Below, piece by piece: positions 1 through 64,000 of a stretch of DNA of 64,000 nt. Position 1 is the stretch's first letter. Each line of letters starts with the position of its first letter. Under the pieces are notes generated by a model. The model made no database searches. It saw only the letters and a program-made list of their open reading frames with translations, and was not told the origin of the DNA. Origin of the DNA: Clostridia bacterium (GTDB taxonomy: Bacteria; Bacillota; Clostridia; Christensenellales; CAG-138); NCBI GenBank assembly GCA_017524445.1, contig JAFXVP010000009.1:28702-92701 (forward strand), written 5' to 3'. A program made the translations under genes and the position numbers.

Positions 1-1482
1 CCTTCGCCGACGCCGACGCCTTCGCGCCATCCCCTGAACGGCGATACGCTGCTGCCCGGCGACGAGGAGCCGATCGTTCTGGACGTCCAGATCCGGCTGA
101 TGGAGCTCGACTACCTCGATTCCGAGCAGCCGGACGACGAGTATTCCGAAGGTACGTCGGAGGCGATCCGCGCGTTTCAGGTACGCAACGGCATCCGCGC
201 GAACGGTCTTTGCGACGCCGCGACCTTTGAAAAGCTGTTCTCCGACGATGCGAAAACCTACGCGATGGTCAGGGGCTCGACCGGCGATAACGTGGAGATC
301 GTCAAGGAGCGTCTCATTGAGCTCGGCTACCTCGACGGCACGCCGTTCGGCGAATTCGACGAGCAGACCGAAGCCGCAGTGCATCGATTCCGGCAGAAGA
401 ACAAGCTCCCTGACGACGTCATCGTCGACAATGAGGCATACGAAGTCCTGCTCGGCGAAAACACCGTCGGCAATTTCTATGCGATCGGCGAAAAGGATCC
501 GGCGATCGAAACATATCAGGAAAGTCTGTTCTCGCTCGGCTACCTTACCTATCTGCCGGACGGCGTGTTCGGCAAGCAGACGCAGAACGCGGTGCGGCGT
601 TTTCAGGAAGAGAACGGCCTTGTCGTGGACGGCTGTCTCGGAAAAAGCACCATTGACCTCATAAAGAGCGGCGAGGCGGAATCGTTCGCCTTCACCGTCG
701 GCAAGGAAGGCGCGGATGTGGAGCGCATCCAGAAGCGGCTCGCGCACTTCGGCTACCTTGCCGATTCGCAGATCTCCGGCTATTACGGCGAAAAAACGCA
801 GGCGGCGGTCAAGTCGTTCCAGAAACGCAACGATCTCAAAAGCGACGGCGCCGTCGGTCCCGAAACGATGCAGCTGCTGCTCGGCGAGGACGCGAAAAAA
901 GCGCCCGCGACGCCGAAACCCGCGACGCCGAAACCCGCGACGCCGAAGCCGACGCAGAAGCCGACCGCCACGCCGAAACCCGGTACGACGGCAAAGCCCA
1001 CGCAGAAGCCGACGCAAAAGCCGACGCAGAAACCGACCGCAACCCCGGACGACGGCGACAGCGGCGAAAGCGGCAGCACGATCGATTACGGAGAGGGCGT
1101 CGAGGCGTTCATCGACATTGCCGAATCCCGTCTCGGCTGCAAATACGTCCGCGGCGCAAAGGGACCCGACAAGTTCGACTGCTCCGGCTTCGTGTACTGG
1201 TGTCTCAACAAAGCGGGCGTCAGGCAGAGCTATATGACAAGCATCGCATGGCGCAGCTGTACAAAATACAAGCGCATCAAGTCGATGAGCAATCTTAAGC
1301 GCGGGGACGTGCTCGTGTTCAAGGGCTCTTCGATGAGCTCCGGCCACGTCGGCATCTATCTCGGCGGCGGCAAAATGATCGACGCGTCGTCCTCAAAGGG
1401 CAAGGTCCGCATCACGGACGGCGTACTCTCAAGCACCTACTGGAAGGAGCACTTCCTGATGGCATACCGCATCTGGGACTGA
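1..1482 (+). CDS. Secreted peptidoglycan hydrolase: five PG_binding_1-type repeats, Pro/Thr/Lys linker, C-terminal NlpC/P60 domain (5' end outside window)
   Basis: Frame is open from nt 1 (..GDEEPIVLDVQIRLMELDYLD), so the gene starts upstream. Repeated G..V..LQ..L..LGY / A...FQ..N.L..DG motifs, an ATPKP/TQKP linker, then an NlpC/P60 core (DCSGFVYWC ... GHVGIYLGGGKMIDASS). Confidence 0.85.
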   Translation, partial: PSPTPTPSRHPLNGDTLLPGDEEPIVLDVQIRLMELDYLDSEQPDDEYSEGTSEAIRAFQVRNGIRANGLCDAATFEKLFSDDAKTYAMVRGSTGDNVEIVKERLIELGYLDGTPFGEFDEQTEAAVHRFRQKNKLPDDVIVDNEAYEVLLGENTVGNFYAIGEKDPAIETYQESLFSLGYLTYLPDGVFGKQTQNAVRRFQEENGLVVDGCLGKSTIDLIKSGEAESFAFTVGKEGADVERIQKRLAHFGYLADSQISGYYGEKTQAAVKSFQKRNDLKSDGAVGPETMQLLLGEDAKKAPATPKPATPKPATPKPTQKPTATPKPGTTAKPTQKPTQKPTQKPTATPDDGDSGESGSTIDYGEGVEAFIDIAESRLGCKYVRGAKGPDKFDCSGFVYWCLNKAGVRQSYMTSIAWRSCTKYKRIKSMSNLKRGDVLVFKGSSMSSGHVGIYLGGGKMIDASSSKGKVRITDGVLSSTYWKEHFLMAYRIWD

Positions 1483-1516
1483 GAAAAAAGACACAATAAT
1501 GACACATTGGTTTTGC

Positions 1517-1544
1517 TTGCCAATCCGGGAATATGTGGTATACT
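1517..1544 (+). promoter_or_regulatory. sigma-A-type promoter candidate TTGCCA-16-TATACT with TGG extension
   Basis: TTGCCA at 1517-1522, 16-nt spacer ending TGG, TATACT at 1539-1544, about 25 nt upstream of the 1569 start. Confidence 0.5.
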
Positions 1545-1568
1545 GAAGAAAAAAGGAGGTATCTGCAT

Positions 1569-1763
1569 ATGTCGACATTGAAGGAAAGCTGGGGAAAGGT
1601 CGGCGGCGAATTCGGAACGCTCGGCAAGGATCTGGGCAAGACCATCGTCCAGACCGTGAAAGCAGGCGCGAAGGCCGTTTCGGATTGGGCGGATAAGGAC
1701 GACGAAAAGCCGGAACCGCCGAAGGAAGACGTCGTGATCGAGCCCGAAGAAAAGAAGGAATAA
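1569..1763 (+). CDS. Small Lys/Glu/Asp-rich hypothetical protein (64 aa)
   Basis: ATG preceded by AAAAGGAGG. Product MSTLKESWGKVGGEFGTLGKDLGK...EEKKE; no family recognised. Own promoter and terminator. Confidence 0.5.
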   Translation: MSTLKESWGKVGGEFGTLGKDLGKTIVQTVKAGAKAVSDWADKDDEKPEPPKEDVVIEPEEKKE

Positions 1764-1772
1764 TAAAGATGC

Positions 1773-1800
1773 AAAAGCCGCTCAAACGAGCGGCTTTTTT
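1773..1800. terminator. Bidirectional rho-independent terminator
   Basis: AAAAGCCGCTC-AAAC-GAGCGGCTTTTTT hairpin flanked by an A-run and a T-run, between convergent genes. Confidence 0.75.
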
Positions 1801-1809
1801 GCGCTTCGA

Positions 1810-2664
1810 TTATGCGCCCGGAAACTGCTGCATCAGCCTTGCGTATTCGTCCCCGCCGAGACTCCAGAGGATCTCGCTGCGGAGCGCCAGATACTTCGTG
1901 TCGCTCCGGTCGTACAGGCGTCTGCGCTCCTGCGGCGACATCCGCGCGACGAGGTTGGCGATCGTGCGGTAGTCCGACTTCGGGGCATTCACGCTGTTCT
2001 GAAGAAGCAGCGAAAGCATCGAGGATCCTTCGTCCTCCGACGCGGTCCCGCCCGAAGCCGCGCCTCCGCCGCCGCCCGAGCCGTATCCGCCGGAAAGCAG
2101 CGCGCGATACAGCGCCTGCGCAGCGTTTGTCGCCTGCTCGCGGGCGTGGTTGATCTGCTCGGCGTTGAATTCGTCGACCTCGATCTTCTTTTCCTGCTGC
2201 TCCTTCATCGCGTCGTACAGATGTCCCGCAAGCTCGGAGGCATAGTTGCTTTCGAGCGTGCTGACGTCGCGCGATTCCCCGCGATACTGACGTTCCTTGA
2301 CGTCGGAAAGATACGTGCTCTGCCCCATTCCGCGCGACCATGCGTCCGCGTCGAGCTCGGCGTTGATGCGTTCCGTCTGATCGCGGCGGTTTTGGATCGC
2401 CTGCTCATACGCCGGACGCAGCCAGTTTTTGATGGTTTCGGACAGCACGCTCTCGTCGAGCGGCGTGAACTCGACCGTTTCGGGGAGATAGTATTTCAGC
2501 ATCTCCTGAAACAGGGATTCAAACGAGGGGATGTCGGGCGTCGACCCGCCTCCCGAAGAACCGCCTCCGCTGCCGCCGGAGGATACGGGGTCCTTCGGTT
2601 TCGGCTGTTTCGGTTTCGTGACGCTGATCGGCGGCGTCAATGGATTGATGGGTAGTTTGATCAT
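1810..2664 (-). CDS. Phage-cassette protein, unknown function; positional candidate for tail needle/plug (P22 gp26 position)
   Basis: GGAAGGAG SD; start 2 nt after the preceding stop. Gly-rich linkers (SSGGSGGGSSGGGS, GGYGSGGGGGAASGG) flank a helical, charged core. Last gene before the terminator. Confidence 0.4.
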   Translation of the reverse strand: MIKLPINPLTPPISVTKPKQPKPKDPVSSGGSGGGSSGGGSTPDIPSFESLFQEMLKYYLPETVEFTPLDESVLSETIKNWLRPAYEQAIQNRRDQTERINAELDADAWSRGMGQSTYLSDVKERQYRGESRDVSTLESNYASELAGHLYDAMKEQQEKKIEVDEFNAEQINHAREQATNAAQALYRALLSGGYGSGGGGGAASGGTASEDEGSSMLSLLLQNSVNAPKSDYRTIANLVARMSPQERRRLYDRSDTKYLALRSEILWSLGGDEYARLMQQFPGA

Positions 2665-2665
2665 A

Positions 2666-2863
2666 TTATTCTCCTTCCGTTAGTTCGGCCAGTGCCGATT
2701 CGATCTCCAGAAGCTTGTTGTAAAGAAGCTCCAGATTCTGGTTCAGGTTGTTCTCGTTCTGCGCGACGCTCGAATCGTATGCGTCCCGGTCGACCGAAGC
2801 GGACGGCATGCGTCCGAGATAGACCGGAAACAGAGCCTGCATACCCGTCGGTGTGTAAGCCAT
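2666..2863 (-). CDS. Small phage-cassette protein (65 aa), coiled-coil-like C-terminus
   Basis: ATG at 2863 preceded by AAAGGAGG. The upstream M of the track ORF would overlap the preceding gene. Product MAYTPTGMQALFPVYLG...LLEIESALAELTEGE. Confidence 0.5.
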   Translation of the reverse strand: MAYTPTGMQALFPVYLGRMPSASVDRDAYDSSVAQNENNLNQNLELLYNKLLEIESALAELTEGE

Positions 2864-2877
2864 AGCCGCGCCTCCTT

Positions 2878-4308
2878 TCAGCAAGGCCGCTTCTGCTGAT
2901 CGAACAGCAGGGTCACGGGCGCGTCGAGCGTAAAGGGCTCTCCGTTCACGGAGGAAAACCGCAGGCGGAATACCCGCCCGACGCCGCGCAGCGGGATCTC
3001 GGTCACGCCGAGCGGAACGGAAGACAGGCGAATGCTCGTTTCGTACGTTCCGCCGTCGGACACGACGCGCACGCCGAGCCGTCCCTCGCCGGTCGCGGTG
3101 AGCCGCAGAAGCGTTTTATTCGTGTCCTTTCTGCCGAGATCCATCGTGGGCATGCTCCACCACACGTCGATCGGATCGCCGTCGTAGCTCGTATTGTTGT
3201 CGAACGCCGTGAGCTTGCCGGCGCCGGTCAGCATGTACAGCATGCCGTGCACGGTGCACAGGTCGACAGCGGTAAAGCCATTCCGCAGCATGAACCGGTC
3301 GCGCAGCACGTCGTACTCGATCAGGGCGTCGTTGTACGGCGCGCCGAAGCGCATGCGGATCGCAAAGTACAGCGTATCGTCGCAAGCAGCGGCGCGAACG
3401 CCGTTCAGGTTCGCAAGCTTCAGAACGGGTTCGAGCGCGCGGAACGACGCGCTTTTGCGGACGGTCTGTCCGTCGTAGAAGCAAAGCCCGCCTTCGGTCA
3501 GGAAGAACAGACGGTCCGCATAGCGCACGCAGGCGGTGTGCAGCGGCTGCCGGAACGCCGCGTCGACCTGAATGATGCGGTAGTTCCCGGGGCGATCGCC
3601 CAGGAGCCGGTAGAGCGAGTCGCGCTTGAAGATCAGAAGCTGGTTCGACATGGCGAACAGCCCCGTGATCGGATCGTCGTCCACACCGACGTCCACGTAA
3701 CCGCCGGACACGTTTTCGCTCGATTCGTCGCTGCGCCAGTCGTCGATCGTCCTGCCGCCGCCGGGCGCTTTGCTCCAGTACAGCCGCGCGGGCGCCAGCG
3801 GATCGCCGGCGGCAAACAGTCTGCCGAAGTACAGTTCGACGTAGCTGACTTTCCGATCGGACTGCTTTTCCGCCATTCCGAATACATCGACCTCGTTCGT
3901 TGCCGCGTCAAACGTCAGCATCGGTTCGGTCCCGCACGCGATCAGCAGCCGGTCCGCCGTGCCGATGCGCACCTTCAGGAAATCCATGCGTTCGCCGGTG
4001 ACGCCGCGTTCGAACTGGTACAGCATCCGCCACGTATGCGTCGGTTCGTTGTAGTAATACATCGCGTCCTGCGCGACGGCGATGTACCTGCTGCCCTGTT
4101 CGGTCGCGTAGACATACATCCGTTCAAACGGCGTATCGGCCGTGACAAGCTCCGGCACCGCGCGGGAAAACCCGGACGCGGCGCGCAGCGCGCCGGTGCG
4201 TGTATCCGCATTGCAGGCGTCCGGGCTCATGTCGGGTTTCAACAGCCCTTCCGAAAGATCCATACGCACGCTGCCGAACGAGGGAAGCGAAACGGTCTGA
4301 TATGCCAT
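2878..4308 (-). CDS. Phage structural protein, beta-rich repeat (propeller-like) architecture; positional candidate for tail hub (P22 gp10 position)
   Basis: GGGAGG SD. 476 aa with 6-7 recurring hydrophobic beta-strand blocks (MYYYNEPTHTW, RLLIACGTEPMLTF, RLFAAGD, LLIFKRDSLYRL, RLFFLTEGGLCFYDG, TLYFAIR, MLYMLTGAGKLTAF). Confidence 0.5.
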   Translation of the reverse strand: MAYQTVSLPSFGSVRMDLSEGLLKPDMSPDACNADTRTGALRAASGFSRAVPELVTADTPFERMYVYATEQGSRYIAVAQDAMYYYNEPTHTWRMLYQFERGVTGERMDFLKVRIGTADRLLIACGTEPMLTFDAATNEVDVFGMAEKQSDRKVSYVELYFGRLFAAGDPLAPARLYWSKAPGGGRTIDDWRSDESSENVSGGYVDVGVDDDPITGLFAMSNQLLIFKRDSLYRLLGDRPGNYRIIQVDAAFRQPLHTACVRYADRLFFLTEGGLCFYDGQTVRKSASFRALEPVLKLANLNGVRAAACDDTLYFAIRMRFGAPYNDALIEYDVLRDRFMLRNGFTAVDLCTVHGMLYMLTGAGKLTAFDNNTSYDGDPIDVWWSMPTMDLGRKDTNKTLLRLTATGEGRLGVRVVSDGGTYETSIRLSSVPLGVTEIPLRGVGRVFRLRFSSVNGEPFTLDAPVTLLFDQQKRPC

Positions 4309-4321
4309 AGCCGCCTCCCTT

Positions 4322-4858
4322 CTACCACCGGCAGGTGATCTGATAATCGGTCGGCTCGTCCAGATCGAGCTTCAGACGGCGCTTGCGCGTTTCGTACAGC
4401 GACATCGCCGCGGACGCGTGGTTCAGTCCCTGCGCGTCGTTGATCAGCGAGAAGCGTCCGACCATGTACAGAACGATCAGCGGATGACATGCCGCGGGCA
4501 GCTCAGGCTCGTCGTCATCTTCGACAAGCGTTTTCGGCAGATACCGGTAGACGACGGTCATCATCCCGTCCTTTACCCCGGGCACGCGCAGCACGTTCGT
4601 ATCCGCATCGAAGCAGAACGGAACGCGCATGCCGCTGCGCTCCACGCCAAGCACCTTCGCGACCGTGTACGGAAGCGCCGAAAGGTCGAGTCTGCCGTTT
4701 TCAAGCGGCAGCGGATCGCGCCGCCACGGGTGAAACGTCTCGTATAGATCGACCACCGCTTCGTTCGCGAACCGCAGAAGCTTTTCCTGCCAGAGCGGCA
4801 GCGCCGCCGTGTCTTCCGGATGGTCCAGCTCACCGAGCGCGCTTTGTATCAATTCCAT
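4322..4858 (-). CDS. Phage head-completion / head-to-tail adaptor candidate (178 aa)
   Basis: Internal ATG at 4858 (MELIQSALGELDHPED...); the Arg-rich upstream part of the track ORF overlaps the 86-aa gene. Position after the capsid gene; size is like P22 gp4. Confidence 0.45.
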   Translation of the reverse strand: MELIQSALGELDHPEDTAALPLWQEKLLRFANEAVVDLYETFHPWRRDPLPLENGRLDLSALPYTVAKVLGVERSGMRVPFCFDADTNVLRVPGVKDGMMTVVYRYLPKTLVEDDDEPELPAACHPLIVLYMVGRFSLINDAQGLNHASAAMSLYETRKRRLKLDLDEPTDYQITCRW

Positions 4859-4872
4859 GACCGTCACGGCGC

Positions 4873-5133
4873 TCACCCGATCTTTCTGCCGCCTGCGCCG
4901 GTAAACGCTTCGACGTCGCGGCTGCTTGCCCGCATCCCTCTGCGGCTTTCGGCGATCACGTCCGCGATGCGCTTCGGAAGCTCCACGACCGTATCGGTCG
5001 GGATCCGGAAGTTCACGCCGTTCAGCGCGCCTTCCAGGAACGCTCCCGTACCTTCGGAGGGTATGTACACGGAAACCCGTGCTTCTGTTTCTGCTCCGTT
5101 TTCCATCGGAGCGATCATTTCCTTCTGTTTCAT
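4873..5133 (-). CDS. Small phage-cassette protein (86 aa) downstream of the capsid gene
   Basis: AAAGGAGG SD before the ATG at 5133. No family recognised. Confidence 0.5.
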   Translation of the reverse strand: MKQKEMIAPMENGAETEARVSVYIPSEGTGAFLEGALNGVNFRIPTDTVVELPKRIADVIAESRRGMRASSRDVEAFTGAGGRKIG

Positions 5134-5187
5134 TCGGGTCCTCCTTTTCTGCGGGGGAAGGGTTCTCCCTTCCCCCTGTCTGTTTCG

Positions 5188-6396
5188 TTATGCCGAGACG
5201 CCGTGCTCGATGCGCACGATCCACAGCGGGTTCAGCACCTTTGCCGCGTACGCCGTGACCTTGGCGCCGACCGTTGCGCGCTGATTGAGCGGATCGCCGC
5301 TGCCTTCGCTGCCATGCGGCTTGATGATCGTTTCCATCGTGCCGGAACCGTCGACGTCGATCACGCCGTATGCGTCTGCGCCGAATACCAGTGTTGCGTG
5401 GATGTCCGCCGCCTTTTCATTCTGATCCAACGCGCCCGCATCCTGGGTGTAGAACGCGTCGATCGTGCCATAGGTGATCGAATCCTCGAGCGTCAGCGTG
5501 TTCGTTTCCTCGTTGTAGGACGCGATCGTGATGAGATCGCCGTCATAAAACAGCGTGTTCCCGGGAACCGACAGGTATTTGCGTGCCTCTTCACTCGGAA
5601 TCGTCGCGAACGTTACGTTGTGCGTTGCCGAGCCGCTGCCCGTTTTTGCCTTCAGATAAACCGTCTGACGGTAGACCTTCGCTTCGGTCGACTCGACGAA
5701 GACCACGCCGAACAAGCGTCCGATCTCGCCGGTGTAGATCTGCTCCGCGTTGCTGTACTTAGAAACGTCCTGCCAGAGCGGATCGTTCTGCAGATCGAAG
5801 GTCGCGTCCGGCGAGCAGATGCAGACAAAGTGCGGACGGCGAACGGAGCCGTCGGCGCCGGTCGTGAACATGCGCGCCTTGTTCTTCTTCAGCGTGCGGA
5901 CTGCCTTGCGGATCTCCGCAACGGTCAGCACGTCCGTCTTGCCGAGATCCATACGTCTCGTCTTGCCGTTCGCGTACTGGACGTTGGTGGTCGCGCACAT
6001 CGCGTCGCGCGTGACCCATTCGATCACAGTGCCGAGCTGTTCGCCCAAAAGTTCCGCGGAATCCGCGAGCACTTCGTCATACGCGGTGAGATCGAGCAGA
6101 TCGCTGACCTCGACGTACGCGCCGTACTGACTGACCTCCGCTTCCACGTTGGACTGCGAGAGCGACTGACCTTCCGGCGTAACGCCTTCCACAAGCGTCA
6201 GAGAATCGACGTCGGGCGTAAAGAGATTGTACTTGCGGAACTCCACGCGCTTGCCGCCGTGCCGCGGAATGCTGCGCTTCTGTCCGAAGCTTGCGTGGAC
6301 GAGCCGCGTCTTTGCGGTCTCCAGGAGCTTCTTGTCATAGAACTGCTTGTTGAAATATGCACCGGATACGGTGTTCAGGGTTGTATTGATAGCCAT
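5188..6396 (-). CDS. Phage major capsid protein, N4-gp56-like family (HK97 fold)
   Basis: N-terminal signature FYDKKLLETAKTRLVHASFGQKRSIPRHGGKRVEFRKY ... LVEGVTPEG ... QYGAYVEVSDLL matches my recollection of the N4-gp56 capsid family. 402 aa, directly after the scaffold gene. Confidence 0.8.
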   Translation of the reverse strand: MAINTTLNTVSGAYFNKQFYDKKLLETAKTRLVHASFGQKRSIPRHGGKRVEFRKYNLFTPDVDSLTLVEGVTPEGQSLSQSNVEAEVSQYGAYVEVSDLLDLTAYDEVLADSAELLGEQLGTVIEWVTRDAMCATTNVQYANGKTRRMDLGKTDVLTVAEIRKAVRTLKKNKARMFTTGADGSVRRPHFVCICSPDATFDLQNDPLWQDVSKYSNAEQIYTGEIGRLFGVVFVESTEAKVYRQTVYLKAKTGSGSATHNVTFATIPSEEARKYLSVPGNTLFYDGDLITIASYNEETNTLTLEDSITYGTIDAFYTQDAGALDQNEKAADIHATLVFGADAYGVIDVDGSGTMETIIKPHGSEGSGDPLNQRATVGAKVTAYAAKVLNPLWIVRIEHGVSA

Positions 6397-6408
6397 AGGT
6401 TCCTCCTT

Positions 6409-6831
6409 TTAGATCTGGACTCGTTTGCCGCTTCTCGCAGCGTTTCTGTACTGTTTTTCAAGCGCCGAAAACGCTTCCCTCGACATGGACATGTAGTCCG
6501 GCGTCGGCGCTGCGGCGCGGTCGGTGCGCTGGGACTTCGGAAGCTGACTGCGGCTTCTTGCCTGCTCGCTCATGCGGGTCTTCACGCTGTTCTCCGCCTC
6601 GTCGGCGCGCTTTTCTGCGGCATAGATGCGGACGGCCGCCTTCGGCTCGAATTCCTGCAGAAGCTCCGCGAACGCGCGGTCCTGCACCGCTGCCTGCAGG
6701 TCAAAGCCCTCGGGCAGCTCGCCGTTTTGTTCCATTTCGACCAGGGCGTTTGCCGCTTCGATGAACGGATTTTCCGCTTCGGTCTCCGCCGGATTCGTCA
6801 CAGCGGGTGTCTCTTTCTTTTTGAAGATCAT
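6409..6831 (-). CDS. Phage scaffolding protein candidate (140 aa, acidic/helical)
   Basis: Lies between portal and capsid. GGAGGT SD; ATGA overlap with the portal stop. Charged, helical composition. Confidence 0.55.
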   Translation of the reverse strand: MIFKKKETPAVTNPAETEAENPFIEAANALVEMEQNGELPEGFDLQAAVQDRAFAELLQEFEPKAAVRIYAAEKRADEAENSVKTRMSEQARSRSQLPKSQRTDRAAAPTPDYMSMSREAFSALEKQYRNAARSGKRVQI

Positions 6832-8441
6832 AAATTACCTCCGAATCGTTTCTTCTTCATTCGTTCGGGAAACAGCGGTTCTTCCTCCGCCGCCTCCCTG
6901 ATGTGTTTCAGTACCTGCTCCTTGCCTTCAAAGGTCATCAGCGAGATCGCCTGCTCCCGGTTGACCGCGCCCATGGACAGCAGGTTCATCATGAGCTCGT
7001 TCTGCGCCGCGCTTGCGAAGCGATTGCGCTTCACCGCCTTGATCGAGATCAGAAACTCGACCGGAAGCACCGCGCCGCCCGGCGCGCTCTTCAAAAGTAC
7101 GTCGCTGTCGAACAGCACCTCCTTCGGTTCGCCGTCGACGGTGATCGTCACCGGACGCAGGAAGCAGTTGAACTCGCGCTCCGTTTCGATCTCGAGCCGC
7201 ACCGCTTCGCGGAACGCCTCGTGCATCTGGTCGGTCGCCATCCGCGCGCGCTTGGTGCTCATCTCCTGCAGCGCTTCGATCGCGCGCGCCGCGGTCACGC
7301 CGCCCGGCGCAGCCCCGCGGGATGAATCGTTTGCGCCGCTTTCCTCCTTGATATCCTCGCGGATCGCGCGGATGTAGGAGAGCAGATAGTCCGGCAGCGG
7401 CGCGGTGGACATCCACGTGACGCCGTTCAGGCTTTCGCCGGTGTGCACGTCCTTGGACCAGTCGCGAAGGTCGTCCGGGTCGAAGCCGGACGCGTCCGTG
7501 ACGAGCAGCTTGTTGCGCGACGCCAGAAACGCGTTTTTCAGCACAAGCTGGTCGAGCTTGTCCGCATAGAGCTGCTGCGTGCCGAACAGGTCGACGATGC
7601 CGAAGCCGAGGGCGCTTCCCTTTCGCGGGTAGAGCGTCGTCAATACGAACGGATATCGACCGTGTGCAAAATAGCCCTCGGGCTTCACGTCGCGGCTGTC
7701 CTCGAGCACGACGCCGTTAGAAAGCAGCGCCATGTGCACGCGATACGCATCCTCGTCCGCGTCGTATTCGCGCCGCCAGTATTCGATCAGAAGACAGGCG
7801 TTTTTCGGGTCGGGCGAAAGGATCTCGTCGGTGATCAGCTCCGCCGTGTCGATCGGGCGGGACTCGATCAAAGGATACAGGTCGGGATAGTGCGTTTCGA
7901 TCCACGCCTTCGGACGCAGCGCAAGCTTGAACACGGCGCGCCCGTCCTGAAGATCGGTGACCAGCGGATCGATGAGGATGCTGCGGACGTCGACGTGGCG
8001 GATGAACGCCCCGCCGAGGCCCCCGTTTTCGGTGCTGTCGTAGCCGACTTCCTGCACACAGTAGCCGCTGACCAGAAGGTCGTGGATCATGCGGCGGTAC
8101 TCGACCGGGTATGCGGCGGCGTCGTGGTTTCGGCGGATGACCGCGTCGATGACCTGCGCGGCATAGGCGTCCGCCGCGCTTTCGGGCGTAATGACCGCCT
8201 CCGGCGTCTGATCCGCGAGGTCCGCGGACACGTTTTCGATCGTGGACTGCAAAATCGGCGTGACCGGGCGCGGCTCGTTCGGATCGGTCACGGGCACGTC
8301 GTACCAATGCTCCCCGCGATACATCCGCTCATTGTGCTCCTGCCGCCGCCACTCGTTCACGTATGCGTTGCGGAACTCGTTGAACAGCGCAGTCGCTTCT
8401 TCGGCTAACCGCCGTTTGGTTTCGGATTGTCTTGGTTTCAT
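6828..8441 (-). CDS. Phage portal protein
   Basis: About 537 aa, immediately after terL. The start at 8441 (MKPRQSE..) has an AGGAAAG SD. An alternative ATG at 8462 has no SD and abuts the repeat. Confidence 0.8.
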   Translation of the reverse strand: MKPRQSETKRRLAEEATALFNEFRNAYVNEWRRQEHNERMYRGEHWYDVPVTDPNEPRPVTPILQSTIENVSADLADQTPEAVITPESAADAYAAQVIDAVIRRNHDAAAYPVEYRRMIHDLLVSGYCVQEVGYDSTENGGLGGAFIRHVDVRSILIDPLVTDLQDGRAVFKLALRPKAWIETHYPDLYPLIESRPIDTAELITDEILSPDPKNACLLIEYWRREYDADEDAYRVHMALLSNGVVLEDSRDVKPEGYFAHGRYPFVLTTLYPRKGSALGFGIVDLFGTQQLYADKLDQLVLKNAFLASRNKLLVTDASGFDPDDLRDWSKDVHTGESLNGVTWMSTAPLPDYLLSYIRAIREDIKEESGANDSSRGAAPGGVTAARAIEALQEMSTKRARMATDQMHEAFREAVRLEIETEREFNCFLRPVTITVDGEPKEVLFDSDVLLKSAPGGAVLPVEFLISIKAVKRNRFASAAQNELMMNLLSMGAVNREQAISLMTFEGKEQVLKHIREAAEEEPLFPERMKKKRFGGNL

Positions 8442-8462
8442 TGTCTTTCCTTTCCATTTCAT

Positions 8463-8686
8463 TTTTCATGCGCCGCAGGCGCAATGCATGCCCACAGGGC
8501 AATTCACGTCCCGCAGGGACAATTCATGCGGCGCTGCCGCAATTCATCCATCCGCAAAAGCTTACGCTTTTCAGCGTGCCCACCTCATCCGCTTCGCTCA
8601 CGCTTCGGCACCTTCCCCTCAAAGGGGAAGGCTTGTTTCAAGGCTTCTCCTTGAGGAGAAGCTCCGCCGCAGGCGGTGATGAGGTG
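8463..8686 (-). repeat. Mosaic hairpin repeat (CACCTCATC/GGGGAAGG modules plus four RTGAATTG-hairpin units) in the terL-portal spacer
   Basis: Hairpins at 8470-8482, 8490-8500, 8508-8520, 8528-8540, 8611-8631, 8645-8660 and 8664-8676. Outer stem 8581-8589 pairs with 8678-8686. The same composite occurs at 59745-59905. Confidence 0.85.
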
Positions 8687-10018
8687 TCACAGTCCCCGGA
8701 AGCCCGGATTCGTCACCGGCGCACGGGACAGCGGATCGTAGCGGTACGGCTTTCTGCGTTTCTCCTGCGGCGCGGGGCGCGGACGGCTCATCAGCCCGTA
8801 GCGCAGCGCTTCCGGCGCGTGGTCCTCGCAGTTATCCGCGACGTCCTCGCAGTCGTGCACGTCGAAGGTCAGCGTCGGCAGCGTGCGGATGAGATTACGG
8901 CAGGTCTCGAAGATCGATAGCTCCGGCGTGCCGTCCGGACTCTTGGCAAGCGCTTCGCGAACGCGCTGCCAGCCCGGCACGCGGGCGTTGTCCGCCGGGA
9001 TCAGCGGCACGCCGTTGTGACTGAACACCTCCGCAATGCTCTCCCCCTCCGCGCCCTTCAGCCCGCGCTGCTGCCAGGCGTCGGGCGAAGCGACGGTGTA
9101 GGCGATGCGCTCGCCCTCGGAGAGCTTTTTGACCCGCCTTGCGATCTCGCTCGAAAGCGTCTTTCGAAGGTACAGCTCACGGTAAACGTACAGCTTTCCT
9201 TCCGGTGCGACGGCAAACCACAGCACGCAGCACGGATCGTTGTAGCCCCAATCCATTGCGCGAAAGCGCTTCCACTCCATCGGGAGCCGCGTTGGGCTCA
9301 TTACGTGCAGGCTGCGGTCGAACTCCTGGAAGAACTGTCCTTCGAGGACGTCCCAGTTGCCGTCCAGATACGCTTTTCTGAGATGCTCCGGCAGGTTCTC
9401 GAGCGTTTCGAGGTATTGCGGATCCGTCCGGAGAAGCACCGGGTTGTCGGTGACCCGCGCCGGGATGAAGACGTAATCCGCCGCACGCTCGCTGTTGCGG
9501 TAATCGCGGTCGATAAACAGCCGCTTGACCCACGCGTGTCCCACGCCGCCGGGGTTGCAGGTGTAGTACATGCGCGGCGAAAAGTCGGCGCGCACCGAGC
9601 GGTTGCAGGTGGTCAAAAACTGCATCTGCGTCTCGGTAAAGTGTGTCGCCTCCTCGAGCCCGATCACGTCGTACTCCTGTCCCTGATACTGGAACACGTC
9701 CGCTTCGCGGTCGCAGTAGCCGAGCTTTATCCGGCTGCCGTTCGGGAACAGGAACGCGCGCTGCGTCGCCTGATAGGTGACTGCGCCGTTCAGCTCCCTT
9801 TGCAGCGGCAGCACGTGGTTCTCGTTGAGCTCCGGCAGCGTCCGGCGCAAAAGCAGGAGATTGAGCCCCGCATAACGAAAGGCAAGGAGCACGAACTTCC
9901 GGCGCATCGCCCACGACTTGCCGCCGCCGCGCGCGCCGCCGTAGGCGATATGCCGCGCATTTGCAAGAAAGAACTGTTCCTGTTTCGGGTTCGGCGTACC
10001 CTCTAAATGCAGGATCAT
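8687..10018 (-). CDS. terL: Phage terminase large subunit
   Basis: Start MILHLEGTPNPKQEQFF at 10018, overlapping the terS stop (ATGA). Walker A AYGGARGGGKSW; C-terminal nuclease-like DCEDVADNCEDHAPEALRYGL. Confidence 0.9.
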   Translation of the reverse strand: MILHLEGTPNPKQEQFFLANARHIAYGGARGGGKSWAMRRKFVLLAFRYAGLNLLLLRRTLPELNENHVLPLQRELNGAVTYQATQRAFLFPNGSRIKLGYCDREADVFQYQGQEYDVIGLEEATHFTETQMQFLTTCNRSVRADFSPRMYYTCNPGGVGHAWVKRLFIDRDYRNSERAADYVFIPARVTDNPVLLRTDPQYLETLENLPEHLRKAYLDGNWDVLEGQFFQEFDRSLHVMSPTRLPMEWKRFRAMDWGYNDPCCVLWFAVAPEGKLYVYRELYLRKTLSSEIARRVKKLSEGERIAYTVASPDAWQQRGLKGAEGESIAEVFSHNGVPLIPADNARVPGWQRVREALAKSPDGTPELSIFETCRNLIRTLPTLTFDVHDCEDVADNCEDHAPEALRYGLMSRPRPAPQEKRRKPYRYDPLSRAPVTNPGFRGL

Positions 10019-10407
10019 TTCGAGAACCTTTCCGCCGCGTCGTCCAGAACGATCTCTATCTGACCGTCCGCTTGTGTCGCCGTCCCGGAAAGCCCCATCC
10101 CTTTGAGCGCTTCGAGCGCCGACTGGTAATTGAGCTCGCCGAGCAGCGCCCGCTCGAGCGTAAAGGCTGCGATCTTCAGAACAGCGTCGCGCAGAAGCGT
10201 CTCCTCTTTGGAGCAGCGTCCGGTGTGAAACGCCGCAAGAACCTCCTCCGGCGTCAGCCGCACCGCCCGCGCAAGGCCGAACAGGGTGTAGGGGATCTGT
10301 CTCTCTTCGATGCCCCCGTTTTTCAGCTCGCGACGCTCGCGCGTTGCGTCGCAGGCCGCAAAATACGCCCCGATCGCGCTGTTCATTCGTTCCGTCCGCT
10401 TGTTCAT
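10015..10407 (-). CDS. terS: Phage terminase small subunit
   Basis: Start MNKRTERMNSAIGAYF at 10407 with a GGGAGG SD. The IPYTLFGLARAV motif is typical of small terminase subunits. Immediately upstream of terL. Confidence 0.7.
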   Translation of the reverse strand: MNKRTERMNSAIGAYFAACDATRERRELKNGGIEERQIPYTLFGLARAVRLTPEEVLAAFHTGRCSKEETLLRDAVLKIAAFTLERALLGELNYQSALEALKGMGLSGTATQADGQIEIVLDDAAERFSK

Positions 10408-10435
10408 GTGTGCCTCCCTGCCTTTCGTTGAACAC

Positions 10436-10444
10436 AGCATAGCA
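10436..10444 (-). promoter_or_regulatory. Possible extended -10 promoter (TGCTATGCT) for the terS operon
   Basis: Reverse complement of 10436-10444 is TGcTATGCT, about 30 nt upstream of the terS ATG. No good -35. Confidence 0.3.
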
Positions 10445-10453
10445 CAAAAACTT

Positions 10454-10508
10454 CGGACAATTTTCCCGGAATTTTGCCCGATTTCAGAGCAGCAAAAAGC
10501 GCCGTCGG
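10454..10508 (+). repeat. 55-nt direct repeat, copy A (left flank of the AlbA_2 gene)
   Basis: CGGACAATTTTCCCGGAATTTTGCCCGATTTCAGAGCAGCAAAAAGCGCCGTCGG; about 50 of 55 positions identical to 12139-12192. Confidence 0.85.
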
Positions 10509-10534
10509 AACAATTCTGCCGAAGTAAGAAAGCA

Positions 10535-10563
10535 TTGTAATCATCTCCGTTTTTTGGTATACT
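10535..10563 (+). promoter_or_regulatory. sigma-A-type promoter TTGTAA-17-TATACT (TGG extended)
   Basis: TTGTAA at 10535-10540, 17-nt spacer ending TGG, TATACT at 10558-10563, about 27 nt upstream of the 10591 ATG. Confidence 0.6.
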
Positions 10564-10590
10564 GACTGTGGAGATGTTCGGAGGTGCGAA

Positions 10591-12066
10591 ATGATCGATC
10601 TCAATCATTTGGAACAATATAGGGAAAACAACCGAATCGAGGCAAAGAAAGCCGCAGGCGGCCTTCCGCAGAGCATTTGGGAAACGTACTCCGCGTTCGC
10701 AAACACGCTTGGCGGGATCATTCTGCTTGGGGTAGAAGAACATCCCGATAAATCTCTCCATGCGATCCATCTCCCGGACCCCGAAAAGCTGGTTAAAGAT
10801 TTCTGGGACGCCGTCAACAATCCCAATAAAGCCAGCGTGAATATCCTTTCAAGCAAAGACGTTACGATCGAAGCCGTCGGCGAGGATCGCATCGTCGTCA
10901 TCAACGTTCCGCGGGCGGATCGCTCCTATAAACCGGTTTTTGTGGACGGCAATCCTCTGAACAGCTATCGGCGCAACGGCGAAGGCGATTATAAATGCAC
11001 GTCCGATGAGCTGCACGCCATGTACCGGGATGCGTCCGTCAAAACACAGGACATGCTCGTGCTGCAGGAAATGCGTCTCGACGTCATCCATGCGGAAAGT
11101 CTGCGCGCCTATCGACAGCGGATGCGCCTCAGCAGACCGGGACACGTATGGGATACTTTGGATGATGAGCAGTTTTTGATCAAGCTCGGCGCCGCTGCGA
11201 TCGGCGAAAACGGTTCTGTTCATCCTACTGCGGCAGGTCTTTTGATGTTCGGAAACGAATCCGATATTGTCCGTGAATATCCGCGCTATTTCCTGGACTA
11301 TCGGGAAGAGTATGACGACGTTCATCGGTGGACGGATCGGGTCATTTCTTCTTCCGGAGACTGGAGCGGCAACGTCTTCGATTTCTATTTCCGGGTCTAT
11401 AACAAGCTTCAGCTCGATTTGAAAGTTCCCTTTGAAATGAACGGTATTTACCGCGTCGATGATACGCCTGTTCACGGAGCGTTGCGCGAAGCGTTGGCGA
11501 ACTGCCTGGTCAATGCCGATTATTACGGCCGTCAGGGGTTGGTGATCATCAAAAAGAAAGACGTCATTACCATGACCAATCCGGGTGATTTCCGTATCGG
11601 TCTGTCCGCCGCGCGTTCCGGCGGCGTGTCCGACCCGCGAAACGGCACGATGATGAAAATGTTCAACTTGATTGATATCGGCGAACGTGCAGGCAGCGGC
11701 ATTCCGAACATCTTCTCCGTCTGGAAGCAGCAGGGTTGGAGCGATCCGACAATTCTGATCTCCTCGGAACCGGATCGCAGCACGCTCATTTTGCCGCTGA
11801 TTCAACATTATTACGCAGATGCAGCGACAAAAAGTAGCGATAACAAAGAAAATAGCGATAAAAAAGTAGCGATAAAAACAGAAAGAAACAAGAACGCCAT
11901 CCTTGCTTATCTGACGGATCACGCGTCTGCAAAGGTATCTGACTTTGAACCTTTACTCGGCATTAAAGCCGCACGCATTCGGCGTTTGCTTTCGGAAATG
12001 ATCGCCGACGGCGTTGTTGTCGCAGAAGGTGCCAACAGGAATCGTACCTATCGGCTGAAAAGCTGA
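10591..12066 (+). CDS. AlbA_2 (Schlafen-like) + HATPase_c_4 (RecG C-terminal-like) + C-terminal wHTH protein; putative DNA-binding ATPase/regulator
   Basis: N-terminus ENNRIEAKKAAGGLP..AFANTLGGIILLGVEE; middle REALANCLVNADYY...NPGDF...SDPRNGTMMKMF..IGERAGSGIPNIF; C-terminal wHTH (ILAYLTDHASAKVSDF..RRLLSEMIADGVV). GGAGG SD. Visibly lower GC than the flanks. Confidence 0.8.
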   Translation: MIDLNHLEQYRENNRIEAKKAAGGLPQSIWETYSAFANTLGGIILLGVEEHPDKSLHAIHLPDPEKLVKDFWDAVNNPNKASVNILSSKDVTIEAVGEDRIVVINVPRADRSYKPVFVDGNPLNSYRRNGEGDYKCTSDELHAMYRDASVKTQDMLVLQEMRLDVIHAESLRAYRQRMRLSRPGHVWDTLDDEQFLIKLGAAAIGENGSVHPTAAGLLMFGNESDIVREYPRYFLDYREEYDDVHRWTDRVISSSGDWSGNVFDFYFRVYNKLQLDLKVPFEMNGIYRVDDTPVHGALREALANCLVNADYYGRQGLVIIKKKDVITMTNPGDFRIGLSAARSGGVSDPRNGTMMKMFNLIDIGERAGSGIPNIFSVWKQQGWSDPTILISSEPDRSTLILPLIQHYYADAATKSSDNKENSDKKVAIKTERNKNAILAYLTDHASAKVSDFEPLLGIKAARIRRLLSEMIADGVVVAEGANRNRTYRLKS

Positions 12067-12138
12067 CAGAAAGGCACGGCGGCTTTCGATATAAACGGGC
12101 GTTCGGCACCTCCGGTCGGACGCCCATTATCATTCGAT

Positions 12139-12192
12139 CGGACAATTATCCCGGAATTTTGTCCGATTTCAGAGCGAAAAAAGCGCCGTCGG
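12139..12192 (+). repeat. 55-nt direct repeat, copy B (right flank of the AlbA_2 gene)
   Basis: CGGACAATTATCCCGGAATTTTGTCCGATTTCAGAGCGAAAAAAGCGCCGTCGG; same orientation as copy A. Confidence 0.85.
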
Positions 12193-12201
12193 CGAAAAAG
12201 A

Positions 12202-12230
12202 TTGACTGCACTGCTCGTTTGTGATAATAT
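12202..12230 (+). promoter_or_regulatory. sigma-A-type promoter TTGACT-17-TAATAT for ddh
   Basis: TTGACT at 12202-12207 and TAATAT at 12225-12230, in an AT-rich stretch upstream of the GAAGGAG SD. Confidence 0.55.
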
Positions 12231-12259
12231 ATAATTTAATGAGTTGAAGGAGACAAACG

Positions 12260-13237
12260 ATGAAATTAGCGATCTGCGGATACGGAAACCTCGGACGCGG
12301 CGTGGAGGCCGCGATCCTGAAAAACCCCGATATGGAACTGGTCGGCGTGTTTACGCGGCGCGATCCGGACACGGTGCACACGCACACCGGCGCGAAGGTC
12401 TACGCCGCCGACGGGATCCTTGCGCACAAGGACGAGATCGACGCGGTGATCCTTTGCGGCGGCAGCGCGACCGATCTGCCGGTGCTGACGCCGATGCTCG
12501 CGAAGGATTTCAACGTGATCGACAGCTTTGACACGCACGCGAACATCCCCGCGCATTTCGACGCGGTGGATGCCGCGGCAAAGGCGGGCGGAAAGCTTTC
12601 GCTGATCTCCTGCGGCTGGGATCCGGGCATGTTCTCGCTGAACCGGCTCTACGCCGGCGCGATCCTGCCCGACGGCAAGGATTACACGTTCTGGGGCCGC
12701 GGCGTGAGCCAGGGCCATTCCGACGCGATCCGGCGCATTCCGGGCGTTCTGGACGCAAGGCAGTACACAGTCCCGATCCCCGAGGCGCTGGACGCCGTGC
12801 GTTCCGGCAAACAGCCGGAGCTTTCCGCAAGGCAGAAGCACCTGCGTGAATGCTACGTCGTTGCCGCGCCGGATGCGGACAGGGCCGCCATCGAAACGGC
12901 AATCAAGACGATGCCGAACTATTTTGCCGATTACGACACGACCGTCACGTTCATTTCCGCGGAGGAGATGCGGGAAAAGCACGGCGCGCTGCCGCACGGC
13001 GGGTTCGTGATCCGCACCGGCAAGACGGGCTTTTCCGACGAGCACACGCACCGGATCGAATATGCGCTGCAGCTCGATTCCAATCCGGAGTTCACGGCAG
13101 GCGTGCTTGTGGCGTTTGCGCGCGCGGTCGGACGCATGGCGGCCCGCGGACGGACCGGGTGCATCACCGTCTTCGACGTTGCGCCCGCGGACCTCTCCCC
13201 GCTTTCGGGCGAGGCGCTTCGCAAAACGATGTTATAA
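12260..13237 (+). CDS. ddh: meso-diaminopimelate D-dehydrogenase
   Basis: MKLAICGYGNLGRGVE Rossmann N-terminus, CGGSATDLP, WDPGMFSL and GVSQGHSDA motifs; 325 aa. Confidence 0.9.
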   Translation: MKLAICGYGNLGRGVEAAILKNPDMELVGVFTRRDPDTVHTHTGAKVYAADGILAHKDEIDAVILCGGSATDLPVLTPMLAKDFNVIDSFDTHANIPAHFDAVDAAAKAGGKLSLISCGWDPGMFSLNRLYAGAILPDGKDYTFWGRGVSQGHSDAIRRIPGVLDARQYTVPIPEALDAVRSGKQPELSARQKHLRECYVVAAPDADRAAIETAIKTMPNYFADYDTTVTFISAEEMREKHGALPHGGFVIRTGKTGFSDEHTHRIEYALQLDSNPEFTAGVLVAFARAVGRMAARGRTGCITVFDVAPADLSPLSGEALRKTML

Positions 13238-13251
13238 ATCTACGGCACACG

Positions 13252-13284
13252 AAAAAAGGATGGTAAGCGCTTGCCATCCTTTTC
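13252..13284. terminator. Bidirectional rho-independent terminator
   Basis: AAAAAAGGATGGTAAGCGCTTGCCATCCTTTTCT between convergent ddh and cobC. Confidence 0.75.
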
Positions 13285-13295
13285 TGTATTCAGAT

Positions 13296-13868
13296 TTACG
13301 GCAGACGCCGCACGTTTACAAGAACGATCGCGCCGTCGCGTTCGACGCAGTCCGCTTCGTAGCCGGAAAGATTCTCCGCGATCCAATCGTAAAAGTCCTT
13401 TTTCGGCTCGGCAAACTGCCAGAGCACCGACATGATGACGCCGCCGTGGACCACGAACGTCGCGTCGGAATCGAGCGCGCGCACCGTTTCGCAAAACGCC
13501 TTCCCCACGCGGGCGTGAAAAACAGCCTGCGATTCGCCGCCCGGACAAACGCCGGTGCAGCGGTTTTCGACCCACGCGCGATAGGCGGGATCGTCCTTCA
13601 TTTCGTCGCCGGTACGCCCCTCGAACACACCGAAATCCATCTCGTGCAGGTCGGGAACCACGATCTGCTCCGCGTTCGGAAACAGGATCGCCGCGGTCTC
13701 CCGCGCACGCTTCAAGGGCGAAACGTACACGCGGTCGAGCTTATCATCCTTCGGCTTCTGCTCCGCCGCCTCGCGTCCCGCGGGGCACAGCGGTTCGTCG
13801 GAAATGCCGACGTAACGGCGCACGGCGTTGCCCGCCGTCATCCCGTGCCGGATCAATCGGATGTGCAT
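13296..13868 (-). CDS. cobC: Histidine phosphatase family protein, likely alpha-ribazole phosphatase
   Basis: Start MHIRLIRHGMTAGN (RHG motif) at 13868. Last gene of the cob nucleotide-loop operon. Confidence 0.75.
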   Translation of the reverse strand: MHIRLIRHGMTAGNAVRRYVGISDEPLCPAGREAAEQKPKDDKLDRVYVSPLKRARETAAILFPNAEQIVVPDLHEMDFGVFEGRTGDEMKDDPAYRAWVENRCTGVCPGGESQAVFHARVGKAFCETVRALDSDATFVVHGGVIMSVLWQFAEPKKDFYDWIAENLSGYEADCVERDGAIVLVNVRRLP

Positions 13869-14218
13869 GACAATTCTCCTTTCAACACGGTCGGGATCCC
13901 GCAGACGACGCGCACGACCGCGTCCGCGCGTTCCGCGAGCGCGCAGCAGAGCCGCCCCGTTGCCTCGCGCCATTCGCGCTCTTTTGGGTCCATCGGGATC
14001 ACGCCGCTGCCGACCTCGCGGCAGAGAACGAGTTTTTTATTGAGCAGCAGCGGCAAAAGCGCCTCCGCGCAAGCCGGATCGGCTTTCACAACCGTTTCGA
14101 GATCGACAAGCACCGGCGCGTCCGCATGCGGATCATTCGACATCTGCGCGTCCGTGAAGCCGAGCGTTTTTGCAAACGTGCGCTTGCCCGCGCCGAAGCC
14201 GCCGAGAATCAGAACCAT
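13853..14218 (-). CDS. Short CobU-like P-loop protein (122 aa) lacking the central guanylyl-His segment
   Basis: MVLILGGFGAGKRT P-loop and a C-terminus VVRVVCGIPTVLKGE parallel to full-length CobU (VVEVVAGIPIPLKGE). No equivalent of the RIERHR region. Confidence 0.65.
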   Translation of the reverse strand: MVLILGGFGAGKRTFAKTLGFTDAQMSNDPHADAPVLVDLETVVKADPACAEALLPLLLNKKLVLCREVGSGVIPMDPKEREWREATGRLCCALAERADAVVRVVCGIPTVLKGELSCTSD

Positions 14219-14985
14219 AAGCTTACCACCCTTTCCGAAAGCACGAGCGCAAGAACCATCGCGATCGCGGAGAGCGTGATCCCCGCCCCCGCAAGGTCGC
14301 CGGACATGCCGCCGAATTGTTTCTTTGCCGTATGCCTGATATAGAGGAACACGAGCCCGCCCGCAAGCAGCATCCCGCCCGCCGCGACCGGCGAAAGCAC
14401 CGCCGCGCCGCCGATTGACAGTACGGCCCAAAGGATAAGCACCCGGACGGAGCCCTTCGACGCGGAATCGCGGAACGCGCGTTGCATGCCGGTTTCGTTT
14501 GCCGAAGGCAGCAGGCTTAAAAGCGAACCGATCGCGCGGGACAGCACATGCGTAATTCCCAAAAGCCCCACCGTTTTCCAATCGAGCGGCAGCGCCGCCG
14601 CAAGCCCGAAATACAGGAGCAGATAACACCCGACCGTGATCACGGCAAACGCGCCGCAGTGCGGGTCCTTAAGGATCGCGCGTTTCTTTTCCGGCGCGGC
14701 GTGGCTCGAAAGCGCGTCGGTCATATCGGCGTAGCCATCCATATGGATGCCGCCGGAAAGCGCGATCGGCAGGATCGTCAGGGCGACCGCCGACAGGATC
14801 GCGGGAAGCTGCAAAACCGTCGAGAGCCAATAATACAGGCACAAAACGCCGCCGATCACAACGCCGACGAGCGGCAGCGCGGCAAGGACGTTTTTCAAAG
14901 AATATTCGTTCCATTCGATCCGCGGCGTCGGCAGGACCGAGAACGTGGAAAACGCGGATACGACCGCGGTCCAAAGCGATTTCAT
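14209..14985 (-). CDS. cobS: Adenosylcobinamide-GDP ribazoletransferase (cobalamin synthase)
   Basis: Polytopic membrane protein with LPLVG, GGIHMDGYADMTDAL and GGMSGD motifs. Confidence 0.9.
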   Translation of the reverse strand: MKSLWTAVVSAFSTFSVLPTPRIEWNEYSLKNVLAALPLVGVVIGGVLCLYYWLSTVLQLPAILSAVALTILPIALSGGIHMDGYADMTDALSSHAAPEKKRAILKDPHCGAFAVITVGCYLLLYFGLAAALPLDWKTVGLLGITHVLSRAIGSLLSLLPSANETGMQRAFRDSASKGSVRVLILWAVLSIGGAAVLSPVAAGGMLLAGGLVFLYIRHTAKKQFGGMSGDLAGAGITLSAIAMVLALVLSERVVSLWF

Positions 14986-15500
14986 ATGGGCAGTTCTCCT
15001 TTCAGCGGGATCGGGATCCCCGCGACGACCTCGACCGCTGCGTCCGCACGCGCGGAAAGCGCACGGTTCAAAGCGCCGAGCGCAGCGATATACGCCGTCG
15101 TTGCGGGATCGTAGTTTACGCCGTCGCTTCCGATCTCGTCGGTCACGATAACAAGACGTTCACATTGCGAAAGCAGCATATCTATACCGCCGATCACCGC
15201 GTCAAACGGATCGCGCGGCGGTTCCGCGGCAAACATTTCATTCGCGGTCAGGTTTCCGAGATCCTCCAACAGCACGCACGCGCACGGCGGAAGGATCAGC
15301 GAGGCAAGGTACGTGTATCGCTCGACGGTGAGAAAGCCCTTGTCCTTCCGCATGGTGCGATGACGTTCGATCCGCTTTGCGCCCTCCGCGCCGAACGGCT
15401 GCATGCAGGCAAGATAGACCCGCGGCGAAGCCGTAAGGCACAGCGATTCCGCGTATGCGCTTTTGCCGGACGCCGACCCGCCCGTCACGAGGATCAGCAT
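14982..15500 (-). CDS. cobU: Bifunctional adenosylcobinamide kinase / adenosylcobinamide-phosphate guanylyltransferase
   Basis: Start MLILVTGGSASGKSAYAE at 15500. The RIERHRTMR His loop is present. 172 aa. Confidence 0.9.
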   Translation of the reverse strand: MLILVTGGSASGKSAYAESLCLTASPRVYLACMQPFGAEGAKRIERHRTMRKDKGFLTVERYTYLASLILPPCACVLLEDLGNLTANEMFAAEPPRDPFDAVIGGIDMLLSQCERLVIVTDEIGSDGVNYDPATTAYIAALGALNRALSARADAAVEVVAGIPIPLKGELPI

Positions 15501-16564
15501 GGGTTCCCTCCCTGCGGCGTGTACTGTTCGATGCCGGTCTCCGCAAACGAGACCGAGCCGTGATAGACCGCAAGCGCCATGTCCAAGAGCGGCAGCATGC
15601 ACACCGCGCCGGTGCCCTCGCCGAGCTTCATGTCCGCAAACAAAATCGCCGACAGCCCGAGCTCGTCGAGGATCGCCTCGGCGACCGGCTCCTTCGAGCA
15701 ATGGCTTGCAAGCATCGCCGTGACGCAGTTCGGCACGAGCCGCGACGCGACGAGCGCCGCGACGGAGCTGATGAGCCCGTCGATGAGGATCGGAATGCGC
15801 TCGATCGCCGCGCCGATATAGAGACCGACGAGTCCCGTGATATCGAACCCGCCGAGTTTCCGTAATACGTCGAACGGATCGCTCGGATCGGGCTTGTTCA
15901 CCGCGATCGCGCGACGTATCGCCTCGCGCTTTCGCAAAAGCCCCGTGTCGGAAAGCCCCGCGCCGCGCCCGGTGACAGTCTCGACCGGAAGATCCAGAAG
16001 CACCGACGCGATCGCCGATGACGTCGAAGTGTTGCCGATGCCCATTTCGCCGGTGACGAGAATCGAATCCCCCGCCGCCTTGCGCTCTTTTGCGAGCAGC
16101 ATGCCGTTTTCGATCGCACGGAACGCCTGCGCTTCGGTCATGGCGGGACCATCCGCCATGTTTTGCGTTCCGGAAGCGACGTGCAGGTCACGCACGCCTT
16201 CGACACGGGTCAGCATACCGAGATCGACCGGGATCACGTCCGCGCGGGCAGTCTTGGCCATGAGACAAACCGAGGAGCGATGCTCTGAGATGCGCCGCGC
16301 CATCGTTGCGGTCACAGACGCGTCGGTCTGCGTGACGCCCTCCTTGACGATCCCGTTGTCCGCGCAGAGCACAAGCACCTTGCGCCGGTCGATCGACACG
16401 TTCTCGTCGCCGGTCACGCCGGCGATGCGGACGACGGCGGTCTCCAATTTTCCGAGCCCGTCGAGCGGCTTTGCCACACCGTCCCAATGCGCCTTTGCAC
16501 GCGCCATCGCCGCCTTGTTCTGCGGCGCGATCAAAGCATTCCACGTCAAAAACGGTTCCCTCAT
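15494..16564 (-). CDS. cobT: Nicotinate-nucleotide--dimethylbenzimidazole phosphoribosyltransferase
   Basis: Start MREPFLTWNAL at 16564. KPLDGLGKLE, GEMGIGNTS and LGEGTGA motifs. Confidence 0.9.
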   Translation of the reverse strand: MREPFLTWNALIAPQNKAAMARAKAHWDGVAKPLDGLGKLETAVVRIAGVTGDENVSIDRRKVLVLCADNGIVKEGVTQTDASVTATMARRISEHRSSVCLMAKTARADVIPVDLGMLTRVEGVRDLHVASGTQNMADGPAMTEAQAFRAIENGMLLAKERKAAGDSILVTGEMGIGNTSTSSAIASVLLDLPVETVTGRGAGLSDTGLLRKREAIRRAIAVNKPDPSDPFDVLRKLGGFDITGLVGLYIGAAIERIPILIDGLISSVAALVASRLVPNCVTAMLASHCSKEPVAEAILDELGLSAILFADMKLGEGTGAVCMLPLLDMALAVYHGSVSFAETGIEQYTPQGGNPC

Positions 16565-16597
16565 GCTTCCGTCCTCTGTCTGCGATCTGATACAATG

Positions 16598-16626
16598 ATT
16601 ATACCATCCGGTCCGGACGCCGTCAA
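16598..16626 (-). promoter_or_regulatory. sigma-A-type promoter TTGACG-17-TATAAT for the cobT operon
   Basis: Minus-strand TTGACG (16621-16626), exact 17-nt spacer, TATAAT (16598-16603). This leaves only a leader of about 25 nt. Confidence 0.6.
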
Positions 16627-16837
16627 CGCCGCGGACCCGCCGCGCCGCAAATCTGCCGCAATATCCGCCGTTATTTCGCCGTTTTTGCGGAAATGGACAA
16701 TGCCAAAACGCACGCGTTTCCATTGTCACGCCGCGGCGGACGTGCTATTCTATACCTGAAAACAAGGAGATGCAGCGACGCATCCCTGATCGTCCCGAAA
16801 ATGTGATTACATCGAAACCGCAAAGGAGGTGGAACCG

Positions 16838-17083
16838 ATGAGAAAGGGATTGATTGGCAGTGTTCTGATCGTTTGTCTCGCGATCGTCGTCCTGACGGTC
16901 GCCTGCTCCGGAGGCGGCCGCACGTCGAACCGTTCCGGCTGCGGCGGATGTTCCCTCGGCTGCATGGCGTGCGCCGCCTGCACCGCGTGCACGGCGATCG
17001 GCTGTGCGCAATCCTGCGGGGACAACGTTCTCGATACCCTGCAGAGCTATGACGTTGATACTCTCACGAGCGACTATCATTGA
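16838..17083 (+). CDS. Small Cys-rich putative lipoprotein/membrane protein (81 aa)
   Basis: ATG at 16838 after AAAGGAGG. Signal/TM segment ending LTVAC, then a 9-Cys cluster CGGCSLGCMACAACTACTAIGCAQSC and an acidic tail. Confidence 0.6.
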   Translation: MRKGLIGSVLIVCLAIVVLTVACSGGGRTSNRSGCGGCSLGCMACAACTACTAIGCAQSCGDNVLDTLQSYDVDTLTSDYH

Positions 17084-17093
17084 ACAGGCACGG

Positions 17094-17128
17094 AAAAAGG
17101 AGCCATCTACGTTGACGGCTCCTTTTTT
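17094..17128. terminator. Bidirectional rho-independent terminator
   Basis: AAAAAGGAGCCATCTACGTTGACGGCTCCTTTTTT between convergent genes. Confidence 0.8.
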
Positions 17129-17139
17129 ATTGATTCGGT

Positions 17140-19639
17140 TTATTTCCCGACGAGCGTTTCAATGAGCCCGACGACGTAGCGCAGGATCATGGCGGCGTCC
17201 TCAGCGGACAGCGTTTCGCCGCCGGAGACCAGCGCGTTTCTCATGCCCTGCTCGGAAAGCGTGTTGAGCCCGACGATCGCGCGCAGCACGAGCGCCGCGT
17301 CCGCTGCCGTAACGTCGCCGCTGCAGTTCGCGTCGCCGTACAGCGGCGCGGGGGTTGCCGTCGGTGTCGGCTTCGGCGTCGCGGTCGGCTTCGGCGTTGC
17401 GGTCGGCTTCGGCGTCGCCGTAGGCTTTACGGTTGCCGTCGGGGTCGGCGCCGGTCCGTTCGTAAGCTCGGTCGTATACCAGAGACTGCTGTCGGACACC
17501 GCGTAGACCGTGAGCTGTGCGCCCGTGTTGTTCTTCCTGCAGGTAAAGCACGCCTTATCGACGTCATAGCACAGCGTCGCCGTCGTCGTCTGACAGTTCG
17601 TAAAGACCGGCTTGCCGCTGCTCCACGAAAGCGTCCAGTACGCCGGGTTCTTTGCCGCCGTCGAAAGCGTCTTCGTCACGGAAAGCTTATTGGTGCTGCT
17701 CGTATAGCAGAGATACTGCTCGCTGCCCTTCATGCGGATCGTGTATTTGTCGTTTCCGACCGATTCGATCACGTAGATGTACGGAGTTGAAACGTCCGTC
17801 AGCGCGTCGCCCGCGACTATGATGCCGGTGCTGCCGATCGCAACCGCCGCGGAGGACGTGCTCACGGTGCTTGCGTTGGCGTCGGCGGAGAGCACGACGC
17901 TGCCTTCATAGGTCAGTACGGCTTCGCCCGACCAGTCCGCAGGTTCGCTGATCAGCAGCAGGAACGTTCCTTCCGGGATCGCCGCGCCGTTCTGTTCCGC
18001 ATAGGAATACAGCGCATAGTATGTTTTGTTCCCCGTCAGCGCAACGGCGTCGCCGGCACGCAGGCAGTCGGGACGCGTGTCCGTATCCGGAACGCGCGCG
18101 CTCACCCAGCCGTAGAACGCGTACGCATGCGCGTTCGCCGTCGGCGTACCGGAAGGCGTCGGCATTGTGATCGTGTCGCCGATATAACCCGAGATCGCGG
18201 CGCAGCTGACGCCGTCGGGCGTCACGAACGTCGCTTTGGCCGGCTCGCGCCTTGCAAAATCGATGCGGATCTCACAGTCGCAGTTCGCGCGGACCGAGAA
18301 CAGCGTTCTCGAAAGCCCGTCGCCGTTCTGCGTAACGGTCGCCGTGCCGGAGAGGACCTCGTAGCCCGTGACCGCGCAGCCGGTCTTCGGCGTCGCAATG
18401 ACCGTCGTGCCGGAGACCTCGACCGTGCCGAGACTTGCATCGTTCGCGAACGCCGTCACCGCAAACTGCGGGAACAGCGTCCAGGAGGAATACACCTCCT
18501 GCGCCTTGTCGACGTTGCCGTGACCGGGATAGGCGTCCTCGCTCGAAACGACGATCGGGTAGGCGGCCGGGGACGAATACGGATCCTTGATGCCGACCTT
18601 CTCCTTCATGTAGGCGATCGCTTCCCGCACGTCGCTGCCGCCCTTCATCTTGGTCCAGAACGCGGCTTCGTATTTATAGTCGCCGGTGAAGGAAACGGAC
18701 TGCGAATAGCCGTAAACGACCTCGACGCCCCTGTCGCGCAGCGGCGCCTGCATGCCGTCGGTCGCCATGCCGAGACAGATCGCCATCCACAGGAAGCTGT
18801 TCGGCGCGTAGCTTGTCATATGGTTCGCGATCGCCGTGCCGTCGACACAGTAATACTTCATGCCGTAATAGCCGGAGCCCGCGTAGTACGCGTGCTTGTA
18901 ACTGCCGTACGTGCCCTGCACGGTCGTCTGGTCGGCGGCGGTGATGCCCTCGCCGCTCTGCAGGCAAAGATAGGACGTGTTCGCGCGCGAGGTATAATCG
19001 TTGCCGCTCGCGTAGTCCGTGTCGCCGTGCGAGTCGAAGATGACCGTGCCGCAGGTTTCGAGCGCGTGCGCGATGTTGTCGATCGTCGCGTCGTTGACCT
19101 GATAGACCGTGCAGACGCCGCCCGTCGCCTGCGCGGGAATTGCCCTCGTTTTTGTACTGGTCGGTGAAGCTCGTGTCGAGTCCGTAATACGGACCGAACA
19201 CCGCGACCTCGGTGCTTCTCGGACTGCCGCCCTTGACTGCATAGGACACGGTTTCGATCCCGCTCACGGACGCGGGCTCCGCGCCGGTAAGCGATTCGGA
19301 GCGCAGCTTTGCGCGAAGCCGCGGCGAATAGCCGTAGCCCGTGCCGTCAACACCGTCCCAGAACAGAAAATCTCCGTTGCGGATCACGGAACCGGGCACA
19401 TACCCGCTCCAGCTTTCGACGATTTTCTGAACGCCGTCGGTCATGGCGGCAAAAACGGTCTCTGTCGCGTTCGCGGACGCGATCCCCTGCTCGTCGAGCC
19501 GTCTGTTTTCGTACCGCTCGATCTGTACCCAGATATCCTCCTCTGCGTCGGCGCTCGTTCCGGCCGGCAGGCGCATCAGTCCCATCGGCAGCAGCAAAAA
19601 TGCGGCAAGCAGGAACGCAAGCAGTCGTTTCATATTCAT
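17140..19639 (-). pseudogene. Frameshifted gene for a secreted caspase-fold cysteine peptidase-like protein with Listeria-Bacteroides-type repeat, PT linker and C-terminal dockerin
   Basis: Signal peptide MNMKRLLAFLLAAFLLLP in the 18674-19639 frame. The rest (IFDSHGDTDY.., WMAICLG.., YAFYGWV, PTATPKPTATPKP, dockerin LYGDANCSGDVTAADAALVLR..SAEDAAMILRYVVGL) is in the 17140-19242 frame. The frames switch near 19135-19155 (GGCAATTCCC / A5 run). Confidence 0.7.
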
Positions 19640-19813
19640 ATCGTTTCTCCTTTCGGGAAATATCGCTCGTAAAATTAATTATATCATATGCGGACTGCGG
19701 TTTCAATCCGTTTTTCCGTTCTGCACATGCGGAAAAAGAGATGGACGCGGAACGCGTTTCGCAGTATAATAGAGCAGTATAATAGAAAGGCAAGACACAC
19801 GGAGGTATCGCAA

Positions 19814-20332
19814 ATGGAAGTACGGGATCAAAACGGATTGACGGAGCAGGAGTTTTTGGCGGCATACCGGGACAAGCATTATCCCGCGCCGTATCTGACG
19901 GCGGACATGGTGCTGCTGAGCGAAGGAAAAGACGTGCTGATGATCCGGCGCAAGGGCCATCCGTACCTCGGCTGCTGGGCGCTGCCGGGCGGGTTTGTGG
20001 AGCAGGGCGAAAGCGCGGCGGAAGGCGCATTGCGTGAGCTGATGGAAGAGACGAACGTGACGGGCTTTACGGTCGACGATATCCACGAGATCGGGCTGTT
20101 TTCTAAACCCGGACGCGACCCGCGCGGCTGGATCGTATCGGACGCGTTTCTCGTTCCGGTGAAGCGCGAGGACGTGCATTTCAAGGCGGGCGACGACGCG
20201 GCGGACGCGGCGTGGATCACGATCGCGCGCGACGGCGATACGCTCGTCTTTCCGGAGGGCGTTTCGCTTGCGTTCGACCACGCGGACGTGCTCAGAAAAG
20301 CGTTCGCGCTGTACGACCGGATCGCAAGATAA
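19814..20332 (+). CDS. NUDIX hydrolase
   Basis: ATG at 19814 after GGAGG. Nudix box [23 protein letters not shown]. Confidence 0.85.
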
Positions 20333-20349
20333 TATACCCCGCGAAGGGG

Positions 20350-20378
20350 TTGACACCGGCGCGTGTTCGCGTTACATT
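20350..20378 (+). promoter_or_regulatory. sigma-A-type promoter TTGACA-17-TACATT for glyA-folD
   Basis: TTGACA at 20350-20355 and TACATT at 20373-20378, followed by a GCAAAAAG/CTTTTTGC leader hairpin. Confidence 0.6.
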
Positions 20379-20448
20379 TAGCATAGCAAAAAGGGCGCTT
20401 TTTGCGCTAAGAAAGCTCATAAACAAACAATTTACAGGAGGAACTCAC

Positions 20449-21699
20449 ATGGTAAACGAGGCATTGAAGCAGCTTCTGGCGTACGATCCCGAGATCGGCG
20501 CGGCAATGCAGGACGAGCTGAACCGTCAGCGCGGCAATCTCGAGCTGATCGCATCCGAAAACATCGTTTCGGAAGCGGTGCTCATGGCGATGGGCAGCGT
20601 GCTCACCAACAAGTATGCAGAGGGCTATCCCGGCAAGCGCTATTACGGCGGCTGCCAGTTCGTGGACGTCGTGGAGAATCTCGCGATCGAGCGCGCAAAG
20701 AAGCTGTTCGGCTGCGATTACGCAAACGTGCAGCCGCATTCCGGCGCACAGGCGAACATGGCGGTGTTCTTCGCGGTGCTGAACCCGGGCGACACGTTCA
20801 TGGGCATGTATCTTTCTAACGGCGGTCACCTCACCCACGGCTCTCCGGTCAATATGTCCGGCAAATACTATCACTGCGTTTCCTACGGTGTGGACGAGCA
20901 CGGCGTCATCGACTACGAGGACGTGCGGAAAAAGGCATTGGAGTTCCGTCCGAAGCTGATCGTCGCAGGCGCGAGCGCGTACTGCCGCACGATCGACTTC
21001 CCGAAATTCCGTGCCATCTGCGACGAGGTCGGCGCGGTCCTGATGGTCGACATGGCGCACATCGCGGGTCTCGTGGCGGCGGGCGAGCATCCCTCCCCCT
21101 TCCCCTACGCGGACGTCGTCACCACCACCACGCACAAGACGCTGCGCGGTCCGCGCGGCGGTCTGATCCTCGCAAACCAGGAAGCGGCGGATAAGTTCAA
21201 CTTCAACAAGGCGATCTTCCCGGGCATTCAGGGCGGTCCTCTGATGCACGTCATCGCGGGCAAGGCGGTCGCGCTCCAAGAAGCGCTGAAGCCCGAGTTC
21301 AAGGCATATCAGCACCAGGTCGTTCTGAACGCGAAGGCGCTTGCGCAGGCGCTCATGGACGAAGGTCTCAAGATCGTTTCCGGCGGCACGGACAACCACC
21401 TCATGCTGCTCGACCTCATCGGTCTCGACGTTTCCGGCAAGGCGCTGCAGAACCGTCTCGACGAAGTCCACATCACGGTCAACAAGAATACCGTTCCCGG
21501 CGAGCCCAGAAGCCCGTTCGTGACCTCCGGCGTCCGCATCGGCACGCCTGCCGTCACGACCCGCGGTCTCAAGGAAGAGGACATGAAGACGATCGCGCAC
21601 TGCATCGCGCTCGCGATCAACGACTTCGAGAATTCCAAGGAATACATCGACGCAGAAGTCAAGAAGCTCTGCGACAAATACCCGATCTATCAGGACTGA
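20449..21699 (+). CDS. glyA: Serine hydroxymethyltransferase
   Basis: [26 protein letters not shown] and [14 protein letters not shown] motifs. Start at 20449 after AGGAGG. Confidence 0.95.
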
Positions 21700-21702
21700 T
21701 CC

Positions 21703-22548
21703 ATGGCGGAGATCTTAAAGGGCAAGCCCGTCGCGGACGCCATGGTCGCGCGGATGCGCGAAACCGCGGAAACGCTGAAAGCGAACGGCGTTGAACCGAC
21801 GCTCAGCGTCGTCCGCGTGGGCGAACGCGCCGACGATCTTTCGTATGAAAAGGGCGTAGTAAAGCGCTGCGAGCAGGTCGGCGTCACGCTCCGGCAGGTG
21901 ATCCTGCCCGAAACCGTCACGCAGGCGGAATTCGAGGAAGCGTTCGAGGCGGTCAACCGCGATCCGAAGGTTCACGGCATTCTGCTGTTCCGACCGCTGC
22001 CGAAAACGCTGGATTCCGAGCGCATCCGTAAGCTGTTCGATCCCCGTAAGGACGTCGACGGCTGGACGGACGGCTCGCTTGCGGGCGTGTACGCGAACAC
22101 GGACCTCGGCTTTGCGCCGTGCACCGCGCAGGCGGTGATCGAGATCCTGCGCTTTTACGGGATCGACCCGAAGGGCAAGCGCGCCGTCGTCATCGGTCGT
22201 TCGCTCGTCATCGGGCGTCCGGTCTCGATGCTTCTGATGCACGCAAACGCCACGGTCACGACCTGCCACACACGGACGGTCGACGTGCCCGCGATTGCGC
22301 GGGAAGCGGACATTCTCGTCTGCGCCGCGGGCGTGATGAAAAGCGTCACCGAGGCATTCACGAACCCGGATCAGGTCGTCGTCGACGTGGGCATCCATTG
22401 GGACGAAGCAAAGGGCGGACTTTCGGGCGACGTCGATTTCGACCGCGTCTCCCCCGTCGTAAGAGCGATCACCCCGGTCCCCGGCGGCGTCGGCAGCATC
22501 ACGACCTGCGTGCTTTTAGACCATGTCCTGAAAGCTGCGGAAAGATAA
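21703..22548 (+). CDS. folD: Bifunctional methylenetetrahydrofolate dehydrogenase/cyclohydrolase
   Basis: VGERADDLSYEKG, GRSLVIGRPVSMLL and TPVPGGVG motifs; 281 aa. Confidence 0.95.
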   Translation: MAEILKGKPVADAMVARMRETAETLKANGVEPTLSVVRVGERADDLSYEKGVVKRCEQVGVTLRQVILPETVTQAEFEEAFEAVNRDPKVHGILLFRPLPKTLDSERIRKLFDPRKDVDGWTDGSLAGVYANTDLGFAPCTAQAVIEILRFYGIDPKGKRAVVIGRSLVIGRPVSMLLMHANATVTTCHTRTVDVPAIAREADILVCAAGVMKSVTEAFTNPDQVVVDVGIHWDEAKGGLSGDVDFDRVSPVVRAITPVPGGVGSITTCVLLDHVLKAAER

Positions 22549-22559
22549 AAAATACAAAA

Positions 22560-22592
22560 AACACCGTCTTCGGAACTCCCGAAGGCGGTGTT
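22560..22592. terminator. Bidirectional rho-independent terminator
   Basis: AACACCGTCTTCGGAACTCCCGAAGGCGGTGTT with A-rich and T-rich flanks, between folD and radA. Confidence 0.75.
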
Positions 22593-22603
22593 CTTATATT
22601 GCG

Positions 22604-23935
22604 TTAATCCATAAACAGCGCGCGGATCGCTTCGGAGACGTCGGAGACGCGGACGAGCTTGCAGGCGTGGTCGCCGACCTTCGCGCGGGACGGGATCAGA
22701 ACGGTCGTATAGCCGAGGCGGACCGCTTCCTTGATGCGCGTGTCGAGCTGCGAGGCGGAACGGATCTCGCCGGTCAGGCCAACTTCGCCGATCAGAACGG
22801 TCTTTTCGGGAAGCGGCTTTTCGAGGATCGAGGACGCGACGCACATCGCGGTCGCAAGGTCCGCGCCGCGGTCGACGATGCGCAGGCTCCCCGCCACGTC
22901 GCAATACACGTCCTTGTCGGAAACGTGCAGCCGCGCCTTGCGTTCGAGCACGGCAAGGAGCACGTTCAGCCGGTTATAATCAAGCCCGACGGCGGTGCGC
23001 CGCGGCGCCTGAAACGCCGTCGGGACAAGAAGCGACTGGATCTCGCAGACGAGCGGACGCGAGCCCTCCAATACGCACGTCACGGCGGTGCCTGCGACGT
23101 TCCTTCCGGAAACGAACAGCGACGCGGGATCCTTTACCTCGCGCATGCCGGTCCCGCACATTTCGAACACGCCGAGCTCATCGGTCGAGCCGAAGCGGTT
23201 TTTGACCGCGCGCAGCAGCCGCAGCCCTTCGTGCCGATCGCCTTCGAAATACAAAACGGTATCCACGATGTGCTCGAGCACGCGCGGGCCCGCGATCGCT
23301 CCGTCCTTGGTCACGTGTCCGACGATGAACACGACCGTGCCGGTATCCTTGGCAAACCGCGTGAACAGCGCCGTCGCCGCGCGTACCTGCGAGACGCTGC
23401 CCGCCGCGCTTTCGGCGGCTGCGCACTCCATCGTCTGGATCGAGTCGACGATCAGCATCTGCGCGCTTACTTCCTTTGCGCGCCCGATCGCCTCCTCCGC
23501 GTTCGTCTCTGTGTACAGAAAGAGGTTTTCACCCTTGACGCCGAGCCGGTCGGCGCGCAGGCGTATCTGCGAATTGCTCTCCTCGCCGGAAACGTACAGC
23601 ACCGGGCCGGAGGCGGAAAGGTTGTCCGCGGCTTCCAACAGAAGCGTCGATTTGCCGATGCCGGGATCGCCGCCGAGGAGCACGACCATGCCCTTGACGA
23701 GCCCGCCGCCGAGCACGCGGTCGAGTTCGCCGATGCCGGTGGAGATGCGCGGCTGCGCTTCGGCTTTGACGTTTATGAGCGGTACCGCCTTTGTGCCGGC
23801 GGTCACGGACAGGCGCGAGAGCACGCGCTCCTCCTCGACGAGCGTGTTCCAGCTTCCGCAGCTCGGGCATTTCCCCATCCAACGCGGCGTTTCATACCCG
23901 CATTCTCCGCAGACGTACAGCGTTTTTTCCTTCAT
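22604..23935 (-). CDS. radA: DNA repair protein RadA/Sms
   Basis: N-terminal zinc ribbon YVCGECGYETPRWMGKCPSCGSW, Walker A GGDPGIGKSTL, KNRFG motif, Lon-like C-terminus. Confidence 0.95.
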   Translation of the reverse strand: MKEKTLYVCGECGYETPRWMGKCPSCGSWNTLVEEERVLSRLSVTAGTKAVPLINVKAEAQPRISTGIGELDRVLGGGLVKGMVVLLGGDPGIGKSTLLLEAADNLSASGPVLYVSGEESNSQIRLRADRLGVKGENLFLYTETNAEEAIGRAKEVSAQMLIVDSIQTMECAAAESAAGSVSQVRAATALFTRFAKDTGTVVFIVGHVTKDGAIAGPRVLEHIVDTVLYFEGDRHEGLRLLRAVKNRFGSTDELGVFEMCGTGMREVKDPASLFVSGRNVAGTAVTCVLEGSRPLVCEIQSLLVPTAFQAPRRTAVGLDYNRLNVLLAVLERKARLHVSDKDVYCDVAGSLRIVDRGADLATAMCVASSILEKPLPEKTVLIGEVGLTGEIRSASQLDTRIKEAVRLGYTTVLIPSRAKVGDHACKLVRVSDVSEAIRALFMD

Positions 23936-25113
23936 TTCTTTTCTCCGACCGTCATAAATTCCATGATGTCCTTCTCACGCCAGGTCACGTCCATCCACGC
24001 GATCACGTCCTCGCCGCCGCCCAGGAGCATGGCGGTCTCGTCGCTGCGCGTCGTGCAAAACGTCGTCCCGTCGCCGTAATAATACACATAATTCCTATCG
24101 AACCGCGAATACGCGATAAACCCGTTGCCGAGCACGAAATCGACCGCGCCCTGCACGACCTCGACGGTGGTCTTGCCGTCGTACCAAAGGATGTGCCCGT
24201 CCTCGGCGTGATCGGAATCGAGAAACGCGATCCCGTCCGCGTTCATCTGCGGATCGTGCACGTAGCCGGAAACAGGGACCGTCTCGCTCTTGCCGGTCTC
24301 AACGTCCAGCGTCGTGAGGGCTCCGTCCGGCGCGACGTACAGAAGCGTGCTTCCGAACATGAACGGCTTTGACAGCGCATAGGGACCGCCGTCGAAGATC
24401 ACAAGCGTCGCGCTTTCGCCCGTGTTGAGATCGACCGCAAAGAGCTTGTCGCGGCTCTGTCCGGTGCGCTCGATCCAGAACGCCGTATCGCCGCAGATGA
24501 CGGGCTTCGGAAGCCCTGTATGCACCACCTTCAGCACGCGCGTTTCCTGTGTTTCAAGGTTATACGCCGTCATCTGCCCGCCGCCGTTTGCCGCCGCGTC
24601 GAGATACACGATCCATGCGTCGTTCATCGCGGGGAAGCGGATGCTTTTGCAGGTCAGCGGAAGCCGGAGATACGTCTGCTGCTTTTTTGCGGTATCGTAG
24701 AGCAAAAGCCGCACGAACGCCGCCGTACCGTCCTGCGTGTAGTTGCCGATCGGCGCGAAGATCGTGCCGTGATACACGCCGACGTCCGTTACGTACTGAT
24801 ATTCGGGAACGACGATCTCGGTCTGCACGGACCGGAGATCCTCGCTGTACAGCGGATGATCGGGATACGGGTCGCGTGTGGGCTCCGGCGTCGGCACGGG
24901 CGTGACCGGGACCGGCGTTTCGACCGTCTTCTGACAGGAATAGGCATGATTGCCGAGGTTCACAAAAAACGGAACGGCGTATTTCCAGATCGCCCATCCG
25001 AGCGCGGCAAGAAAGCCCAGGACAAGCAGCAGCTCAAGCCAGGGCATGATGCGGAATCGCGTCAGATACTTGCCCGCTTTACCGGTGGAGCGGTACCGTT
25101 TTTCATGCTTCAT
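23932..25113 (-). CDS. Membrane-anchored hypothetical protein with Pro-rich linker and beta-rich ectodomain, translationally coupled to radA
   Basis: TM segment WLELLLVLGFLAALGWAIW, linker PVPVTPVPTPEPT, repetitive beta-strand blocks. The stop overlaps the radA start (ATGA). Confidence 0.6.
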   Translation of the reverse strand: MKHEKRYRSTGKAGKYLTRFRIMPWLELLLVLGFLAALGWAIWKYAVPFFVNLGNHAYSCQKTVETPVPVTPVPTPEPTRDPYPDHPLYSEDLRSVQTEIVVPEYQYVTDVGVYHGTIFAPIGNYTQDGTAAFVRLLLYDTAKKQQTYLRLPLTCKSIRFPAMNDAWIVYLDAAANGGGQMTAYNLETQETRVLKVVHTGLPKPVICGDTAFWIERTGQSRDKLFAVDLNTGESATLVIFDGGPYALSKPFMFGSTLLYVAPDGALTTLDVETGKSETVPVSGYVHDPQMNADGIAFLDSDHAEDGHILWYDGKTTVEVVQGAVDFVLGNGFIAYSRFDRNYVYYYGDGTTFCTTRSDETAMLLGGGEDVIAWMDVTWREKDIMEFMTVGEKK

Positions 25114-25271
25114 ACCGTTATTTTACACCGAATTCCCCTCGCGGTCAATCGGTCAACACAGCATGCAAAAACTTTTGACACGCTGCGCAGACTGATAAAC
25201 GCAACAAAGTCACGAACCGCCCGCGGGCGGTTTATTGTTTCGCTTTGCTCAACTGTATGAAGACGTAAATG

Positions 25272-25310
25272 AAAACGTCGCCGCGAACGTAGCGACGTTC
25301 GCGGCGACGA
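25272..25310 (-). terminator. Rho-independent terminator downstream of tRNA-Thr
   Basis: Minus strand CGTCGCCGCGAACGTCGCTACGTTCGCGGCGACG followed by TTTTCATTT. Confidence 0.7.
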
Positions 25311-25386
25311 TGGAGCTGATGATCAGATTCGAACTGACTACCTCGTCATTACCAATGACGTGCTCTACCTACTGAGCTACATCAGC
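25311..25386 (-). tRNA. tRNA-Thr (anticodon GGU), CCA encoded
   Basis: Minus strand GCTGATGTAGCTCAGTAGGTAGAGCACGTCATTGGTAATGACGAGGTAGTCAGTTCGAATCTGATCATCAGCTCCA. Cloverleaf with 7-bp acceptor, GCTC/GAGC D stem, CGTCA/TGACG anticodon stem, loop TTGGTAA, TTCGAAT T-loop. Confidence 0.9.
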
Positions 25387-25398
25387 GCTGCAACGCGC

Positions 25399-25427
25399 AT
25401 TATAACAAATACGCGTCAAGATTGCAA
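25399..25427 (-). promoter_or_regulatory. sigma-A-type promoter TTGCAA-17-TATAAT (TGT extended) for tRNA-Thr
   Basis: Minus-strand TTGCAA (25422-25427), 17-nt spacer ending TGT, TATAAT (25399-25404), about 12 nt before the tRNA 5' end. Confidence 0.65.
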
Positions 25428-25472
25428 GTCCTTTTTTCAAATTCCCGAAAAATTATCGACCGGCTGAATGCA

Positions 25473-26861
25473 TTAGCTCTGCACCTGCCGTGTCGAGCCG
25501 ATCGCGGTAATGAACGCCGCGTTCTCGGGAATGACGAATTTCACCTTGTGCAGCTTTGCGATGCCGTCGAGCATTTCCTTTGCGATCGGCTGCGAATCGA
25601 GGATCGTGCCGCACACGAAGATCGTTCGGGTCAGGTGCGCCTTGGTGCAGAACGCGCCCATGACGCCGATGCACTGGAAGATCAGCGTATAGATGCCGCG
25701 CGCAAGCGACGCGTCGTCCGCCCTGCCCGCCTTACTGAGGTTTGCGACGGTCGTTTCAGGCGTGAGGTTGCCGATCTGTCCCGTGGTGACGTCCTTGATC
25801 AGAAGATCGCATTTTTGCGGATCGCCCGCGAGCGCAAGCGCCTGCAGCTCCTTGGGATCGAAATGCCCGAAGAGTTTTTCGGAAAGGCCCTGCAACATGC
25901 CGCCGCCGACGCCGCTGCCGCCGAGATGCCACGCGCCGAACGGCGTGACGCGCACAAACGCGGTGCCCGTGCCGACGCTGACCACGATCATATTGAATCG
26001 CTTGCCGACGACCGTCGCGCCGCGATAGAGCGAAGCGAACTCGTCGACCTTGACGACCTTGCGGTTCAGAAGCGTATCGGGCATTGCCGCCGCGCCGACG
26101 CCGGTCACGGTGATCGCTTCCGCGTCCTCGGGATTGAAGCGGATGATCGCCTCCTCGAGCGTTTCGTTCTCCTGCTTCAGCGTCGTTTTCAGCAGCTTCG
26201 TGCCGCGCATCAGAACGATCTTTGTGCCGGACGCGCCGATGTCGACGCCGACGACCTTCTTGCGCGGCTGCAGCGCAAAGTACACCGGCGGCGCTATGAT
26301 CGCCGTCGCGACCGCCTCAAGGATCGCGTTGATTCCCGCAAAGCCGATGAGAAGCGCAACCAGCGAGATATGTCCCGTTTCCGTTTCCTGCAAGCCCTTG
26401 ATGAAATCCGTATGTCCGAACAGCAGTCCCAAAAAGCCCAGGAAGAACACGGTGTTCGTGAGCGAGCCCGCGAGCGCGGACACGAAGACCGCGACCGTGC
26501 GGCTGTTGGTCGGCCGCTTCATGATGAGCCGGAACAGCAGCGCGGGCACGAGCCCGACGAGCACGCGCGGCACGATGCAGGTGATGAACGTCGAAACCGG
26601 CGAAATGCCGACGAGCGCCGCGCCGAACGCGTCGCCCAGAAAGCACTGCAGAAAGCTCGTCATGCCGAACACAAAGCCGAGCAGCATGCCGTAATACGGT
26701 CCGAGGATGATCGCGCCGATCACGACCGGGATGCCGATCGTCGTGATGGACAGCGCGGGTCCGATCTTGATATAGCCGAGCATCGGCGTAAAGGCAAGCA
26801 GGATGATCATGGCGATAAAGATCGCCGCGAGGATCATTTTGCGCAGATTTTCGCGTTTCAT
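25473..26861 (-). CDS. Fusion protein: ECF-transporter S component (N-terminal, about 6 TM) + type II pantothenate kinase (CoaW-like, C-terminal)
   Basis: N-terminal polytopic ECF-S-like half. C-terminal half aligns by eye to Staphylococcus CoaW (GVDIGASGTKIV, SVGTGTAF, GGSGVGGGMLQGL, ENAAFITAIGS). Confidence 0.8.
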   Translation of the reverse strand: MKRENLRKMILAAIFIAMIILLAFTPMLGYIKIGPALSITTIGIPVVIGAIILGPYYGMLLGFVFGMTSFLQCFLGDAFGAALVGISPVSTFITCIVPRVLVGLVPALLFRLIMKRPTNSRTVAVFVSALAGSLTNTVFFLGFLGLLFGHTDFIKGLQETETGHISLVALLIGFAGINAILEAVATAIIAPPVYFALQPRKKVVGVDIGASGTKIVLMRGTKLLKTTLKQENETLEEAIIRFNPEDAEAITVTGVGAAAMPDTLLNRKVVKVDEFASLYRGATVVGKRFNMIVVSVGTGTAFVRVTPFGAWHLGGSGVGGGMLQGLSEKLFGHFDPKELQALALAGDPQKCDLLIKDVTTGQIGNLTPETTVANLSKAGRADDASLARGIYTLIFQCIGVMGAFCTKAHLTRTIFVCGTILDSQPIAKEMLDGIAKLHKVKFVIPENAAFITAIGSTRQVQS

Positions 26862-27005
26862 TTGTTTCCCCCCCTAAAAGAGATAACCGTATTATAATCG
26901 TTTTCCCTGTCCGGCGCAACTGATTTTCAATAATATAAGAATCCCGCATAAATCTGAACGAAACGCGCAAGCTAACCGCAAAACGATCCGTTCGGAGGTT
27001 TTTCC

Positions 27006-27995
27006 ATGCAGCTATCCCGCAAACAAATGATCCTGATCGTAACGCTGAGTGGCGTTGCCGTGCTGCTTTTGATCGGGCTTTTGATCTTTCTCAGCTACTT
27101 CAACAAAAAGGAGCCGGTCCCCGCAGAGCCCTCGCTGCCGCCCGCGACCGCAACGCCCGCGCCGACGGATACGCCTTCCCCCTCCCCGTCTCCCACTTTA
27201 ACGCCGCAGCCTACGCCGTACTTCCTCCCCCTGGTACCGGAAGGCGCGGCGACGACGCCCTCCCCGGTCCCCGCGACGCCGTTCGTCTCTCCCTCCCCGG
27301 CGATCACGGGGACGCCGGAGGCAGCGGGCGTTCCCCCGCGGGACGGAGTCTATAACGATGAGATCAAAGAATTCATGGCGATCGGCACGCGAAACGGCGA
27401 AGCGATCGCCGTTTTGCTTGTGCGGGCAGAACCGCCGGAAGCGACCGTTGTCGCGATCCCGTGCGAAACGCAGGCGGCGGTCTATACGCTCGGTCAAGGC
27501 GCAACGATCGAGCGCGTCGATTCCGCGCCGATCGGAACGGCGACGGCGCGCGCCGAAAGCGCGCGCGAGGGCTGCTGGAACCTCATCTGGGCGGTGAAAA
27601 ACCTCACGGGCTACCGCGCGCCGGCGTACCTGTGCGTCGACTTCTCCTGCATGGAGGCGTTTTTTTCGTTTGCGCCGGACCTCACGGCGGACGGCGAACC
27701 GGTTGACCTCGATGTGTTTTCAAGGATGCTGAACGAGACGGACGAACAGCGCGCGGCGGACATGGCGCAGTTCGGCGTCGGCATCGTGCAATACCTCGAA
27801 AGCGCGTCGCTTTGGGAGCTGCCCGCGTTCCGAAAGGCGACGCGCGGCGCGTTTACCTCCAGCCTGTCCATCTATGAGCTTTTGCGGTTGATGAGCGATC
27901 TCAAAAAGGTGACCGGCTTCACGGTCGCCGTCCTGCCGACGGAAATCAAAAACGGCGTCCGTGTGCTTTCGGACGCCGCCGTGTTGCCGTTTTGA
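27006..27995 (+). CDS. Membrane-anchored hypothetical protein with long Pro/Thr/Ser linker
   Basis: TM segment ILIVTLSGVAVLLLIGLLIFL, linker PPATATPAPTDTPSPSPSPTLTPQPTP, globular C-terminal domain. No motif recognised with confidence. Confidence 0.55.
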   Translation: MQLSRKQMILIVTLSGVAVLLLIGLLIFLSYFNKKEPVPAEPSLPPATATPAPTDTPSPSPSPTLTPQPTPYFLPLVPEGAATTPSPVPATPFVSPSPAITGTPEAAGVPPRDGVYNDEIKEFMAIGTRNGEAIAVLLVRAEPPEATVVAIPCETQAAVYTLGQGATIERVDSAPIGTATARAESAREGCWNLIWAVKNLTGYRAPAYLCVDFSCMEAFFSFAPDLTADGEPVDLDVFSRMLNETDEQRAADMAQFGVGIVQYLESASLWELPAFRKATRGAFTSSLSIYELLRLMSDLKKVTGFTVAVLPTEIKNGVRVLSDAAVLPF

Positions 27996-28020
27996 GCGAA
28001 TCGCGGATAGGCGATTCAAC

Positions 28021-28082
28021 AAATGCAGAATGTAGAATGCAGAATGTAGAATGAATGAAGATTTTCCGCCGGAAAATCATCC
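28021..28082 (-). repeat. TGCATTC-heptamer / GATTTTCC-hairpin repeat element (minus orientation)
   Basis: The reverse complement GGATGATTTTCCGGCGGAAAATCTTCATTCATTCTACATTCTGCATTCTACATTCTGCATTT matches the units at 45184-45306. Confidence 0.8.
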
Positions 28083-28097
28083 TTTATGACGGTTTTT

Positions 28098-28380
28098 GTC
28101 AATTCGTGTCCGCAGGCATGGTACGCGGCAGACGACGCGTTGACAATCCCCCCGGCTCGCTTTGCGATCCACCCCCCTTTACACAAGGGAGGCAATGTCG
28201 CGCGATCTACCTCTGTAACGAAGTGGATTTATCTTCCCGCTCCGCTGTCATGTTTCCCGACGGGACGTCGAGGTCGACGTCCCCTACAATTCGTTGTGAA
28301 GAATCTTGAATTGTATTCTCCCGTATAACGCGCGCATGTTTGCAAATCAATTCGTAGGGGGCGGCCTCCCGGACGCCCCG
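28098..28380. repeat. Mosaic GC-hairpin repeat region
   Basis: CAATTCGTGTCCGCAGG module. The reverse complement of CTTCGTTACAGAGGTAGATCGCGCG lies at 28199-28223. Perfect 10-bp hairpin GGGACGTCGA-GG-TCGACGTCCC at 28262-28283; GGGGCG..CGCCCC hairpin near 28357-28378. Confidence 0.7.
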
Positions 28381-28725
28381 CTAAAGCACCGCAACAGCGA
28401 TCCCCACGACGCCGTATTGTCTCTGCCGTTCCTTTGAATAGTACGCAAGCATATCGTCCGGGCTTGCGGAAGGAAGCTCCGCTTCCGTATAGCCGCATTT
28501 TGTGAGCGGCAGCGCGCGGTACAGCGCATCAAACGACGGAAAGATGTGCAGCGCCGTCACGGTCACGCAAAGCGTTTCGCCCGTACCCGTTTCGGTAAAC
28601 GCGATCGTATCCCCGACTGCGATCCTTCGCCGCTTTTCGTCATACAGCCGCAGCTCGATCGTCTTTTCCCCGCTTTGGATCATCCGGAACGGCGCGGGAT
28701 TCAGCCGCATTTCGTGCGCCGCCAT
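28381..28725 (-). CDS. ASCH domain protein
   Basis: MRLNPAPFRMIQSGEKTIELRLYDEKRR is typical of an ASCH N-terminus. The ATG at 28725 overlaps the upstream stop (TGATG). Confidence 0.75.
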   Translation of the reverse strand: MAAHEMRLNPAPFRMIQSGEKTIELRLYDEKRRRIAVGDTIAFTETGTGETLCVTVTALHIFPSFDALYRALPLTKCGYTEAELPSASPDDMLAYYSKERQRQYGVVGIAVAVL

Positions 28726-29999
28726 CACGCGAGCCCCGGCTTCACCGGAATGCCCTTCTTGCGGCAGTCATGGAAGTAGAGCTCCTCGGTCGCGAGCGCC
28801 ATCTTGGTGACGGCGAAGTCGCAGTCGTGCGGGTAGATGTACCACGTGTCCTCAAGCGTGTTGAGGTCCACGCAGTCGCCGAACTTGCCGAGGTATTCGT
28901 ACTCGATGTGGCACGAATACAGCGACGGCACACTCTTTTCCATCGCGAACGGATCGCCGTCCGGGTCCGTGCCGGACACGTGAAAGCCCTCCATGTCGTG
29001 ACGCATCGTGCCCTCGCCGAGCAGGATGAATTTCTTCGCGTTCGGCAGCGAGCGCACCGTGACCGGCAGATCGCCGCTGTTGTACGTTCCCGCCTCGACT
29101 TCGCGCCGCACGTTCGCGCGCTCCCATTCGTACCAGTCCGGGATATGCGAAAACTCCGTTTCGCCGGTCTCGGCTTTCAAAGTCCCGTCTTCGTTGTAGA
29201 ACCAGCGCTTGCCGCACGCCTTGCAGAAGAGATGCGTCCCCTCGCTCGCCATTTGAAACTCCGTTTTGCACGCGGGGCATTGATAGAGGACCTTATGAAG
29301 CCCTTCCGCGCGCTTTTCATACGTCACGCGGATCCCCCGTTCCCGCTGCCAGGCGTATTCGTCGTACTGAAACGCCTTCACAAGCTTTTCGTTGATCTCG
29401 TCCGGCGTCGCCTTCTTCAGTTCCTCCGCCGTAAAGAGCAGCGTCATCTCCGCCTCCGTGGGCTTGACCCCGCGCTCATGCAGATTCCAGAACGGGGAAT
29501 TGATGTGGTGTCCGCGGCAGATGAACGTGACGACCGGCACGCCTAAAAGCTTACAGAGCTTGCCGAGCGACGCGGGCAGCACCGCGGTCGTGCCGCAAAG
29601 CGAATAGCGCGCTTCGGGATAGATCACGTTGATATCGCCGTTGTTGACCACACGCTTCAACTGCCGGATCAGCGTGATATCGTTTGTGAACTTGCGCTTG
29701 CAGATGCAGCCGACCTTGCGAAGAAGCCATTCGCGCCCGATAAATCCGTCGATCGCGACAACGTAGTTTGCGCGCGCGGGATAAATCGCTTTTGTCGCGA
29801 CCTTGAAATCCAGAAACGCGTTGTGGTTGCAAAGCAGAAGATACGGCGGCTTCAATCCCTCCACGCCGGTCTTTTTAATGATCGTGCCGTGCTTTTTGAC
29901 GTCCGGCGCGCTTAAAAGCCACGTCAAAGGACGCAGATACCATGCCGTGCGGCACGGCGGCTTTTTCATGTCGAACCGTTCGAATTTGCTCTGATCCAT
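28725..29999 (-). CDS. PlsC-family (lysophospholipid) acyltransferase-like protein with internal Cys4 zinc-ribbon
   Basis: HX4D-type motif CNHNAFLDF, IYPEARYS block, CPACK...CKACG zinc ribbon; 424 aa. Confidence 0.7.
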   Translation of the reverse strand: MDQSKFERFDMKKPPCRTAWYLRPLTWLLSAPDVKKHGTIIKKTGVEGLKPPYLLLCNHNAFLDFKVATKAIYPARANYVVAIDGFIGREWLLRKVGCICKRKFTNDITLIRQLKRVVNNGDINVIYPEARYSLCGTTAVLPASLGKLCKLLGVPVVTFICRGHHINSPFWNLHERGVKPTEAEMTLLFTAEELKKATPDEINEKLVKAFQYDEYAWQRERGIRVTYEKRAEGLHKVLYQCPACKTEFQMASEGTHLFCKACGKRWFYNEDGTLKAETGETEFSHIPDWYEWERANVRREVEAGTYNSGDLPVTVRSLPNAKKFILLGEGTMRHDMEGFHVSGTDPDGDPFAMEKSVPSLYSCHIEYEYLGKFGDCVDLNTLEDTWYIYPHDCDFAVTKMALATEELYFHDCRKKGIPVKPGLA

Positions 30000-30008
30000 A
30001 AGCCCTCC

Positions 30009-31283
30009 CTATTTCAACAGTCTGAGTCCTTTCGGATAATGATTTTTCAGCATGCCGTCCGACGCCTTGTAAAGTCCCAGCGCGTGCCCCATGTACGTCG
30101 CGGCGCCGTAGCCCTTTTCTGCGTCCTTCATAAGCGTTTCGCCTCTCAGATAGCGCATCGCCTCGTCGAACGATAGTTCGCATCTCTGATAAAACGGCGT
30201 GTCCCGCCCCGCCATACAAAGCGCGTGCGCGGGCTCGAAGCGGCTGCCCTTGACTTCGCCCAAGAGCAGTCCCGCACGCACGTTCTTCACGCCCTCGAAC
30301 GCAAACGGCATCGGCGGAAGCAGCAGCACGCGTCCGTCCTTCAAAAGCTTCATCTGTCCGTCCGGGAGCCGCACCGCGTCCGAAAACGCCTCGAACGCCG
30401 GGACCTTGTCGCTTTTTCCGATCGAAAATGCGGACGGAACGCGCGTGCCTTCGCGCACAAGCACCGCCAGAAACTGCCCCTCGCCCGCGCTTGTGTGCGG
30501 ATAGAACCGCTTCATTTGAACAAGCGAAAAGTCCGTGTGCCGGTCGAGAAAAGCCTTTACCGTTTCCTCGTTCTCCTGCGGGGAGAACGAGCAGGTCGAA
30601 TAGACGAGCGTGCCGCCGGATTTCACCGCCTTCTGCGCGTCGGAAAGGATCGCCCGCTGCCGCACGGCGCACGTTTCGACGTGCTCCAAAGACCAGTCGC
30701 GCACCGCCTGCCCGTCCTTTCGGAACATCGACTCGCCCGCGCACGGCGCGTCGACGAGCACGGCGTCGCAGCGGCCCTGCAGCCGTTCGCAAAGCGGCTT
30801 CGGCTCGGCGTTTGTCACGATCGCGTTCGTGATGCCCATGCGCTCTAGGTTTCCCGCAAGCACCTCCGCGCGCGACGGAACAATCTCGTTAGAAAACAGC
30901 ACGCCGCCCTGCGCTTTTGTCGCGAGCTGCGCGCTCTTGCCGCCCGGTGCGGCACAAAGATCAAGCACGACCGGCGCGTCCGGAAGCGCAAACGCCGCGA
31001 CAGGCGCCTGCGCCGTCGCCTCCTGCATATAGAAGAGCCCCGCGGCGTGCAGCGGCGTCGCGTTCGGGTTGAAGTCCAGGGGCAGCGCCGCGCCGTCCGG
31101 ATTCTCGTCGAGCGCGGGCAGCGGAAGGTTCAGAAGCGCGGAAAGCTCCTTGCGATCGGTCTTGATCGTATTGATGCGCAGCGCTTTTTTCGGCGGCTCG
31201 TCAAGCGCCGAACGGAACGCCGGAAACTCCGCGCCGAGCTGCGCCTGCATGCGGCTTAAAAACGTTTCGGGCCAGCTTTTCAT
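30009..31283 (-). CDS. rsmF: NOL1/NOP2/Sun-family rRNA cytosine-C5 methyltransferase (RsmF/YebU-like)
   Basis: VLDLCAAPGGKS, DAPCAGESMFRK and YSTCSFSPQENE motifs. Confidence 0.8.
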   Translation of the reverse strand: MKSWPETFLSRMQAQLGAEFPAFRSALDEPPKKALRINTIKTDRKELSALLNLPLPALDENPDGAALPLDFNPNATPLHAAGLFYMQEATAQAPVAAFALPDAPVVLDLCAAPGGKSAQLATKAQGGVLFSNEIVPSRAEVLAGNLERMGITNAIVTNAEPKPLCERLQGRCDAVLVDAPCAGESMFRKDGQAVRDWSLEHVETCAVRQRAILSDAQKAVKSGGTLVYSTCSFSPQENEETVKAFLDRHTDFSLVQMKRFYPHTSAGEGQFLAVLVREGTRVPSAFSIGKSDKVPAFEAFSDAVRLPDGQMKLLKDGRVLLLPPMPFAFEGVKNVRAGLLLGEVKGSRFEPAHALCMAGRDTPFYQRCELSFDEAMRYLRGETLMKDAEKGYGAATYMGHALGLYKASDGMLKNHYPKGLRLLK

Positions 31284-34200
31284 AACCGGACCGCCTCCTT
31301 TGCGCCGAGCAGCACGATATACCGTTCCTTCACCGGAAGCCCGGAAAGCTTCGTAAGCGCCTCCGCGTACAGCGCGACCTGCCGCGCGTGCTTCTTTGCG
31401 TATTCGTTCGGATCGCCGGTCACGCGGTCGGTCTTATAATCGAGCAGCACCCACGCGCCGTCCTCGACAAAGCACGCGTCGATCACGCCCTGCAGCAGGA
31501 TCGGCTCGTCGGAATCCGTGCTGTCCAGCAGCATCCGCGCGGGCATCGGGCAAAGGAAGCTCCATTCGCGCTCGACGCGCGCCGCCTTTGCCATGCGAAG
31601 GAACAGCGGCGACGCCGCAAAATCGCGGATCGCGTCCGCGTGGAACGGCGAAACGCCGGGGATCTCCTGTAAGAACGCCGCACGCTTCGCTTCGTCAAGC
31701 GGCATGCACTCGAGCGCGCGATGGACCGCGCTGCCCTCAGAAAGCACGTCGTAGCCGACGTCGAACGCGGGCTCCAGAAATGCAGGCGAATCGTCCTTCG
31801 AAAGCCCCGTGACCGAGGTCTTGTCCGGCAGCGTATCGACGATCGGGTGCGGATAGACCCAGCTAAACCGCGCTTCGACGTCCTTGCGCTCCTGCGCGGT
31901 CGGCGGTTCGATACCGCCGGTCGAGCGCAGCGTCCGGGTCGAATAAAACTCGCTCTTCTGATGCACGACGGGCGTGATATGCCCGTTCAGCGCCGGAAGC
32001 AAAAGCTTCAGCGGCGTGTTCGATTTGCGGATGGACAAAAGCGTCGGCGTCGGGATCACTTCGGTCAGACGTTCGGCGTTTTGCGCCGAACCCAACAGAT
32101 ACAGCTCCTGCTTGGCGCGGGTCATGCCCACGTACAGCACGCGAAGCTCCTCCGCCCGCGACGCGTCGGAGACTGCGCGGACAGCGTTGCTGTGCGTGAT
32201 CGTTTCGTGCTTCACGCCGAACTCGTCGGCGTATTTGAGTCCGGTGCCGGGCTCCGCATACGGCAGCAGCGCCTTCTTTTCGTCACTGGTATTGAACGCG
32301 CCGCCGAGCCCCGCGTAGAACACGACCGGAAACTCCAGCCCCTTCGAGGCGTGGACCGTCATGATGCGCACGACGTCCGCCGTCACCGTCGCCGCCGCGC
32401 CGAGCTTTTCGGTCGCCTTGACGTTCTCCATGAAGCGCAAAAACCCGTGCACGCCGCTCATGCCCGCCGCGTCGCAGTCCTCCGCCGCGCGGATGAGCGC
32501 AGAAAGGTTTGCAAGCCGCTGTTCGCCGCCCGCGAGCACGCCGACCATTTCGCGGTAATGCGTTTCGTCCAGGATACGCTCGATGAGTTCGCCGAGCGGA
32601 ATGCGGCGGGACAGCGCCTCATAACGCTCGAGCGCGTCGAAGAACGCCGCGACCTTCGGCTCGGTCTCCTTTGCGCGAAGCAGGCAATCCAAAAACGCGC
32701 CTTTTCGCATGCCGACGCGGACCGCGGAAAGCTCCGCATCGGAAAAGCCGAACAGCGGCGAGCGCAGTACGGCAAGCAGCGGAATATCCTGCCGACGGTT
32801 GTCGAGCACGGAAAGGAAGCTCATCAGAAGCTTGACCTCGATCGCGTCGAAGTATCCGCCCGACGCCTGCGCGTAACAGCTGATCCCCTGTTCGGACAGC
32901 GTCTGCGCCCACACGCGCGCGTGCTTTTTGTTCCGCAGCAGCACGGCGAAATCGCCGAACCGGCACGCGCGTTCCTCACCCTTTTCCGTGATCGGACGCT
33001 GCATACGTTCGTGGATGACGTTCGCCGCAAACCTTGCCTCGGCTTCGGCGTCCTCGAGCGTTTCCTCCTCGTCCGGATCGTTTGCCTTTTCAAACAGATG
33101 CAGCTCCGCCCTGCCGTCCGGCACGGTCGGATCGCCCTGCAAAAGCTTTGCCCGCGCGTCGTACTCGATCCCGGCGACCGGCTTTTTCATGATCGTTTCG
33201 AACGTCGCGTTGACCGCGTCGACGACCGCTTTGCCGGAGCGGAAATTGTGTCCGAGGTCGATGCGCGTGCCGCGCGCGCCGCGGAACGTATCGCATTTTT
33301 CGAGGAACAGCCCCGGCTCCGCCATGCGGAAGCGATAGATGGACTGCTTCACGTCGCCGACGAAGAACAGCCCGCCCGGCCGCGCGATGCGGTTCAGGAT
33401 CGTTTCCTGCACGCGGTTACTGTCCTGATATTCGTCGACGATGATCGTCGAAAACCTGTCGCGGTACTCCGCGGCGATCTCGTCATCCTTTAAGATCTCG
33501 ATCGTCATATGCTCGAGGTCGGAAAAGTCGATCGCGTTCTTTGCCCGCTTCGCCTCGGCAAACGCCGCAAAATACGCGCGCGTCAGCGCGTAAAACGCTT
33601 TGAGGATCGGCGCCGCCGCTTCTTCCTGTTCACGGATCGTCTCGACCGGCACGCCGTTTCGCTCCGCCTGCTCCTTGACAATCTTGCGGAAGGTCTGCTT
33701 TGCGTCCTGTACGCCCGCTTTGTCCGCGTCCGGCGTGCCGTTTGGGAACCGCAATGAATCCTTGAAATCGAGAATGCCGAGGAGAGACGCGGCGTAGTCC
33801 TCGCGCGTTTTTTGCGTCAGCGCGCCGCGCGCGCGGCTCAAAAGATCGTAGAGGATCGAAAGGATCTTGTCGTACGCGGGCGAAAGTCTGTCCGTTTCAC
33901 TCTGCAGCGCGTCGATCGCACGCATTAACTCCGTTTTGTCGCTTTCCAGCGCGCGTGATAGCTGCACGTTCAGCGCGTCGGGATCGCCGATCGCCGCTTC
34001 GTTCCGGTCGATCCATTCCATGGGGTCCGGCTGTGCGGAAAGATAGTTTTCGAAGCCCTCCATCGCCTCGAGGAGCGCGGGCTCGCTGCCGAACGCGACG
34101 ATCAGCGTGCGATACGCCTCCGCATGATCCGCGGCAAGCGCGTCGAGCACGGCGTTTCGCGTTTCGGCGCGCAGCACCGCCGTTTCGGTCTCGTCGAGCG

Positions 34201-34564
34201 TTTTGACCGACGGCGTGAGCCCCACGCGGAAGAAATGACGGAACACGACCTTCGCGCAGAACGCGTCGATCGTGGAGATGCTCGCGTTCGCGACTGCCGC
34301 CGCCTGCTCGCGGAGATACGCCGCCTGCCCGCCCGCCGCGCTCTTAGCCGCGTCGGACAGGCGCTTTGCGATACGGGTCTTCATTTCACCCGCCGCGGCG
34401 CGCGTAAAGGTCAGCACAAGCATATGCTCGATCCTGACGCCCTCGGTGACGAGCCGGTAGACGCGCTCGGTGAGTACGGTCGTCTTGCCCGCGCCCGCCG
34501 CCGCGGAAACGATCAGGTTGCCGCCTTTTTCGATCGCGGCGATCTGTGCCTCGGTAAAGCTCAT
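31280..34564 (-). CDS. addA: ATP-dependent helicase/nuclease AddA
   Basis: UvrD-type N-terminus SAAAGAGKTT, helicase motifs, C-terminal RecB nuclease GVIDACFVEDGAWVLLDYKTD. Overlaps the addB stop. Confidence 0.9.
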   Translation of the reverse strand: MSFTEAQIAAIEKGGNLIVSAAAGAGKTTVLTERVYRLVTEGVRIEHMLVLTFTRAAAGEMKTRIAKRLSDAAKSAAGGQAAYLREQAAAVANASISTIDAFCAKVVFRHFFRVGLTPSVKTLDETETAVLRAETRNAVLDALAADHAEAYRTLIVAFGSEPALLEAMEGFENYLSAQPDPMEWIDRNEAAIGDPDALNVQLSRALESDKTELMRAIDALQSETDRLSPAYDKILSILYDLLSRARGALTQKTREDYAASLLGILDFKDSLRFPNGTPDADKAGVQDAKQTFRKIVKEQAERNGVPVETIREQEEAAAPILKAFYALTRAYFAAFAEAKRAKNAIDFSDLEHMTIEILKDDEIAAEYRDRFSTIIVDEYQDSNRVQETILNRIARPGGLFFVGDVKQSIYRFRMAEPGLFLEKCDTFRGARGTRIDLGHNFRSGKAVVDAVNATFETIMKKPVAGIEYDARAKLLQGDPTVPDGRAELHLFEKANDPDEEETLEDAEAEARFAANVIHERMQRPITEKGEERACRFGDFAVLLRNKKHARVWAQTLSEQGISCYAQASGGYFDAIEVKLLMSFLSVLDNRRQDIPLLAVLRSPLFGFSDAELSAVRVGMRKGAFLDCLLRAKETEPKVAAFFDALERYEALSRRIPLGELIERILDETHYREMVGVLAGGEQRLANLSALIRAAEDCDAAGMSGVHGFLRFMENVKATEKLGAAATVTADVVRIMTVHASKGLEFPVVFYAGLGGAFNTSDEKKALLPYAEPGTGLKYADEFGVKHETITHSNAVRAVSDASRAEELRVLYVGMTRAKQELYLLGSAQNAERLTEVIPTPTLLSIRKSNTPLKLLLPALNGHITPVVHQKSEFYSTRTLRSTGGIEPPTAQERKDVEARFSWVYPHPIVDTLPDKTSVTGLSKDDSPAFLEPAFDVGYDVLSEGSAVHRALECMPLDEAKRAAFLQEIPGVSPFHADAIRDFAASPLFLRMAKAARVEREWSFLCPMPARMLLDSTDSDEPILLQGVIDACFVEDGAWVLLDYKTDRVTGDPNEYAKKHARQVALYAEALTKLSGLPVKERYIVLLGAKEAVRL

Positions 34565-37500
34565 TCGTCCTCACCTCCTTTTTTGAGAAGGTCGTCGAGC
34601 TTCAGCTTCGGCACGCCACGTCTTTTACAGCCGAGCTGCGGATCGAAGCGGCACACCGCGCCGAAGGGACACCACGTACAGGCGTCCTGCGTGGGATAGA
34701 CGTTCGCCTCGCCGGAAAGAATGCGCTCCGCGTTTGTCGTCGCGGTTTTGATCGCCATGTTTTTCAGCGATTCCAGCTGCTCGCGCGTCACGAGATCGCC
34801 CGAATAGCCGTCCTTTTTGACCGCGAGCTTTTGGATCAGCGCGGATTTTTTGTACAGATGCGCGTCGCTTGCGAAAATCGCCTGCTCGTCGTTTGCCGTC
34901 ACGCCGGACAGCGGATTCATCGGCGTCTCGTCCTGCGATTCGGGCGGGTCGGCGGACAGCGGCATATAGTACATGCCGACGGCTTCGCCGCCTAAGCTTT
35001 TTGCGACCTCGAGATACAGCGGAAGCTGGATCGTTTCGCCGCTCGAAAACTTGGATGGATCAAAGGTATGGTTCCTGCCGGTCTTATAGTCCACGATGCG
35101 GAACATCGTGCCGTCCGGCGTTTTGTCGATGCGGTCAATCTTGCCGCTGACCGGGATTTTCGTGCCGTCGGAAAGCACGAGCGACACCGGCGAAAGTTCG
35201 CCGTTTTTGCCGAAGCCCGCCTCGGTCGCGGCGACCGTGAAGCCGCCCTCGCGGATCTGCCGCAGCACGGAATATACGCACCAACGGATCATGCGCTCGC
35301 GCACGAAAAGCGCCTCCCTTAATCGCGCGTTGCGCTCGAAGATGCCGTCGTTATGCTCCTTCTTGAGCGGTTCCAGAACGCGGTCGAGGATCTCGTCCGC
35401 CTCGTCGTTCGTCATGGTGCGGAGGTCTCTGCCCTCCGCTTGTGCGGTTTTCACGAACTGATCCAAAGCGTCGTGCAGGAACGTGCCGACGTTGTCCGCG
35501 CGCTCGGTCGCCTCCTTGCGCTCCTCCGCGCCGAGCCCGTAGCGGAGATACTGCGCAAACGGACAGCGGGCGAACAGTTCCAATCGGCTTGCGCTCATCA
35601 TCGGCGCTTCGCCGTAGAGCTTTTTCGCGAGCGTCTTTCCGAGCTGCGTTTCCGCCTTCGTACCGGCGCGCGCGTCGACAAGCGCTTCGGTCGCGTCCGC
35701 GTACGCGGGTTCGTTTGCAAAATGTTCCAGAAGGCCCGGCAGCCACGTCCGGATATGCCCGTCGGCATTATAGTCGCGCAAAAGCTCGGACAGCGTTTCA
35801 AAGCCGACCGCTTCGGAAGCGGGCAGCACGTCGCCGCGCTTTAAAATCACCTGCGTTTTTTCGTGCGGGAACAGCGCTTCGACCGTTTTCAGGATCGGCG
35901 AAGGCACGAGCTCGCCCGACGCGCCGGCGCACGGGTATGAGAAGAAGACGCGCTCCGTCGCCTTTGTGAGGAGCGTATAGAGCTGCAGGCGGTCGGCTTC
36001 GGACAAAAGCTCCGTTTTGCCCCAGACGGACAGCCCGCAGGTGTTCATACGGTCAAGCTCCGCATCGTTTATCAGCGCATCGTCGCTTCTTGCCGGCGGG
36101 AACACGCCCTCGGTGCAGCCGAGCAAAAACAGCACCCTGCTGCGGTTCAGACGCGTGCGGACGAGGTCGCCGAGCACGACCTGATCCGATTTTCCGGGCA
36201 GCACGCCGATCTGATAGCTCGAAAGTCCCTCCTCGAGCAGCGCGCAGAATTCCTTCTGTCCCATCGGCACGTCGCCCATGATCGCGTCGATCTGCTGCAG
36301 CAGCGTCATCAGCGTGTTCCACATCTGCGCGTAGGTCTGCGCATCCTGCGATTCGCCCGCATCCTGCAGCGCGTCCGCTTCGGCTTCGAGCTGTTCACGG
36401 AGTCCCGTTTCTTTGAGATACGCATATACGCCGCGCACCTTGCCGCCCGCCGTTTTGTCGGACAGCGATTCCTTGAGCGCAAGGAGCTTCGGCACGATCG
36501 CGGCGCGGGTTTTTTCCGCCTCCTCCGGCACTTCGCCGATCGTAAGGGGATTCAGAAGCGCGCTGCCGTACAGCCCATAGCGCAGAAGATAATTTTCGAG
36601 GATCTCGGTATCGAACGCGGAAACGCCCGCGTACCCGCTTTTCAGCACGTGCAGAAAATCGTTGACGTTCATCGAATCGACCGCCGCGCGGACCGAGGAC
36701 AGGACAAAATCGGTCGCCGCGTGTCCGAGGATCGGGCGCGACGCGTCGAAAAACAGCGGAATATTGCGAAGGCGGCATGCGCGACGCAAAAGCGGCGCGT
36801 ACGTTTCGAGCGAGGACACGACGATCGCGATCTCCGAATAGCGGAGCGTCTCGTCCGCGCGGACGAGCTCGAGGATGCGGTCCGCGACCATGTCCGCCTC
36901 CATCGTCTGCGTCGCGTAACCGGTCACGCGGACCGCGTTGTTCTCGCCTTCGTACGGCTTCGGCTCGGGCGCGAACAGCCCGTTTGAAAGATGGTTCAGC
37001 GCGGGATCGACCTTTGCGCTTTGTGTTTCGAACGCGCGCACGGAAAACGGAATGCTCCGCTCGGCGCAAAACGCCGCAAGCGCCGCCGCACGCTCCTCCT
37101 CCGGCTTGAACAGTGCCGTAAGCGCGGGATCGTCTTCGGCGCGGAGCGTGACCGTGACGCGCTTTGCGTGCAGAATGATGCCCTTCAATAGCCGCATGAC
37201 CTGCTCGCGCGTGCGGTCGAGATCGTCGACGTATACGTACGTGTCGGAAAGGTCCGCGCCGTCCAGCGCCGTCAGCGCTTCCGAAAGAAGGTCCTGCGCG
37301 GTAAGCCAGCGCGACGCAAGGAATTCCTCGCTGTCGCGGTAGATCAGAAGCATGTCGGAAAGCTTGCGGAAAAGCAGCGATCCGGGATCGAGCGATTTGA
37401 TCGCGCTTTCGAGATCGTCCGGCGTGATGCAGCTCTGCTTCAGCCGTCCGATCCACTCATCCATCGTTTCGGCAAAACCCGGCGCCTGCGACACGCGCGA

Positions 37501-37815
37501 AAAGACGGTGAGCCTGTTCCGCACGCGGTACGCCGCGCGGCGCAGCACCATATGCCGCCCCTCGACCGAAAGGAACGGCCGCGTGCGTCCTGCGCGCATC
37601 AGAAGCCGCTCGGAAAAGCGCTCGAAGCTGTAGACCTCGACGCCCAGAAGCCCGCCGAGCGCCTTGCAAAGCTTTCGCTCCGCGGCGTAAGTCGCCTGCT
37701 CGGGCACGAGCAGGATCGCGTGTTCGCCGTTCTTTCGGTGTTCGCGGATCTTTTCATACAGCGCGGTGCTCTTTCCGGTATGCGCCCCGCCGCGGAAGAT
37801 GGTCAATGCCGCCAT
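34561..37815 (-). CDS. addB: ATP-dependent helicase/nuclease AddB
   Basis: N-terminal GGAHTGKST, C-terminal nuclease with Fe-S cysteines (..FARCPF.. and CTWCPFGAVC). Paired with addA. Confidence 0.9.
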   Translation of the reverse strand: MAALTIFRGGAHTGKSTALYEKIREHRKNGEHAILLVPEQATYAAERKLCKALGGLLGVEVYSFERFSERLLMRAGRTRPFLSVEGRHMVLRRAAYRVRNRLTVFSRVSQAPGFAETMDEWIGRLKQSCITPDDLESAIKSLDPGSLLFRKLSDMLLIYRDSEEFLASRWLTAQDLLSEALTALDGADLSDTYVYVDDLDRTREQVMRLLKGIILHAKRVTVTLRAEDDPALTALFKPEEERAAALAAFCAERSIPFSVRAFETQSAKVDPALNHLSNGLFAPEPKPYEGENNAVRVTGYATQTMEADMVADRILELVRADETLRYSEIAIVVSSLETYAPLLRRACRLRNIPLFFDASRPILGHAATDFVLSSVRAAVDSMNVNDFLHVLKSGYAGVSAFDTEILENYLLRYGLYGSALLNPLTIGEVPEEAEKTRAAIVPKLLALKESLSDKTAGGKVRGVYAYLKETGLREQLEAEADALQDAGESQDAQTYAQMWNTLMTLLQQIDAIMGDVPMGQKEFCALLEEGLSSYQIGVLPGKSDQVVLGDLVRTRLNRSRVLFLLGCTEGVFPPARSDDALINDAELDRMNTCGLSVWGKTELLSEADRLQLYTLLTKATERVFFSYPCAGASGELVPSPILKTVEALFPHEKTQVILKRGDVLPASEAVGFETLSELLRDYNADGHIRTWLPGLLEHFANEPAYADATEALVDARAGTKAETQLGKTLAKKLYGEAPMMSASRLELFARCPFAQYLRYGLGAEERKEATERADNVGTFLHDALDQFVKTAQAEGRDLRTMTNDEADEILDRVLEPLKKEHNDGIFERNARLREALFVRERMIRWCVYSVLRQIREGGFTVAATEAGFGKNGELSPVSLVLSDGTKIPVSGKIDRIDKTPDGTMFRIVDYKTGRNHTFDPSKFSSGETIQLPLYLEVAKSLGGEAVGMYYMPLSADPPESQDETPMNPLSGVTANDEQAIFASDAHLYKKSALIQKLAVKKDGYSGDLVTREQLESLKNMAIKTATTNAERILSGEANVYPTQDACTWCPFGAVCRFDPQLGCKRRGVPKLKLDDLLKKGGEDE

Positions 37816-37837
37816 AAAGCCTCCGATATAATCAATA

Positions 37838-37870
37838 CAGAATGTAACATGCAGAATGCAGAGTTGCGGT
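37838..37870 (-). repeat. Partial TGCATTC-heptamer repeat directly upstream of the addB SD
   Basis: Minus strand CTGCATTCTGCATGTTACATTCTGTATTG, then TATATCGGAGGCTTTATG (addB start). Confidence 0.7.
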
Positions 37871-37914
37871 CGGGCTGTAAAGAAAGAATTTTTGTCAAGA
37901 CCGTTGATCGTGAT

Positions 37915-38060
37915 TTGAGGCTTCCCCTCGAGGGGAAGCTGTCACCGTCAGGTGACTGATGAGGTGTATATGGCTCTGTCATCAATTCGTGTACCGGGAG
38001 CAATTCACCCACCTCATCCGCCTAACGGCACCTTCTCCTCAAGGAGAAGACTTTTGGCCG
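37915..38060. repeat. Mosaic GC-hairpin repeat (GGGGAAG hairpin, GTCACC hairpin, GATGAGGTG/CACCTCATC, CTTCTCC hairpin)
   Basis: Hairpins at 37920-37939, 37941-37956 and 38032-38049. GATGAGGTG at 37958-37966 and CACCTCATC at 38010-38018. Confidence 0.8.
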
Positions 38061-38107
38061 CACATTCTGACTTTCTTAACAACCGCTTCGTTATCCTTTA
38101 TTCTTTG

Positions 38108-38629
38108 CTAAAACACTTCCGTGTGTACCGGCGTATAGACCATACGCCCGTTCTCGTTGGTGCTCTCAAAGAGCACGATCGAGCGCACGGGAAACGCCGC
38201 GTTCGGAACGCGGATGTTGCTGAGATCGCCGTGCTCGACCGCGCGGGCAAGCGTGATGTGCGGCGTAAAGCGCACCTTGCCGCCCGCAAAGCCGTATTCG
38301 AAAAGCGCGGCTTCAAGCGTTTCGTGGATGCGAAAGAGCTCGTCGAGATCGCCGGTCACGGAAAGGAAGCTCGTCCGCGCGCCGCCGTGCGTGAACGAAC
38401 CGAGCGTGCCGAGCCGCAGCGTGAACGGACGCGCGTCCTTCACCGCCTCGTGCATGGCGGCGGCGATGTCGGCAAGCCGGTTGCTTTCGCCCAAAAACCG
38501 GAGCGTAACGTGGAAATTGCCCGCCGGGACGAATCTGCCCGCGGTGCTCGCAGCCCGCAGACCCTCTTCGGCGACGTATACGGCGCGCTGCACGTCCTTC
38601 GGCAGCGGCACGGCGATAAATAAGCGCAT
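38108..38629 (-). CDS. thpR: RNA 2',3'-cyclic phosphodiesterase (2H family, ThpR/LigT)
   Basis: Two HxT motifs (FHVTLRFLG and PHITLAR); 173 aa. Confidence 0.85.
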   Translation of the reverse strand: MRLFIAVPLPKDVQRAVYVAEEGLRAASTAGRFVPAGNFHVTLRFLGESNRLADIAAAMHEAVKDARPFTLRLGTLGSFTHGGARTSFLSVTGDLDELFRIHETLEAALFEYGFAGGKVRFTPHITLARAVEHGDLSNIRVPNAAFPVRSIVLFESTNENGRMVYTPVHTEVF

Positions 38630-38740
38630 GAGATCGGCTCCTTTCGGATCATTGCCTACATTATACGATTTTTTCGCGCGTTTGTATAGCTTTCTCTTTC
38701 CTATTTCCGAAATGTTTGCTATAATATAATTGGAGTAAGA

Positions 38741-38990
38741 TAGGATGACACCTCATCCGTCAGCATATGCTGACACCTTCCCCGCAAGGGGAAGGCTCCT
38801 GCAGAAGCGCCGAAGGCGCGCAACCCGCAAAAAGTTGGTAGCGACGGTTTTTCGTCGCGAGGGCGTTCACAACCAAGCAGAAAAACCGAGCGTGACTTTT
38901 TGCGGAAAGGAGGAACGGCGAGGCAGGCGAGCGGCAGCTTTGATGCAAAGCAGATAAAGCTGCCGTGAACGAAGCCGAGCCCGCGACGAC
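38741..38990. repeat. Mosaic GC-hairpin repeat region
   Basis: CACCTCATC at 38749-38757. Hairpins at 38760-38773 and 38776-38795 (CCTTCCCC/GGGGAAGG), plus GCGCC-GAA-GGCGC, GCGACG-GTTTTT-CGTCGC and CGGCAGCTTT..AAAGCTGCCG. Confidence 0.8.
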
Positions 38991-39839
38991 GTGGAAACAA
39001 AGTTCAACGAAGACCTGCAACCGAAGAAAAGACGACTGTTCCGGCCGGGATGGCAGGAGAAGCTTCCGATCAAGCCGATCCTCGTCGCGACCGTCGTCGT
39101 GCTGCTTCTGACCGTGCTGATGCTGATCAACCGCCCGACCGCGACCGTGCTTTCAAGCCCGGAGCTGGACGTGATCCGAAGCGCCGGCGTGCTGCGCGTC
39201 GGCGTGGATACCGATCTGGAGGGCATGTACAAGAACGGCACGGGCTATGAAAAAGCCGTCGCTGAGAAGCTTGCGACACTGATCTTCGGGGACACGGAAG
39301 GTCTCACGCTCGTCGAAGTCGACCGCTACACTGCGCCGTGGCGCATGAACGACGGCGAGCTGGATCTTGTCATTATGAGCATGCCGAAGTTTTTGCAGGA
39401 CGGCTATGCGGTCAGCGAGGTCCCGTTCTTCGTCGACCGCTGCGTGATCCTCGCGTATGAATCGTTCGATTCGCTCGCGGGCAAGACGATCGCCGTGCTC
39501 GAAAATACGGCGAGTGAAACGCTGCTGAAGGATTACGTGAAATCGACCGCGCCGTCGCTGACGGTCCACCCGTGCGCGGACTACTACTCTATGCGCGTCA
39601 TGCTTCGCGCGGGCACGGTGGACGGCGCGTGCCTGCCGCGGACCGTCGCGGCGTCGTGGCACGAGTCCCGCACGCGGATCCTGTCGTTCGATATCGGCGC
39701 GCTGCCGTATTATGCGATCGCGAAAAAGGACTCCGTCCTGCTCCACCTCTGCTCTGAGGTCTTTTACGACTGGCGGCTTGACGGGACGTTCAAAGAATGG
39801 GGACGCGAATTCGGCGTCGAATGGGGCGCGAACGGTTGA
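38991..39839 (+). CDS. Membrane-anchored solute-binding protein family 3-like protein (start uncertain, GTG)
   Basis: N-terminal TM ILVATVVVLLLTVLMLI, then VLRVGVDTDLEGM...DLVIMSM...TIAVLENTASE, typical of SBP_bac_3. No SD seen at the GTG at 38991. Confidence 0.6.
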   Translation: METKFNEDLQPKKRRLFRPGWQEKLPIKPILVATVVVLLLTVLMLINRPTATVLSSPELDVIRSAGVLRVGVDTDLEGMYKNGTGYEKAVAEKLATLIFGDTEGLTLVEVDRYTAPWRMNDGELDLVIMSMPKFLQDGYAVSEVPFFVDRCVILAYESFDSLAGKTIAVLENTASETLLKDYVKSTAPSLTVHPCADYYSMRVMLRAGTVDGACLPRTVAASWHESRTRILSFDIGALPYYAIAKKDSVLLHLCSEVFYDWRLDGTFKEWGREFGVEWGANG

Positions 39840-39911
39840 CGGAACGGTGAAAATCCGTTAAACTAACAGAATAGTCTCCTTTGCGATTGCAAAGGATCCA
39901 TAAAGGTGATT

Positions 39912-41192
39912 ATGAGTTCAATCTACAGCATTCACGGTATGAAACGGCTGGAAGGTACGGTGACGATCTCCGGCGCGAAAAACGCGGCGGTGGCGATCAT
40001 TCCCGCGGCGGTCCTCGCCGGCGAACCCTGCGTCCTCGAGAACCTTCCGAACATCGCGGACGTGGAAAGCCTGCGCGACATTCTGCGCGGGCTCGGCGCG
40101 AATGTCGACATGACCGAGGGCGGCTGCATGCGCATCGACCCGTCCTCGATCAACACGCGCGACGCGACGAGCGAGCAGGTCAGCTCCATGCGCGCGTCAT
40201 ACTACCTTTTGGGCGCAATGCTCGGCGCGTACGGCGAGATCGAGCTGGCGCTGCCCGGCGGCTGCGTGATCGGACCGCGTCCCATCGACCAGCACATCAA
40301 GGGCATGCGCGCGCTCGGCGCGAAGATCTACATGGACGAGAGCCGCAACGTCATCCGTGCGCAGGCGACGAAGCTCAAGGGCGCGGAGATCTTCTTCGAC
40401 GTCGTTTCCGTCGGCGCGACGATCAACGTGATGCTCGCCGCGACGAAGGCCGAGGGCACGACGGTGCTTCAAAACGTCGCGAAGGAACCGCACGTCGTCG
40501 ACGTGGCAAACTTTTTGAACATGATGGGCGCGTCGGTCCGCGGCGCGGGCACCGACGTGATCCGTATTCAGGGACGCAGGAAACTTCACGGCTGCTCGTA
40601 CTCCATCATTCCGGATCAGATCGAGACCGGGACCTACATGATCGCGGCGGCGGCGACGCGCGGCGACGTGGTCATCAAGAACGTGATCCCGACGCATATG
40701 GAAGCGATCTCGGCGAAGCTCATGGAAAGCGGCGCGCGCGTGATCGAGGGCGACGACGGACGCGACTTTTATCTGCGCGTGACGATGAACGACCGCCCGC
40801 GCGCGGTCAGCTTCCGCACGGCGGTCTACCCCGGCTTCCCGACCGACCTGCAGCAGCCGATGATGGCGTATCTCACAACCGCCGCCGGTACAAGCGTCAT
40901 CACGGAGAACATCTTTGAAAAGCGCTTCAACCACGTCAAGGAGCTTCGGAAGCTCGGCGCGAGCATCAACCTCGCCAAGCGCGTCGCGCGCGTCAAGGGC
41001 GTGGAAGCGCTTCGCGGCGCGGACATCACGGCAAGCGACCTGCGGGCAGGCGCGGCGCTGATCGTCGCGGGGCTCATGGCGGGCGGCGAAACGCGCGTGC
41101 ACCGCATCGACTACATCGACCGCGGCTACGAATACCTCGATTCGAAGTTCCGTGCGATCGGCGCGGACATCCTGCGCGTCGACGAGGAATGA
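39912..41192 (+). CDS. murA: UDP-N-acetylglucosamine 1-carboxyvinyltransferase
   Basis: GTVTISGAKNAAVAIIPAAVL and LPGGCVIGPRPID (catalytic Cys) motifs. ATG at 39912 after AAAGGTG. Confidence 0.95.
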   Translation: MSSIYSIHGMKRLEGTVTISGAKNAAVAIIPAAVLAGEPCVLENLPNIADVESLRDILRGLGANVDMTEGGCMRIDPSSINTRDATSEQVSSMRASYYLLGAMLGAYGEIELALPGGCVIGPRPIDQHIKGMRALGAKIYMDESRNVIRAQATKLKGAEIFFDVVSVGATINVMLAATKAEGTTVLQNVAKEPHVVDVANFLNMMGASVRGAGTDVIRIQGRRKLHGCSYSIIPDQIETGTYMIAAAATRGDVVIKNVIPTHMEAISAKLMESGARVIEGDDGRDFYLRVTMNDRPRAVSFRTAVYPGFPTDLQQPMMAYLTTAAGTSVITENIFEKRFNHVKELRKLGASINLAKRVARVKGVEALRGADITASDLRAGAALIVAGLMAGGETRVHRIDYIDRGYEYLDSKFRAIGADILRVDEE

Positions 41193-41204
41193 CGGAGGTT
41201 ACTG

Positions 41205-41290
41205 TCTTTCGGGATCCTTCGCATTCGCTTTGCTTCATGCGCAGGACGACAAGCTGCGTGTCATTCTGAGGCGAAGCCGAAGAATCTTAT
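41205..41290 (-). repeat. Solo copy of the GIY-YIG-associated repeat (GTCATTCTGAGG..CGAAGAATC)
   Basis: GTCATTCTGAGGCGAAGCCGAAGAATC at 41260-41286 is the reverse complement of the GATTCTTCG..CCTCAGAATGAC units at 49107-49140 and 49609-49641. Confidence 0.75.
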
Positions 41291-41323
41291 GAAACGACCT
41301 CAAACAACAGTTAGGAGAAACCT

Positions 41324-42187
41324 ATGTATCTTGCTTCCGGCTGGAAAGACTACGCGATCTTAGACGCGGGCAGCGGCGACAAGTTCGAGCGCTGGGGAAC
41401 CGTGACGCTTCTTCGTCCCGATCCGCAGGCGGTCTGGACGATGGACGCGCGCGCGTACGAACGCGCCGACGCCGTCTACCACCGCAGCAGCTCCGGCGGC
41501 GGGCACTGGGAGTACAAGCGCGAGCTGCCCGAGCAATGGACGATCTCCTACCGCGATCTCCGCTTCATCGTGCGTCCGACCGGCTTCAAGCACACGGGGC
41601 TGTTCCCCGAGCAGGCGGTCAACTGGGACTGGATGCGCGAACGGATCACGGAATTTCAGAAGCGCACCGGACGCGCCGCAAAGGTACTGAACCTCTTTGC
41701 GTACACCGGCGGAGCGACCTGCGCCTGCGCAAAGGCCGGCGCGGAGGTCGTGCACGTGGACGCGGCAAAGGGCATGGTCGCCTGGGCAAAGGACAACGCC
41801 GCGGCGTCGGGGCTTTCGGAAGCCCCCATCCGCTACATCGTCGACGACTGCGTGAAGTTTGTGAAGCGCGAGATCCGGCGCGGCAATCATTACGACGGCA
41901 TTCTGATGGACCCGCCGAGCTACGGCAGAGGACCCACCGGCGAGATGTGGAAGATCGAAAACGATCTTTACCCGCTCGTCGAACTCTGCGCGGAGCTTTT
42001 GAGTGTCGATCCCTGCTTCTTTCTCATCAATTCCTACACGACCGGTCTTGCGCCGACCGTGCTCAGCAATGTATTGAAACTTGCCGTCAAAGGCGGAACC
42101 GCCGAAGCCGACGAGATCGGGCTGCCGATCGCGCGCGGCGGACTGATTCTGCCCTGCGGCGCGAGCGGACGGTGGATGAACGCATGA
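41324..42187 (+). CDS. Class I SAM-dependent (rRNA-type, RlmI/YccW-like) methyltransferase
   Basis: VLNLFAYTGGATCA SAM-binding motif and DPPSYGRGP catalytic motif; 287 aa. Confidence 0.75.
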   Translation: MYLASGWKDYAILDAGSGDKFERWGTVTLLRPDPQAVWTMDARAYERADAVYHRSSSGGGHWEYKRELPEQWTISYRDLRFIVRPTGFKHTGLFPEQAVNWDWMRERITEFQKRTGRAAKVLNLFAYTGGATCACAKAGAEVVHVDAAKGMVAWAKDNAAASGLSEAPIRYIVDDCVKFVKREIRRGNHYDGILMDPPSYGRGPTGEMWKIENDLYPLVELCAELLSVDPCFFLINSYTTGLAPTVLSNVLKLAVKGGTAEADEIGLPIARGGLILPCGASGRWMNA

Positions 42188-43482
42188 ACGCGCCGCATAT
42201 TTTATTTGAAGACAACCACCTGCTGGTCGTGGAAAAGCCCGAAAACCTGCCCGTACAGGCGGACGCCTCGGGCGACGCGGACCTGCTTTCCATCTGCAAG
42301 GCGTACATCAAAGAGACCTACCATAAGCCCGGCGAAGCGTACCTCGGGCTCGTGCACCGGCTCGACCGTCCGGTCGGCGGCGTCATGGTCTTCGGCAAAA
42401 CGAGTAAGGCGGCGGACCGGCTCACCGCGCAGTTTAAGGACCGCACCGCGCATAAGCGCTACGTCGCGATCGTCGAGGGAAATGCGCCCGCGTCCGCGGA
42501 GTGCGTCGACTGGCTTTTGAAGGACGAACGCACGAACATGACGCGCGTCGTGCCCGAGGGCACCGACGGCGCGAAAAAGGCGATCCTGCGCTGCCGCACG
42601 CTTGCGCGGGAAAACGGCACGTCGCTTCTTGACGTGGAGCTTCTGACCGGCCGCCCGCACCAGATCCGCGTGCAGTTAAGCAGCAGAGGGCTTCCGATCG
42701 TCGGCGACATGCGCTACAACCCAAACGCAAAGCCCGGCACGCAGATCCGGCTGCACGCGTACACGCTCACGGTGCAGCATCCGACGCTCAAAGAGCCGAT
42801 GACCTTCTGGTCGATCCCTGCGTGGCGCGAATATCCCGCGGCGCTGAAGGTGCTGCCCGCGCATGAGGTGTGCAGCGGCGTGTATTTCGACGACGAGCTC
42901 CTTGTCGTGGACAAGCACGCGGGCGCGGAAGTCGAGGGCGAGCTTTTGGGCGAGCTTTCCGCGATCTTCGATCCGCTCTTCCCCGTCCACCGGCTCGACG
43001 CGAACACCGAGGGGCTGGTCGTCTTTGCCCGCACGGAAGACATGCGCGACCGGCTTCTGGACGCGTTCTATGCGCACGAGACGCAGAAGATCTATCACGC
43101 GGTCGTGCTCGGCCGCCCGAAGGACGGCAGTTACGTGCACTTTGCGAAAAAGGACGCGGACGCGGCATACATGCGGCTTTGCCGCGAGAACGACCCGGAC
43201 GCATTGCGCATGGAGCTTGCCCTGCGCGTGCTCGAAACGCGGCGCGATCTTTCGCTTGTCGAGATCCGGCTTATGACCGGGCGCACGCACCAGATCCGCG
43301 TGCAGACGGCGGCGATCGGCTGTCCGGTCTTAGGCGACGACAAGTACGGCGACCGCGACGCGAACAAACGATACAGGAAACGCCGTCAATGCCTTCTTGC
43401 AAAGCGGCTGACGGTTCTCAATAAGACCTTTGAAAGTACCAAAGAACTGAATCTGAACGAATTTAGGGAGGAAAAACGATGA
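42184..43482 (+). CDS. Tandem-domain RluA-family pseudouridine synthase (two catalytic modules fused)
   Basis: Start MNAPHILFEDNHLLVVEKP at 42184 (ATGA overlap). First module HRLDRPVGG..GRPHQIRVQ; second module HRLDANTEG..GRTHQIRVQ. Confidence 0.8.
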   Translation: MNAPHILFEDNHLLVVEKPENLPVQADASGDADLLSICKAYIKETYHKPGEAYLGLVHRLDRPVGGVMVFGKTSKAADRLTAQFKDRTAHKRYVAIVEGNAPASAECVDWLLKDERTNMTRVVPEGTDGAKKAILRCRTLARENGTSLLDVELLTGRPHQIRVQLSSRGLPIVGDMRYNPNAKPGTQIRLHAYTLTVQHPTLKEPMTFWSIPAWREYPAALKVLPAHEVCSGVYFDDELLVVDKHAGAEVEGELLGELSAIFDPLFPVHRLDANTEGLVVFARTEDMRDRLLDAFYAHETQKIYHAVVLGRPKDGSYVHFAKKDADAAYMRLCRENDPDALRMELALRVLETRRDLSLVEIRLMTGRTHQIRVQTAAIGCPVLGDDKYGDRDANKRYRKRRQCLLAKRLTVLNKTFESTKELNLNEFREEKR

Positions 43483-45185
43483 ACGCAAAAGAACGCTATG
43501 CACTCTGGATGAACAGTCCCGACATCGACGAACAGACCAAGGCGGAGCTTGTCTCCATCAAGGACGATCCCAACGAGATCGAGGAACGCTTCTATACCGA
43601 GCTCGAATTCGGTACGGCGGGTCTCCGCGGCATTTTAGGCGCGGGTGACAACCGCATGAACATCTACAACGTCCGCAAGGCGACCGAGGGGCTTGCGCGC
43701 TACCTCGACGAGAACGTGAACGGCACGGCGCGCGTGTGCATCGCGTACGATTCGCGGCATTGCTCCGACCTCTTCGCCAAAGAGACCGCGTGCGTGCTCG
43801 CGGGTCACGGTGTGCACGTCTATCTCTATTCCACGCTGCATTCCGTGCCGCAGCTGAGCTTCACCGTGCGCGAGCTCCATTGCGACGCGGGCGTGGTCGT
43901 CACGGCAAGCCACAACCCGCCGAAGTACAACGGCTACAAGGTCTACGGCCCGACCGCGGGGCAGGCGACGCCGGAGCTGGCAAACGAGATCACCAAGCAC
44001 ATCCGTGCGGTCGAGGGCTTCAAAACCGCATACAAGCCGTATGACGAGGGGATCAAGGACGGCACGATCGAGCTCATCGGCAGGGACGTCGACGAGATCT
44101 ATTACGCAAAGACCATGTCGCTTCTGACGCAGCCGGAACTCGTGAAAGAAAAGGGCAAGGACCTTAAGATCGTCTATACCCCGCTGCACGGAAGCGGCAA
44201 CGTGCCCGTGCGCGAGGTATTGAAGCGCATCGGCGTCACGAACGTCACGGTCGTCAAGGAACAGGAAGCGCCGGACGGCAGCTTCCCGACGGTCAAGGCC
44301 CCGAACCCCGAGGATCCGAACGCGTTCACGCTCGCGTTTCAATACGCCGAGAAAGTCGGCGCGACGGTCATCATCGGCACCGACCCGGACAGCGACCGGC
44401 TCGGGCTTGCGGTCAAAAAGACCGACGGCGACTGGGCGGTGCTCTCCGGCAATCAGATCGGCGCGATCCTGATCCACTCCCTGCTTTCGAGTTACAAGGC
44501 GACCGGCAAGCTGCCGGAGAACGGTTTGGTCGTCCGTTCGATCGTGTCTACGCAGCTTGCGGACGCGATCTGCGCGAAATTCAACGTGACGCTGCATGAA
44601 GTTCTGACCGGCTTCCGCTTCATTGCGGAGGAGATCGCAAAGTGCGAAGAGACGCACGAACACACGTTCCTGTTCGGCTTTGAAGAAAGCTTCGGCTTCC
44701 TCGCCGGGACCTCCGTGCGCGACAAGGACGCGATCTGCGCGGCGATGCTCGTCGCGGAGGCGTGCGTGGTGTATCAGCAAAAGGGCATGACGCTGTACGA
44801 CGCGCTGATGGAGATCTACGAAACCTACGGCTTCTACCGCGAAAAGGTCAAGTCCTACACGCTCGAGGGCAAGGCGGGCATCGAGGCGATCCAGAACGCG
44901 ATGGCGCTTCTCCGCAAGGATCCTCTCTCCGAAATCGCGGGCACGCACGTAAACAAGGCCGAGGATTTCAACAAACCCGAAGAAACAGGCCTGCCGCGCT
45001 CGAACGTGCTGCGCTATACGCTTTCGGACGGCGCGTGGGTCACGGTGCGTCCCTCCGGCACGGAACCGAAGCTGAAGCTCTACATCGGCGCGCACGAAAA
45101 GACCGACGCAAAGGTACAGGCGCGGCTCGACGAGATCATGAATGACATGGACGCAAAGCTCGCTTCCCTTCTGGGAATCAAATAA
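43479..45185 (+). CDS. Phosphoglucomutase / phosphomannomutase family protein
   Basis: Active-site TASHNPPKYNGYK, metal site GTDPDSDR, GFEESFG motif; 568 aa. Confidence 0.9.
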   Translation: MNAKERYALWMNSPDIDEQTKAELVSIKDDPNEIEERFYTELEFGTAGLRGILGAGDNRMNIYNVRKATEGLARYLDENVNGTARVCIAYDSRHCSDLFAKETACVLAGHGVHVYLYSTLHSVPQLSFTVRELHCDAGVVVTASHNPPKYNGYKVYGPTAGQATPELANEITKHIRAVEGFKTAYKPYDEGIKDGTIELIGRDVDEIYYAKTMSLLTQPELVKEKGKDLKIVYTPLHGSGNVPVREVLKRIGVTNVTVVKEQEAPDGSFPTVKAPNPEDPNAFTLAFQYAEKVGATVIIGTDPDSDRLGLAVKKTDGDWAVLSGNQIGAILIHSLLSSYKATGKLPENGLVVRSIVSTQLADAICAKFNVTLHEVLTGFRFIAEEIAKCEETHEHTFLFGFEESFGFLAGTSVRDKDAICAAMLVAEACVVYQQKGMTLYDALMEIYETYGFYREKVKSYTLEGKAGIEAIQNAMALLRKDPLSEIAGTHVNKAEDFNKPEETGLPRSNVLRYTLSDGAWVTVRPSGTEPKLKLYIGAHEKTDAKVQARLDEIMNDMDAKLASLLGIK

Positions 45186-45306
45186 AGGAGGATTTTCCCC
45201 CGGAAAATCTACCTGCATTCTGCATTCTGCATTCTACATTAAAAAGGAGGATTTTCCCTCGGAAAATCTACCTCCATTCCTCATTCTGCATTCTGCATTC
45301 CACATT
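45184..45306 (+). repeat. Two tandem units (57 and 66 nt): SD-like AAAGGAGG + GATTTTCC-hairpin + (TGCATTC)n TACATT
   Basis: 45184-45240 and 45241-45306 align over nearly their full length. Each unit has an 8-bp hairpin GATTTTCC-NNN-GGAAAATC followed by 3-4 heptamers. Located between the pgm stop and the deoD SD. Confidence 0.85.
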
Positions 45307-45320
45307 ACAAAGGAGTTATT

Positions 45321-46031
45321 ATGGCAGCTATCACTCCCCACAACGGCGCACAAAAGGGCGATTTTGCAAAGACGGTTCTGATGCCGGGCGACCCCTTGCG
45401 CGCAAAGTTCATTGCGGAAACGTACCTTGAAGATCCGCAGCTTGTCACGGGCATCCGCAACGTCTACGGTTACACGGGCACCTACGAAGGCAAGCGCGTG
45501 TCCGTCATGGCAAGCGGCATGGGCAATCCCAGCATCGGCATTTATTCCTACGAGCTCTTCCATTTCTTCGACGTGGAGAGCATTATCCGCGTCGGAAGCG
45601 CAGGCGCGTACCACCCCGACCTGAAGCTTTTCGACATCGTCATCGGCATGGGCGCGTGCACGAACTCGAACTACGCCGCGCAGTTCAATCTGCCCGGCAC
45701 GTTCGCCCCGATCGCGGATTTCGGGCTCGTCCGAAAGGCGGTCGACGCGTGCGAAGCGATCGGCGCGCGGTACATGGTGGGCAATCTCATGAGCTCCGAC
45801 GTGTTCTATGACGACGACCCGAACGCGTGGCTATCCTGGCGTAAAATGGGCGTGCTTGCCGCGGAAATGGAAGCGGCGGCGCTCTACATGAACGCGGCGC
45901 GCTGCGGCAAAAAGGCGCTTGCGATCGACACGATCAGCGACCTCATCGGCACGCACGAGGAAACGACGCCGGAGCAGCGCCAGACCGCGTTCGACCAGAT
46001 GATCCGCGTGGCGCTGTCCATCGCGGAATAA
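45321..46031 (+). CDS. deoD: Purine nucleoside phosphorylase
   Basis: VLMPGDPLRAKFIAE, SVMASGMGNPS and AAEMEAAALY motifs; 236 aa. Confidence 0.95.
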   Translation: MAAITPHNGAQKGDFAKTVLMPGDPLRAKFIAETYLEDPQLVTGIRNVYGYTGTYEGKRVSVMASGMGNPSIGIYSYELFHFFDVESIIRVGSAGAYHPDLKLFDIVIGMGACTNSNYAAQFNLPGTFAPIADFGLVRKAVDACEAIGARYMVGNLMSSDVFYDDDPNAWLSWRKMGVLAAEMEAAALYMNAARCGKKALAIDTISDLIGTHEETTPEQRQTAFDQMIRVALSIAE

Positions 46032-46034
46032 CCT

Positions 46035-46262
46035 TCCGATACATCCTTCGCCTTCCCCTTGAGGGGAAGGTGGATCGCGCAGCGAGACGGATGAGGTGGA
46101 AAGGGAAACGAACGCCTGCGTTCGTCCGATCCGCAAAAGCTCACGCTTTTTGCGTGTACACCTCATCAGTCAACTTCGTTGATTCACTTCGTTGCGCTTC
46201 GTTACAGAGGAAGATCGCGCGCTCCCCGCGCGTACCATGCTATCCCCTCAAAGGGGAAGCCA
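46035..46262. repeat. Mosaic GC-hairpin repeat region
   Basis: CCTTCCCC/GGGGAAGG hairpin at 46051-46070, GATGAGGTG at 46090-46098, ACGAACGC/GCGTTCGT hairpin, CACCTCATC at 46159-46167, CTTCGTTACAGAGGAAGATCGCGCG at 46197-46221, second GGGGAAG hairpin near 46243-46260. Confidence 0.8.
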
Positions 46263-46273
46263 TGCCGTGGTGC

Positions 46274-46302
46274 TTGACAATCTCAGGGGCGTTCTCTATA
46301 CT
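46274..46302 (+). promoter_or_regulatory. sigma-A-type promoter TTGACA-17-TATACT
   Basis: Consensus -35 at 46274-46279, exact 17-nt spacer, TATACT at 46297-46302. About 100-nt structured leader before the 46406 ATG. Confidence 0.65.
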
Positions 46303-46405
46303 GATCATGAGCGGTTCTGATTGTCGGGCTTCCCGACGGATCAGCTTGGCTTCGCGCCATAGCCGCTCTTTGCTTATTTTATGTGCTGAAAAATGGAGGT
46401 ATTTT

Positions 46406-46690
46406 ATGGTTCGTCACATCGTATTTTTCCGGTTTGAAAATCCGGAGGAGAACATCCCGATCGTACGGGATTCGCTCTATGCGCTTAAAGATAAGATCCC
46501 CCAGATCGTCGACATGCAGATCGGCGCGGACTTCATGCATTCGCAGCGGAGCTCCGACATGGTCCTGATCGTCGATTTCAAAAACCGCGAGGATCTCGAG
46601 ATCTACGACAAGAACCCCGACCACGCAAAGGCGCGCGTCTACATCCACGCGCACCGCACCGAATCGCGGACCGTCGATTTCGAGTTCTGA
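46406..46690 (+). CDS. Dabb (stress-responsive alpha/beta-barrel) domain protein
   Basis: [10 protein letters not shown]..., 94 aa, ATG after GGAGG. The stop overlaps the uvrB start. Confidence 0.75.
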
Positions 46691-48717
46691 TGGGAACCTT
46701 CAAGGTCGTTTCCCCCTACGAACCGCAGGGCGATCAGCCGCAGGCGATCGAAACGCTTGCAAAAAGCATCGAAGCAGGCAATCCCCTGTCCGTTCTTTTG
46801 GGCGTCACGGGAAGCGGAAAAACCTATACCATGGCAAAGGTCATCGAGCGTGTGCAAAAGCCCACGCTCGTCCTTGCGCACAACAAAACGCTCGCCGCGC
46901 AGCTCTGCTCTGAGTTCAAGGAGCTTTTCCCGGACTCCGCGGTCGAGTTCTTCGTGTCGTACTACGATTACTATCAGCCCGAAGCGTACCTGCCCGCGAG
47001 CGACACCTACATCGAAAAGACGATCGACGTGAACGACGAGATCGACAAGCTGCGCCACTCCGCAACGTGCGCCTTAAACGAACGGAACGACGTCATTATC
47101 GTCGCGTCGGTCTCGTGCATCTACGGGCTCGGCGATCCGAAGGAATATCTGAAGCTCTCCATTTCGCTGCGCGAAGGCATGGAGATCGATAAGAAGGACG
47201 TCATGCGGCGGCTGATCGAAAACCAGTATCAGCGAAACGACATGGATTTTTCGCGCGGGACGTTCCGCTCGCACGGCGACACGCTCGACATCTACCCCGT
47301 CAACTGGACCGACAAGGCGCTGCGCATCGGCTTTTTCGGCGACGAGATCGAGCGCATTTCGGAGATCAACGTGCTGACCGGCGAAGTGACCGCCCGCCGC
47401 AGCCACGTCGCGATCTTCCCCGCCTCGCACTACGCGACCGGGCAGGAGAAGATGAACGAGGCATTGAAGGAGATCGAGGCGGACATGGAGGTGCAGGAAC
47501 AGATGTTCCTCGACACGAACCGCCCCCTGGAGGCCGAGCGCATCCGCTCCCGCGTGCTGCACGATATCGAGATGATGCAGGAGATCGGCTTCTGCAGCGG
47601 CATCGAAAACTACTCCCGCTACTTTGACGGGCGTAAACCCGGCGAGCCGCCGTTTACGCTTTTGGATTACTTTCCGAAGGACTTTCTGATGTTCGTCGAC
47701 GAAAGCCACGTCACGCTGCCGCAGGTCGGCGGCATGTTCCGCGGCGACCGCGCCCGGAAGGACGCGCTCGTCGAATACGGCTTCCGGCTTCCGAGCGCAA
47801 GGGACAACCGCCCGCTGAAGTTCGACGAATTCATGGCGCGCGTGCCGCAGCTCGTCTGCGTGTCCGCGACGCCCGCAAGCTTTGAACTGAACCGCGCGAA
47901 CGTCGTCGCCGAGCAGATCATCCGCCCGACCGGGCTTGTCGACCCGGAGGTCACCGTGCGCCCCGTCAAAGGGCAGATCGACGATCTTCTCTCCGAAGTC
48001 CGCATGCAGGCGGAAAAGGGCTTCCGGACGCTCATCACGACGCTGACAAAGCGCATGGCGGAGGACCTCACCGAATACCTCGACCGCATGGGTGTGCGCG
48101 TGCGCTACATGCACAGCGACATCGACACGCTGGACCGCATGGAGATCATCCGCGACCTGCGGCTTGGCGAATTCGACGCGCTCGTCGGCATCAACCTCCT
48201 CAGAGAAGGGCTCGACCTGCCCGAGGTCGGTCTTGTCGCGATCCTCGACGCGGATAAGGAGGGCTTCTTACGAAGCGAAACGAGCCTCATCCAGACCATC
48301 GGCAGAGCGGCAAGAAACGCCGAGGGCCGCGTCATCCTCTACGCCGACACAGTCACGCAGTCGATGCGCCGCGCGATGGACGAGACCGCCCGCCGCCGCG
48401 CAAAACAGATGGCGTACAACAAAGAGCACGGCATCGTTCCGAAGACCATTCAGAAGAAGGTCTACGACACGCTCGTCATCTCGCGGCGCGAGGAAGAAGC
48501 GCCGGAACAGCTCACCGAATACCAGAAGCGCGAGCGCATCGCAATCCTCACCGAGCAGATGCAGCAGGCGGCGCGCGAGCTCGAGTTCGAGACCGCGGCA
48601 AAGCTTCGCGACGCGATCCTTGCGCTGAAGGGCGAAAAACCGCAAACCAAAAAGACCGACCTCCGCCCGGGTCAGATCGGCGCCCACAAGCGCGCAAGGG
48701 AGAAGACGCATAAATGA
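46690..48717 (+). CDS. uvrB: Excinuclease ABC subunit B
   Basis: [12 protein letters not shown] Walker A, helicase motifs, C-terminal UVR domain ([17 protein letters not shown]). Confidence 0.95.
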
Positions 48718-49046
48718 AGGGAATACAGATCATGAAAAGAATATTGACGTTTTGTATGATCATGCTGATGCTCATTTCAACTTTCGGCTGCATATTCGCG
48801 ATAGACCTTGATCCCATGTCTCTTGAAGAAATAACAGCTGCAACCGAAATCATCACGCAGGACGTCTATTGGCCGCGGTTCGGAAAAACGTATCACATGT
48901 TTGAAGACTGTCAAGCGCTTCAGGAATCCACCGTGTTTACCGGCACTGTGGAGGATGCCATCGACGCCGGGCATAAGTACCTCTGTCGCTTTTGCGCGTC
49001 AAGAGCCGGCATTGACAACACGGAAATCCGAATTGAGGAAGAATAA
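48714..49046 (+). CDS. Small low-GC putative lipoprotein with YH..C...C..C motif
   Basis: Signal peptide with lipobox LISTFGC. C-terminal [13 protein letters not shown]...[10 protein letters not shown]. The start could be 48714 (ATGA overlap with uvrB) or 48732. Confidence 0.55.
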
Positions 49047-49059
49047 TAAGATGTAGTAT

Positions 49060-49290
49060 CATATGAATTCTTCGTCGCTGCGCTCTAGATTCTTCGTCGC
49101 TTCGCTTAAGATTCTTCGTCACTGCGTTCCTCAGAATGACACCGTGTGGTGCGCACCTCAGAAAGACAAACCAACCTTGATGTGTAATCCTGAGCAAAGC
49201 GAAGGATCTTGCGAAGCGAAGGATCTTGCGAAGCGAAGGATCTTGCGAAGCGAAGGATCTTGCGAAGCGAAGGATCTTGCGAAGCATAGG
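49060..49290. repeat. Left repeat flank of the GIY-YIG gene: three forward ~21-nt units, CCTCAGAATGAC, then five perfect 17-nt tandem units (49199-49283)
   Basis: GAATTCTTCGTCGCTGCGCTC / TAGATTCTTCGTCGCTTCGCT / TAAGATTCTTCGTCACTGCGTTCCTCAGAATGAC, then (GCGAAGGATCTTGCGAA)x5, which is approximately the reverse complement of the forward units. Confidence 0.9.
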
Positions 49291-49300
49291 AAACACTTCT

Positions 49301-49585
49301 ATGAATCATTATTACGTGTACATCCTCACAAATTGGAATAACAAGGTCATGTACATCGGTGTGACCGGGAACCTGCTTCGCCGATTATACGAGCATAAAA
49401 ACGGCGTTTATGAGGGATTCACGAAAAAGTATCACGTTCATAAACTGGTCTACTTCGAGGAAACATCGGATGTTTACGCAGCCCTGACACGTGAGAAGCA
49501 ATTGGAGGGGTTGCTTCGCAGCAAAAAGAACGCATTGGTCGAGACAATGAATCCCGACTGGCATGATTTGAGTAAAGATTGGTAA
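49301..49585 (+). CDS. Small GIY-YIG nuclease family protein (UPF0213-like)
   Basis: MNHYYVYILTNWNNKVMYIGVTGNLLRRLYEHKNG contains the GIY and YIG motifs; 94 aa. The upstream part of the track ORF is repeat-derived. Confidence 0.85.
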   Translation: MNHYYVYILTNWNNKVMYIGVTGNLLRRLYEHKNGVYEGFTKKYHVHKLVYFEETSDVYAALTREKQLEGLLRSKKNALVETMNPDWHDLSKDW

Positions 49586-49865
49586 TAAGATTCTTCGTCG
49601 CTTCGCTCTAGATTCTTCGTCACTGCGTTCCTCAGAATGACACAAAGGGATGCGCTCCTCAGAATGGCATACCCCCTCGCTGTGTAATCCTGAGCATAGC
49701 GAAGAATCTTGCGTAGCGAAGGATCTTGCATAGCCGAGGGATCTTGCGTAGCGAAGAATTCTGAAAAATTCTTCGTCGCTCCGCTCAGGATTCTTCGTCA
49801 CTGCGTTCAAGATTCTTCGTCACTGCGTTCAAGATTCTTCGTCACTGCGTTCCTCAAAATGACAT
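49586..49865. repeat. Right repeat flank of the GIY-YIG gene: forward units, reverse units, and a palindromic centre, followed by three 22-nt tandem units
   Basis: Re-uses the left-flank modules (AGATTCTTCGTCACTGCGTTCCTCAGAATGAC at 49609-49641; TGTGTAATCCTGAGCA). Palindrome GCGAAGAATTC-TGAAAA-ATTCTTCG near 49751-49776. (AAGATTCTTCGTCACTGCGTTC)x3 at about 49787-49852. Confidence 0.85.
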
Positions 49866-49869
49866 GAAG

Positions 49870-49910
49870 AAACGGCCGGCGAAGATCACGGAAATCTTCG
49901 CGGCCGTTTT
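49870..49910 (+). terminator. Rho-independent terminator after the GIY-YIG locus
   Basis: AAACGGCCGGCGAAGATCACGGAAATCTTCGCGGCCGTTTT. Confidence 0.7.
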
Positions 49911-49954
49911 GTAATTACAAACGACAATGTAATTATAATGTAATTATAATTGAC

Positions 49955-49991
49955 AAAAGACAGAGGTTTTTCGGAGAACCTCTGTCTTTTT
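49955..49991. terminator. Bidirectional rho-independent terminator (serves rsmA on the minus strand)
   Basis: AAAAGACAGAGGTTTTTCGGAGAACCTCTGTCTTTTT, with A-run and T-run flanks in an AT-rich spacer. Confidence 0.75.
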
Positions 49992-50086
49992 ACGGTATAG
50001 AATACTGTCATTGTAATTACTCTTTATCATTCTAATTATATATACGCCGTCAAAAGCCCGTTTCCTCTTTTTTTCCTGTGAACTTT

Positions 50087-50118
50087 CGCGCATCTTTTTC
50101 CCGGAATTTTGTCCGGTT
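50087..50118 (+). repeat. Third, partial copy of the 55-nt repeat, abutting/overlapping the rsmA stop codon
   Basis: TTTTCCCGGAATTTTGTCCGGTTTCAGAGCAG aligns to 10461-10492. TCAGAGCAG is the reverse complement of the last rsmA codons (..L L stop). Confidence 0.75.
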
Positions 50119-50907
50119 TCAGAGCAGGCGGTAAAGCGCAAGGAAGGTCTCGGGCGAAAGCGTTTCCGCGCGGGTCTCCGGTGAAATGCCGAGCGCTTCC
50201 AAAGCGTTTTCGGCGTTTTTGTACGCTTTGAGGTTATTTTTGATCGTCTTCCGCCGCATGGAAAGAAGTCCTGTTGAGAACGCGAACAGCGCCTTCGGAT
50301 CGACGTCCGGCGCGTCCGCTTTTTTCGTCATGCCGACAAAGACCGACTGCACGTCCGGGCTCGGAAAGAAGCAGTCCTGCGGGAATTGCGCAAGCGTTTC
50401 CGCGTCATAATAAAGCTGTGTAAGGATCGAAAGCGGTCCGTAATTGTCGTCTTTCGGCGCGGCAAAGAAACGGTCTGCCGCCTCCTTCTGCACCATGCAG
50501 TAAAACGACGCGGGCAGCGCTTTCAGAACGGCCGTGCAAAGCGGCGTCGTGATGTAGTACGGCAGATTGCCCACGACCGAAAACGGCTTTTCGACCTCCG
50601 CGTAACGAAATTTCTGCGCGTCAAGCGTTTGGACCGAAAGGTTCGGATGCGGCAGCGATTTTTGTAAAAAATCCGCCATCGCCGCGTCCTTTTCGACCGC
50701 GGTAACCGAAACGCCCTTTTCGAGCAAAAGTTCGGTCAGTCCGCCGAGGCCGGGTCCGATCTCGATCACGGTTTTTGCGAGCGTCATTTGTTCGACGCAG
50801 GTAAAAAGCCTTTCGCCGTCGACGCAGAAATTCTGCCCCAGCGCGCGGTTCGGGCTTGCGTGCATTTCGTTCAATGCGGTTTTGACAAATTCGATGCTTG
50901 CTCTCAT
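50119..50907 (-). CDS. rsmA: 16S rRNA (adenine1518/1519-N6)-dimethyltransferase
   Basis: Start MRASIEFVKTAL at 50907. QNFCVD, IEIGPGLGGLTE and VVGNLPYYITTP motifs. The rest of the 949-aa track ORF is antisense to feoB. Confidence 0.9.
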   Translation of the reverse strand: MRASIEFVKTALNEMHASPNRALGQNFCVDGERLFTCVEQMTLAKTVIEIGPGLGGLTELLLEKGVSVTAVEKDAAMADFLQKSLPHPNLSVQTLDAQKFRYAEVEKPFSVVGNLPYYITTPLCTAVLKALPASFYCMVQKEAADRFFAAPKDDNYGPLSILTQLYYDAETLAQFPQDCFFPSPDVQSVFVGMTKKADAPDVDPKALFAFSTGLLSMRRKTIKNNLKAYKNAENALEALGISPETRAETLSPETFLALYRLL

Positions 50908-51001
50908 GCGCGCAGTATAGCATATTTTTCCGCGCGCCGCAAGGTATAGCGCGGCATGCGCCGGGCACAATAACGGAAAAGAACCGAAAGGAGATGCGCA
51001 T

Positions 51002-51253
51002 ATGAAACGATTCTTTTTGATTCCGGTGCTTGCGTTGCTTTTCGCGCTTGCCGGCTGCACCTGTTCCGCGAGCGGGAAGGTCTCGACGCCGACCAAAGCG
51101 CCGACGGCAAAACCGACGGTTAGCGCGGCGCCGATCGTAACGCCGCAGCCCACGATGAGCGCCGCCCCGACGGAAACGACCGCGCCGGTCATGCCGACCG
51201 AACCGATCGTCTCGCCCTCCGCGGGCGCGAGTGCCGGGACGGGCAATCCGTAA
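51002..51253 (+). CDS. Small Pro/Thr-rich lipoprotein (83 aa)
   Basis: Signal peptide with lipobox LFALAGC, then a low-complexity PT/A-rich chain. Own terminator. Confidence 0.6.
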   Translation: MKRFFLIPVLALLFALAGCTCSASGKVSTPTKAPTAKPTVSAAPIVTPQPTMSAAPTETTAPVMPTEPIVSPSAGASAGTGNP

Positions 51254-51267
51254 AAAACCGTATGTGC

Positions 51268-51295
51268 AAAACGCTTCCCCCTCGGAAGCGTTTTT
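51268..51295 (+). terminator. Rho-independent terminator
   Basis: AAAACGCTTCC-CCCTC-GGAAGCGTTTTT. Confidence 0.75.
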
Positions 51296-51339
51296 CTGCT
51301 TGTCAGATAATCCGTATGATCCGGACAGCAACATAAAAC

Positions 51340-51530
51340 GGGTAACATAAGCGCGTTGTAAACGCGCGCACGAACACATCGGGAAACAAACGATCGCATC
51401 AATCCGTCAAATTCAGCGACATGTGCGGTGAATTTGACTCCTTGCAGGACCCACCGCCCGAAAACGCGCAGCGTTTTAGGTGGGGCCTGAAAACCAGTCT
51501 GTTGAAAAACGCAGTTTTTCGACAGACTGA
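51340..51530 (-). repeat. Mosaic terminator-like repeat element, copy 1 (minus orientation)
   Basis: Contains CAGTCTGTTGAA..TTCGACAGACTG, a CAGG..CCTG long hairpin, the 33-nt hairpin at 51406-51438 (reverse complement GTCAAATTCACCGCACATGTCGCTGAATTTGAC) and GCGCGTTGTAAACGCGC. Confidence 0.85.
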
Positions 51531-51534
51531 ATGC

Positions 51535-51563
51535 TTGCATCCGCGTCCGTCTTGCGGTATAAT
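51535..51563 (+). promoter_or_regulatory. sigma-A-type promoter TTGCAT-17-TATAAT for feoAB
   Basis: TTGCAT at 51535-51540, 17-nt spacer, TATAAT at 51558-51563, about 38 nt upstream of the ATG. Confidence 0.6.
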
Positions 51564-51600
51564 TTCCCCGATCAGAGAGGGTTTTTCGGAGGGGAACGGT

Positions 51601-53946
51601 ATGACGCTGCGGGAACTGAAGCCGGGAGAATCCGCGATCGTGGAAACGGTCGGCGGCGAAGGGGCTTTGAGACAGCATTTTCTGGACATGGGCGTGATCC
51701 CCGGCGCAGGGATGACGCTTGAAAAGCTTGCGCCGATGGGCGATCCGATGGAGTTTCGCATCCACGGCTATGAGCTGACGCTGCGCGTCGCGGACGCGGA
51801 AAAGATCGGCGTCCGCCGTGTCGACGAAACGCCCGCCGCGCCGAAGGCAAGAAACCTGCGCATGCGCGAGCACCCCGGTCTCGGCGAAACGGGCCGGTTC
51901 CACATCAAGGAGACCGAAACGCCTTTGAAGAAGGGCACGAAGCTGACCTTCGCGCTTGCGGGCAATCAGAACTGCGGCAAGACGACGCTTTTCAATCAGC
52001 TCACCGGCGCGAATCAGCACGTCGGCAACTTCCCGGGCGTGACGGTCGACCGCAAGGGCGGCGCGATCCGCAACCATCCGAACACGGAGATCACCGACCT
52101 GCCCGGCATCTATTCCCTGTCCCCGTACTCCGACGAGGAGCGCGTCTCCCGCCGGTTCATTCTCAACGAAAAGCCCACGGGCATCATCAATATCGTCGAC
52201 GCGACGAACATCGAGCGCAACCTGTACCTCACGATGCAGCTCATGGAGCTGGACGTGCCGATGGTGCTTGCGCTGAACATGATGGACGAAGTGCGCGGAA
52301 ACGGCGGCTCGATTCGCATCAACGACATGGAATCGCTCCTCGGCATTCCGGTCATTCCGATCTCGGCGGCCAAGAACGAGGGCGTCGACGAGCTCGTCGC
52401 GCACGCCCTTCACGTCGCGCAGTATCAGGAAAAGCCGACGCGCACCGACTTCTGCGACAAGGACGCGCACGGCGGCGCGGTGCACCGCTGTCTGCACGGC
52501 ATCATGCACCTCATCGAGGACCACGCGAAGGCCGCGGGCATCCCCCTGCGCTTTGCGGCAAGCAAGCTCGTCGAGGGCGACCCGTACGTGACCGAGGCGC
52601 TGAAACTGAGTGAAAACGAGCGCGACATGGTAGAGCACATCATCTGTCAGATGGAGGAGGAGCGCGGGCTGGACCGCGCCGCCGCCATCGCCGACATGCG
52701 GTTCTCGTTCATCAAAAAGCTGTGCGATCAGGCGGTTATTAAGCCGCACGAAAGCAAGGAGCACAGGCGGAGCCGCCGCATCGACAAAATTCTCACCGGC
52801 AAGTGGACCGCGATCCCGGTGTTTCTCGCGATCATGGGGCTCGTGTTCTTTCTGACGTTCCATGTGATCGGCGCGGGACTGCAGCAGCTTTTGGAAATGG
52901 GCATCGACGCGCTGACAAGCCTCGTCGATTCCGCGCTTTCCGCATGGGGCGTCAGCCGCGTGCTGCACTCGCTGATCATCGACGGCGTCTTTACCGGCGT
53001 GGGAAGCGTTTTAAGCTTTCTTCCGATCATCATCGTTCTGTTCTTCTTCCTTTCGCTTTTGGAGGACACCGGTTACATGGCGCGCGTCGCGTTTGTCATG
53101 GATAAGCTTTTACGTAAGATCGGGCTTTCGGGCCGCAGCATCGTGCCGATGCTGATCGGCTTCGGCTGCACCGTGCCGGGCGTCATGGCAAGCCGCACGC
53201 TGCCAAGTGCCCGCGACCGCAAGCTTACGATCCTTCTGACGCCGTTTATGAGCTGCTCGGCGAAGCTGCCGATCTACGCGTTCTTCTCCGCGGCGTTCTT
53301 CCCGAAATATGCCGCGCTCGTGATGGTGGGGCTGTATGTGCTCGGCATCCTCACGGGCATTCTCTTCGCGCTTCTTTCGAAGGGCACGCTCTTTAAGGGC
53401 GAGGCGGTCCCGTTCGTCATGGAGCTGCCGAACTACCGTCTGCCCGGTGTGAAAAACGTCCTCCGGCTCCTTTGGGACAAGGCGAAGGACTTCCTTTCCC
53501 GCGCGTTTACGATCATCCTCATTGCAACCGTGGTCATCTGGTTTCTCCAGACGTTCGATTTCCGGCTGAATGTGGTATCCAATCAGCACGATTCGATCCT
53601 CGCCGTCGTCGCGGGCTTCATCGCGCCGATCTTCAAGCCCCTCGGCTTCGGCGACTGGCGCATGTCCACCGCGCTCATCGCGGGCTTTTTGGCAAAGGAG
53701 AGCGTGGTTTCCACGGTGAACGTCCTGTTCGGCTCGGAAGCGGCTGTGCTCGGGACGCTGACGCCGCTTGCGGCGCTGTCGTTTTTAGTGTTCTGCCTTC
53801 TGTATACGCCGTGCGTGGCGGCGATCGCTTCGATCCGGCGCGAGCTCGGCAGGGGCTGGGCGGCGCTCGTTGTGCTGTTCCAGTGCGCGGTCGCGTGGGT
53901 GGTCGCGTTTCTCGTGCATTTCATCGGCGGAGGGTTCCGTCTATGA
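51601..53946 (+). CDS. feoB: Ferrous iron transporter, FeoA-FeoB fusion
   Basis: N-terminal FeoA SH3-like domain (LRELKPGESAIVETV..GVIPGAGMTLEK..), linker, G domain ALAGNQNCGKTTLFNQLTG, polytopic permease. Start at 51601 after GGAGGGG. Confidence 0.9.
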   Translation: MTLRELKPGESAIVETVGGEGALRQHFLDMGVIPGAGMTLEKLAPMGDPMEFRIHGYELTLRVADAEKIGVRRVDETPAAPKARNLRMREHPGLGETGRFHIKETETPLKKGTKLTFALAGNQNCGKTTLFNQLTGANQHVGNFPGVTVDRKGGAIRNHPNTEITDLPGIYSLSPYSDEERVSRRFILNEKPTGIINIVDATNIERNLYLTMQLMELDVPMVLALNMMDEVRGNGGSIRINDMESLLGIPVIPISAAKNEGVDELVAHALHVAQYQEKPTRTDFCDKDAHGGAVHRCLHGIMHLIEDHAKAAGIPLRFAASKLVEGDPYVTEALKLSENERDMVEHIICQMEEERGLDRAAAIADMRFSFIKKLCDQAVIKPHESKEHRRSRRIDKILTGKWTAIPVFLAIMGLVFFLTFHVIGAGLQQLLEMGIDALTSLVDSALSAWGVSRVLHSLIIDGVFTGVGSVLSFLPIIIVLFFFLSLLEDTGYMARVAFVMDKLLRKIGLSGRSIVPMLIGFGCTVPGVMASRTLPSARDRKLTILLTPFMSCSAKLPIYAFFSAAFFPKYAALVMVGLYVLGILTGILFALLSKGTLFKGEAVPFVMELPNYRLPGVKNVLRLLWDKAKDFLSRAFTIILIATVVIWFLQTFDFRLNVVSNQHDSILAVVAGFIAPIFKPLGFGDWRMSTALIAGFLAKESVVSTVNVLFGSEAAVLGTLTPLAALSFLVFCLLYTPCVAAIASIRRELGRGWAALVVLFQCAVAWVVAFLVHFIGGGFRL

Positions 53947-54101
53947 GGACCGTCGACGGGATCGTCTTAGGCGCGGTGATGCTGATCGTCGCGCTCGCGG
54001 CGTTCTTTGCCGTGCGCCGCAAAAAACGCGGAAGCTGCTGCGGGGACTGCTGCGCCTGCTCCGAAAAAGGGCATTGCAGGGACTCGCAAGATCAGGGCTG
54101 A
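53943..54101 (+). CDS. FeoB-associated Cys-rich membrane protein (52 aa)
   Basis: ATGA overlap with the feoB stop. TM helix IVLGAVMLIVALAAFFAV, then RRKKRGSCCGDCCACSEKGHC. Confidence 0.75.
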   Translation: MRTVDGIVLGAVMLIVALAAFFAVRRKKRGSCCGDCCACSEKGHCRDSQDQG

Positions 54102-54156
54102 CAAATCACGCAAAGCGTGGTATACTGATAGAAATCCGGCGAAGGGAGGAAGCGGA

Positions 54157-54972
54157 ATGAAAAAAAGCGGTACGGCGGTACGCATCGTGACGGGGCTTTC
54201 CCTGCTCGCGCTTTTAGGGGTATGCATGTACCTCGGTCCGGTCGCGCGGCTTTGCTTCTTCTACGTGTTTATCTGGTTTGCCGCGCGCGAAATGTCCGAC
54301 GCGCTGAACCACATGGGCTTTCTGACCTCGCCGTGGATGGCGCGGGCGCTGGCGTTCGCGATGTGCGTGCTGTTTTATTTCCGGGACGAGACCGTGTTCT
54401 ACATTACCGCCGCAAGTATCGTGATCATGCTGGCGCTGCTTGCCGCGCTGTTTCGGAAGACCTCCATGCGCGACGTGCTCGGCTCCTGCATCATCTGCTT
54501 CTATCCGACGCTGTTTCTATTGGGCTATGCGTACCTTTCCGTGCAGCCGGAAACGATCTTCTGGCCTGTGCTGCTCATCACGCTGATCTCCGCAGCAGGC
54601 TGCGACACGTTCGCGTACTTCCTCGGCCGCGCGTTCGGCAGGCATAAACTCTGCCCGTCGATCAGCCCGCACAAGACCGTCGAGGGCTCGCTTTTCGGAA
54701 CGCTGTGCGGCACCGCGCTGAGTTTGCTCGCGTGGCTTCTCCTCAAGGACTTCGCGCCGATCCCGTGGTACGTGTACGTCGTCACGGCGTTCTTCTGCAC
54801 GATCGCGGGACAGCTCGGCGACCTTACCGCCTCCATGATCAAGCGGCAGGCGGGCATCAAGGACTTTTCGGACCTACTGCCGGGGCACGGCGGCGTGATC
54901 GATCGCATCGACAGCTTCTGCTTCGCCCTGCCGGTGGCGTTCTTCGCGCTCGCGCTGTTCCACGCGACGTGA
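54157..54972 (+). CDS. cdsA: Phosphatidate cytidylyltransferase
   Basis: Signature SMIKRQAGIKDFSDLLPGHGGVIDRID. Polytopic. ATG at 54157 after GGGAGGAAG. Confidence 0.9.
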   Translation: MKKSGTAVRIVTGLSLLALLGVCMYLGPVARLCFFYVFIWFAAREMSDALNHMGFLTSPWMARALAFAMCVLFYFRDETVFYITAASIVIMLALLAALFRKTSMRDVLGSCIICFYPTLFLLGYAYLSVQPETIFWPVLLITLISAAGCDTFAYFLGRAFGRHKLCPSISPHKTVEGSLFGTLCGTALSLLAWLLLKDFAPIPWYVYVVTAFFCTIAGQLGDLTASMIKRQAGIKDFSDLLPGHGGVIDRIDSFCFALPVAFFALALFHAT

Positions 54973-54974
54973 TA

Positions 54975-55115
54975 ATTCGGTCTGTTGAAATTCTTTCAAC
55001 AGACCGGGTTCTCAGGACCGCCTAAAATGCTCCGCATTTTGCGAGCGGCGGTCCTGCAAGGAGTAAAATCCGCCGCGCATGTCGCCGGATTTTCCGGATT
55101 GATTTGATTGTGTTG
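54975..55115 (+). repeat. Mosaic terminator-like repeat element, copy 2
   Basis: Starts 2 nt after the cdsA stop: CGGTCTGTTGAAATTCTTTCAACAGACCG, CAGGACCGCC..GGCGGTCCTG, AAAATCCG-CCGCGCATGTCGC-CGGATTTT (55065-55093), GATTGATTTGATTG. Confidence 0.85.
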
Positions 55116-55255
55116 CATGATCGCTCTCCCCCGCGCTTGAGGGGAATTTTTGTTTTTTGGGCGAATCGGAACGAGCTGACGCAGGAATGTATACTTGCAT
55201 TCCGGGACCGCGTATGATACACTAAACAGGCATTGCGGAGAGAAGGGAGAATTCT

Positions 55256-56215
55256 ATGAAACGATTTCTGTTATGGGCAGGCGTCGTGATCGGTGCGTCG
55301 ACGATCGGCGTGCTGCTGTTTCTGATCTTTTCTACCTGCGTATTCGGCAACCACGTGTATGCGCTCGCGACCTGCACCGAGCCCGAGACCTGCGAACGCT
55401 GCGGAGAAACGCGCGGCGAACCGCTCGGTCACGTTTACACCGAAGCGACCTGCACGGAGCCGTCTGTCTGCCTGCGCTGCGGCGAGCATCACGCCGACGC
55501 GCTCGGGCACGAATGGCTTCCCGTGACCTGCACCGAGCCTGAGATCTGCGCACGCTGCGGAACGACGCAGGGCGAACCGCTCGGCCACAAGATGACCGAC
55601 GCGACTTATCAGGCGCCTGCGACCTGCACGCGCTGCGGCCATACGGAAGGTGAACCGCTGACCCCCGCGCTTGCGGAATACACGATCAACGAGCTGACGG
55701 TGGGCGAGCCCGTGCCGTACACGACCGCATCCATTGCGGACCATGCCGTCGACGTGACCGGCACCGCCGAGATCACGGACTATCGCGTGATCGACGGCGA
55801 CGAGATCTTCCCTGCGCGTGAGGGATACGAATGGCATGTTGCGACGATCCGGCTGGTCTTTTCCGGCGAGGACGCGCAGCAAAACGGCGCACAGAGCGCT
55901 TACACCTTCGGCGATTACTATATCCTTGACGATTCCATCTCCGGACACGCGGATGAAAACGGCATGCGCACGTTTGCCGCCGACTGGTACGGTATGCGCG
56001 TGAAATGCTGGCAGAAGACCGGCGAGACCGTTGAAAACGACTGGTACGGGCAGGAGCTTCGCTTCACCTGGGAAGAGGGCGTTCTGGTGCCGAAGGGCTA
56101 CGACGGCGTGCTTCTGATCCTCTTCAATTTCCGCCAGGCGGAGGACGCGACGCGGCTGTACCTGCCCGCAAGCGACGTGCTGGACGAGGAAGCGCTCGTG
56201 TTCCGTATGAAATGA
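55256..56215 (+). CDS. Membrane-anchored protein with four Cys-rich ATCTEP..C.RCG...GEPLGH repeats and a C-terminal beta-rich domain
   Basis: TM segment LLWAGVVIGASTIGVLLFLIF. Four ~26-aa repeats between residues ~30 and 135. Confidence 0.65.
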   Translation: MKRFLLWAGVVIGASTIGVLLFLIFSTCVFGNHVYALATCTEPETCERCGETRGEPLGHVYTEATCTEPSVCLRCGEHHADALGHEWLPVTCTEPEICARCGTTQGEPLGHKMTDATYQAPATCTRCGHTEGEPLTPALAEYTINELTVGEPVPYTTASIADHAVDVTGTAEITDYRVIDGDEIFPAREGYEWHVATIRLVFSGEDAQQNGAQSAYTFGDYYILDDSISGHADENGMRTFAADWYGMRVKCWQKTGETVENDWYGQELRFTWEEGVLVPKGYDGVLLILFNFRQAEDATRLYLPASDVLDEEALVFRMK

Positions 56216-56446
56216 TTCGGTTCGTTGAAGAATTCTTCAACGAACCGGGTTTGCAGCTTTCTCCTAAAGCGCAGAGCGCTTTCGGGCGGCGAAAGCTGAA
56301 AGGTGTCAAATTCACCGCGCATGTCGCTGAATTTGACATTTTTTATTTACCGCTTTTCTTCCGGCGCTTCCGTGCGCGCGTTTACAACGCGCTTGTGCTG
56401 CCCGATTCGCGAAACTGCTCCGCAAAAGCCGAATGATTGATTTGAT
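56216..56446 (+). repeat. Mosaic terminator-like repeat element, copy 3
   Basis: Starts at the first nt after the stop: CGGTTCGTTGAAGAATTCTTCAACGAACCG, CAGCTTTC..GAAAGCTG, GTCAAATTCACCGCGCATGTCGCTGAATTTGAC (56305-56337), GCGCGTTTACAACGCGC, GAATGATTGATTTGAT. Confidence 0.85.
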
Positions 56447-56450
56447 CCCG

Positions 56451-56473
56451 GCGGCTTATCAAGCCGCTTTTTA
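56451..56473 (+). terminator. Rho-independent terminator candidate
   Basis: GCGGCTT-ATC-AAGCCGC followed by TTTTTA. Overlaps the stop of the convergent ParB-like gene. Confidence 0.5.
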
Positions 56474-57289
56474 TGTCCGTACGCGGATCAGAAGATCTAC
56501 GCCGTCGTCGCGGCGGGTCTCCGTGAGCTCCGCGGTCACGCCCGTGCCCTCGAGCTGCCCGATGCAGTCGCGGACGCTGTTGACGAACAGACGGCAGTCC
56601 CGCGAAAACCGCAAAATCCGCATCGGCGCCGCGCCGGCGGTCTTGTTGAGCGTATCGACGAGCCGTTCCGCGGCGGGTCCCGTCATTTTGCGACGTTCGA
56701 TGAGATCGAGCGCCTGCTGCTGACACTCGCCGTCGGGAAGCCGCAGCAGCGCGCGGGCATGGCGCTCCGAAAGCCCGCCCGTCCTGAGCCGCGCGCGGGT
56801 CTCCTTCGGCAGTTCCAGAAGCCGCAGACGCGCCGAAAGATACGTTTCGTCCTTGCCGAGCATCGTAATTAGCTGCTCCTCCGAAAACGCGCTCGCGTCG
56901 AGAAGGGTCTTCAAGCGCTCCGCCTCTTCGAGATAATGCAGCGGACGGCGCTGGAGGTTTTCGGATAGCGCGAGGATCGCGCAGCGCTCCTCCCCCGCCT
57001 GCATGACGACGCACGGGATCTCCCTGTGTCCCAAAAGCCGGCACGCGCGAAGCCGCCGCTCCCCCGCAATGAGCTCGTACCCCTCCGGAAGCTTTCGCAC
57101 GACGAGCGGTTCGATGAGCCCGACCTGCGCAATGCTGATCATCAGCTCGGTAAGCGCGGCGCGGTCGACGGATTTACGCAGACGGTCCTTTGCCGTTTTG
57201 ATCTCCTCGGTCGGCAAAAGCAGAAGCTTCCGGTCCGGGTCGATCTTTGCGGGCGCGTTCAGAAGACCCTGTTGAAACGAATACAGCAT
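56471..57289 (-). CDS. ParB/Spo0J/Noc-family protein (orphan, no adjacent parA)
   Basis: Start MLYSFQQGLL at 57289 after AAAGGAG. ParB box IAGERRLRACRLLG, HTH region LSERHARALLRL, distinct C-terminal domain. Confidence 0.75.
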   Translation of the reverse strand: MLYSFQQGLLNAPAKIDPDRKLLLLPTEEIKTAKDRLRKSVDRAALTELMISIAQVGLIEPLVVRKLPEGYELIAGERRLRACRLLGHREIPCVVMQAGEERCAILALSENLQRRPLHYLEEAERLKTLLDASAFSEEQLITMLGKDETYLSARLRLLELPKETRARLRTGGLSERHARALLRLPDGECQQQALDLIERRKMTGPAAERLVDTLNKTAGAAPMRILRFSRDCRLFVNSVRDCIGQLEGTGVTAELTETRRDDGVDLLIRVRT

Positions 57290-57405
57290 ATGCGTCTCCT
57301 TTCCGACCGTCAGTATACGGCGCGGCGCGTGTCGAAAGAAAGGCAGCGGACAAACATAGAAAAAAAGCTGCAAAAATCGTGCGGAACCGGCTTGAAAAAA
57401 AGGTG

Positions 57406-57433
57406 TTGCAAAATCAAAAACATTTGTTATAAT
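57406..57433 (+). promoter_or_regulatory. sigma-A-type promoter TTGCAA-16-TATAAT with TGT extension
   Basis: TTGCAA at 57406-57411 and TGTTATAAT ending at 57433, upstream of the ferredoxin gene. Confidence 0.65.
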
Positions 57434-57465
57434 GAGGGTGAAATCTTTATGAGGAGGTACAAACA

Positions 57466-57636
57466 ATGGCATACAAAATTACGGATGAATGCATCTCCTG
57501 CGGCGCATGCGCGGCAGAGTGCCCGGTAGAGGCGATCTCTGAGGGCGACGGCAAGTACGAGATCAACCCCGATCTTTGCATCGAGTGCGGCAACTGCGCA
57601 GAGGTCTGCCCGATGGGCGCACCGAAAGCGGAATAA
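57466..57636 (+). CDS. 2x[4Fe-4S] ferredoxin (56 aa; absent from the ORF track because under 60 aa)
   Basis: My translation: MAYKITDECISCGACAAECPVEAISEGDGKYEINPDLCIECGNCAEVCPMGAPKAE, with two CxxCxxCxxxCP motifs. GAGGAGG SD. Confidence 0.9.
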   Translation: MAYKITDECISCGACAAECPVEAISEGDGKYEINPDLCIECGNCAEVCPMGAPKAE

Positions 57637-57652
57637 TCAACAATCGACAAAA

Positions 57653-57685
57653 GAACGGCTCCGGGAAACCGGAGCTGTTTTTTTC
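57653..57685 (+). terminator. Rho-independent terminator
   Basis: ACGGCTCCGG-GAAA-CCGGAGCTGTTTTTTT. Confidence 0.8.
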
Positions 57686-57694
57686 AAAAAACGC

Positions 57695-57725
57695 TTGACT
57701 TTTACCTAACGTAAAACGGCATACT
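57695..57725 (+). promoter_or_regulatory. MerR-type promoter: TTGACT-19-CATACT with inverted repeat TTTTAC-N5-GTAAAA in the spacer
   Basis: -35 at 57695-57700, 19-nt spacer, -10 at 57720-57725. Dyad at 57700-57716. Confidence 0.6.
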
Positions 57726-57748
57726 GTCCTCAAAGGAGGCGAATTACA

Positions 57749-59062
57749 ATGAAGATCAAAGAGGTTTGCGAGCGGACCGGTCTGACCGACCGTGCCGTGC
57801 GGCATTATATTGAGGAAAAACTGATCGCACCGGAGTATTCCGAGAACTATCTCGGACGAAAGACCTTCTATTTTACGGAAGCGGACGTACGGACGCTTCT
57901 GGATATCGCCGTGCTGCGCAGGATCGGATTCTCCGTGCCGGATATCCGCGCCATCGAAAACGACCCGAACAGCAGCACCGCGCGGATCGACGCGCTGAGA
58001 AAGCAAAAGCAGAACATGATCTCGACCGAGCAGGCGTGTCTTGACGCGCTGAACACGCTGGAAAACCGTTCCTATTCGCTTGAAGACCTTGCAAGCACGC
58101 TCCGTCAGTCGGCTGCAAAAAAGCCGCTGCCGAATGAGGATTCGCGCGTCACCGCAAAGACGGTCCTGAAACGGATCGGTCTGATCCTTTGGAACACGGT
58201 CCGTTTCATCCTCACGGCGTTTTTTCTGCTTGTTCCGTTTTCCTGGCTTTTGCACAATATGTACAGCCGCTGGAACGGACAGTATCTTTATCCGCATCTG
58301 ATCGATTCCCACTATGTCGTTTTTATGACCCTGCTCCCTTCCCTGCTGATCCTTCTGGTTCTGATCATCGACCACGTCTTTGCGCTTCTGAAAAGCAAGT
58401 TCAAAGTCATAGTGTATATCGTAGCTTTTGTCGTCTGCACAAAGCTGATGCTGTTCAGCTTTGGCGGATACGTGTTCGCCGAAACGGAATCCCTGACGAC
58501 GGATATCACCGATTACCGCAATCTGGACAGGGATTGCGCCGCGGAGGGCGATCCATTTTATGAAGCGCTGTTCCCTGCCGATCCCTATGATTATGAATAC
58601 CTGCAGGAAACGGAGGGCAATGGCGCGCAGGAAGCCCGGGCGTCCGATTCCGCTTACCGGTATCGTTGGTATATCCGCGGCGGCGGTCACGTCCGCCGGT
58701 GGGGAAAGCAGGTTTTCTACTACGGCGACGCTATCAATTCCGTTTATGCGGAATGGGAATTGTCTCCGGACCGGTTCGACGCCGAGGTCTCGCGCGTAAC
58801 CGCGCTGTTTGCCGCCGATACGGCGTCCGAGGGCGAATACCGGACAGAAACCGTCGAGAAAAACGGTTGGGTGATTATGCTCCGCTATCGGGGCGACGGT
58901 CCGTTTGCCGAGGAAACGAATCTCACGTACCGCTACTACGTCTTTGCCTGTCGCGCGGAAGATCGTCGGGTGCGGTATCTGTTCTGCGACTGCACGAATT
59001 ATGACACGCGGCAGGATGAAGAGCCGTATGAACAGTCCTTTTACTTGGAACTGGATTGGTAA
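57749..59062 (+). CDS. MerR-family HTH protein fused to a multi-pass membrane region and a large C-terminal domain
   Basis: N-terminus MKIKEVCERTGLTDRAVRHYIEEKLI..FTEADVRTLLDIAVLRRIGFSVPDI (MerR HTH), coiled region, about four hydrophobic segments, then a 200-aa Tyr/Asp/Arg-rich domain. Confidence 0.75.
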   Translation: MKIKEVCERTGLTDRAVRHYIEEKLIAPEYSENYLGRKTFYFTEADVRTLLDIAVLRRIGFSVPDIRAIENDPNSSTARIDALRKQKQNMISTEQACLDALNTLENRSYSLEDLASTLRQSAAKKPLPNEDSRVTAKTVLKRIGLILWNTVRFILTAFFLLVPFSWLLHNMYSRWNGQYLYPHLIDSHYVVFMTLLPSLLILLVLIIDHVFALLKSKFKVIVYIVAFVVCTKLMLFSFGGYVFAETESLTTDITDYRNLDRDCAAEGDPFYEALFPADPYDYEYLQETEGNGAQEARASDSAYRYRWYIRGGGHVRRWGKQVFYYGDAINSVYAEWELSPDRFDAEVSRVTALFAADTASEGEYRTETVEKNGWVIMLRYRGDGPFAEETNLTYRYYVFACRAEDRRVRYLFCDCTNYDTRQDEEPYEQSFYLELDW

Positions 59063-59077
59063 CGGACGTCACGCGCG

Positions 59078-59108
59078 AAACGGCTCTAGGTAACCGGAGC
59101 CGTTTTTT
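59078..59108 (+). terminator. Rho-independent terminator
   Basis: AAACGGCTC-TAGGTAACC-GGAGCCGTTTTTT. Confidence 0.75.
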
Positions 59109-59144
59109 GTTGCGAAAACGCGCAGGATATGCTACCATAACGGT

Positions 59145-59654
59145 ATGAAGCGACTGAGCGAATCGGAAGCAAAAACCGCAAAAAAGCTGCTGCTCCGCTG
59201 TACGGAAGTGCTGCCGGAGGGGTTTCGCGTCGATCTGTCCGTGGATCCGGACGGGTGGGCGGATTTGACGCGCGCTTTGGGATCGAAAAGGTTATGCGCG
59301 TTCGTCGCCGAAACGCTTTCGAAGGCGTACCGGAAGCGGTTTTCGGAGGCGTTTCTGTTCTCCGTCCGCTGCATGACGTTTGAGCTCATGTATCATCTGA
59401 ATGCGTACCTTTGCGTGAAGGGCTATCGCCGCACGCGGCACGTGACCACGCTGCTGTTCAAAAAAGCCATGATCGAGCGCAAATGTTTTTCGATCGAGAT
59501 CGACATGGGCGACGTGTACCGGCTTTCGCAGCGGATGGCGTTCCGCTACTTTTTCGGGATCGACCGCGTGTATAAACGCACCGCGCGCGATCCGTACGCA
59601 AAGAAGCTCGGCGGGCTGTATCTGCGCATTCCGTTTTACCGGTTACGCGGGTAA
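59145..59654 (+). CDS. Basic hypothetical protein (169 aa)
   Basis: Single long ORF between a terminator and the repeat region. No motif recognised. Confidence 0.45.
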   Translation: MKRLSESEAKTAKKLLLRCTEVLPEGFRVDLSVDPDGWADLTRALGSKRLCAFVAETLSKAYRKRFSEAFLFSVRCMTFELMYHLNAYLCVKGYRRTRHVTTLLFKKAMIERKCFSIEIDMGDVYRLSQRMAFRYFFGIDRVYKRTARDPYAKKLGGLYLRIPFYRLRG

Positions 59655-59910
59655 GCGAGCGGACGGGCAATGCCCGTCCCTACCGTCCTGCCACCGCAAG
59701 CGGTCCGGATCACACTCCGCTTCCGCTTCGTTACATAGGAAGATCGCGCGACGAAGGCGTGACGGATGAGGTGGACACGCAGAAAAGAGATAAGCTTTTC
59801 ATGAATCAATGAATTGCGCCGGCGGCGCATGAATTGTCCCTGCGGGACTTAAATTGTCCTTTCGGACATGAATTGGCTTGCGCCGTGAATTGTGCCTGTC
59901 GGCACGGGAA
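59655..59910 (+). repeat. Mosaic hairpin repeat: GGGCA hairpin, CTTCGTTACATAGGAAGATCGCGCG, GATGAGGTG, AAAAG hairpin, five RTGAATTG-hairpin units
   Basis: GGACGGGCAATGCCCGTCC hairpin. Module at 59726-59750. GATGAGGTG at 59765-59773. Units from 59807 to 59905, including ATGAATTGTCCCTGCGGGAC (59829-59848), which is identical to the reverse complement of 8508-8527. Confidence 0.85.
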
Positions 59911-59917
59911 GCGCCGA

Positions 59918-59946
59918 TTGCAATCCGGCGGCGTTTGTGGTATGCT
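59918..59946 (+). promoter_or_regulatory. sigma-A-type promoter TTGCAA-17-TATGCT (TGG extended)
   Basis: TTGCAA at 59918-59923, 17-nt spacer ending TGG, TATGCT at 59941-59946, about 28 nt upstream of the 59975 ATG. Confidence 0.6.
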
Positions 59947-59974
59947 GATTACACTTTGAGAAGGGAGAACGGGC

Positions 59975-61645
59975 ATGGAGCGAAACAACAAAAACGGAAA
60001 GCTGATCGCGCTGATCGTGACGGTCATTGTGATCGCCGTGCTTGTCGCGCTGTTCGGCACGCTCTGCACCTGTCTCTGCACGGTCCGCGCCTGCCTCGGA
60101 TGGAACGCGTGCAGCGAATTCGAGTGGCTTCCCGATCACAGCGACGCATGGCTCGAAACCGAAGAGCCGGTCGCGCCGCCCGCAACGAAAGCGCCGACTG
60201 CCGCGCCCGAAACGCCCGCGCCGACCGCTTCCGCTTCCCTTTCCCCGCTCGACGACGAGCATCCCGTCGTGACGCAGGCGCCGAGCGATCCGTCCGCGTG
60301 GGTACGGCCGCATCAGGTACAGCTTAAAAACGACGGAACGGACACCGTGACGGTGCTCGTGCTGATGAACGGCTCCGATCTCGAATCCGAATACGGCGAA
60401 GCGTCGGACGACCTTGCCGAGATGGTCCGCGCCAAAAAGAGCGACCGCGTCAACATCCTGGTCGAAACGGTCGGTACGAAGAAGTGGGACAAACGTTTCG
60501 GCATCTCCTCGCGCCGTTCCGAGCGCTACCGGGTGACGGAAAGCGGGCTGAAGCTTTTGGACGGGACGCTTCCGCAGCTCGACACGACGATCCCCTCGAC
60601 GCTGTCCGATTTCATCCGCTGGGGCGTCGAGACGTGCCCCGCGGATCGTTATATCCTGCTTCTGTGGGATCACGGCGGCGGGCCGGTCTACGGCTTCGGC
60701 TACGACGAATTCCAGCCCTATACGGCGACGCTGACGATCGACGAGATGCAGACTGCGCTTTCGGACGGCGGCGTGTACTTTGACATGATCGGCATGGACT
60801 GCTGCCTGATGTCGTCGCTTGAGGTGTGCTGCGCGCTGTACGATTACTGCGACTATACACTTCTTTCCGAGGACTTCGAACCCGGCTGCGGCTGGTCGCA
60901 CGAAGGGTGGCTGACCGCGCTTGCAAACGATCCCGCGATCGACACGGAGGCGCTTGCGAAGATCGCGATCGACGATTCGATCCGTTACGCGGAAAAGCAC
61001 GTCGGCGAGGACGACGGCATGACGCTCGCGCTCATCGACGAAGCGTACCTGACGCTTCTCTACCCCACATGGGTCGAATTCGCCTACGCGAACGAGAACA
61101 CGCTCTTGTCCAGAAACTACAGCCAGCTTCGCGAATCGACAGGCCGCGTCCATCCGCGTCTGATACGCTCGGTTTCCGGCTGGTTCGAAGAGGGCGACGC
61201 GACGCTCGAGGACTACTGCATCACCGACATGCTGTCCCTTTCTTTGAACATCCCCTCCACGCAGTCCGACGCGCTTTCGGCAACGCTCAAACAGACGATC
61301 GTGTACTACGGCGCGACCTCCGGCGAAAAAACGCTCTCCGGGCTTTCGGTGACGCTGCCGTACGGCGACCGGGCGTTCTATGACGAGCTCCGGCGCGTAT
61401 TTATAAACGCGGGCATCGACGAAACGTACGTCGACTGGCTGAAAAAATTCGTCTCGGTGGAGGATGAGACCGCGTACTATGACTTCGGGAACTGGGGCGG
61501 CTGGGACGATTATTCCGGCGGCTACGACTGGAGCGACTGGGGCGGACTGTTCGGCGGCTACGACGACTGGACGGAGGACTGGACCGGCGACTGGGAAGTC
61601 GATGGCGTGGATATTGACGACGTGCTGGACTGGCTGTTCAGCTGA
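59975..61645 (+). CDS. Membrane-anchored clostripain-family (peptidase C11) protein with Trp/Asp/Gly-rich C-terminal tail
   Basis: TM plus Cys-rich juxtamembrane LFGTLCTCLCTVRACLGWNAC, PT/A linker, catalytic His YILLLWDHGGGP and Cys MIGMDCCLMSS. Tail NWGGWDDYSGGYDWSDWGGLFGGYDDWTEDWTGDWEVDG. Confidence 0.8.
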   Translation: MERNNKNGKLIALIVTVIVIAVLVALFGTLCTCLCTVRACLGWNACSEFEWLPDHSDAWLETEEPVAPPATKAPTAAPETPAPTASASLSPLDDEHPVVTQAPSDPSAWVRPHQVQLKNDGTDTVTVLVLMNGSDLESEYGEASDDLAEMVRAKKSDRVNILVETVGTKKWDKRFGISSRRSERYRVTESGLKLLDGTLPQLDTTIPSTLSDFIRWGVETCPADRYILLLWDHGGGPVYGFGYDEFQPYTATLTIDEMQTALSDGGVYFDMIGMDCCLMSSLEVCCALYDYCDYTLLSEDFEPGCGWSHEGWLTALANDPAIDTEALAKIAIDDSIRYAEKHVGEDDGMTLALIDEAYLTLLYPTWVEFAYANENTLLSRNYSQLRESTGRVHPRLIRSVSGWFEEGDATLEDYCITDMLSLSLNIPSTQSDALSATLKQTIVYYGATSGEKTLSGLSVTLPYGDRAFYDELRRVFINAGIDETYVDWLKKFVSVEDETAYYDFGNWGGWDDYSGGYDWSDWGGLFGGYDDWTEDWTGDWEVDGVDIDDVLDWLFS

Positions 61646-61659
61646 TGAAAGGAATCTGT

Positions 61660-62217
61660 ATGAAACGAGTTTTATTGATCATGGCGGCATGCCTTCTGCT
61701 GTGCCTGCCGCTTGCCTGCGCGAAAACGCCCGAAGAAGCGCCGGAAGCGCCTGCCGTGACCGTGCCGGAAACGCTGGACCTGACCCTGACGCTGCCGCTC
61801 GGCGCGCGGGACGACGTGACAAAAACGATCCCCGCATACGCCGCGGGATTTTCCGCAAAGGGCGGCGAAGCGCTGACGCTTACCCTTGCAAACGGCGATC
61901 CCACCGTCGCGGAAGGCGTACTTCATGAAAACGGCACGCTGTACGTGATCGCACACGGCGTGGGCGAAACGAAGATCACCGTGAACGCCGTGACCGCGTC
62001 CCAAGAGGAAAACGCCTCCGTCGTGTCCGTCACCGTACGCGACGCGCGCCGCACGCTTGCGCTGATCGTGCTCGGCGTGCTTGCCGTTGCGCTTTCAGTG
62101 CTGTTCGGAAAGCCGTCTGCAAAGAAGCCCGATCCCGCGCCGGAAGAGCCCGAAGAGACGCCCGACCCGGTCGTGATCTTTGAAGAAGAACCGAAAGATA
62201 CACCCGAAAGGAGTTAA
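61660..62217 (+). CDS. Lipoprotein with Ig-like (Big_2-like) domain and C-terminal TM anchor
   Basis: ATG at 61660 after AAAGGAA. Lipobox LPLAC. VIAHGVGETKITVNAV block; TM ALIVLGVLAVALSVLF; acidic Pro-rich tail. Confidence 0.6.
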   Translation: MKRVLLIMAACLLLCLPLACAKTPEEAPEAPAVTVPETLDLTLTLPLGARDDVTKTIPAYAAGFSAKGGEALTLTLANGDPTVAEGVLHENGTLYVIAHGVGETKITVNAVTASQEENASVVSVTVRDARRTLALIVLGVLAVALSVLFGKPSAKKPDPAPEEPEETPDPVVIFEEEPKDTPERS

Positions 62218-62220
62218 GTT

Positions 62221-63714
62221 ATGATTCAGGAAACCGTGGAACGCTATCGCACTTATTTGGAAAAGCTTCGCGCGTACGGACACGCGATGGGGCTGATGAG
62301 CTATGACATGAACACGATCATGCCGAAGGGCGCGGGTCCCGTCGTGGGCGCGACGTTCGGCGTTCTTTCCGAGGTCATGTACGACATGGTCACCGCGCAG
62401 GAGACCGTGGAGATGCAGCAGGAGATCCTCGCGCACCGCGACGAGGTCGAGCCCGCGATCGTGCGCACCGCGGAGCTTGCGATGGAGGAGCACGCGCGCG
62501 TCGCCTGCATCCCGAAGGACGAGTACGTACAGTACACGATCGACCGGACGACCGCCGATCAGGTATGGCACGAGGCGAAGCTCAAAAGCGATTTTGAAAT
62601 GTTCCGCCCGCATCTTGAAAAACTCGTCGCGGCGCAGAAGCGCTTTGCAAAGTATTATAAGCCCGACGCGCCGGTCTACGACACGATGCTGGACGCGTAC
62701 GAAAAGGGGCTCAACACCGCGACGCTCGACAAATTCTTTGCCGCTGTACGTGAAAAGCTCGTGCCCGTGATCGCAAAGATACAGAACCAGCCGGACGTCG
62801 GTTTTCTGCACACGCATTACCCGACCGCCGATCAGCGCGTCTTTTCGGACTATCTGATGGACGTGCTGGGGCTTGACAGAAACTACTGCGTCATCGGCGA
62901 GACGGAGCATCCGTTCACCACGAGCTTCACCAAATACGACGTGCGCATCACCACGCACTACCACGAGGATGCGGTCGAGGCGTCGATGTACAGCGTCATC
63001 CACGAGGGCGGTCACGCGACCTATGAACGCGGGATCGCGGATGAGATCGCAAAGCTGCCGATCGGCGGCGGCGTTTCGATGAGCGTGCACGAGTGCCAGT
63101 CGCGCTTCTTCGAGAACATCATCGGCCGCAGCGAGCCGTTCATTGTGGCGATCTTCCCGAAGATGCGGGAGATCTTCCCCGAGCAATTGAAGGACGTCAC
63201 CGCGCACGAATTTTACGTCGCGGTGAACCGAGCGGAGCCGTCGCTGATCCGCACGGAAGCGGATGAGCTCACGTATTCGCTGCACGTCATGGTTCGCTAC
63301 GAGCTCGAAAAGCGGCTGTTCAACGGCGATCTCGAAGTCAGGGACCTGCCCGCGGAGTGGAACCGCATGTATAAGGAATATCTCGGCGTCGACGTGCCGG
63401 ATGACCGCCGCGGCGTGCTGCAGGATTCGCACTGGTCGAGCGGGCTGTTCGGCTACTTCCCCTCCTACGCGCTCGGCAGTGCGTACGGCGCGCAGATGCT
63501 TCAACGCATGGAGCAGGATATCGACGTGTGGTCGAACGTGCGCGAAGGGAATCTGAAGCCCATCGTGGAATGGCTCACGGAGAAGATCTATCGCTTCGGC
63601 TGCATGAAGGAGCCGGTCGCTATGATGGAGGAGGTCTTCGGCGCGTCGTTCGACCCGACGTATTACACGGACTATCTGACGAAGAAATACAGCGAGCTGT
63701 ATCGTCTCGACTGA
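62221..63714 (+). CDS. Carboxypeptidase M32 (Taq-type metallocarboxypeptidase)
   Basis: HPF motif (GETEHPFTTSF), HExxH (VIHEGGHATYE), HESQS-like (VHECQSRFFEN) and IRTEADE motifs; 497 aa. Confidence 0.9.
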   Translation: MIQETVERYRTYLEKLRAYGHAMGLMSYDMNTIMPKGAGPVVGATFGVLSEVMYDMVTAQETVEMQQEILAHRDEVEPAIVRTAELAMEEHARVACIPKDEYVQYTIDRTTADQVWHEAKLKSDFEMFRPHLEKLVAAQKRFAKYYKPDAPVYDTMLDAYEKGLNTATLDKFFAAVREKLVPVIAKIQNQPDVGFLHTHYPTADQRVFSDYLMDVLGLDRNYCVIGETEHPFTTSFTKYDVRITTHYHEDAVEASMYSVIHEGGHATYERGIADEIAKLPIGGGVSMSVHECQSRFFENIIGRSEPFIVAIFPKMREIFPEQLKDVTAHEFYVAVNRAEPSLIRTEADELTYSLHVMVRYELEKRLFNGDLEVRDLPAEWNRMYKEYLGVDVPDDRRGVLQDSHWSSGLFGYFPSYALGSAYGAQMLQRMEQDIDVWSNVREGNLKPIVEWLTEKIYRFGCMKEPVAMMEEVFGASFDPTYYTDYLTKKYSELYRLD

Positions 63715-63798
63715 GTACAGAAAAGCAAAAAGACCGCTTCGGGCCACACTTCGCAAGGAAGTTGCTTTGAGGTAGGCATTACCGGCTAAAAAGGACAT

Positions 63799-63834
63799 GA
63801 AACGGGCGTGACCTCTATGGTCACGCCCGTTTTG
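63799..63834 (+). terminator. Rho-independent terminator
   Basis: AAACGGGCGTGACC-TCTA-TGGTCACGCCCGTTTT. Confidence 0.8.
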
Positions 63835-64000
63835 TCGCCATACTCCGGATTTTAGGGGGAAGATCCGATGCTCGTTTCAACTGTGGACAGCAGAAGACCT
63901 GTTCGAAAAACCGGCTTTTACCTGTGAGTGTACATACGAGTCATGCCTGCTTCTCCGCCATTTCTTTTTTCTCCGCAGCGCGGCGCCTGACATTTGATCT

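Follow-up and report, generated by a model that had tools for sequence, protein, structure and literature searches.

What does a set of ten phage head and neck genes do in a Clostridia chromosome when no replication, lysogeny or integration function belongs to the set? The stretch of DNA analysed here (the window, 64,000 nucleotides) carries such a cassette on its minus strand at 1810-10407, a span of 8.6 kb, with all genes co-directional and in the order terS, terL, portal, scaffold, capsid, an 86-aa protein, adaptor, nozzle, and proteins of 65 and 284 aa. A preliminary description of the sequence offered four readings without choosing among them: a domesticated particle resembling a gene transfer agent (GTA), a capsid-forming satellite, a recently truncated prophage, and a prophage whose other arm lies left of nucleotide 1. 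Our results favor the first of these. We consider it probable that a podovirus was domesticated and that the cassette is the central operon of the resulting GTA-like particle, a "viriform" chromosomally fixed in a rumen or gut member of the Christensenellales.

All ten genes belong to a single transcription unit, which has a conserved leader and a terminator of its own. Re-checking the open reading frames confirmed the layout described earlier, including GGAGG-type Shine-Dalgarno sites at most gene starts and 4-nt overlaps in the terS/terL and portal/scaffold pairs. Upstream of terS, a conserved non-coding leader or promoter region (10408-10508, minus strand) displays, in an alignment of 12 species, a GAAAT..TG.CAAAAT box, an extended -10-like TGnTATGCT and a GGGAGG Shine-Dalgarno site, with no canonical -35; among close species, identity over its proximal ~100 nt is 88-92%. 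No repressor is adjacent to the cassette. The terminator previously noted at the operon end was found again as a bidirectional intrinsic hairpin at 1773-1798, with an 11-bp stem and T-runs on both sides. A GC-rich hairpin visible in the spacer between the capsid and 86-aa protein genes (5153-5176) may act as an attenuator or mRNA stabiliser. In the 224-nt terL-portal spacer, tandem hairpin units of 19-20 nt (8473-8526) represent a host intergenic repeat, as the preliminary description had held, and the same repeat recurs at 59809-59875. Metatranscriptome assemblies from sheep and bovine gut contain fragments that match the capsid gene and other cassette genes exactly; these matches, which are patchy and could reflect DNA carry-over, hint only weakly at transcription of the cassette.

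The surroundings bear directly on whether the cassette belongs to a complete, ordinary prophage whose other genes lie outside the window, a reading for which the end of the window at nucleotide 1 is the sole argument. We inspected the 154-kb source contig left of that point and found the rest of a hydrolase gene, an alaX-like gene, an efflux carrier, lpd, lplA and gcvPHT, and no phage-like genes. The other side of the cassette holds ddh and cob genes. Because core metabolism lies on both sides, also beyond nucleotide 1, there is no hidden prophage arm, and the chance that this reading is correct is negligible.

The packaging and head genes, all on the minus strand, were identified by profile matches and position. 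Assignment of terS (10015-10407, 130 aa) draws on its position, its overlap with terL and a sub-threshold match to GP3_package (27.7 bits, below the cut-off of 29.4); the motif AYFxxCDxTxER...PYTLxGL is kept in 18 species, and dN/dS ranges from 0.06 to 0.52. For terL, portal and capsid the family assignments made earlier were upheld by Pfam, PHROG and TIGR04387 matches. The large terminase subunit, terL (8687-10018, 443 aa), matches Pfam Terminase_3/6N and phrog_979 (E=1e-51), has an intact Walker A motif (GGARGGGKS) in its translation and is 68-94% identical across loci. The portal (6828-8462, 544 aa) matches P22_portal (E=2.5e-21), SU10_portal and phrog_156 (E=1e-48), and a start at 8441, giving 537 aa, is favored by the gene call of the source contig and a better Shine-Dalgarno site. 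Between portal and capsid sits the scaffold-position protein (6409-6831, 140 aa), which has no Pfam family and is 34% identical to the C-terminal part of a 273-aa counterpart in phage contig L087. The major capsid protein (5188-6396, 402 aa) belongs to the N4-gp56 family (TIGR04387, 260 bits against a cut-off of 60, in two separate matching stretches; phrog_1357, E=1e-69), and mapping against phage capsid proteins revealed an insertion of ~85 aa at about residues 246-330.

The remaining five genes, on the same strand, account for the neck and the last virion proteins. The 86-aa protein (4873-5133) fills the slot between capsid and adaptor, is conserved in 77 loci with dN/dS of 0.06-0.41, and shows 33-35% identity to the 120-aa protein that phage contigs L087 and L088 encode at this place. 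It is followed by the head-to-tail adaptor (4322-4858, 178 aa, or 184 aa from a GTG at 4876), which is of the SU10 type (PF24175 SU10_adaptor, 33.6 bits, cut-off 27). The AlphaFold2 model of the 476-aa tail nozzle or hub protein (2878-4308; pLDDT 90, pTM 0.90) combines a beta-propeller with a beta-sandwich, and Foldseek searches of the PDB matched it to the Pa223 tail (E=8e-26, TM 0.81), to P22 gp10 (8eap_D, E=1e-16), and also to SU10, Sf6 and T7 gp12; the model thus identifies it as a podovirus nozzle with the P22 gp10 fold. The highly conserved 65-aa protein (2666-2863), present in 79 loci at 54-98% identity with dN/dS near 0 to 0.42, has a coiled-coil-like C-terminal half and, judged from its position, may be a nozzle plug. 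The 284-aa protein (1810-2664) is a virion-type helical protein; alignment and an AlphaFold2 model give a disordered Gly-rich N-terminus, a long alpha-helical hairpin with an invariant loop (DADAxSRGMGxS in the alignment), a Gly-rich linker and a small C-terminal helical domain. In some orthologues a PG_binding_1 domain is found at the N-terminus. Distant homologues are encoded in 40-kb podophage contigs, immediately ahead of a giant protein of 2909 aa. Together, the parts encoded by the cassette suffice to build a short-necked head filled with DNA, and three small or helical virion proteins come in addition.

The resemblance to the P22 late operon (3-2-1-8-5-4-10-26) proposed in the preliminary description was retained in part. 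Gene order from terS to nozzle, the P22_portal family and the gp10 fold of the 476-aa protein agree with it, and the 178-aa protein does so loosely, being of SU10 type and not gp4. The capsid is of N4-gp56 type whereas that of P22 is gp5, and the proposed equivalence of the 284-aa protein with the gp26 needle did not hold: its model gave no Foldseek match below E=1, and a PDB-sequence profile search revealed no gp26-like needle, although helical proteins match poorly in general and a needle may have escaped detection. No counterpart of gp26, the tailspike or the ejection-protein trio was found in the cassette, and tailspike and ejection proteins are likewise absent from the window.

Comparison with relatives was made in a GTDB set with one genome per species, which yielded 189 matching stretches, of which 80 loci were kept. 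The genomes concerned are mostly labelled Christensenellales or unclassified Clostridia, from gut and rumen. In about 70 of the 80 loci the ten genes recur in this order and with similar sizes. Of 55 loci spanning the cassette, 44 had all ten reading frames scored intact. Clear splits or truncations affect four of the remaining 11 (the 476-aa protein in L039 and L064, terL in L075, the 284-aa protein in L012); five of the rest differ by a short terS call only, one has a short 284-aa protein and one lacks a call for the 65-aa protein. The four damaged loci, in which MAG assembly errors are also possible, are what speaks for the view that the cassette is a functionless, decaying podovirus prophage remnant that has lost its other arm. 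Against it stand the same gene boundaries in ~70 species, a conserved promoter and leader, and dN/dS of 0.02-0.43 in nearly all gene comparisons among 11 species pairs, the 65-aa and 86-aa reading frames included, with a single terS value of 0.52. Moreover, the cassette is more conserved than the adjacent housekeeping proteins (84% vs 75%). We therefore judge decay highly improbable, and the idea of a recent truncation fails in the face of ten intact genes in dozens of species, purifying selection and co-divergence with the flanks.

The comparison across relatives that had been proposed earlier thus pointed to vertical inheritance. The flanks are housekeeping genes conserved within clades; in 14 Christensenellaceae species the cassette lies between a holB-yaaT-ferredoxin block and a DAG kinase-cvpA block. 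Pairwise protein identities of cassette and flanks are correlated (Pearson r=0.95, for pairs that are non-independent), and cassette GC and GC3 are host-like. Because of these fixed flanks, the co-divergence, the host-like composition and the host repeat inside the operon, we conclude that the cassette has passed down vertically, and under purifying selection, from an ancestor common to many species. Such selection demonstrates a function for the genes but does not tell what it is.

Vertical descent also bears on whether the cassette is a satellite of the cf-PICI type, which would assemble heads from its own genes and depend on a helper phage for tails, fibres and lysis. The likeness is superficial: head and packaging genes without fibre or lysis genes, as in the small cf-PICI islands that have their own terminase, portal, scaffold and capsid and no complete tail. 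However, cf-PICIs are mobile elements equipped with an integrase, regulators and a replication module, and a helper induces their excision, whereas no integrase, alpA-type regulator, primase or replicase, or att site was found within 10 kb on either side of the cassette. Its chromosomal position is fixed and it co-diverges with its flanks across many species; furthermore, its own adaptor and nozzle leave no docking site for a siphovirus or myovirus tail taken from a helper. The satellite reading is accordingly very unlikely. Recent remnant, satellite and ordinary prophage were all rejected on conservation, selection, flank co-divergence and the flanks on the source contig.

The closest phage relatives suggest where the cassette came from. 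In an unbootstrapped neighbour-joining tree the cassette capsid proteins are monophyletic and have as sister group ~40-kb podophage contigs whose modules follow in the same order; this pattern points to a single origin of the cassettes. The podophage contigs L087 and L088 and the prophage L094 share with the cassette the succession of portal, scaffold, capsid, small protein, SU10-type adaptor and nozzle; Paenibacillus phage API480 and the Page-like phages of Bacillus megaterium have the same module order and are more distant. Relative to L087 and L088, identity is 64-65% in the capsid core, 35% in the nozzle, 34% in the scaffold and 30-39% in the core of the 284-aa protein. Unlike the cassette, the podophages encode a DUF859 fibre, a lysin, a holin, a 2.9-kaa giant protein (with polyvalent-type domains in L094) and early genes, and their proteins are longer (scaffold 273 aa, nozzle 557 aa, portal 620 aa). 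The capsid insertion of the cassette is absent from L087 and L088, whereas the L094 capsid has one.

Release and attachment functions may lie partly next to the cassette and partly elsewhere. The convergent cell-wall hydrolase reported beside the operon is indeed present, and its architecture is of endolysin type: a 571-aa peptidoglycan hydrolase (1-1482, plus strand, start left of the window) with four PG_binding_1 domains and NlpC/P60, matching PHROG endolysin families at E=1e-43. A similar hydrolase lies near the cassette in six other loci (L008, L011, L012, L015, L016, L027), and we regard it, with uncertainty, as a candidate lysin of the system. The earlier statement that no lysis function was visible was therefore too strong, though it stands for the holin within the 64-kb window. 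Six loci (L022, L025, L074, L079, L080, L081) have a fibre-like gene, an NlpC/P60 lysin and a Phage_holin_4_1 holin next to the cassette or inserted into it; homologues of the fibre, holin and extra genes found beside the cassette in relatives are absent from the 64-kb window.

A chromosomal cluster of phage-derived structural and packaging genes, free of replication, lysogeny and integration genes, inherited vertically and under purifying selection, is expected of a GTA locus, and the cassette is such a cluster. A GTA would in addition be expressed under host control and not by a phage repressor switch, and would make particles that take up host DNA in fragments too short to hold all of the GTA genes and deliver it to recipient cells. 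According to our hypothesis, a host regulator would turn on the cassette promoter in a subpopulation of cells, and small capsids would form on the portal with the short scaffold. TerS and TerL would then fill them by a headful mechanism with host DNA fragments of a few kb, taken more or less at random, and the portal would be closed by the adaptor, the nozzle and the 65-aa and 284-aa proteins. Receptor-binding fibres and a holin and endolysin encoded elsewhere, or the neighbouring PG_binding/NlpC-P60 hydrolase, would complete and release the particles, which may bring DNA to related cells. The GTAs of the alphaproteobacteria (RcGTA of Rhodobacter, and those of Caulobacter and Bartonella) are likewise chromosomally fixed, phage-derived head and packaging clusters, vertically inherited under purifying selection and without self-replication, with accessory genes at other loci in a variable multi-locus layout. 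They are unrelated to the cassette in sequence, and are siphovirus-like with an HK97-type protease and capsid, whereas the cassette is podovirus-like with a scaffold, SU10-type adaptor and nozzle.

The nearest parallel in gene order and predicted gene functions is FpGTA, a podovirus-like gene transfer agent of Faecalibacterium prausnitzii encoded in operons I and II (Nat Commun 2026, PMC12946183). Its operon I has ten ORFs: terS, terL, portal, a scaffold-position gene, an N4-gp56 capsid, a small unknown, adaptor, nozzle, a small gene and a last gene; the ninth, small protein went undetected and the last was abundant and of low-complexity type (PMC12946183). Judged from the annotation of RCH50844-50852, this is the functional order of the cassette. 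Both systems have an N4-gp56-family capsid (RCH50849.1 bears the same NCBI family name, TIGR04387) and a nozzle with the P22 gp10 fold, PDB 8eap having been cited as the structural match of RCH50846.1 (PMC12946183). Both are without replication or lysogeny genes, and both hosts are Gram-positive gut anaerobes of the class Clostridia, from different orders. Operon I is longer (10.5 kb vs 8.6 kb), and its fourth gene, RCH50850.1, is Prp-like by NCBI name whereas that of the cassette is not: none of 21 orthologues matched any Prp family. Operon II supplies baseplate, fibre and receptor-binding proteins, holin and endolysin; some relatives of the window organism have a fibre, lysin and holin module, and no second operon was located in the 64-kb window. 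FpGTA particles have been demonstrated, ~40 nm in size and with ~8.5-9 kb of host DNA (PMC12946183); those proposed for the Christensenellales cassette are predicted from its genes.

The FpGTA authors left open whether the packaged DNA is delivered to recipients (PMC12946183), and this lends some weight to the alternative that the cassette was domesticated for a purpose other than transfer, such as controlled lysis that sets eDNA free, particles that kill or act as decoys, or interference with phages. Selection and vertical inheritance do not specify function, and the 64-kb window contains neither a receptor-binding gene nor a holin. Yet the intact and strongly constrained terS, terL and portal argue that packaging itself is selected, and the nozzle, adaptor and putative ejection-type protein have been kept, which are needed for delivery and not for lysis. 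On balance we find a non-transfer role unlikely.

Whether the GTA-like operon belongs to an order-wide family of podovirus-derived GTAs is, in our judgement, an even bet. One ancient domestication of a ~40-kb podophage in a Christensenellales ancestor would have left the ten-gene core, long retained since then, with a movable fibre and lysis module; the family would be either a sister to FpGTA or a second, independent domestication. If so, selection would be maintaining capsid-borne exchange of host DNA as a permanent trait in major gut and rumen Clostridia. Moreover, GTA-type packaging has been recorded in Christensenellaceae MAGs (4-7 kb reads) with no locus named (PMC12946183), and the locus behind it would now be identified.

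Upstream of terS, the 55-bp repeat mentioned in the preliminary description was recovered as a direct duplication of 56 bp (10453-10508 and 12138-12192) that flanks a lower-GC AlbA_2 gene. In the closest relative, L005, the AlbA_2 gene is absent and the repeat is present as a single copy.

The ten co-directional minus-strand genes at 1810-10407 are best explained as a domesticated podovirus-type operon resembling a gene transfer agent (GTA), of the kind known from Faecalibacterium as FpGTA. This was one of four readings offered in the preliminary description. Domestication is well supported and in our judgment very probable; by analogy with FpGTA, the production of particles containing host DNA would be reasonably probable. 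Exactly these ten ORFs were recovered by a codon-usage-scored gene caller, in GC-rich DNA with long antisense ORFs. They are closely spaced, with intergenic gaps of -4 to 54 nt and a 224-nt terL-portal spacer as the sole exception. The ORF and gene calls thus bear out the layout initially described, with 4-nt overlaps at terS/terL and portal/scaffold and GGAGG-type ribosome-binding sites at most starts. The strong bidirectional terminator proposed to close the operon corresponds to a hairpin with an 11-bp stem and T-runs on both sides (1773-1798).

Profile searches identified terL, a portal of the P22/SU10 type, an SU10-type adaptor (178 aa) and a capsid protein of the N4-gp56 family (TIGR04387, 260 bits), and matched terS to P22 gp3 only below the cut-off. 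The Walker A motif of terL, GGARGGGKS, is intact. Single-sequence and profile searches against PDB chains gave nothing useful for the 178-aa or the 476-aa protein, and the identity of the latter is consequently drawn from structure prediction and Foldseek. An AlphaFold2 model of the 476-aa protein, built from 42 homologues (pLDDT 90, pTM 0.90), matched Pa223 (E=8e-26, TM 0.81) and P22 gp10 (8eap_D, E=1e-16), as well as VP1, SU10, Sf6 gp8 and T7 gp12. Judged from this model, the protein is of the podovirus nozzle/hub type, and its earlier comparison with gp10 was therefore right. The 284-aa protein (p284) had been regarded as a counterpart of P22 gp26, a likeness that could be detected neither by Foldseek, which returned no significant match for the model, nor by a profile search of PDB chains, which gave nothing useful. 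Weak matches to chains of T7 tail complexes in the DNA-ejected state were non-significant and were not used. The p284 model (pLDDT 77, pTM 0.43) consists of a long helical hairpin with an invariant DADAxSRGMGxS loop, Gly-rich disordered segments on either side of the hairpin, and a small helical domain at the C-terminus. Distant homologues were found only in ~40-kb podophage contigs, directly before a 2909-aa giant protein, and some orthologues carry an N-terminal peptidoglycan-binding domain. We infer that p284 is an internal, ejection-type or wall-contacting virion protein.

To our knowledge, Alphaproteobacteria were for a long time almost the only known source of GTAs. A podovirus-like GTA was first published in 2026, from Faecalibacterium (PMC12946183). 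The ten ORFs of its operon I start with terS, terL and portal, go on to a scaffold-position gene (Prp in the NCBI naming), an N4-gp56 capsid and a small unknown protein, and finish with an adaptor, a nozzle (Foldseek 8eap), one small protein that was not detected and a last protein that is abundant; baseplate/fibre/RBP, holin and endolysin are encoded by a second operon (PMC12946183). Gene by gene, the functions in the cassette correspond to those of operon I, and capsid family and nozzle fold are common to both. However, the fourth cassette gene tested negative for likeness to Prp, and thus differs from the named FpGTA counterpart. FpGTA particles are ~40 nm in size, have a tail-less look and contain ~8.5-9 kb of host DNA, and the same study reported GTA-type packaging of 4-7 kb for Christensenellaceae MAGs in human faecal particles; the genes that make these particles were left unidentified there, and the locus search covered Faecalibacterium, Gemmiger and Subdoligranulum only (PMC12946183). 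Our literature search returned no other paper describing such a locus in Christensenellales. The cassette would accordingly be new for the order, and as a concrete candidate for the genes behind the Christensenellaceae packaging it would explain what has already been observed. No virome-labelled runs containing host DNA turned up in a search. Gut metatranscriptome assemblies from sheep and cattle contain short stretches with full identity to the capsid and further cassette genes, which hints at transcription, although only weakly since DNA carry-over is possible.

Capsid relatives number in the thousands, from 99% down to 67% identity, and lie on long chromosomal contigs. With one genome scanned per GTDB species, 189 matching stretches were obtained, and the best 80 of these were fetched with their flanks. 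Among these 80, which include complete 3-4-Mb chromosomes, most carry Clostridia, Christensenellales or Christensenellaceae labels and come from rumen, gut and digesters. The same ten genes, in the same order and of nearly the same sizes, are present in about 70. All ten ORFs scored as intact in 44 of the 55 cassette-spanning loci; the other 11 comprise four clear splits or truncations, five with only a short terS call, one with a short p284 and one without a p65 (65-aa protein) call. The flanks are housekeeping genes that differ between clades and are stable inside them; in some 14-20 Christensenellaceae species, for instance, a decarboxylase-holB-yaaT-ferredoxin block borders the cassette on one side and a DAG kinase-cvpA block on the other. 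Across 11 species pairs from several clades, dN/dS was 0.02-0.43 in nearly all gene comparisons, the lone exception being a terS comparison (0.52). Stable flanks are what the vertical inheritance raised in the preliminary description predicts, and the low dN/dS indicates purifying selection. Moreover, identity of cassette proteins and of flanking housekeeping proteins is strongly correlated across 14 species (Pearson r=0.95), the cassette proteins being the more conserved (84% versus 75%). Intact genes in many species, purifying dN/dS and co-divergence with the flanks refute the reading as a recent remnant, a recently truncated podovirus prophage.

A further reading placed the other arm of a prophage to the left of nt 1. 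The same sequence was found on a 154-kb metagenomic contig, which beyond nt 1 carries the remainder of a 571-aa hydrolase and then an alaX-like gene, an efflux carrier, lpd, lplA and gcvPHT. There is no second arm, and a hidden one was rejected. Upstream of terS lie only an AlbA_2 gene, ddh and cob genes, as had been seen initially. The capsid-forming satellite, the remaining reading, was also rejected. Cassette GC (0.618 versus 0.597) and GC3 (0.77 versus 0.80) are host-like.

The nearest true phages are two ~40-kb podophage contigs (L087 and L088), in which portal, scaffold and capsid are followed by a small protein, an SU10-type adaptor, nozzle, fibre, lysin, a p284 homologue and a giant protein. 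Identity of the cassette proteins to theirs is 64-65% for the capsid core, 35% for the nozzle, 34% for the scaffold, 33-35% for the 86-aa protein and 30-39% for the p284 core. The capsid proteins of the cassettes group as a single clade in a neighbour-joining tree, with these phages as sister; cultured relatives, Paenibacillus phage API480 and the Page-like podophages of Bacillus megaterium, are far more distant (35-47% capsid identity). From module order, identities and tree, the cassette resembles the head/neck module of a podophage of this kind, minus the fibre, lysis, giant-protein and early genes and with a shortened scaffold. An ~85-aa capsid insertion was rejected as a mark of domestication, since it is also present in the prophage L094 and in about half of the related capsid representatives. 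This prophage and the L091 locus described below were reached from capsid representatives in an exhaustive representative search. L094 (5631-21248 of a 694-kb contig) is a true prophage whose gene order is of the full ancestral type. It runs from terS, terL, portal and scaffold through a capsid with the insertion, a small protein, adaptor and nozzle to a DUF859 fibre, a CHAP lysin and a holin, followed by proteins of 244 aa and 2889 aa, the latter polyvalent (ART-PolyVal, LPD38). The prophage can be used as an outgroup for reconstructing the losses on domestication.

No fibre, holin or extra structural gene was found in the 64-kb window. Relatives carry such genes in several arrangements. A fibre-like gene and an NlpC/P60 lysin lie directly upstream of terS in L025 and L022, in L025 together with a Phage_holin_4_1 holin, and in L081 lysin and holin follow the last cassette gene. 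In L074, L079 and L080 the cassette is split by a BppU_N fibre, lysin and holin, with portal and terminase elsewhere, a multi-locus layout that resembles classical GTAs. The order in these three (for example at 460-12225 of L080) is scaffold, capsid, p284, BppU_N fibre (620 aa), NlpC/P60-SH3 lysin and holin; an EamA transporter on the other strand follows the holin, and adaptor, nozzle and p65 come after it. Given these positions beside or inside the cassette, fibre, lysin and holin genes are, on gene order, part of the system. In another clade of six loci (L054, L056, L058, L061, L069, L077) the cassette begins at the portal, with no terS or terL within 7 kb upstream, and the 65-aa gene is separated from the p284 homologue by an extra conserved gene of ~208 aa; terminase genes must be located elsewhere or have been replaced. 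L091 (GCA_964319085.1, 9230-14161) holds a capsid protein 46% identical to ours in a mini-locus of five to six genes (a 202-aa gene, capsid, genes of 498, 219 and 71 aa, and holin) flanked by aromatic-amino-acid and other housekeeping genes, and is perhaps a piece of another dispersed system resembling a GTA. The convergent neighbour of the cassette is an endolysin-type hydrolase (four PG_binding_1 domains and NlpC/P60) found near the cassette in several lineages; its membership of the particle system is uncertain. Its Pro/Thr/Lys-rich linker (897-1042) is encoded by imperfect 12-60-nt tandem repeats, and the protein measures 544-639 aa among relatives.

The cassette thus offers clean evolutionary signatures of domestication in Clostridia of rumen, gut and digesters, and its ten genes are a defined target for knock-outs, proteomics and cryo-EM. 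The fibre/lysis module, attached, inserted or detached across relatives, constitutes a natural series, and the close free-phage relatives lend themselves to reconstructing how a phage turns into a host organelle. Should the particles deliver DNA, gut communities of livestock and humans would have a major path of gene flow, resistance genes included, that has so far gone uncounted.

About 100 nt 5' of terS are kept in an alignment of 12 species. This leader contains an extended -10-like element and a Shine-Dalgarno site and, within the aligned ~100 nt, no canonical -35, which suggests that a dedicated activator or sigma factor would control the operon. A palindrome-like sequence 5' of terS was discarded, as a strict pattern for it is not conserved among relatives. 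The repeat noted upstream of terS is real, but measures 56 bp rather than 55 and is a direct duplication (10453-10508, 12138-12192) bracketing the lower-GC AlbA_2/HATPase_c_4 gene (10591-12066, GC 0.52). Since the nearest relative (L005) lacks the gene and has one repeat copy, an empty site, AlbA_2 was inserted later, between ddh and the promoter of the cassette. Two joints occur in contigs of an RNA-labelled run (X27): that of the empty site, from 10463 to 12149, and one that goes back from 12105 to 10411, the latter possibly a circle or a tandem copy. Taken together, duplication, empty site and joints point to a small mobile cassette of one gene, inserted ~50 nt upstream of terS.

The host-type hairpin repeat reported from the terL-portal spacer was found again: its tandem 19-20-nt units (8473-8526) recur at 59809-59875, in an unrelated intergenic spacer. 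Each unit consists of a short GC hairpin with ATGAATT behind it (consensus ATGAATTGTCCCTGCGGGAC). The family looks like a host-specific intergenic repeat with one copy set inside the cassette. Rfam found only a tRNA in the window. A low-GC gene at 50119-51246 was rejected as an erm gene and encodes RsmA/KsgA, with an unusual N-terminal extension of ~130 aa. Upstream of it, 49067-49852 (GC 0.45) holds four tandem arrays, of 22-nt units at 49067-49126 and 49768-49852 and of 17-nt units at 49197-49285 (5.2 perfect copies) and 49697-49759. Runs of the heptamer AATGCAG/CTGCATT, another intergenic repeat common to distant spacers, occur at 28022-28053 and at 45184-45299, where a 59-nt unit is repeated twice.
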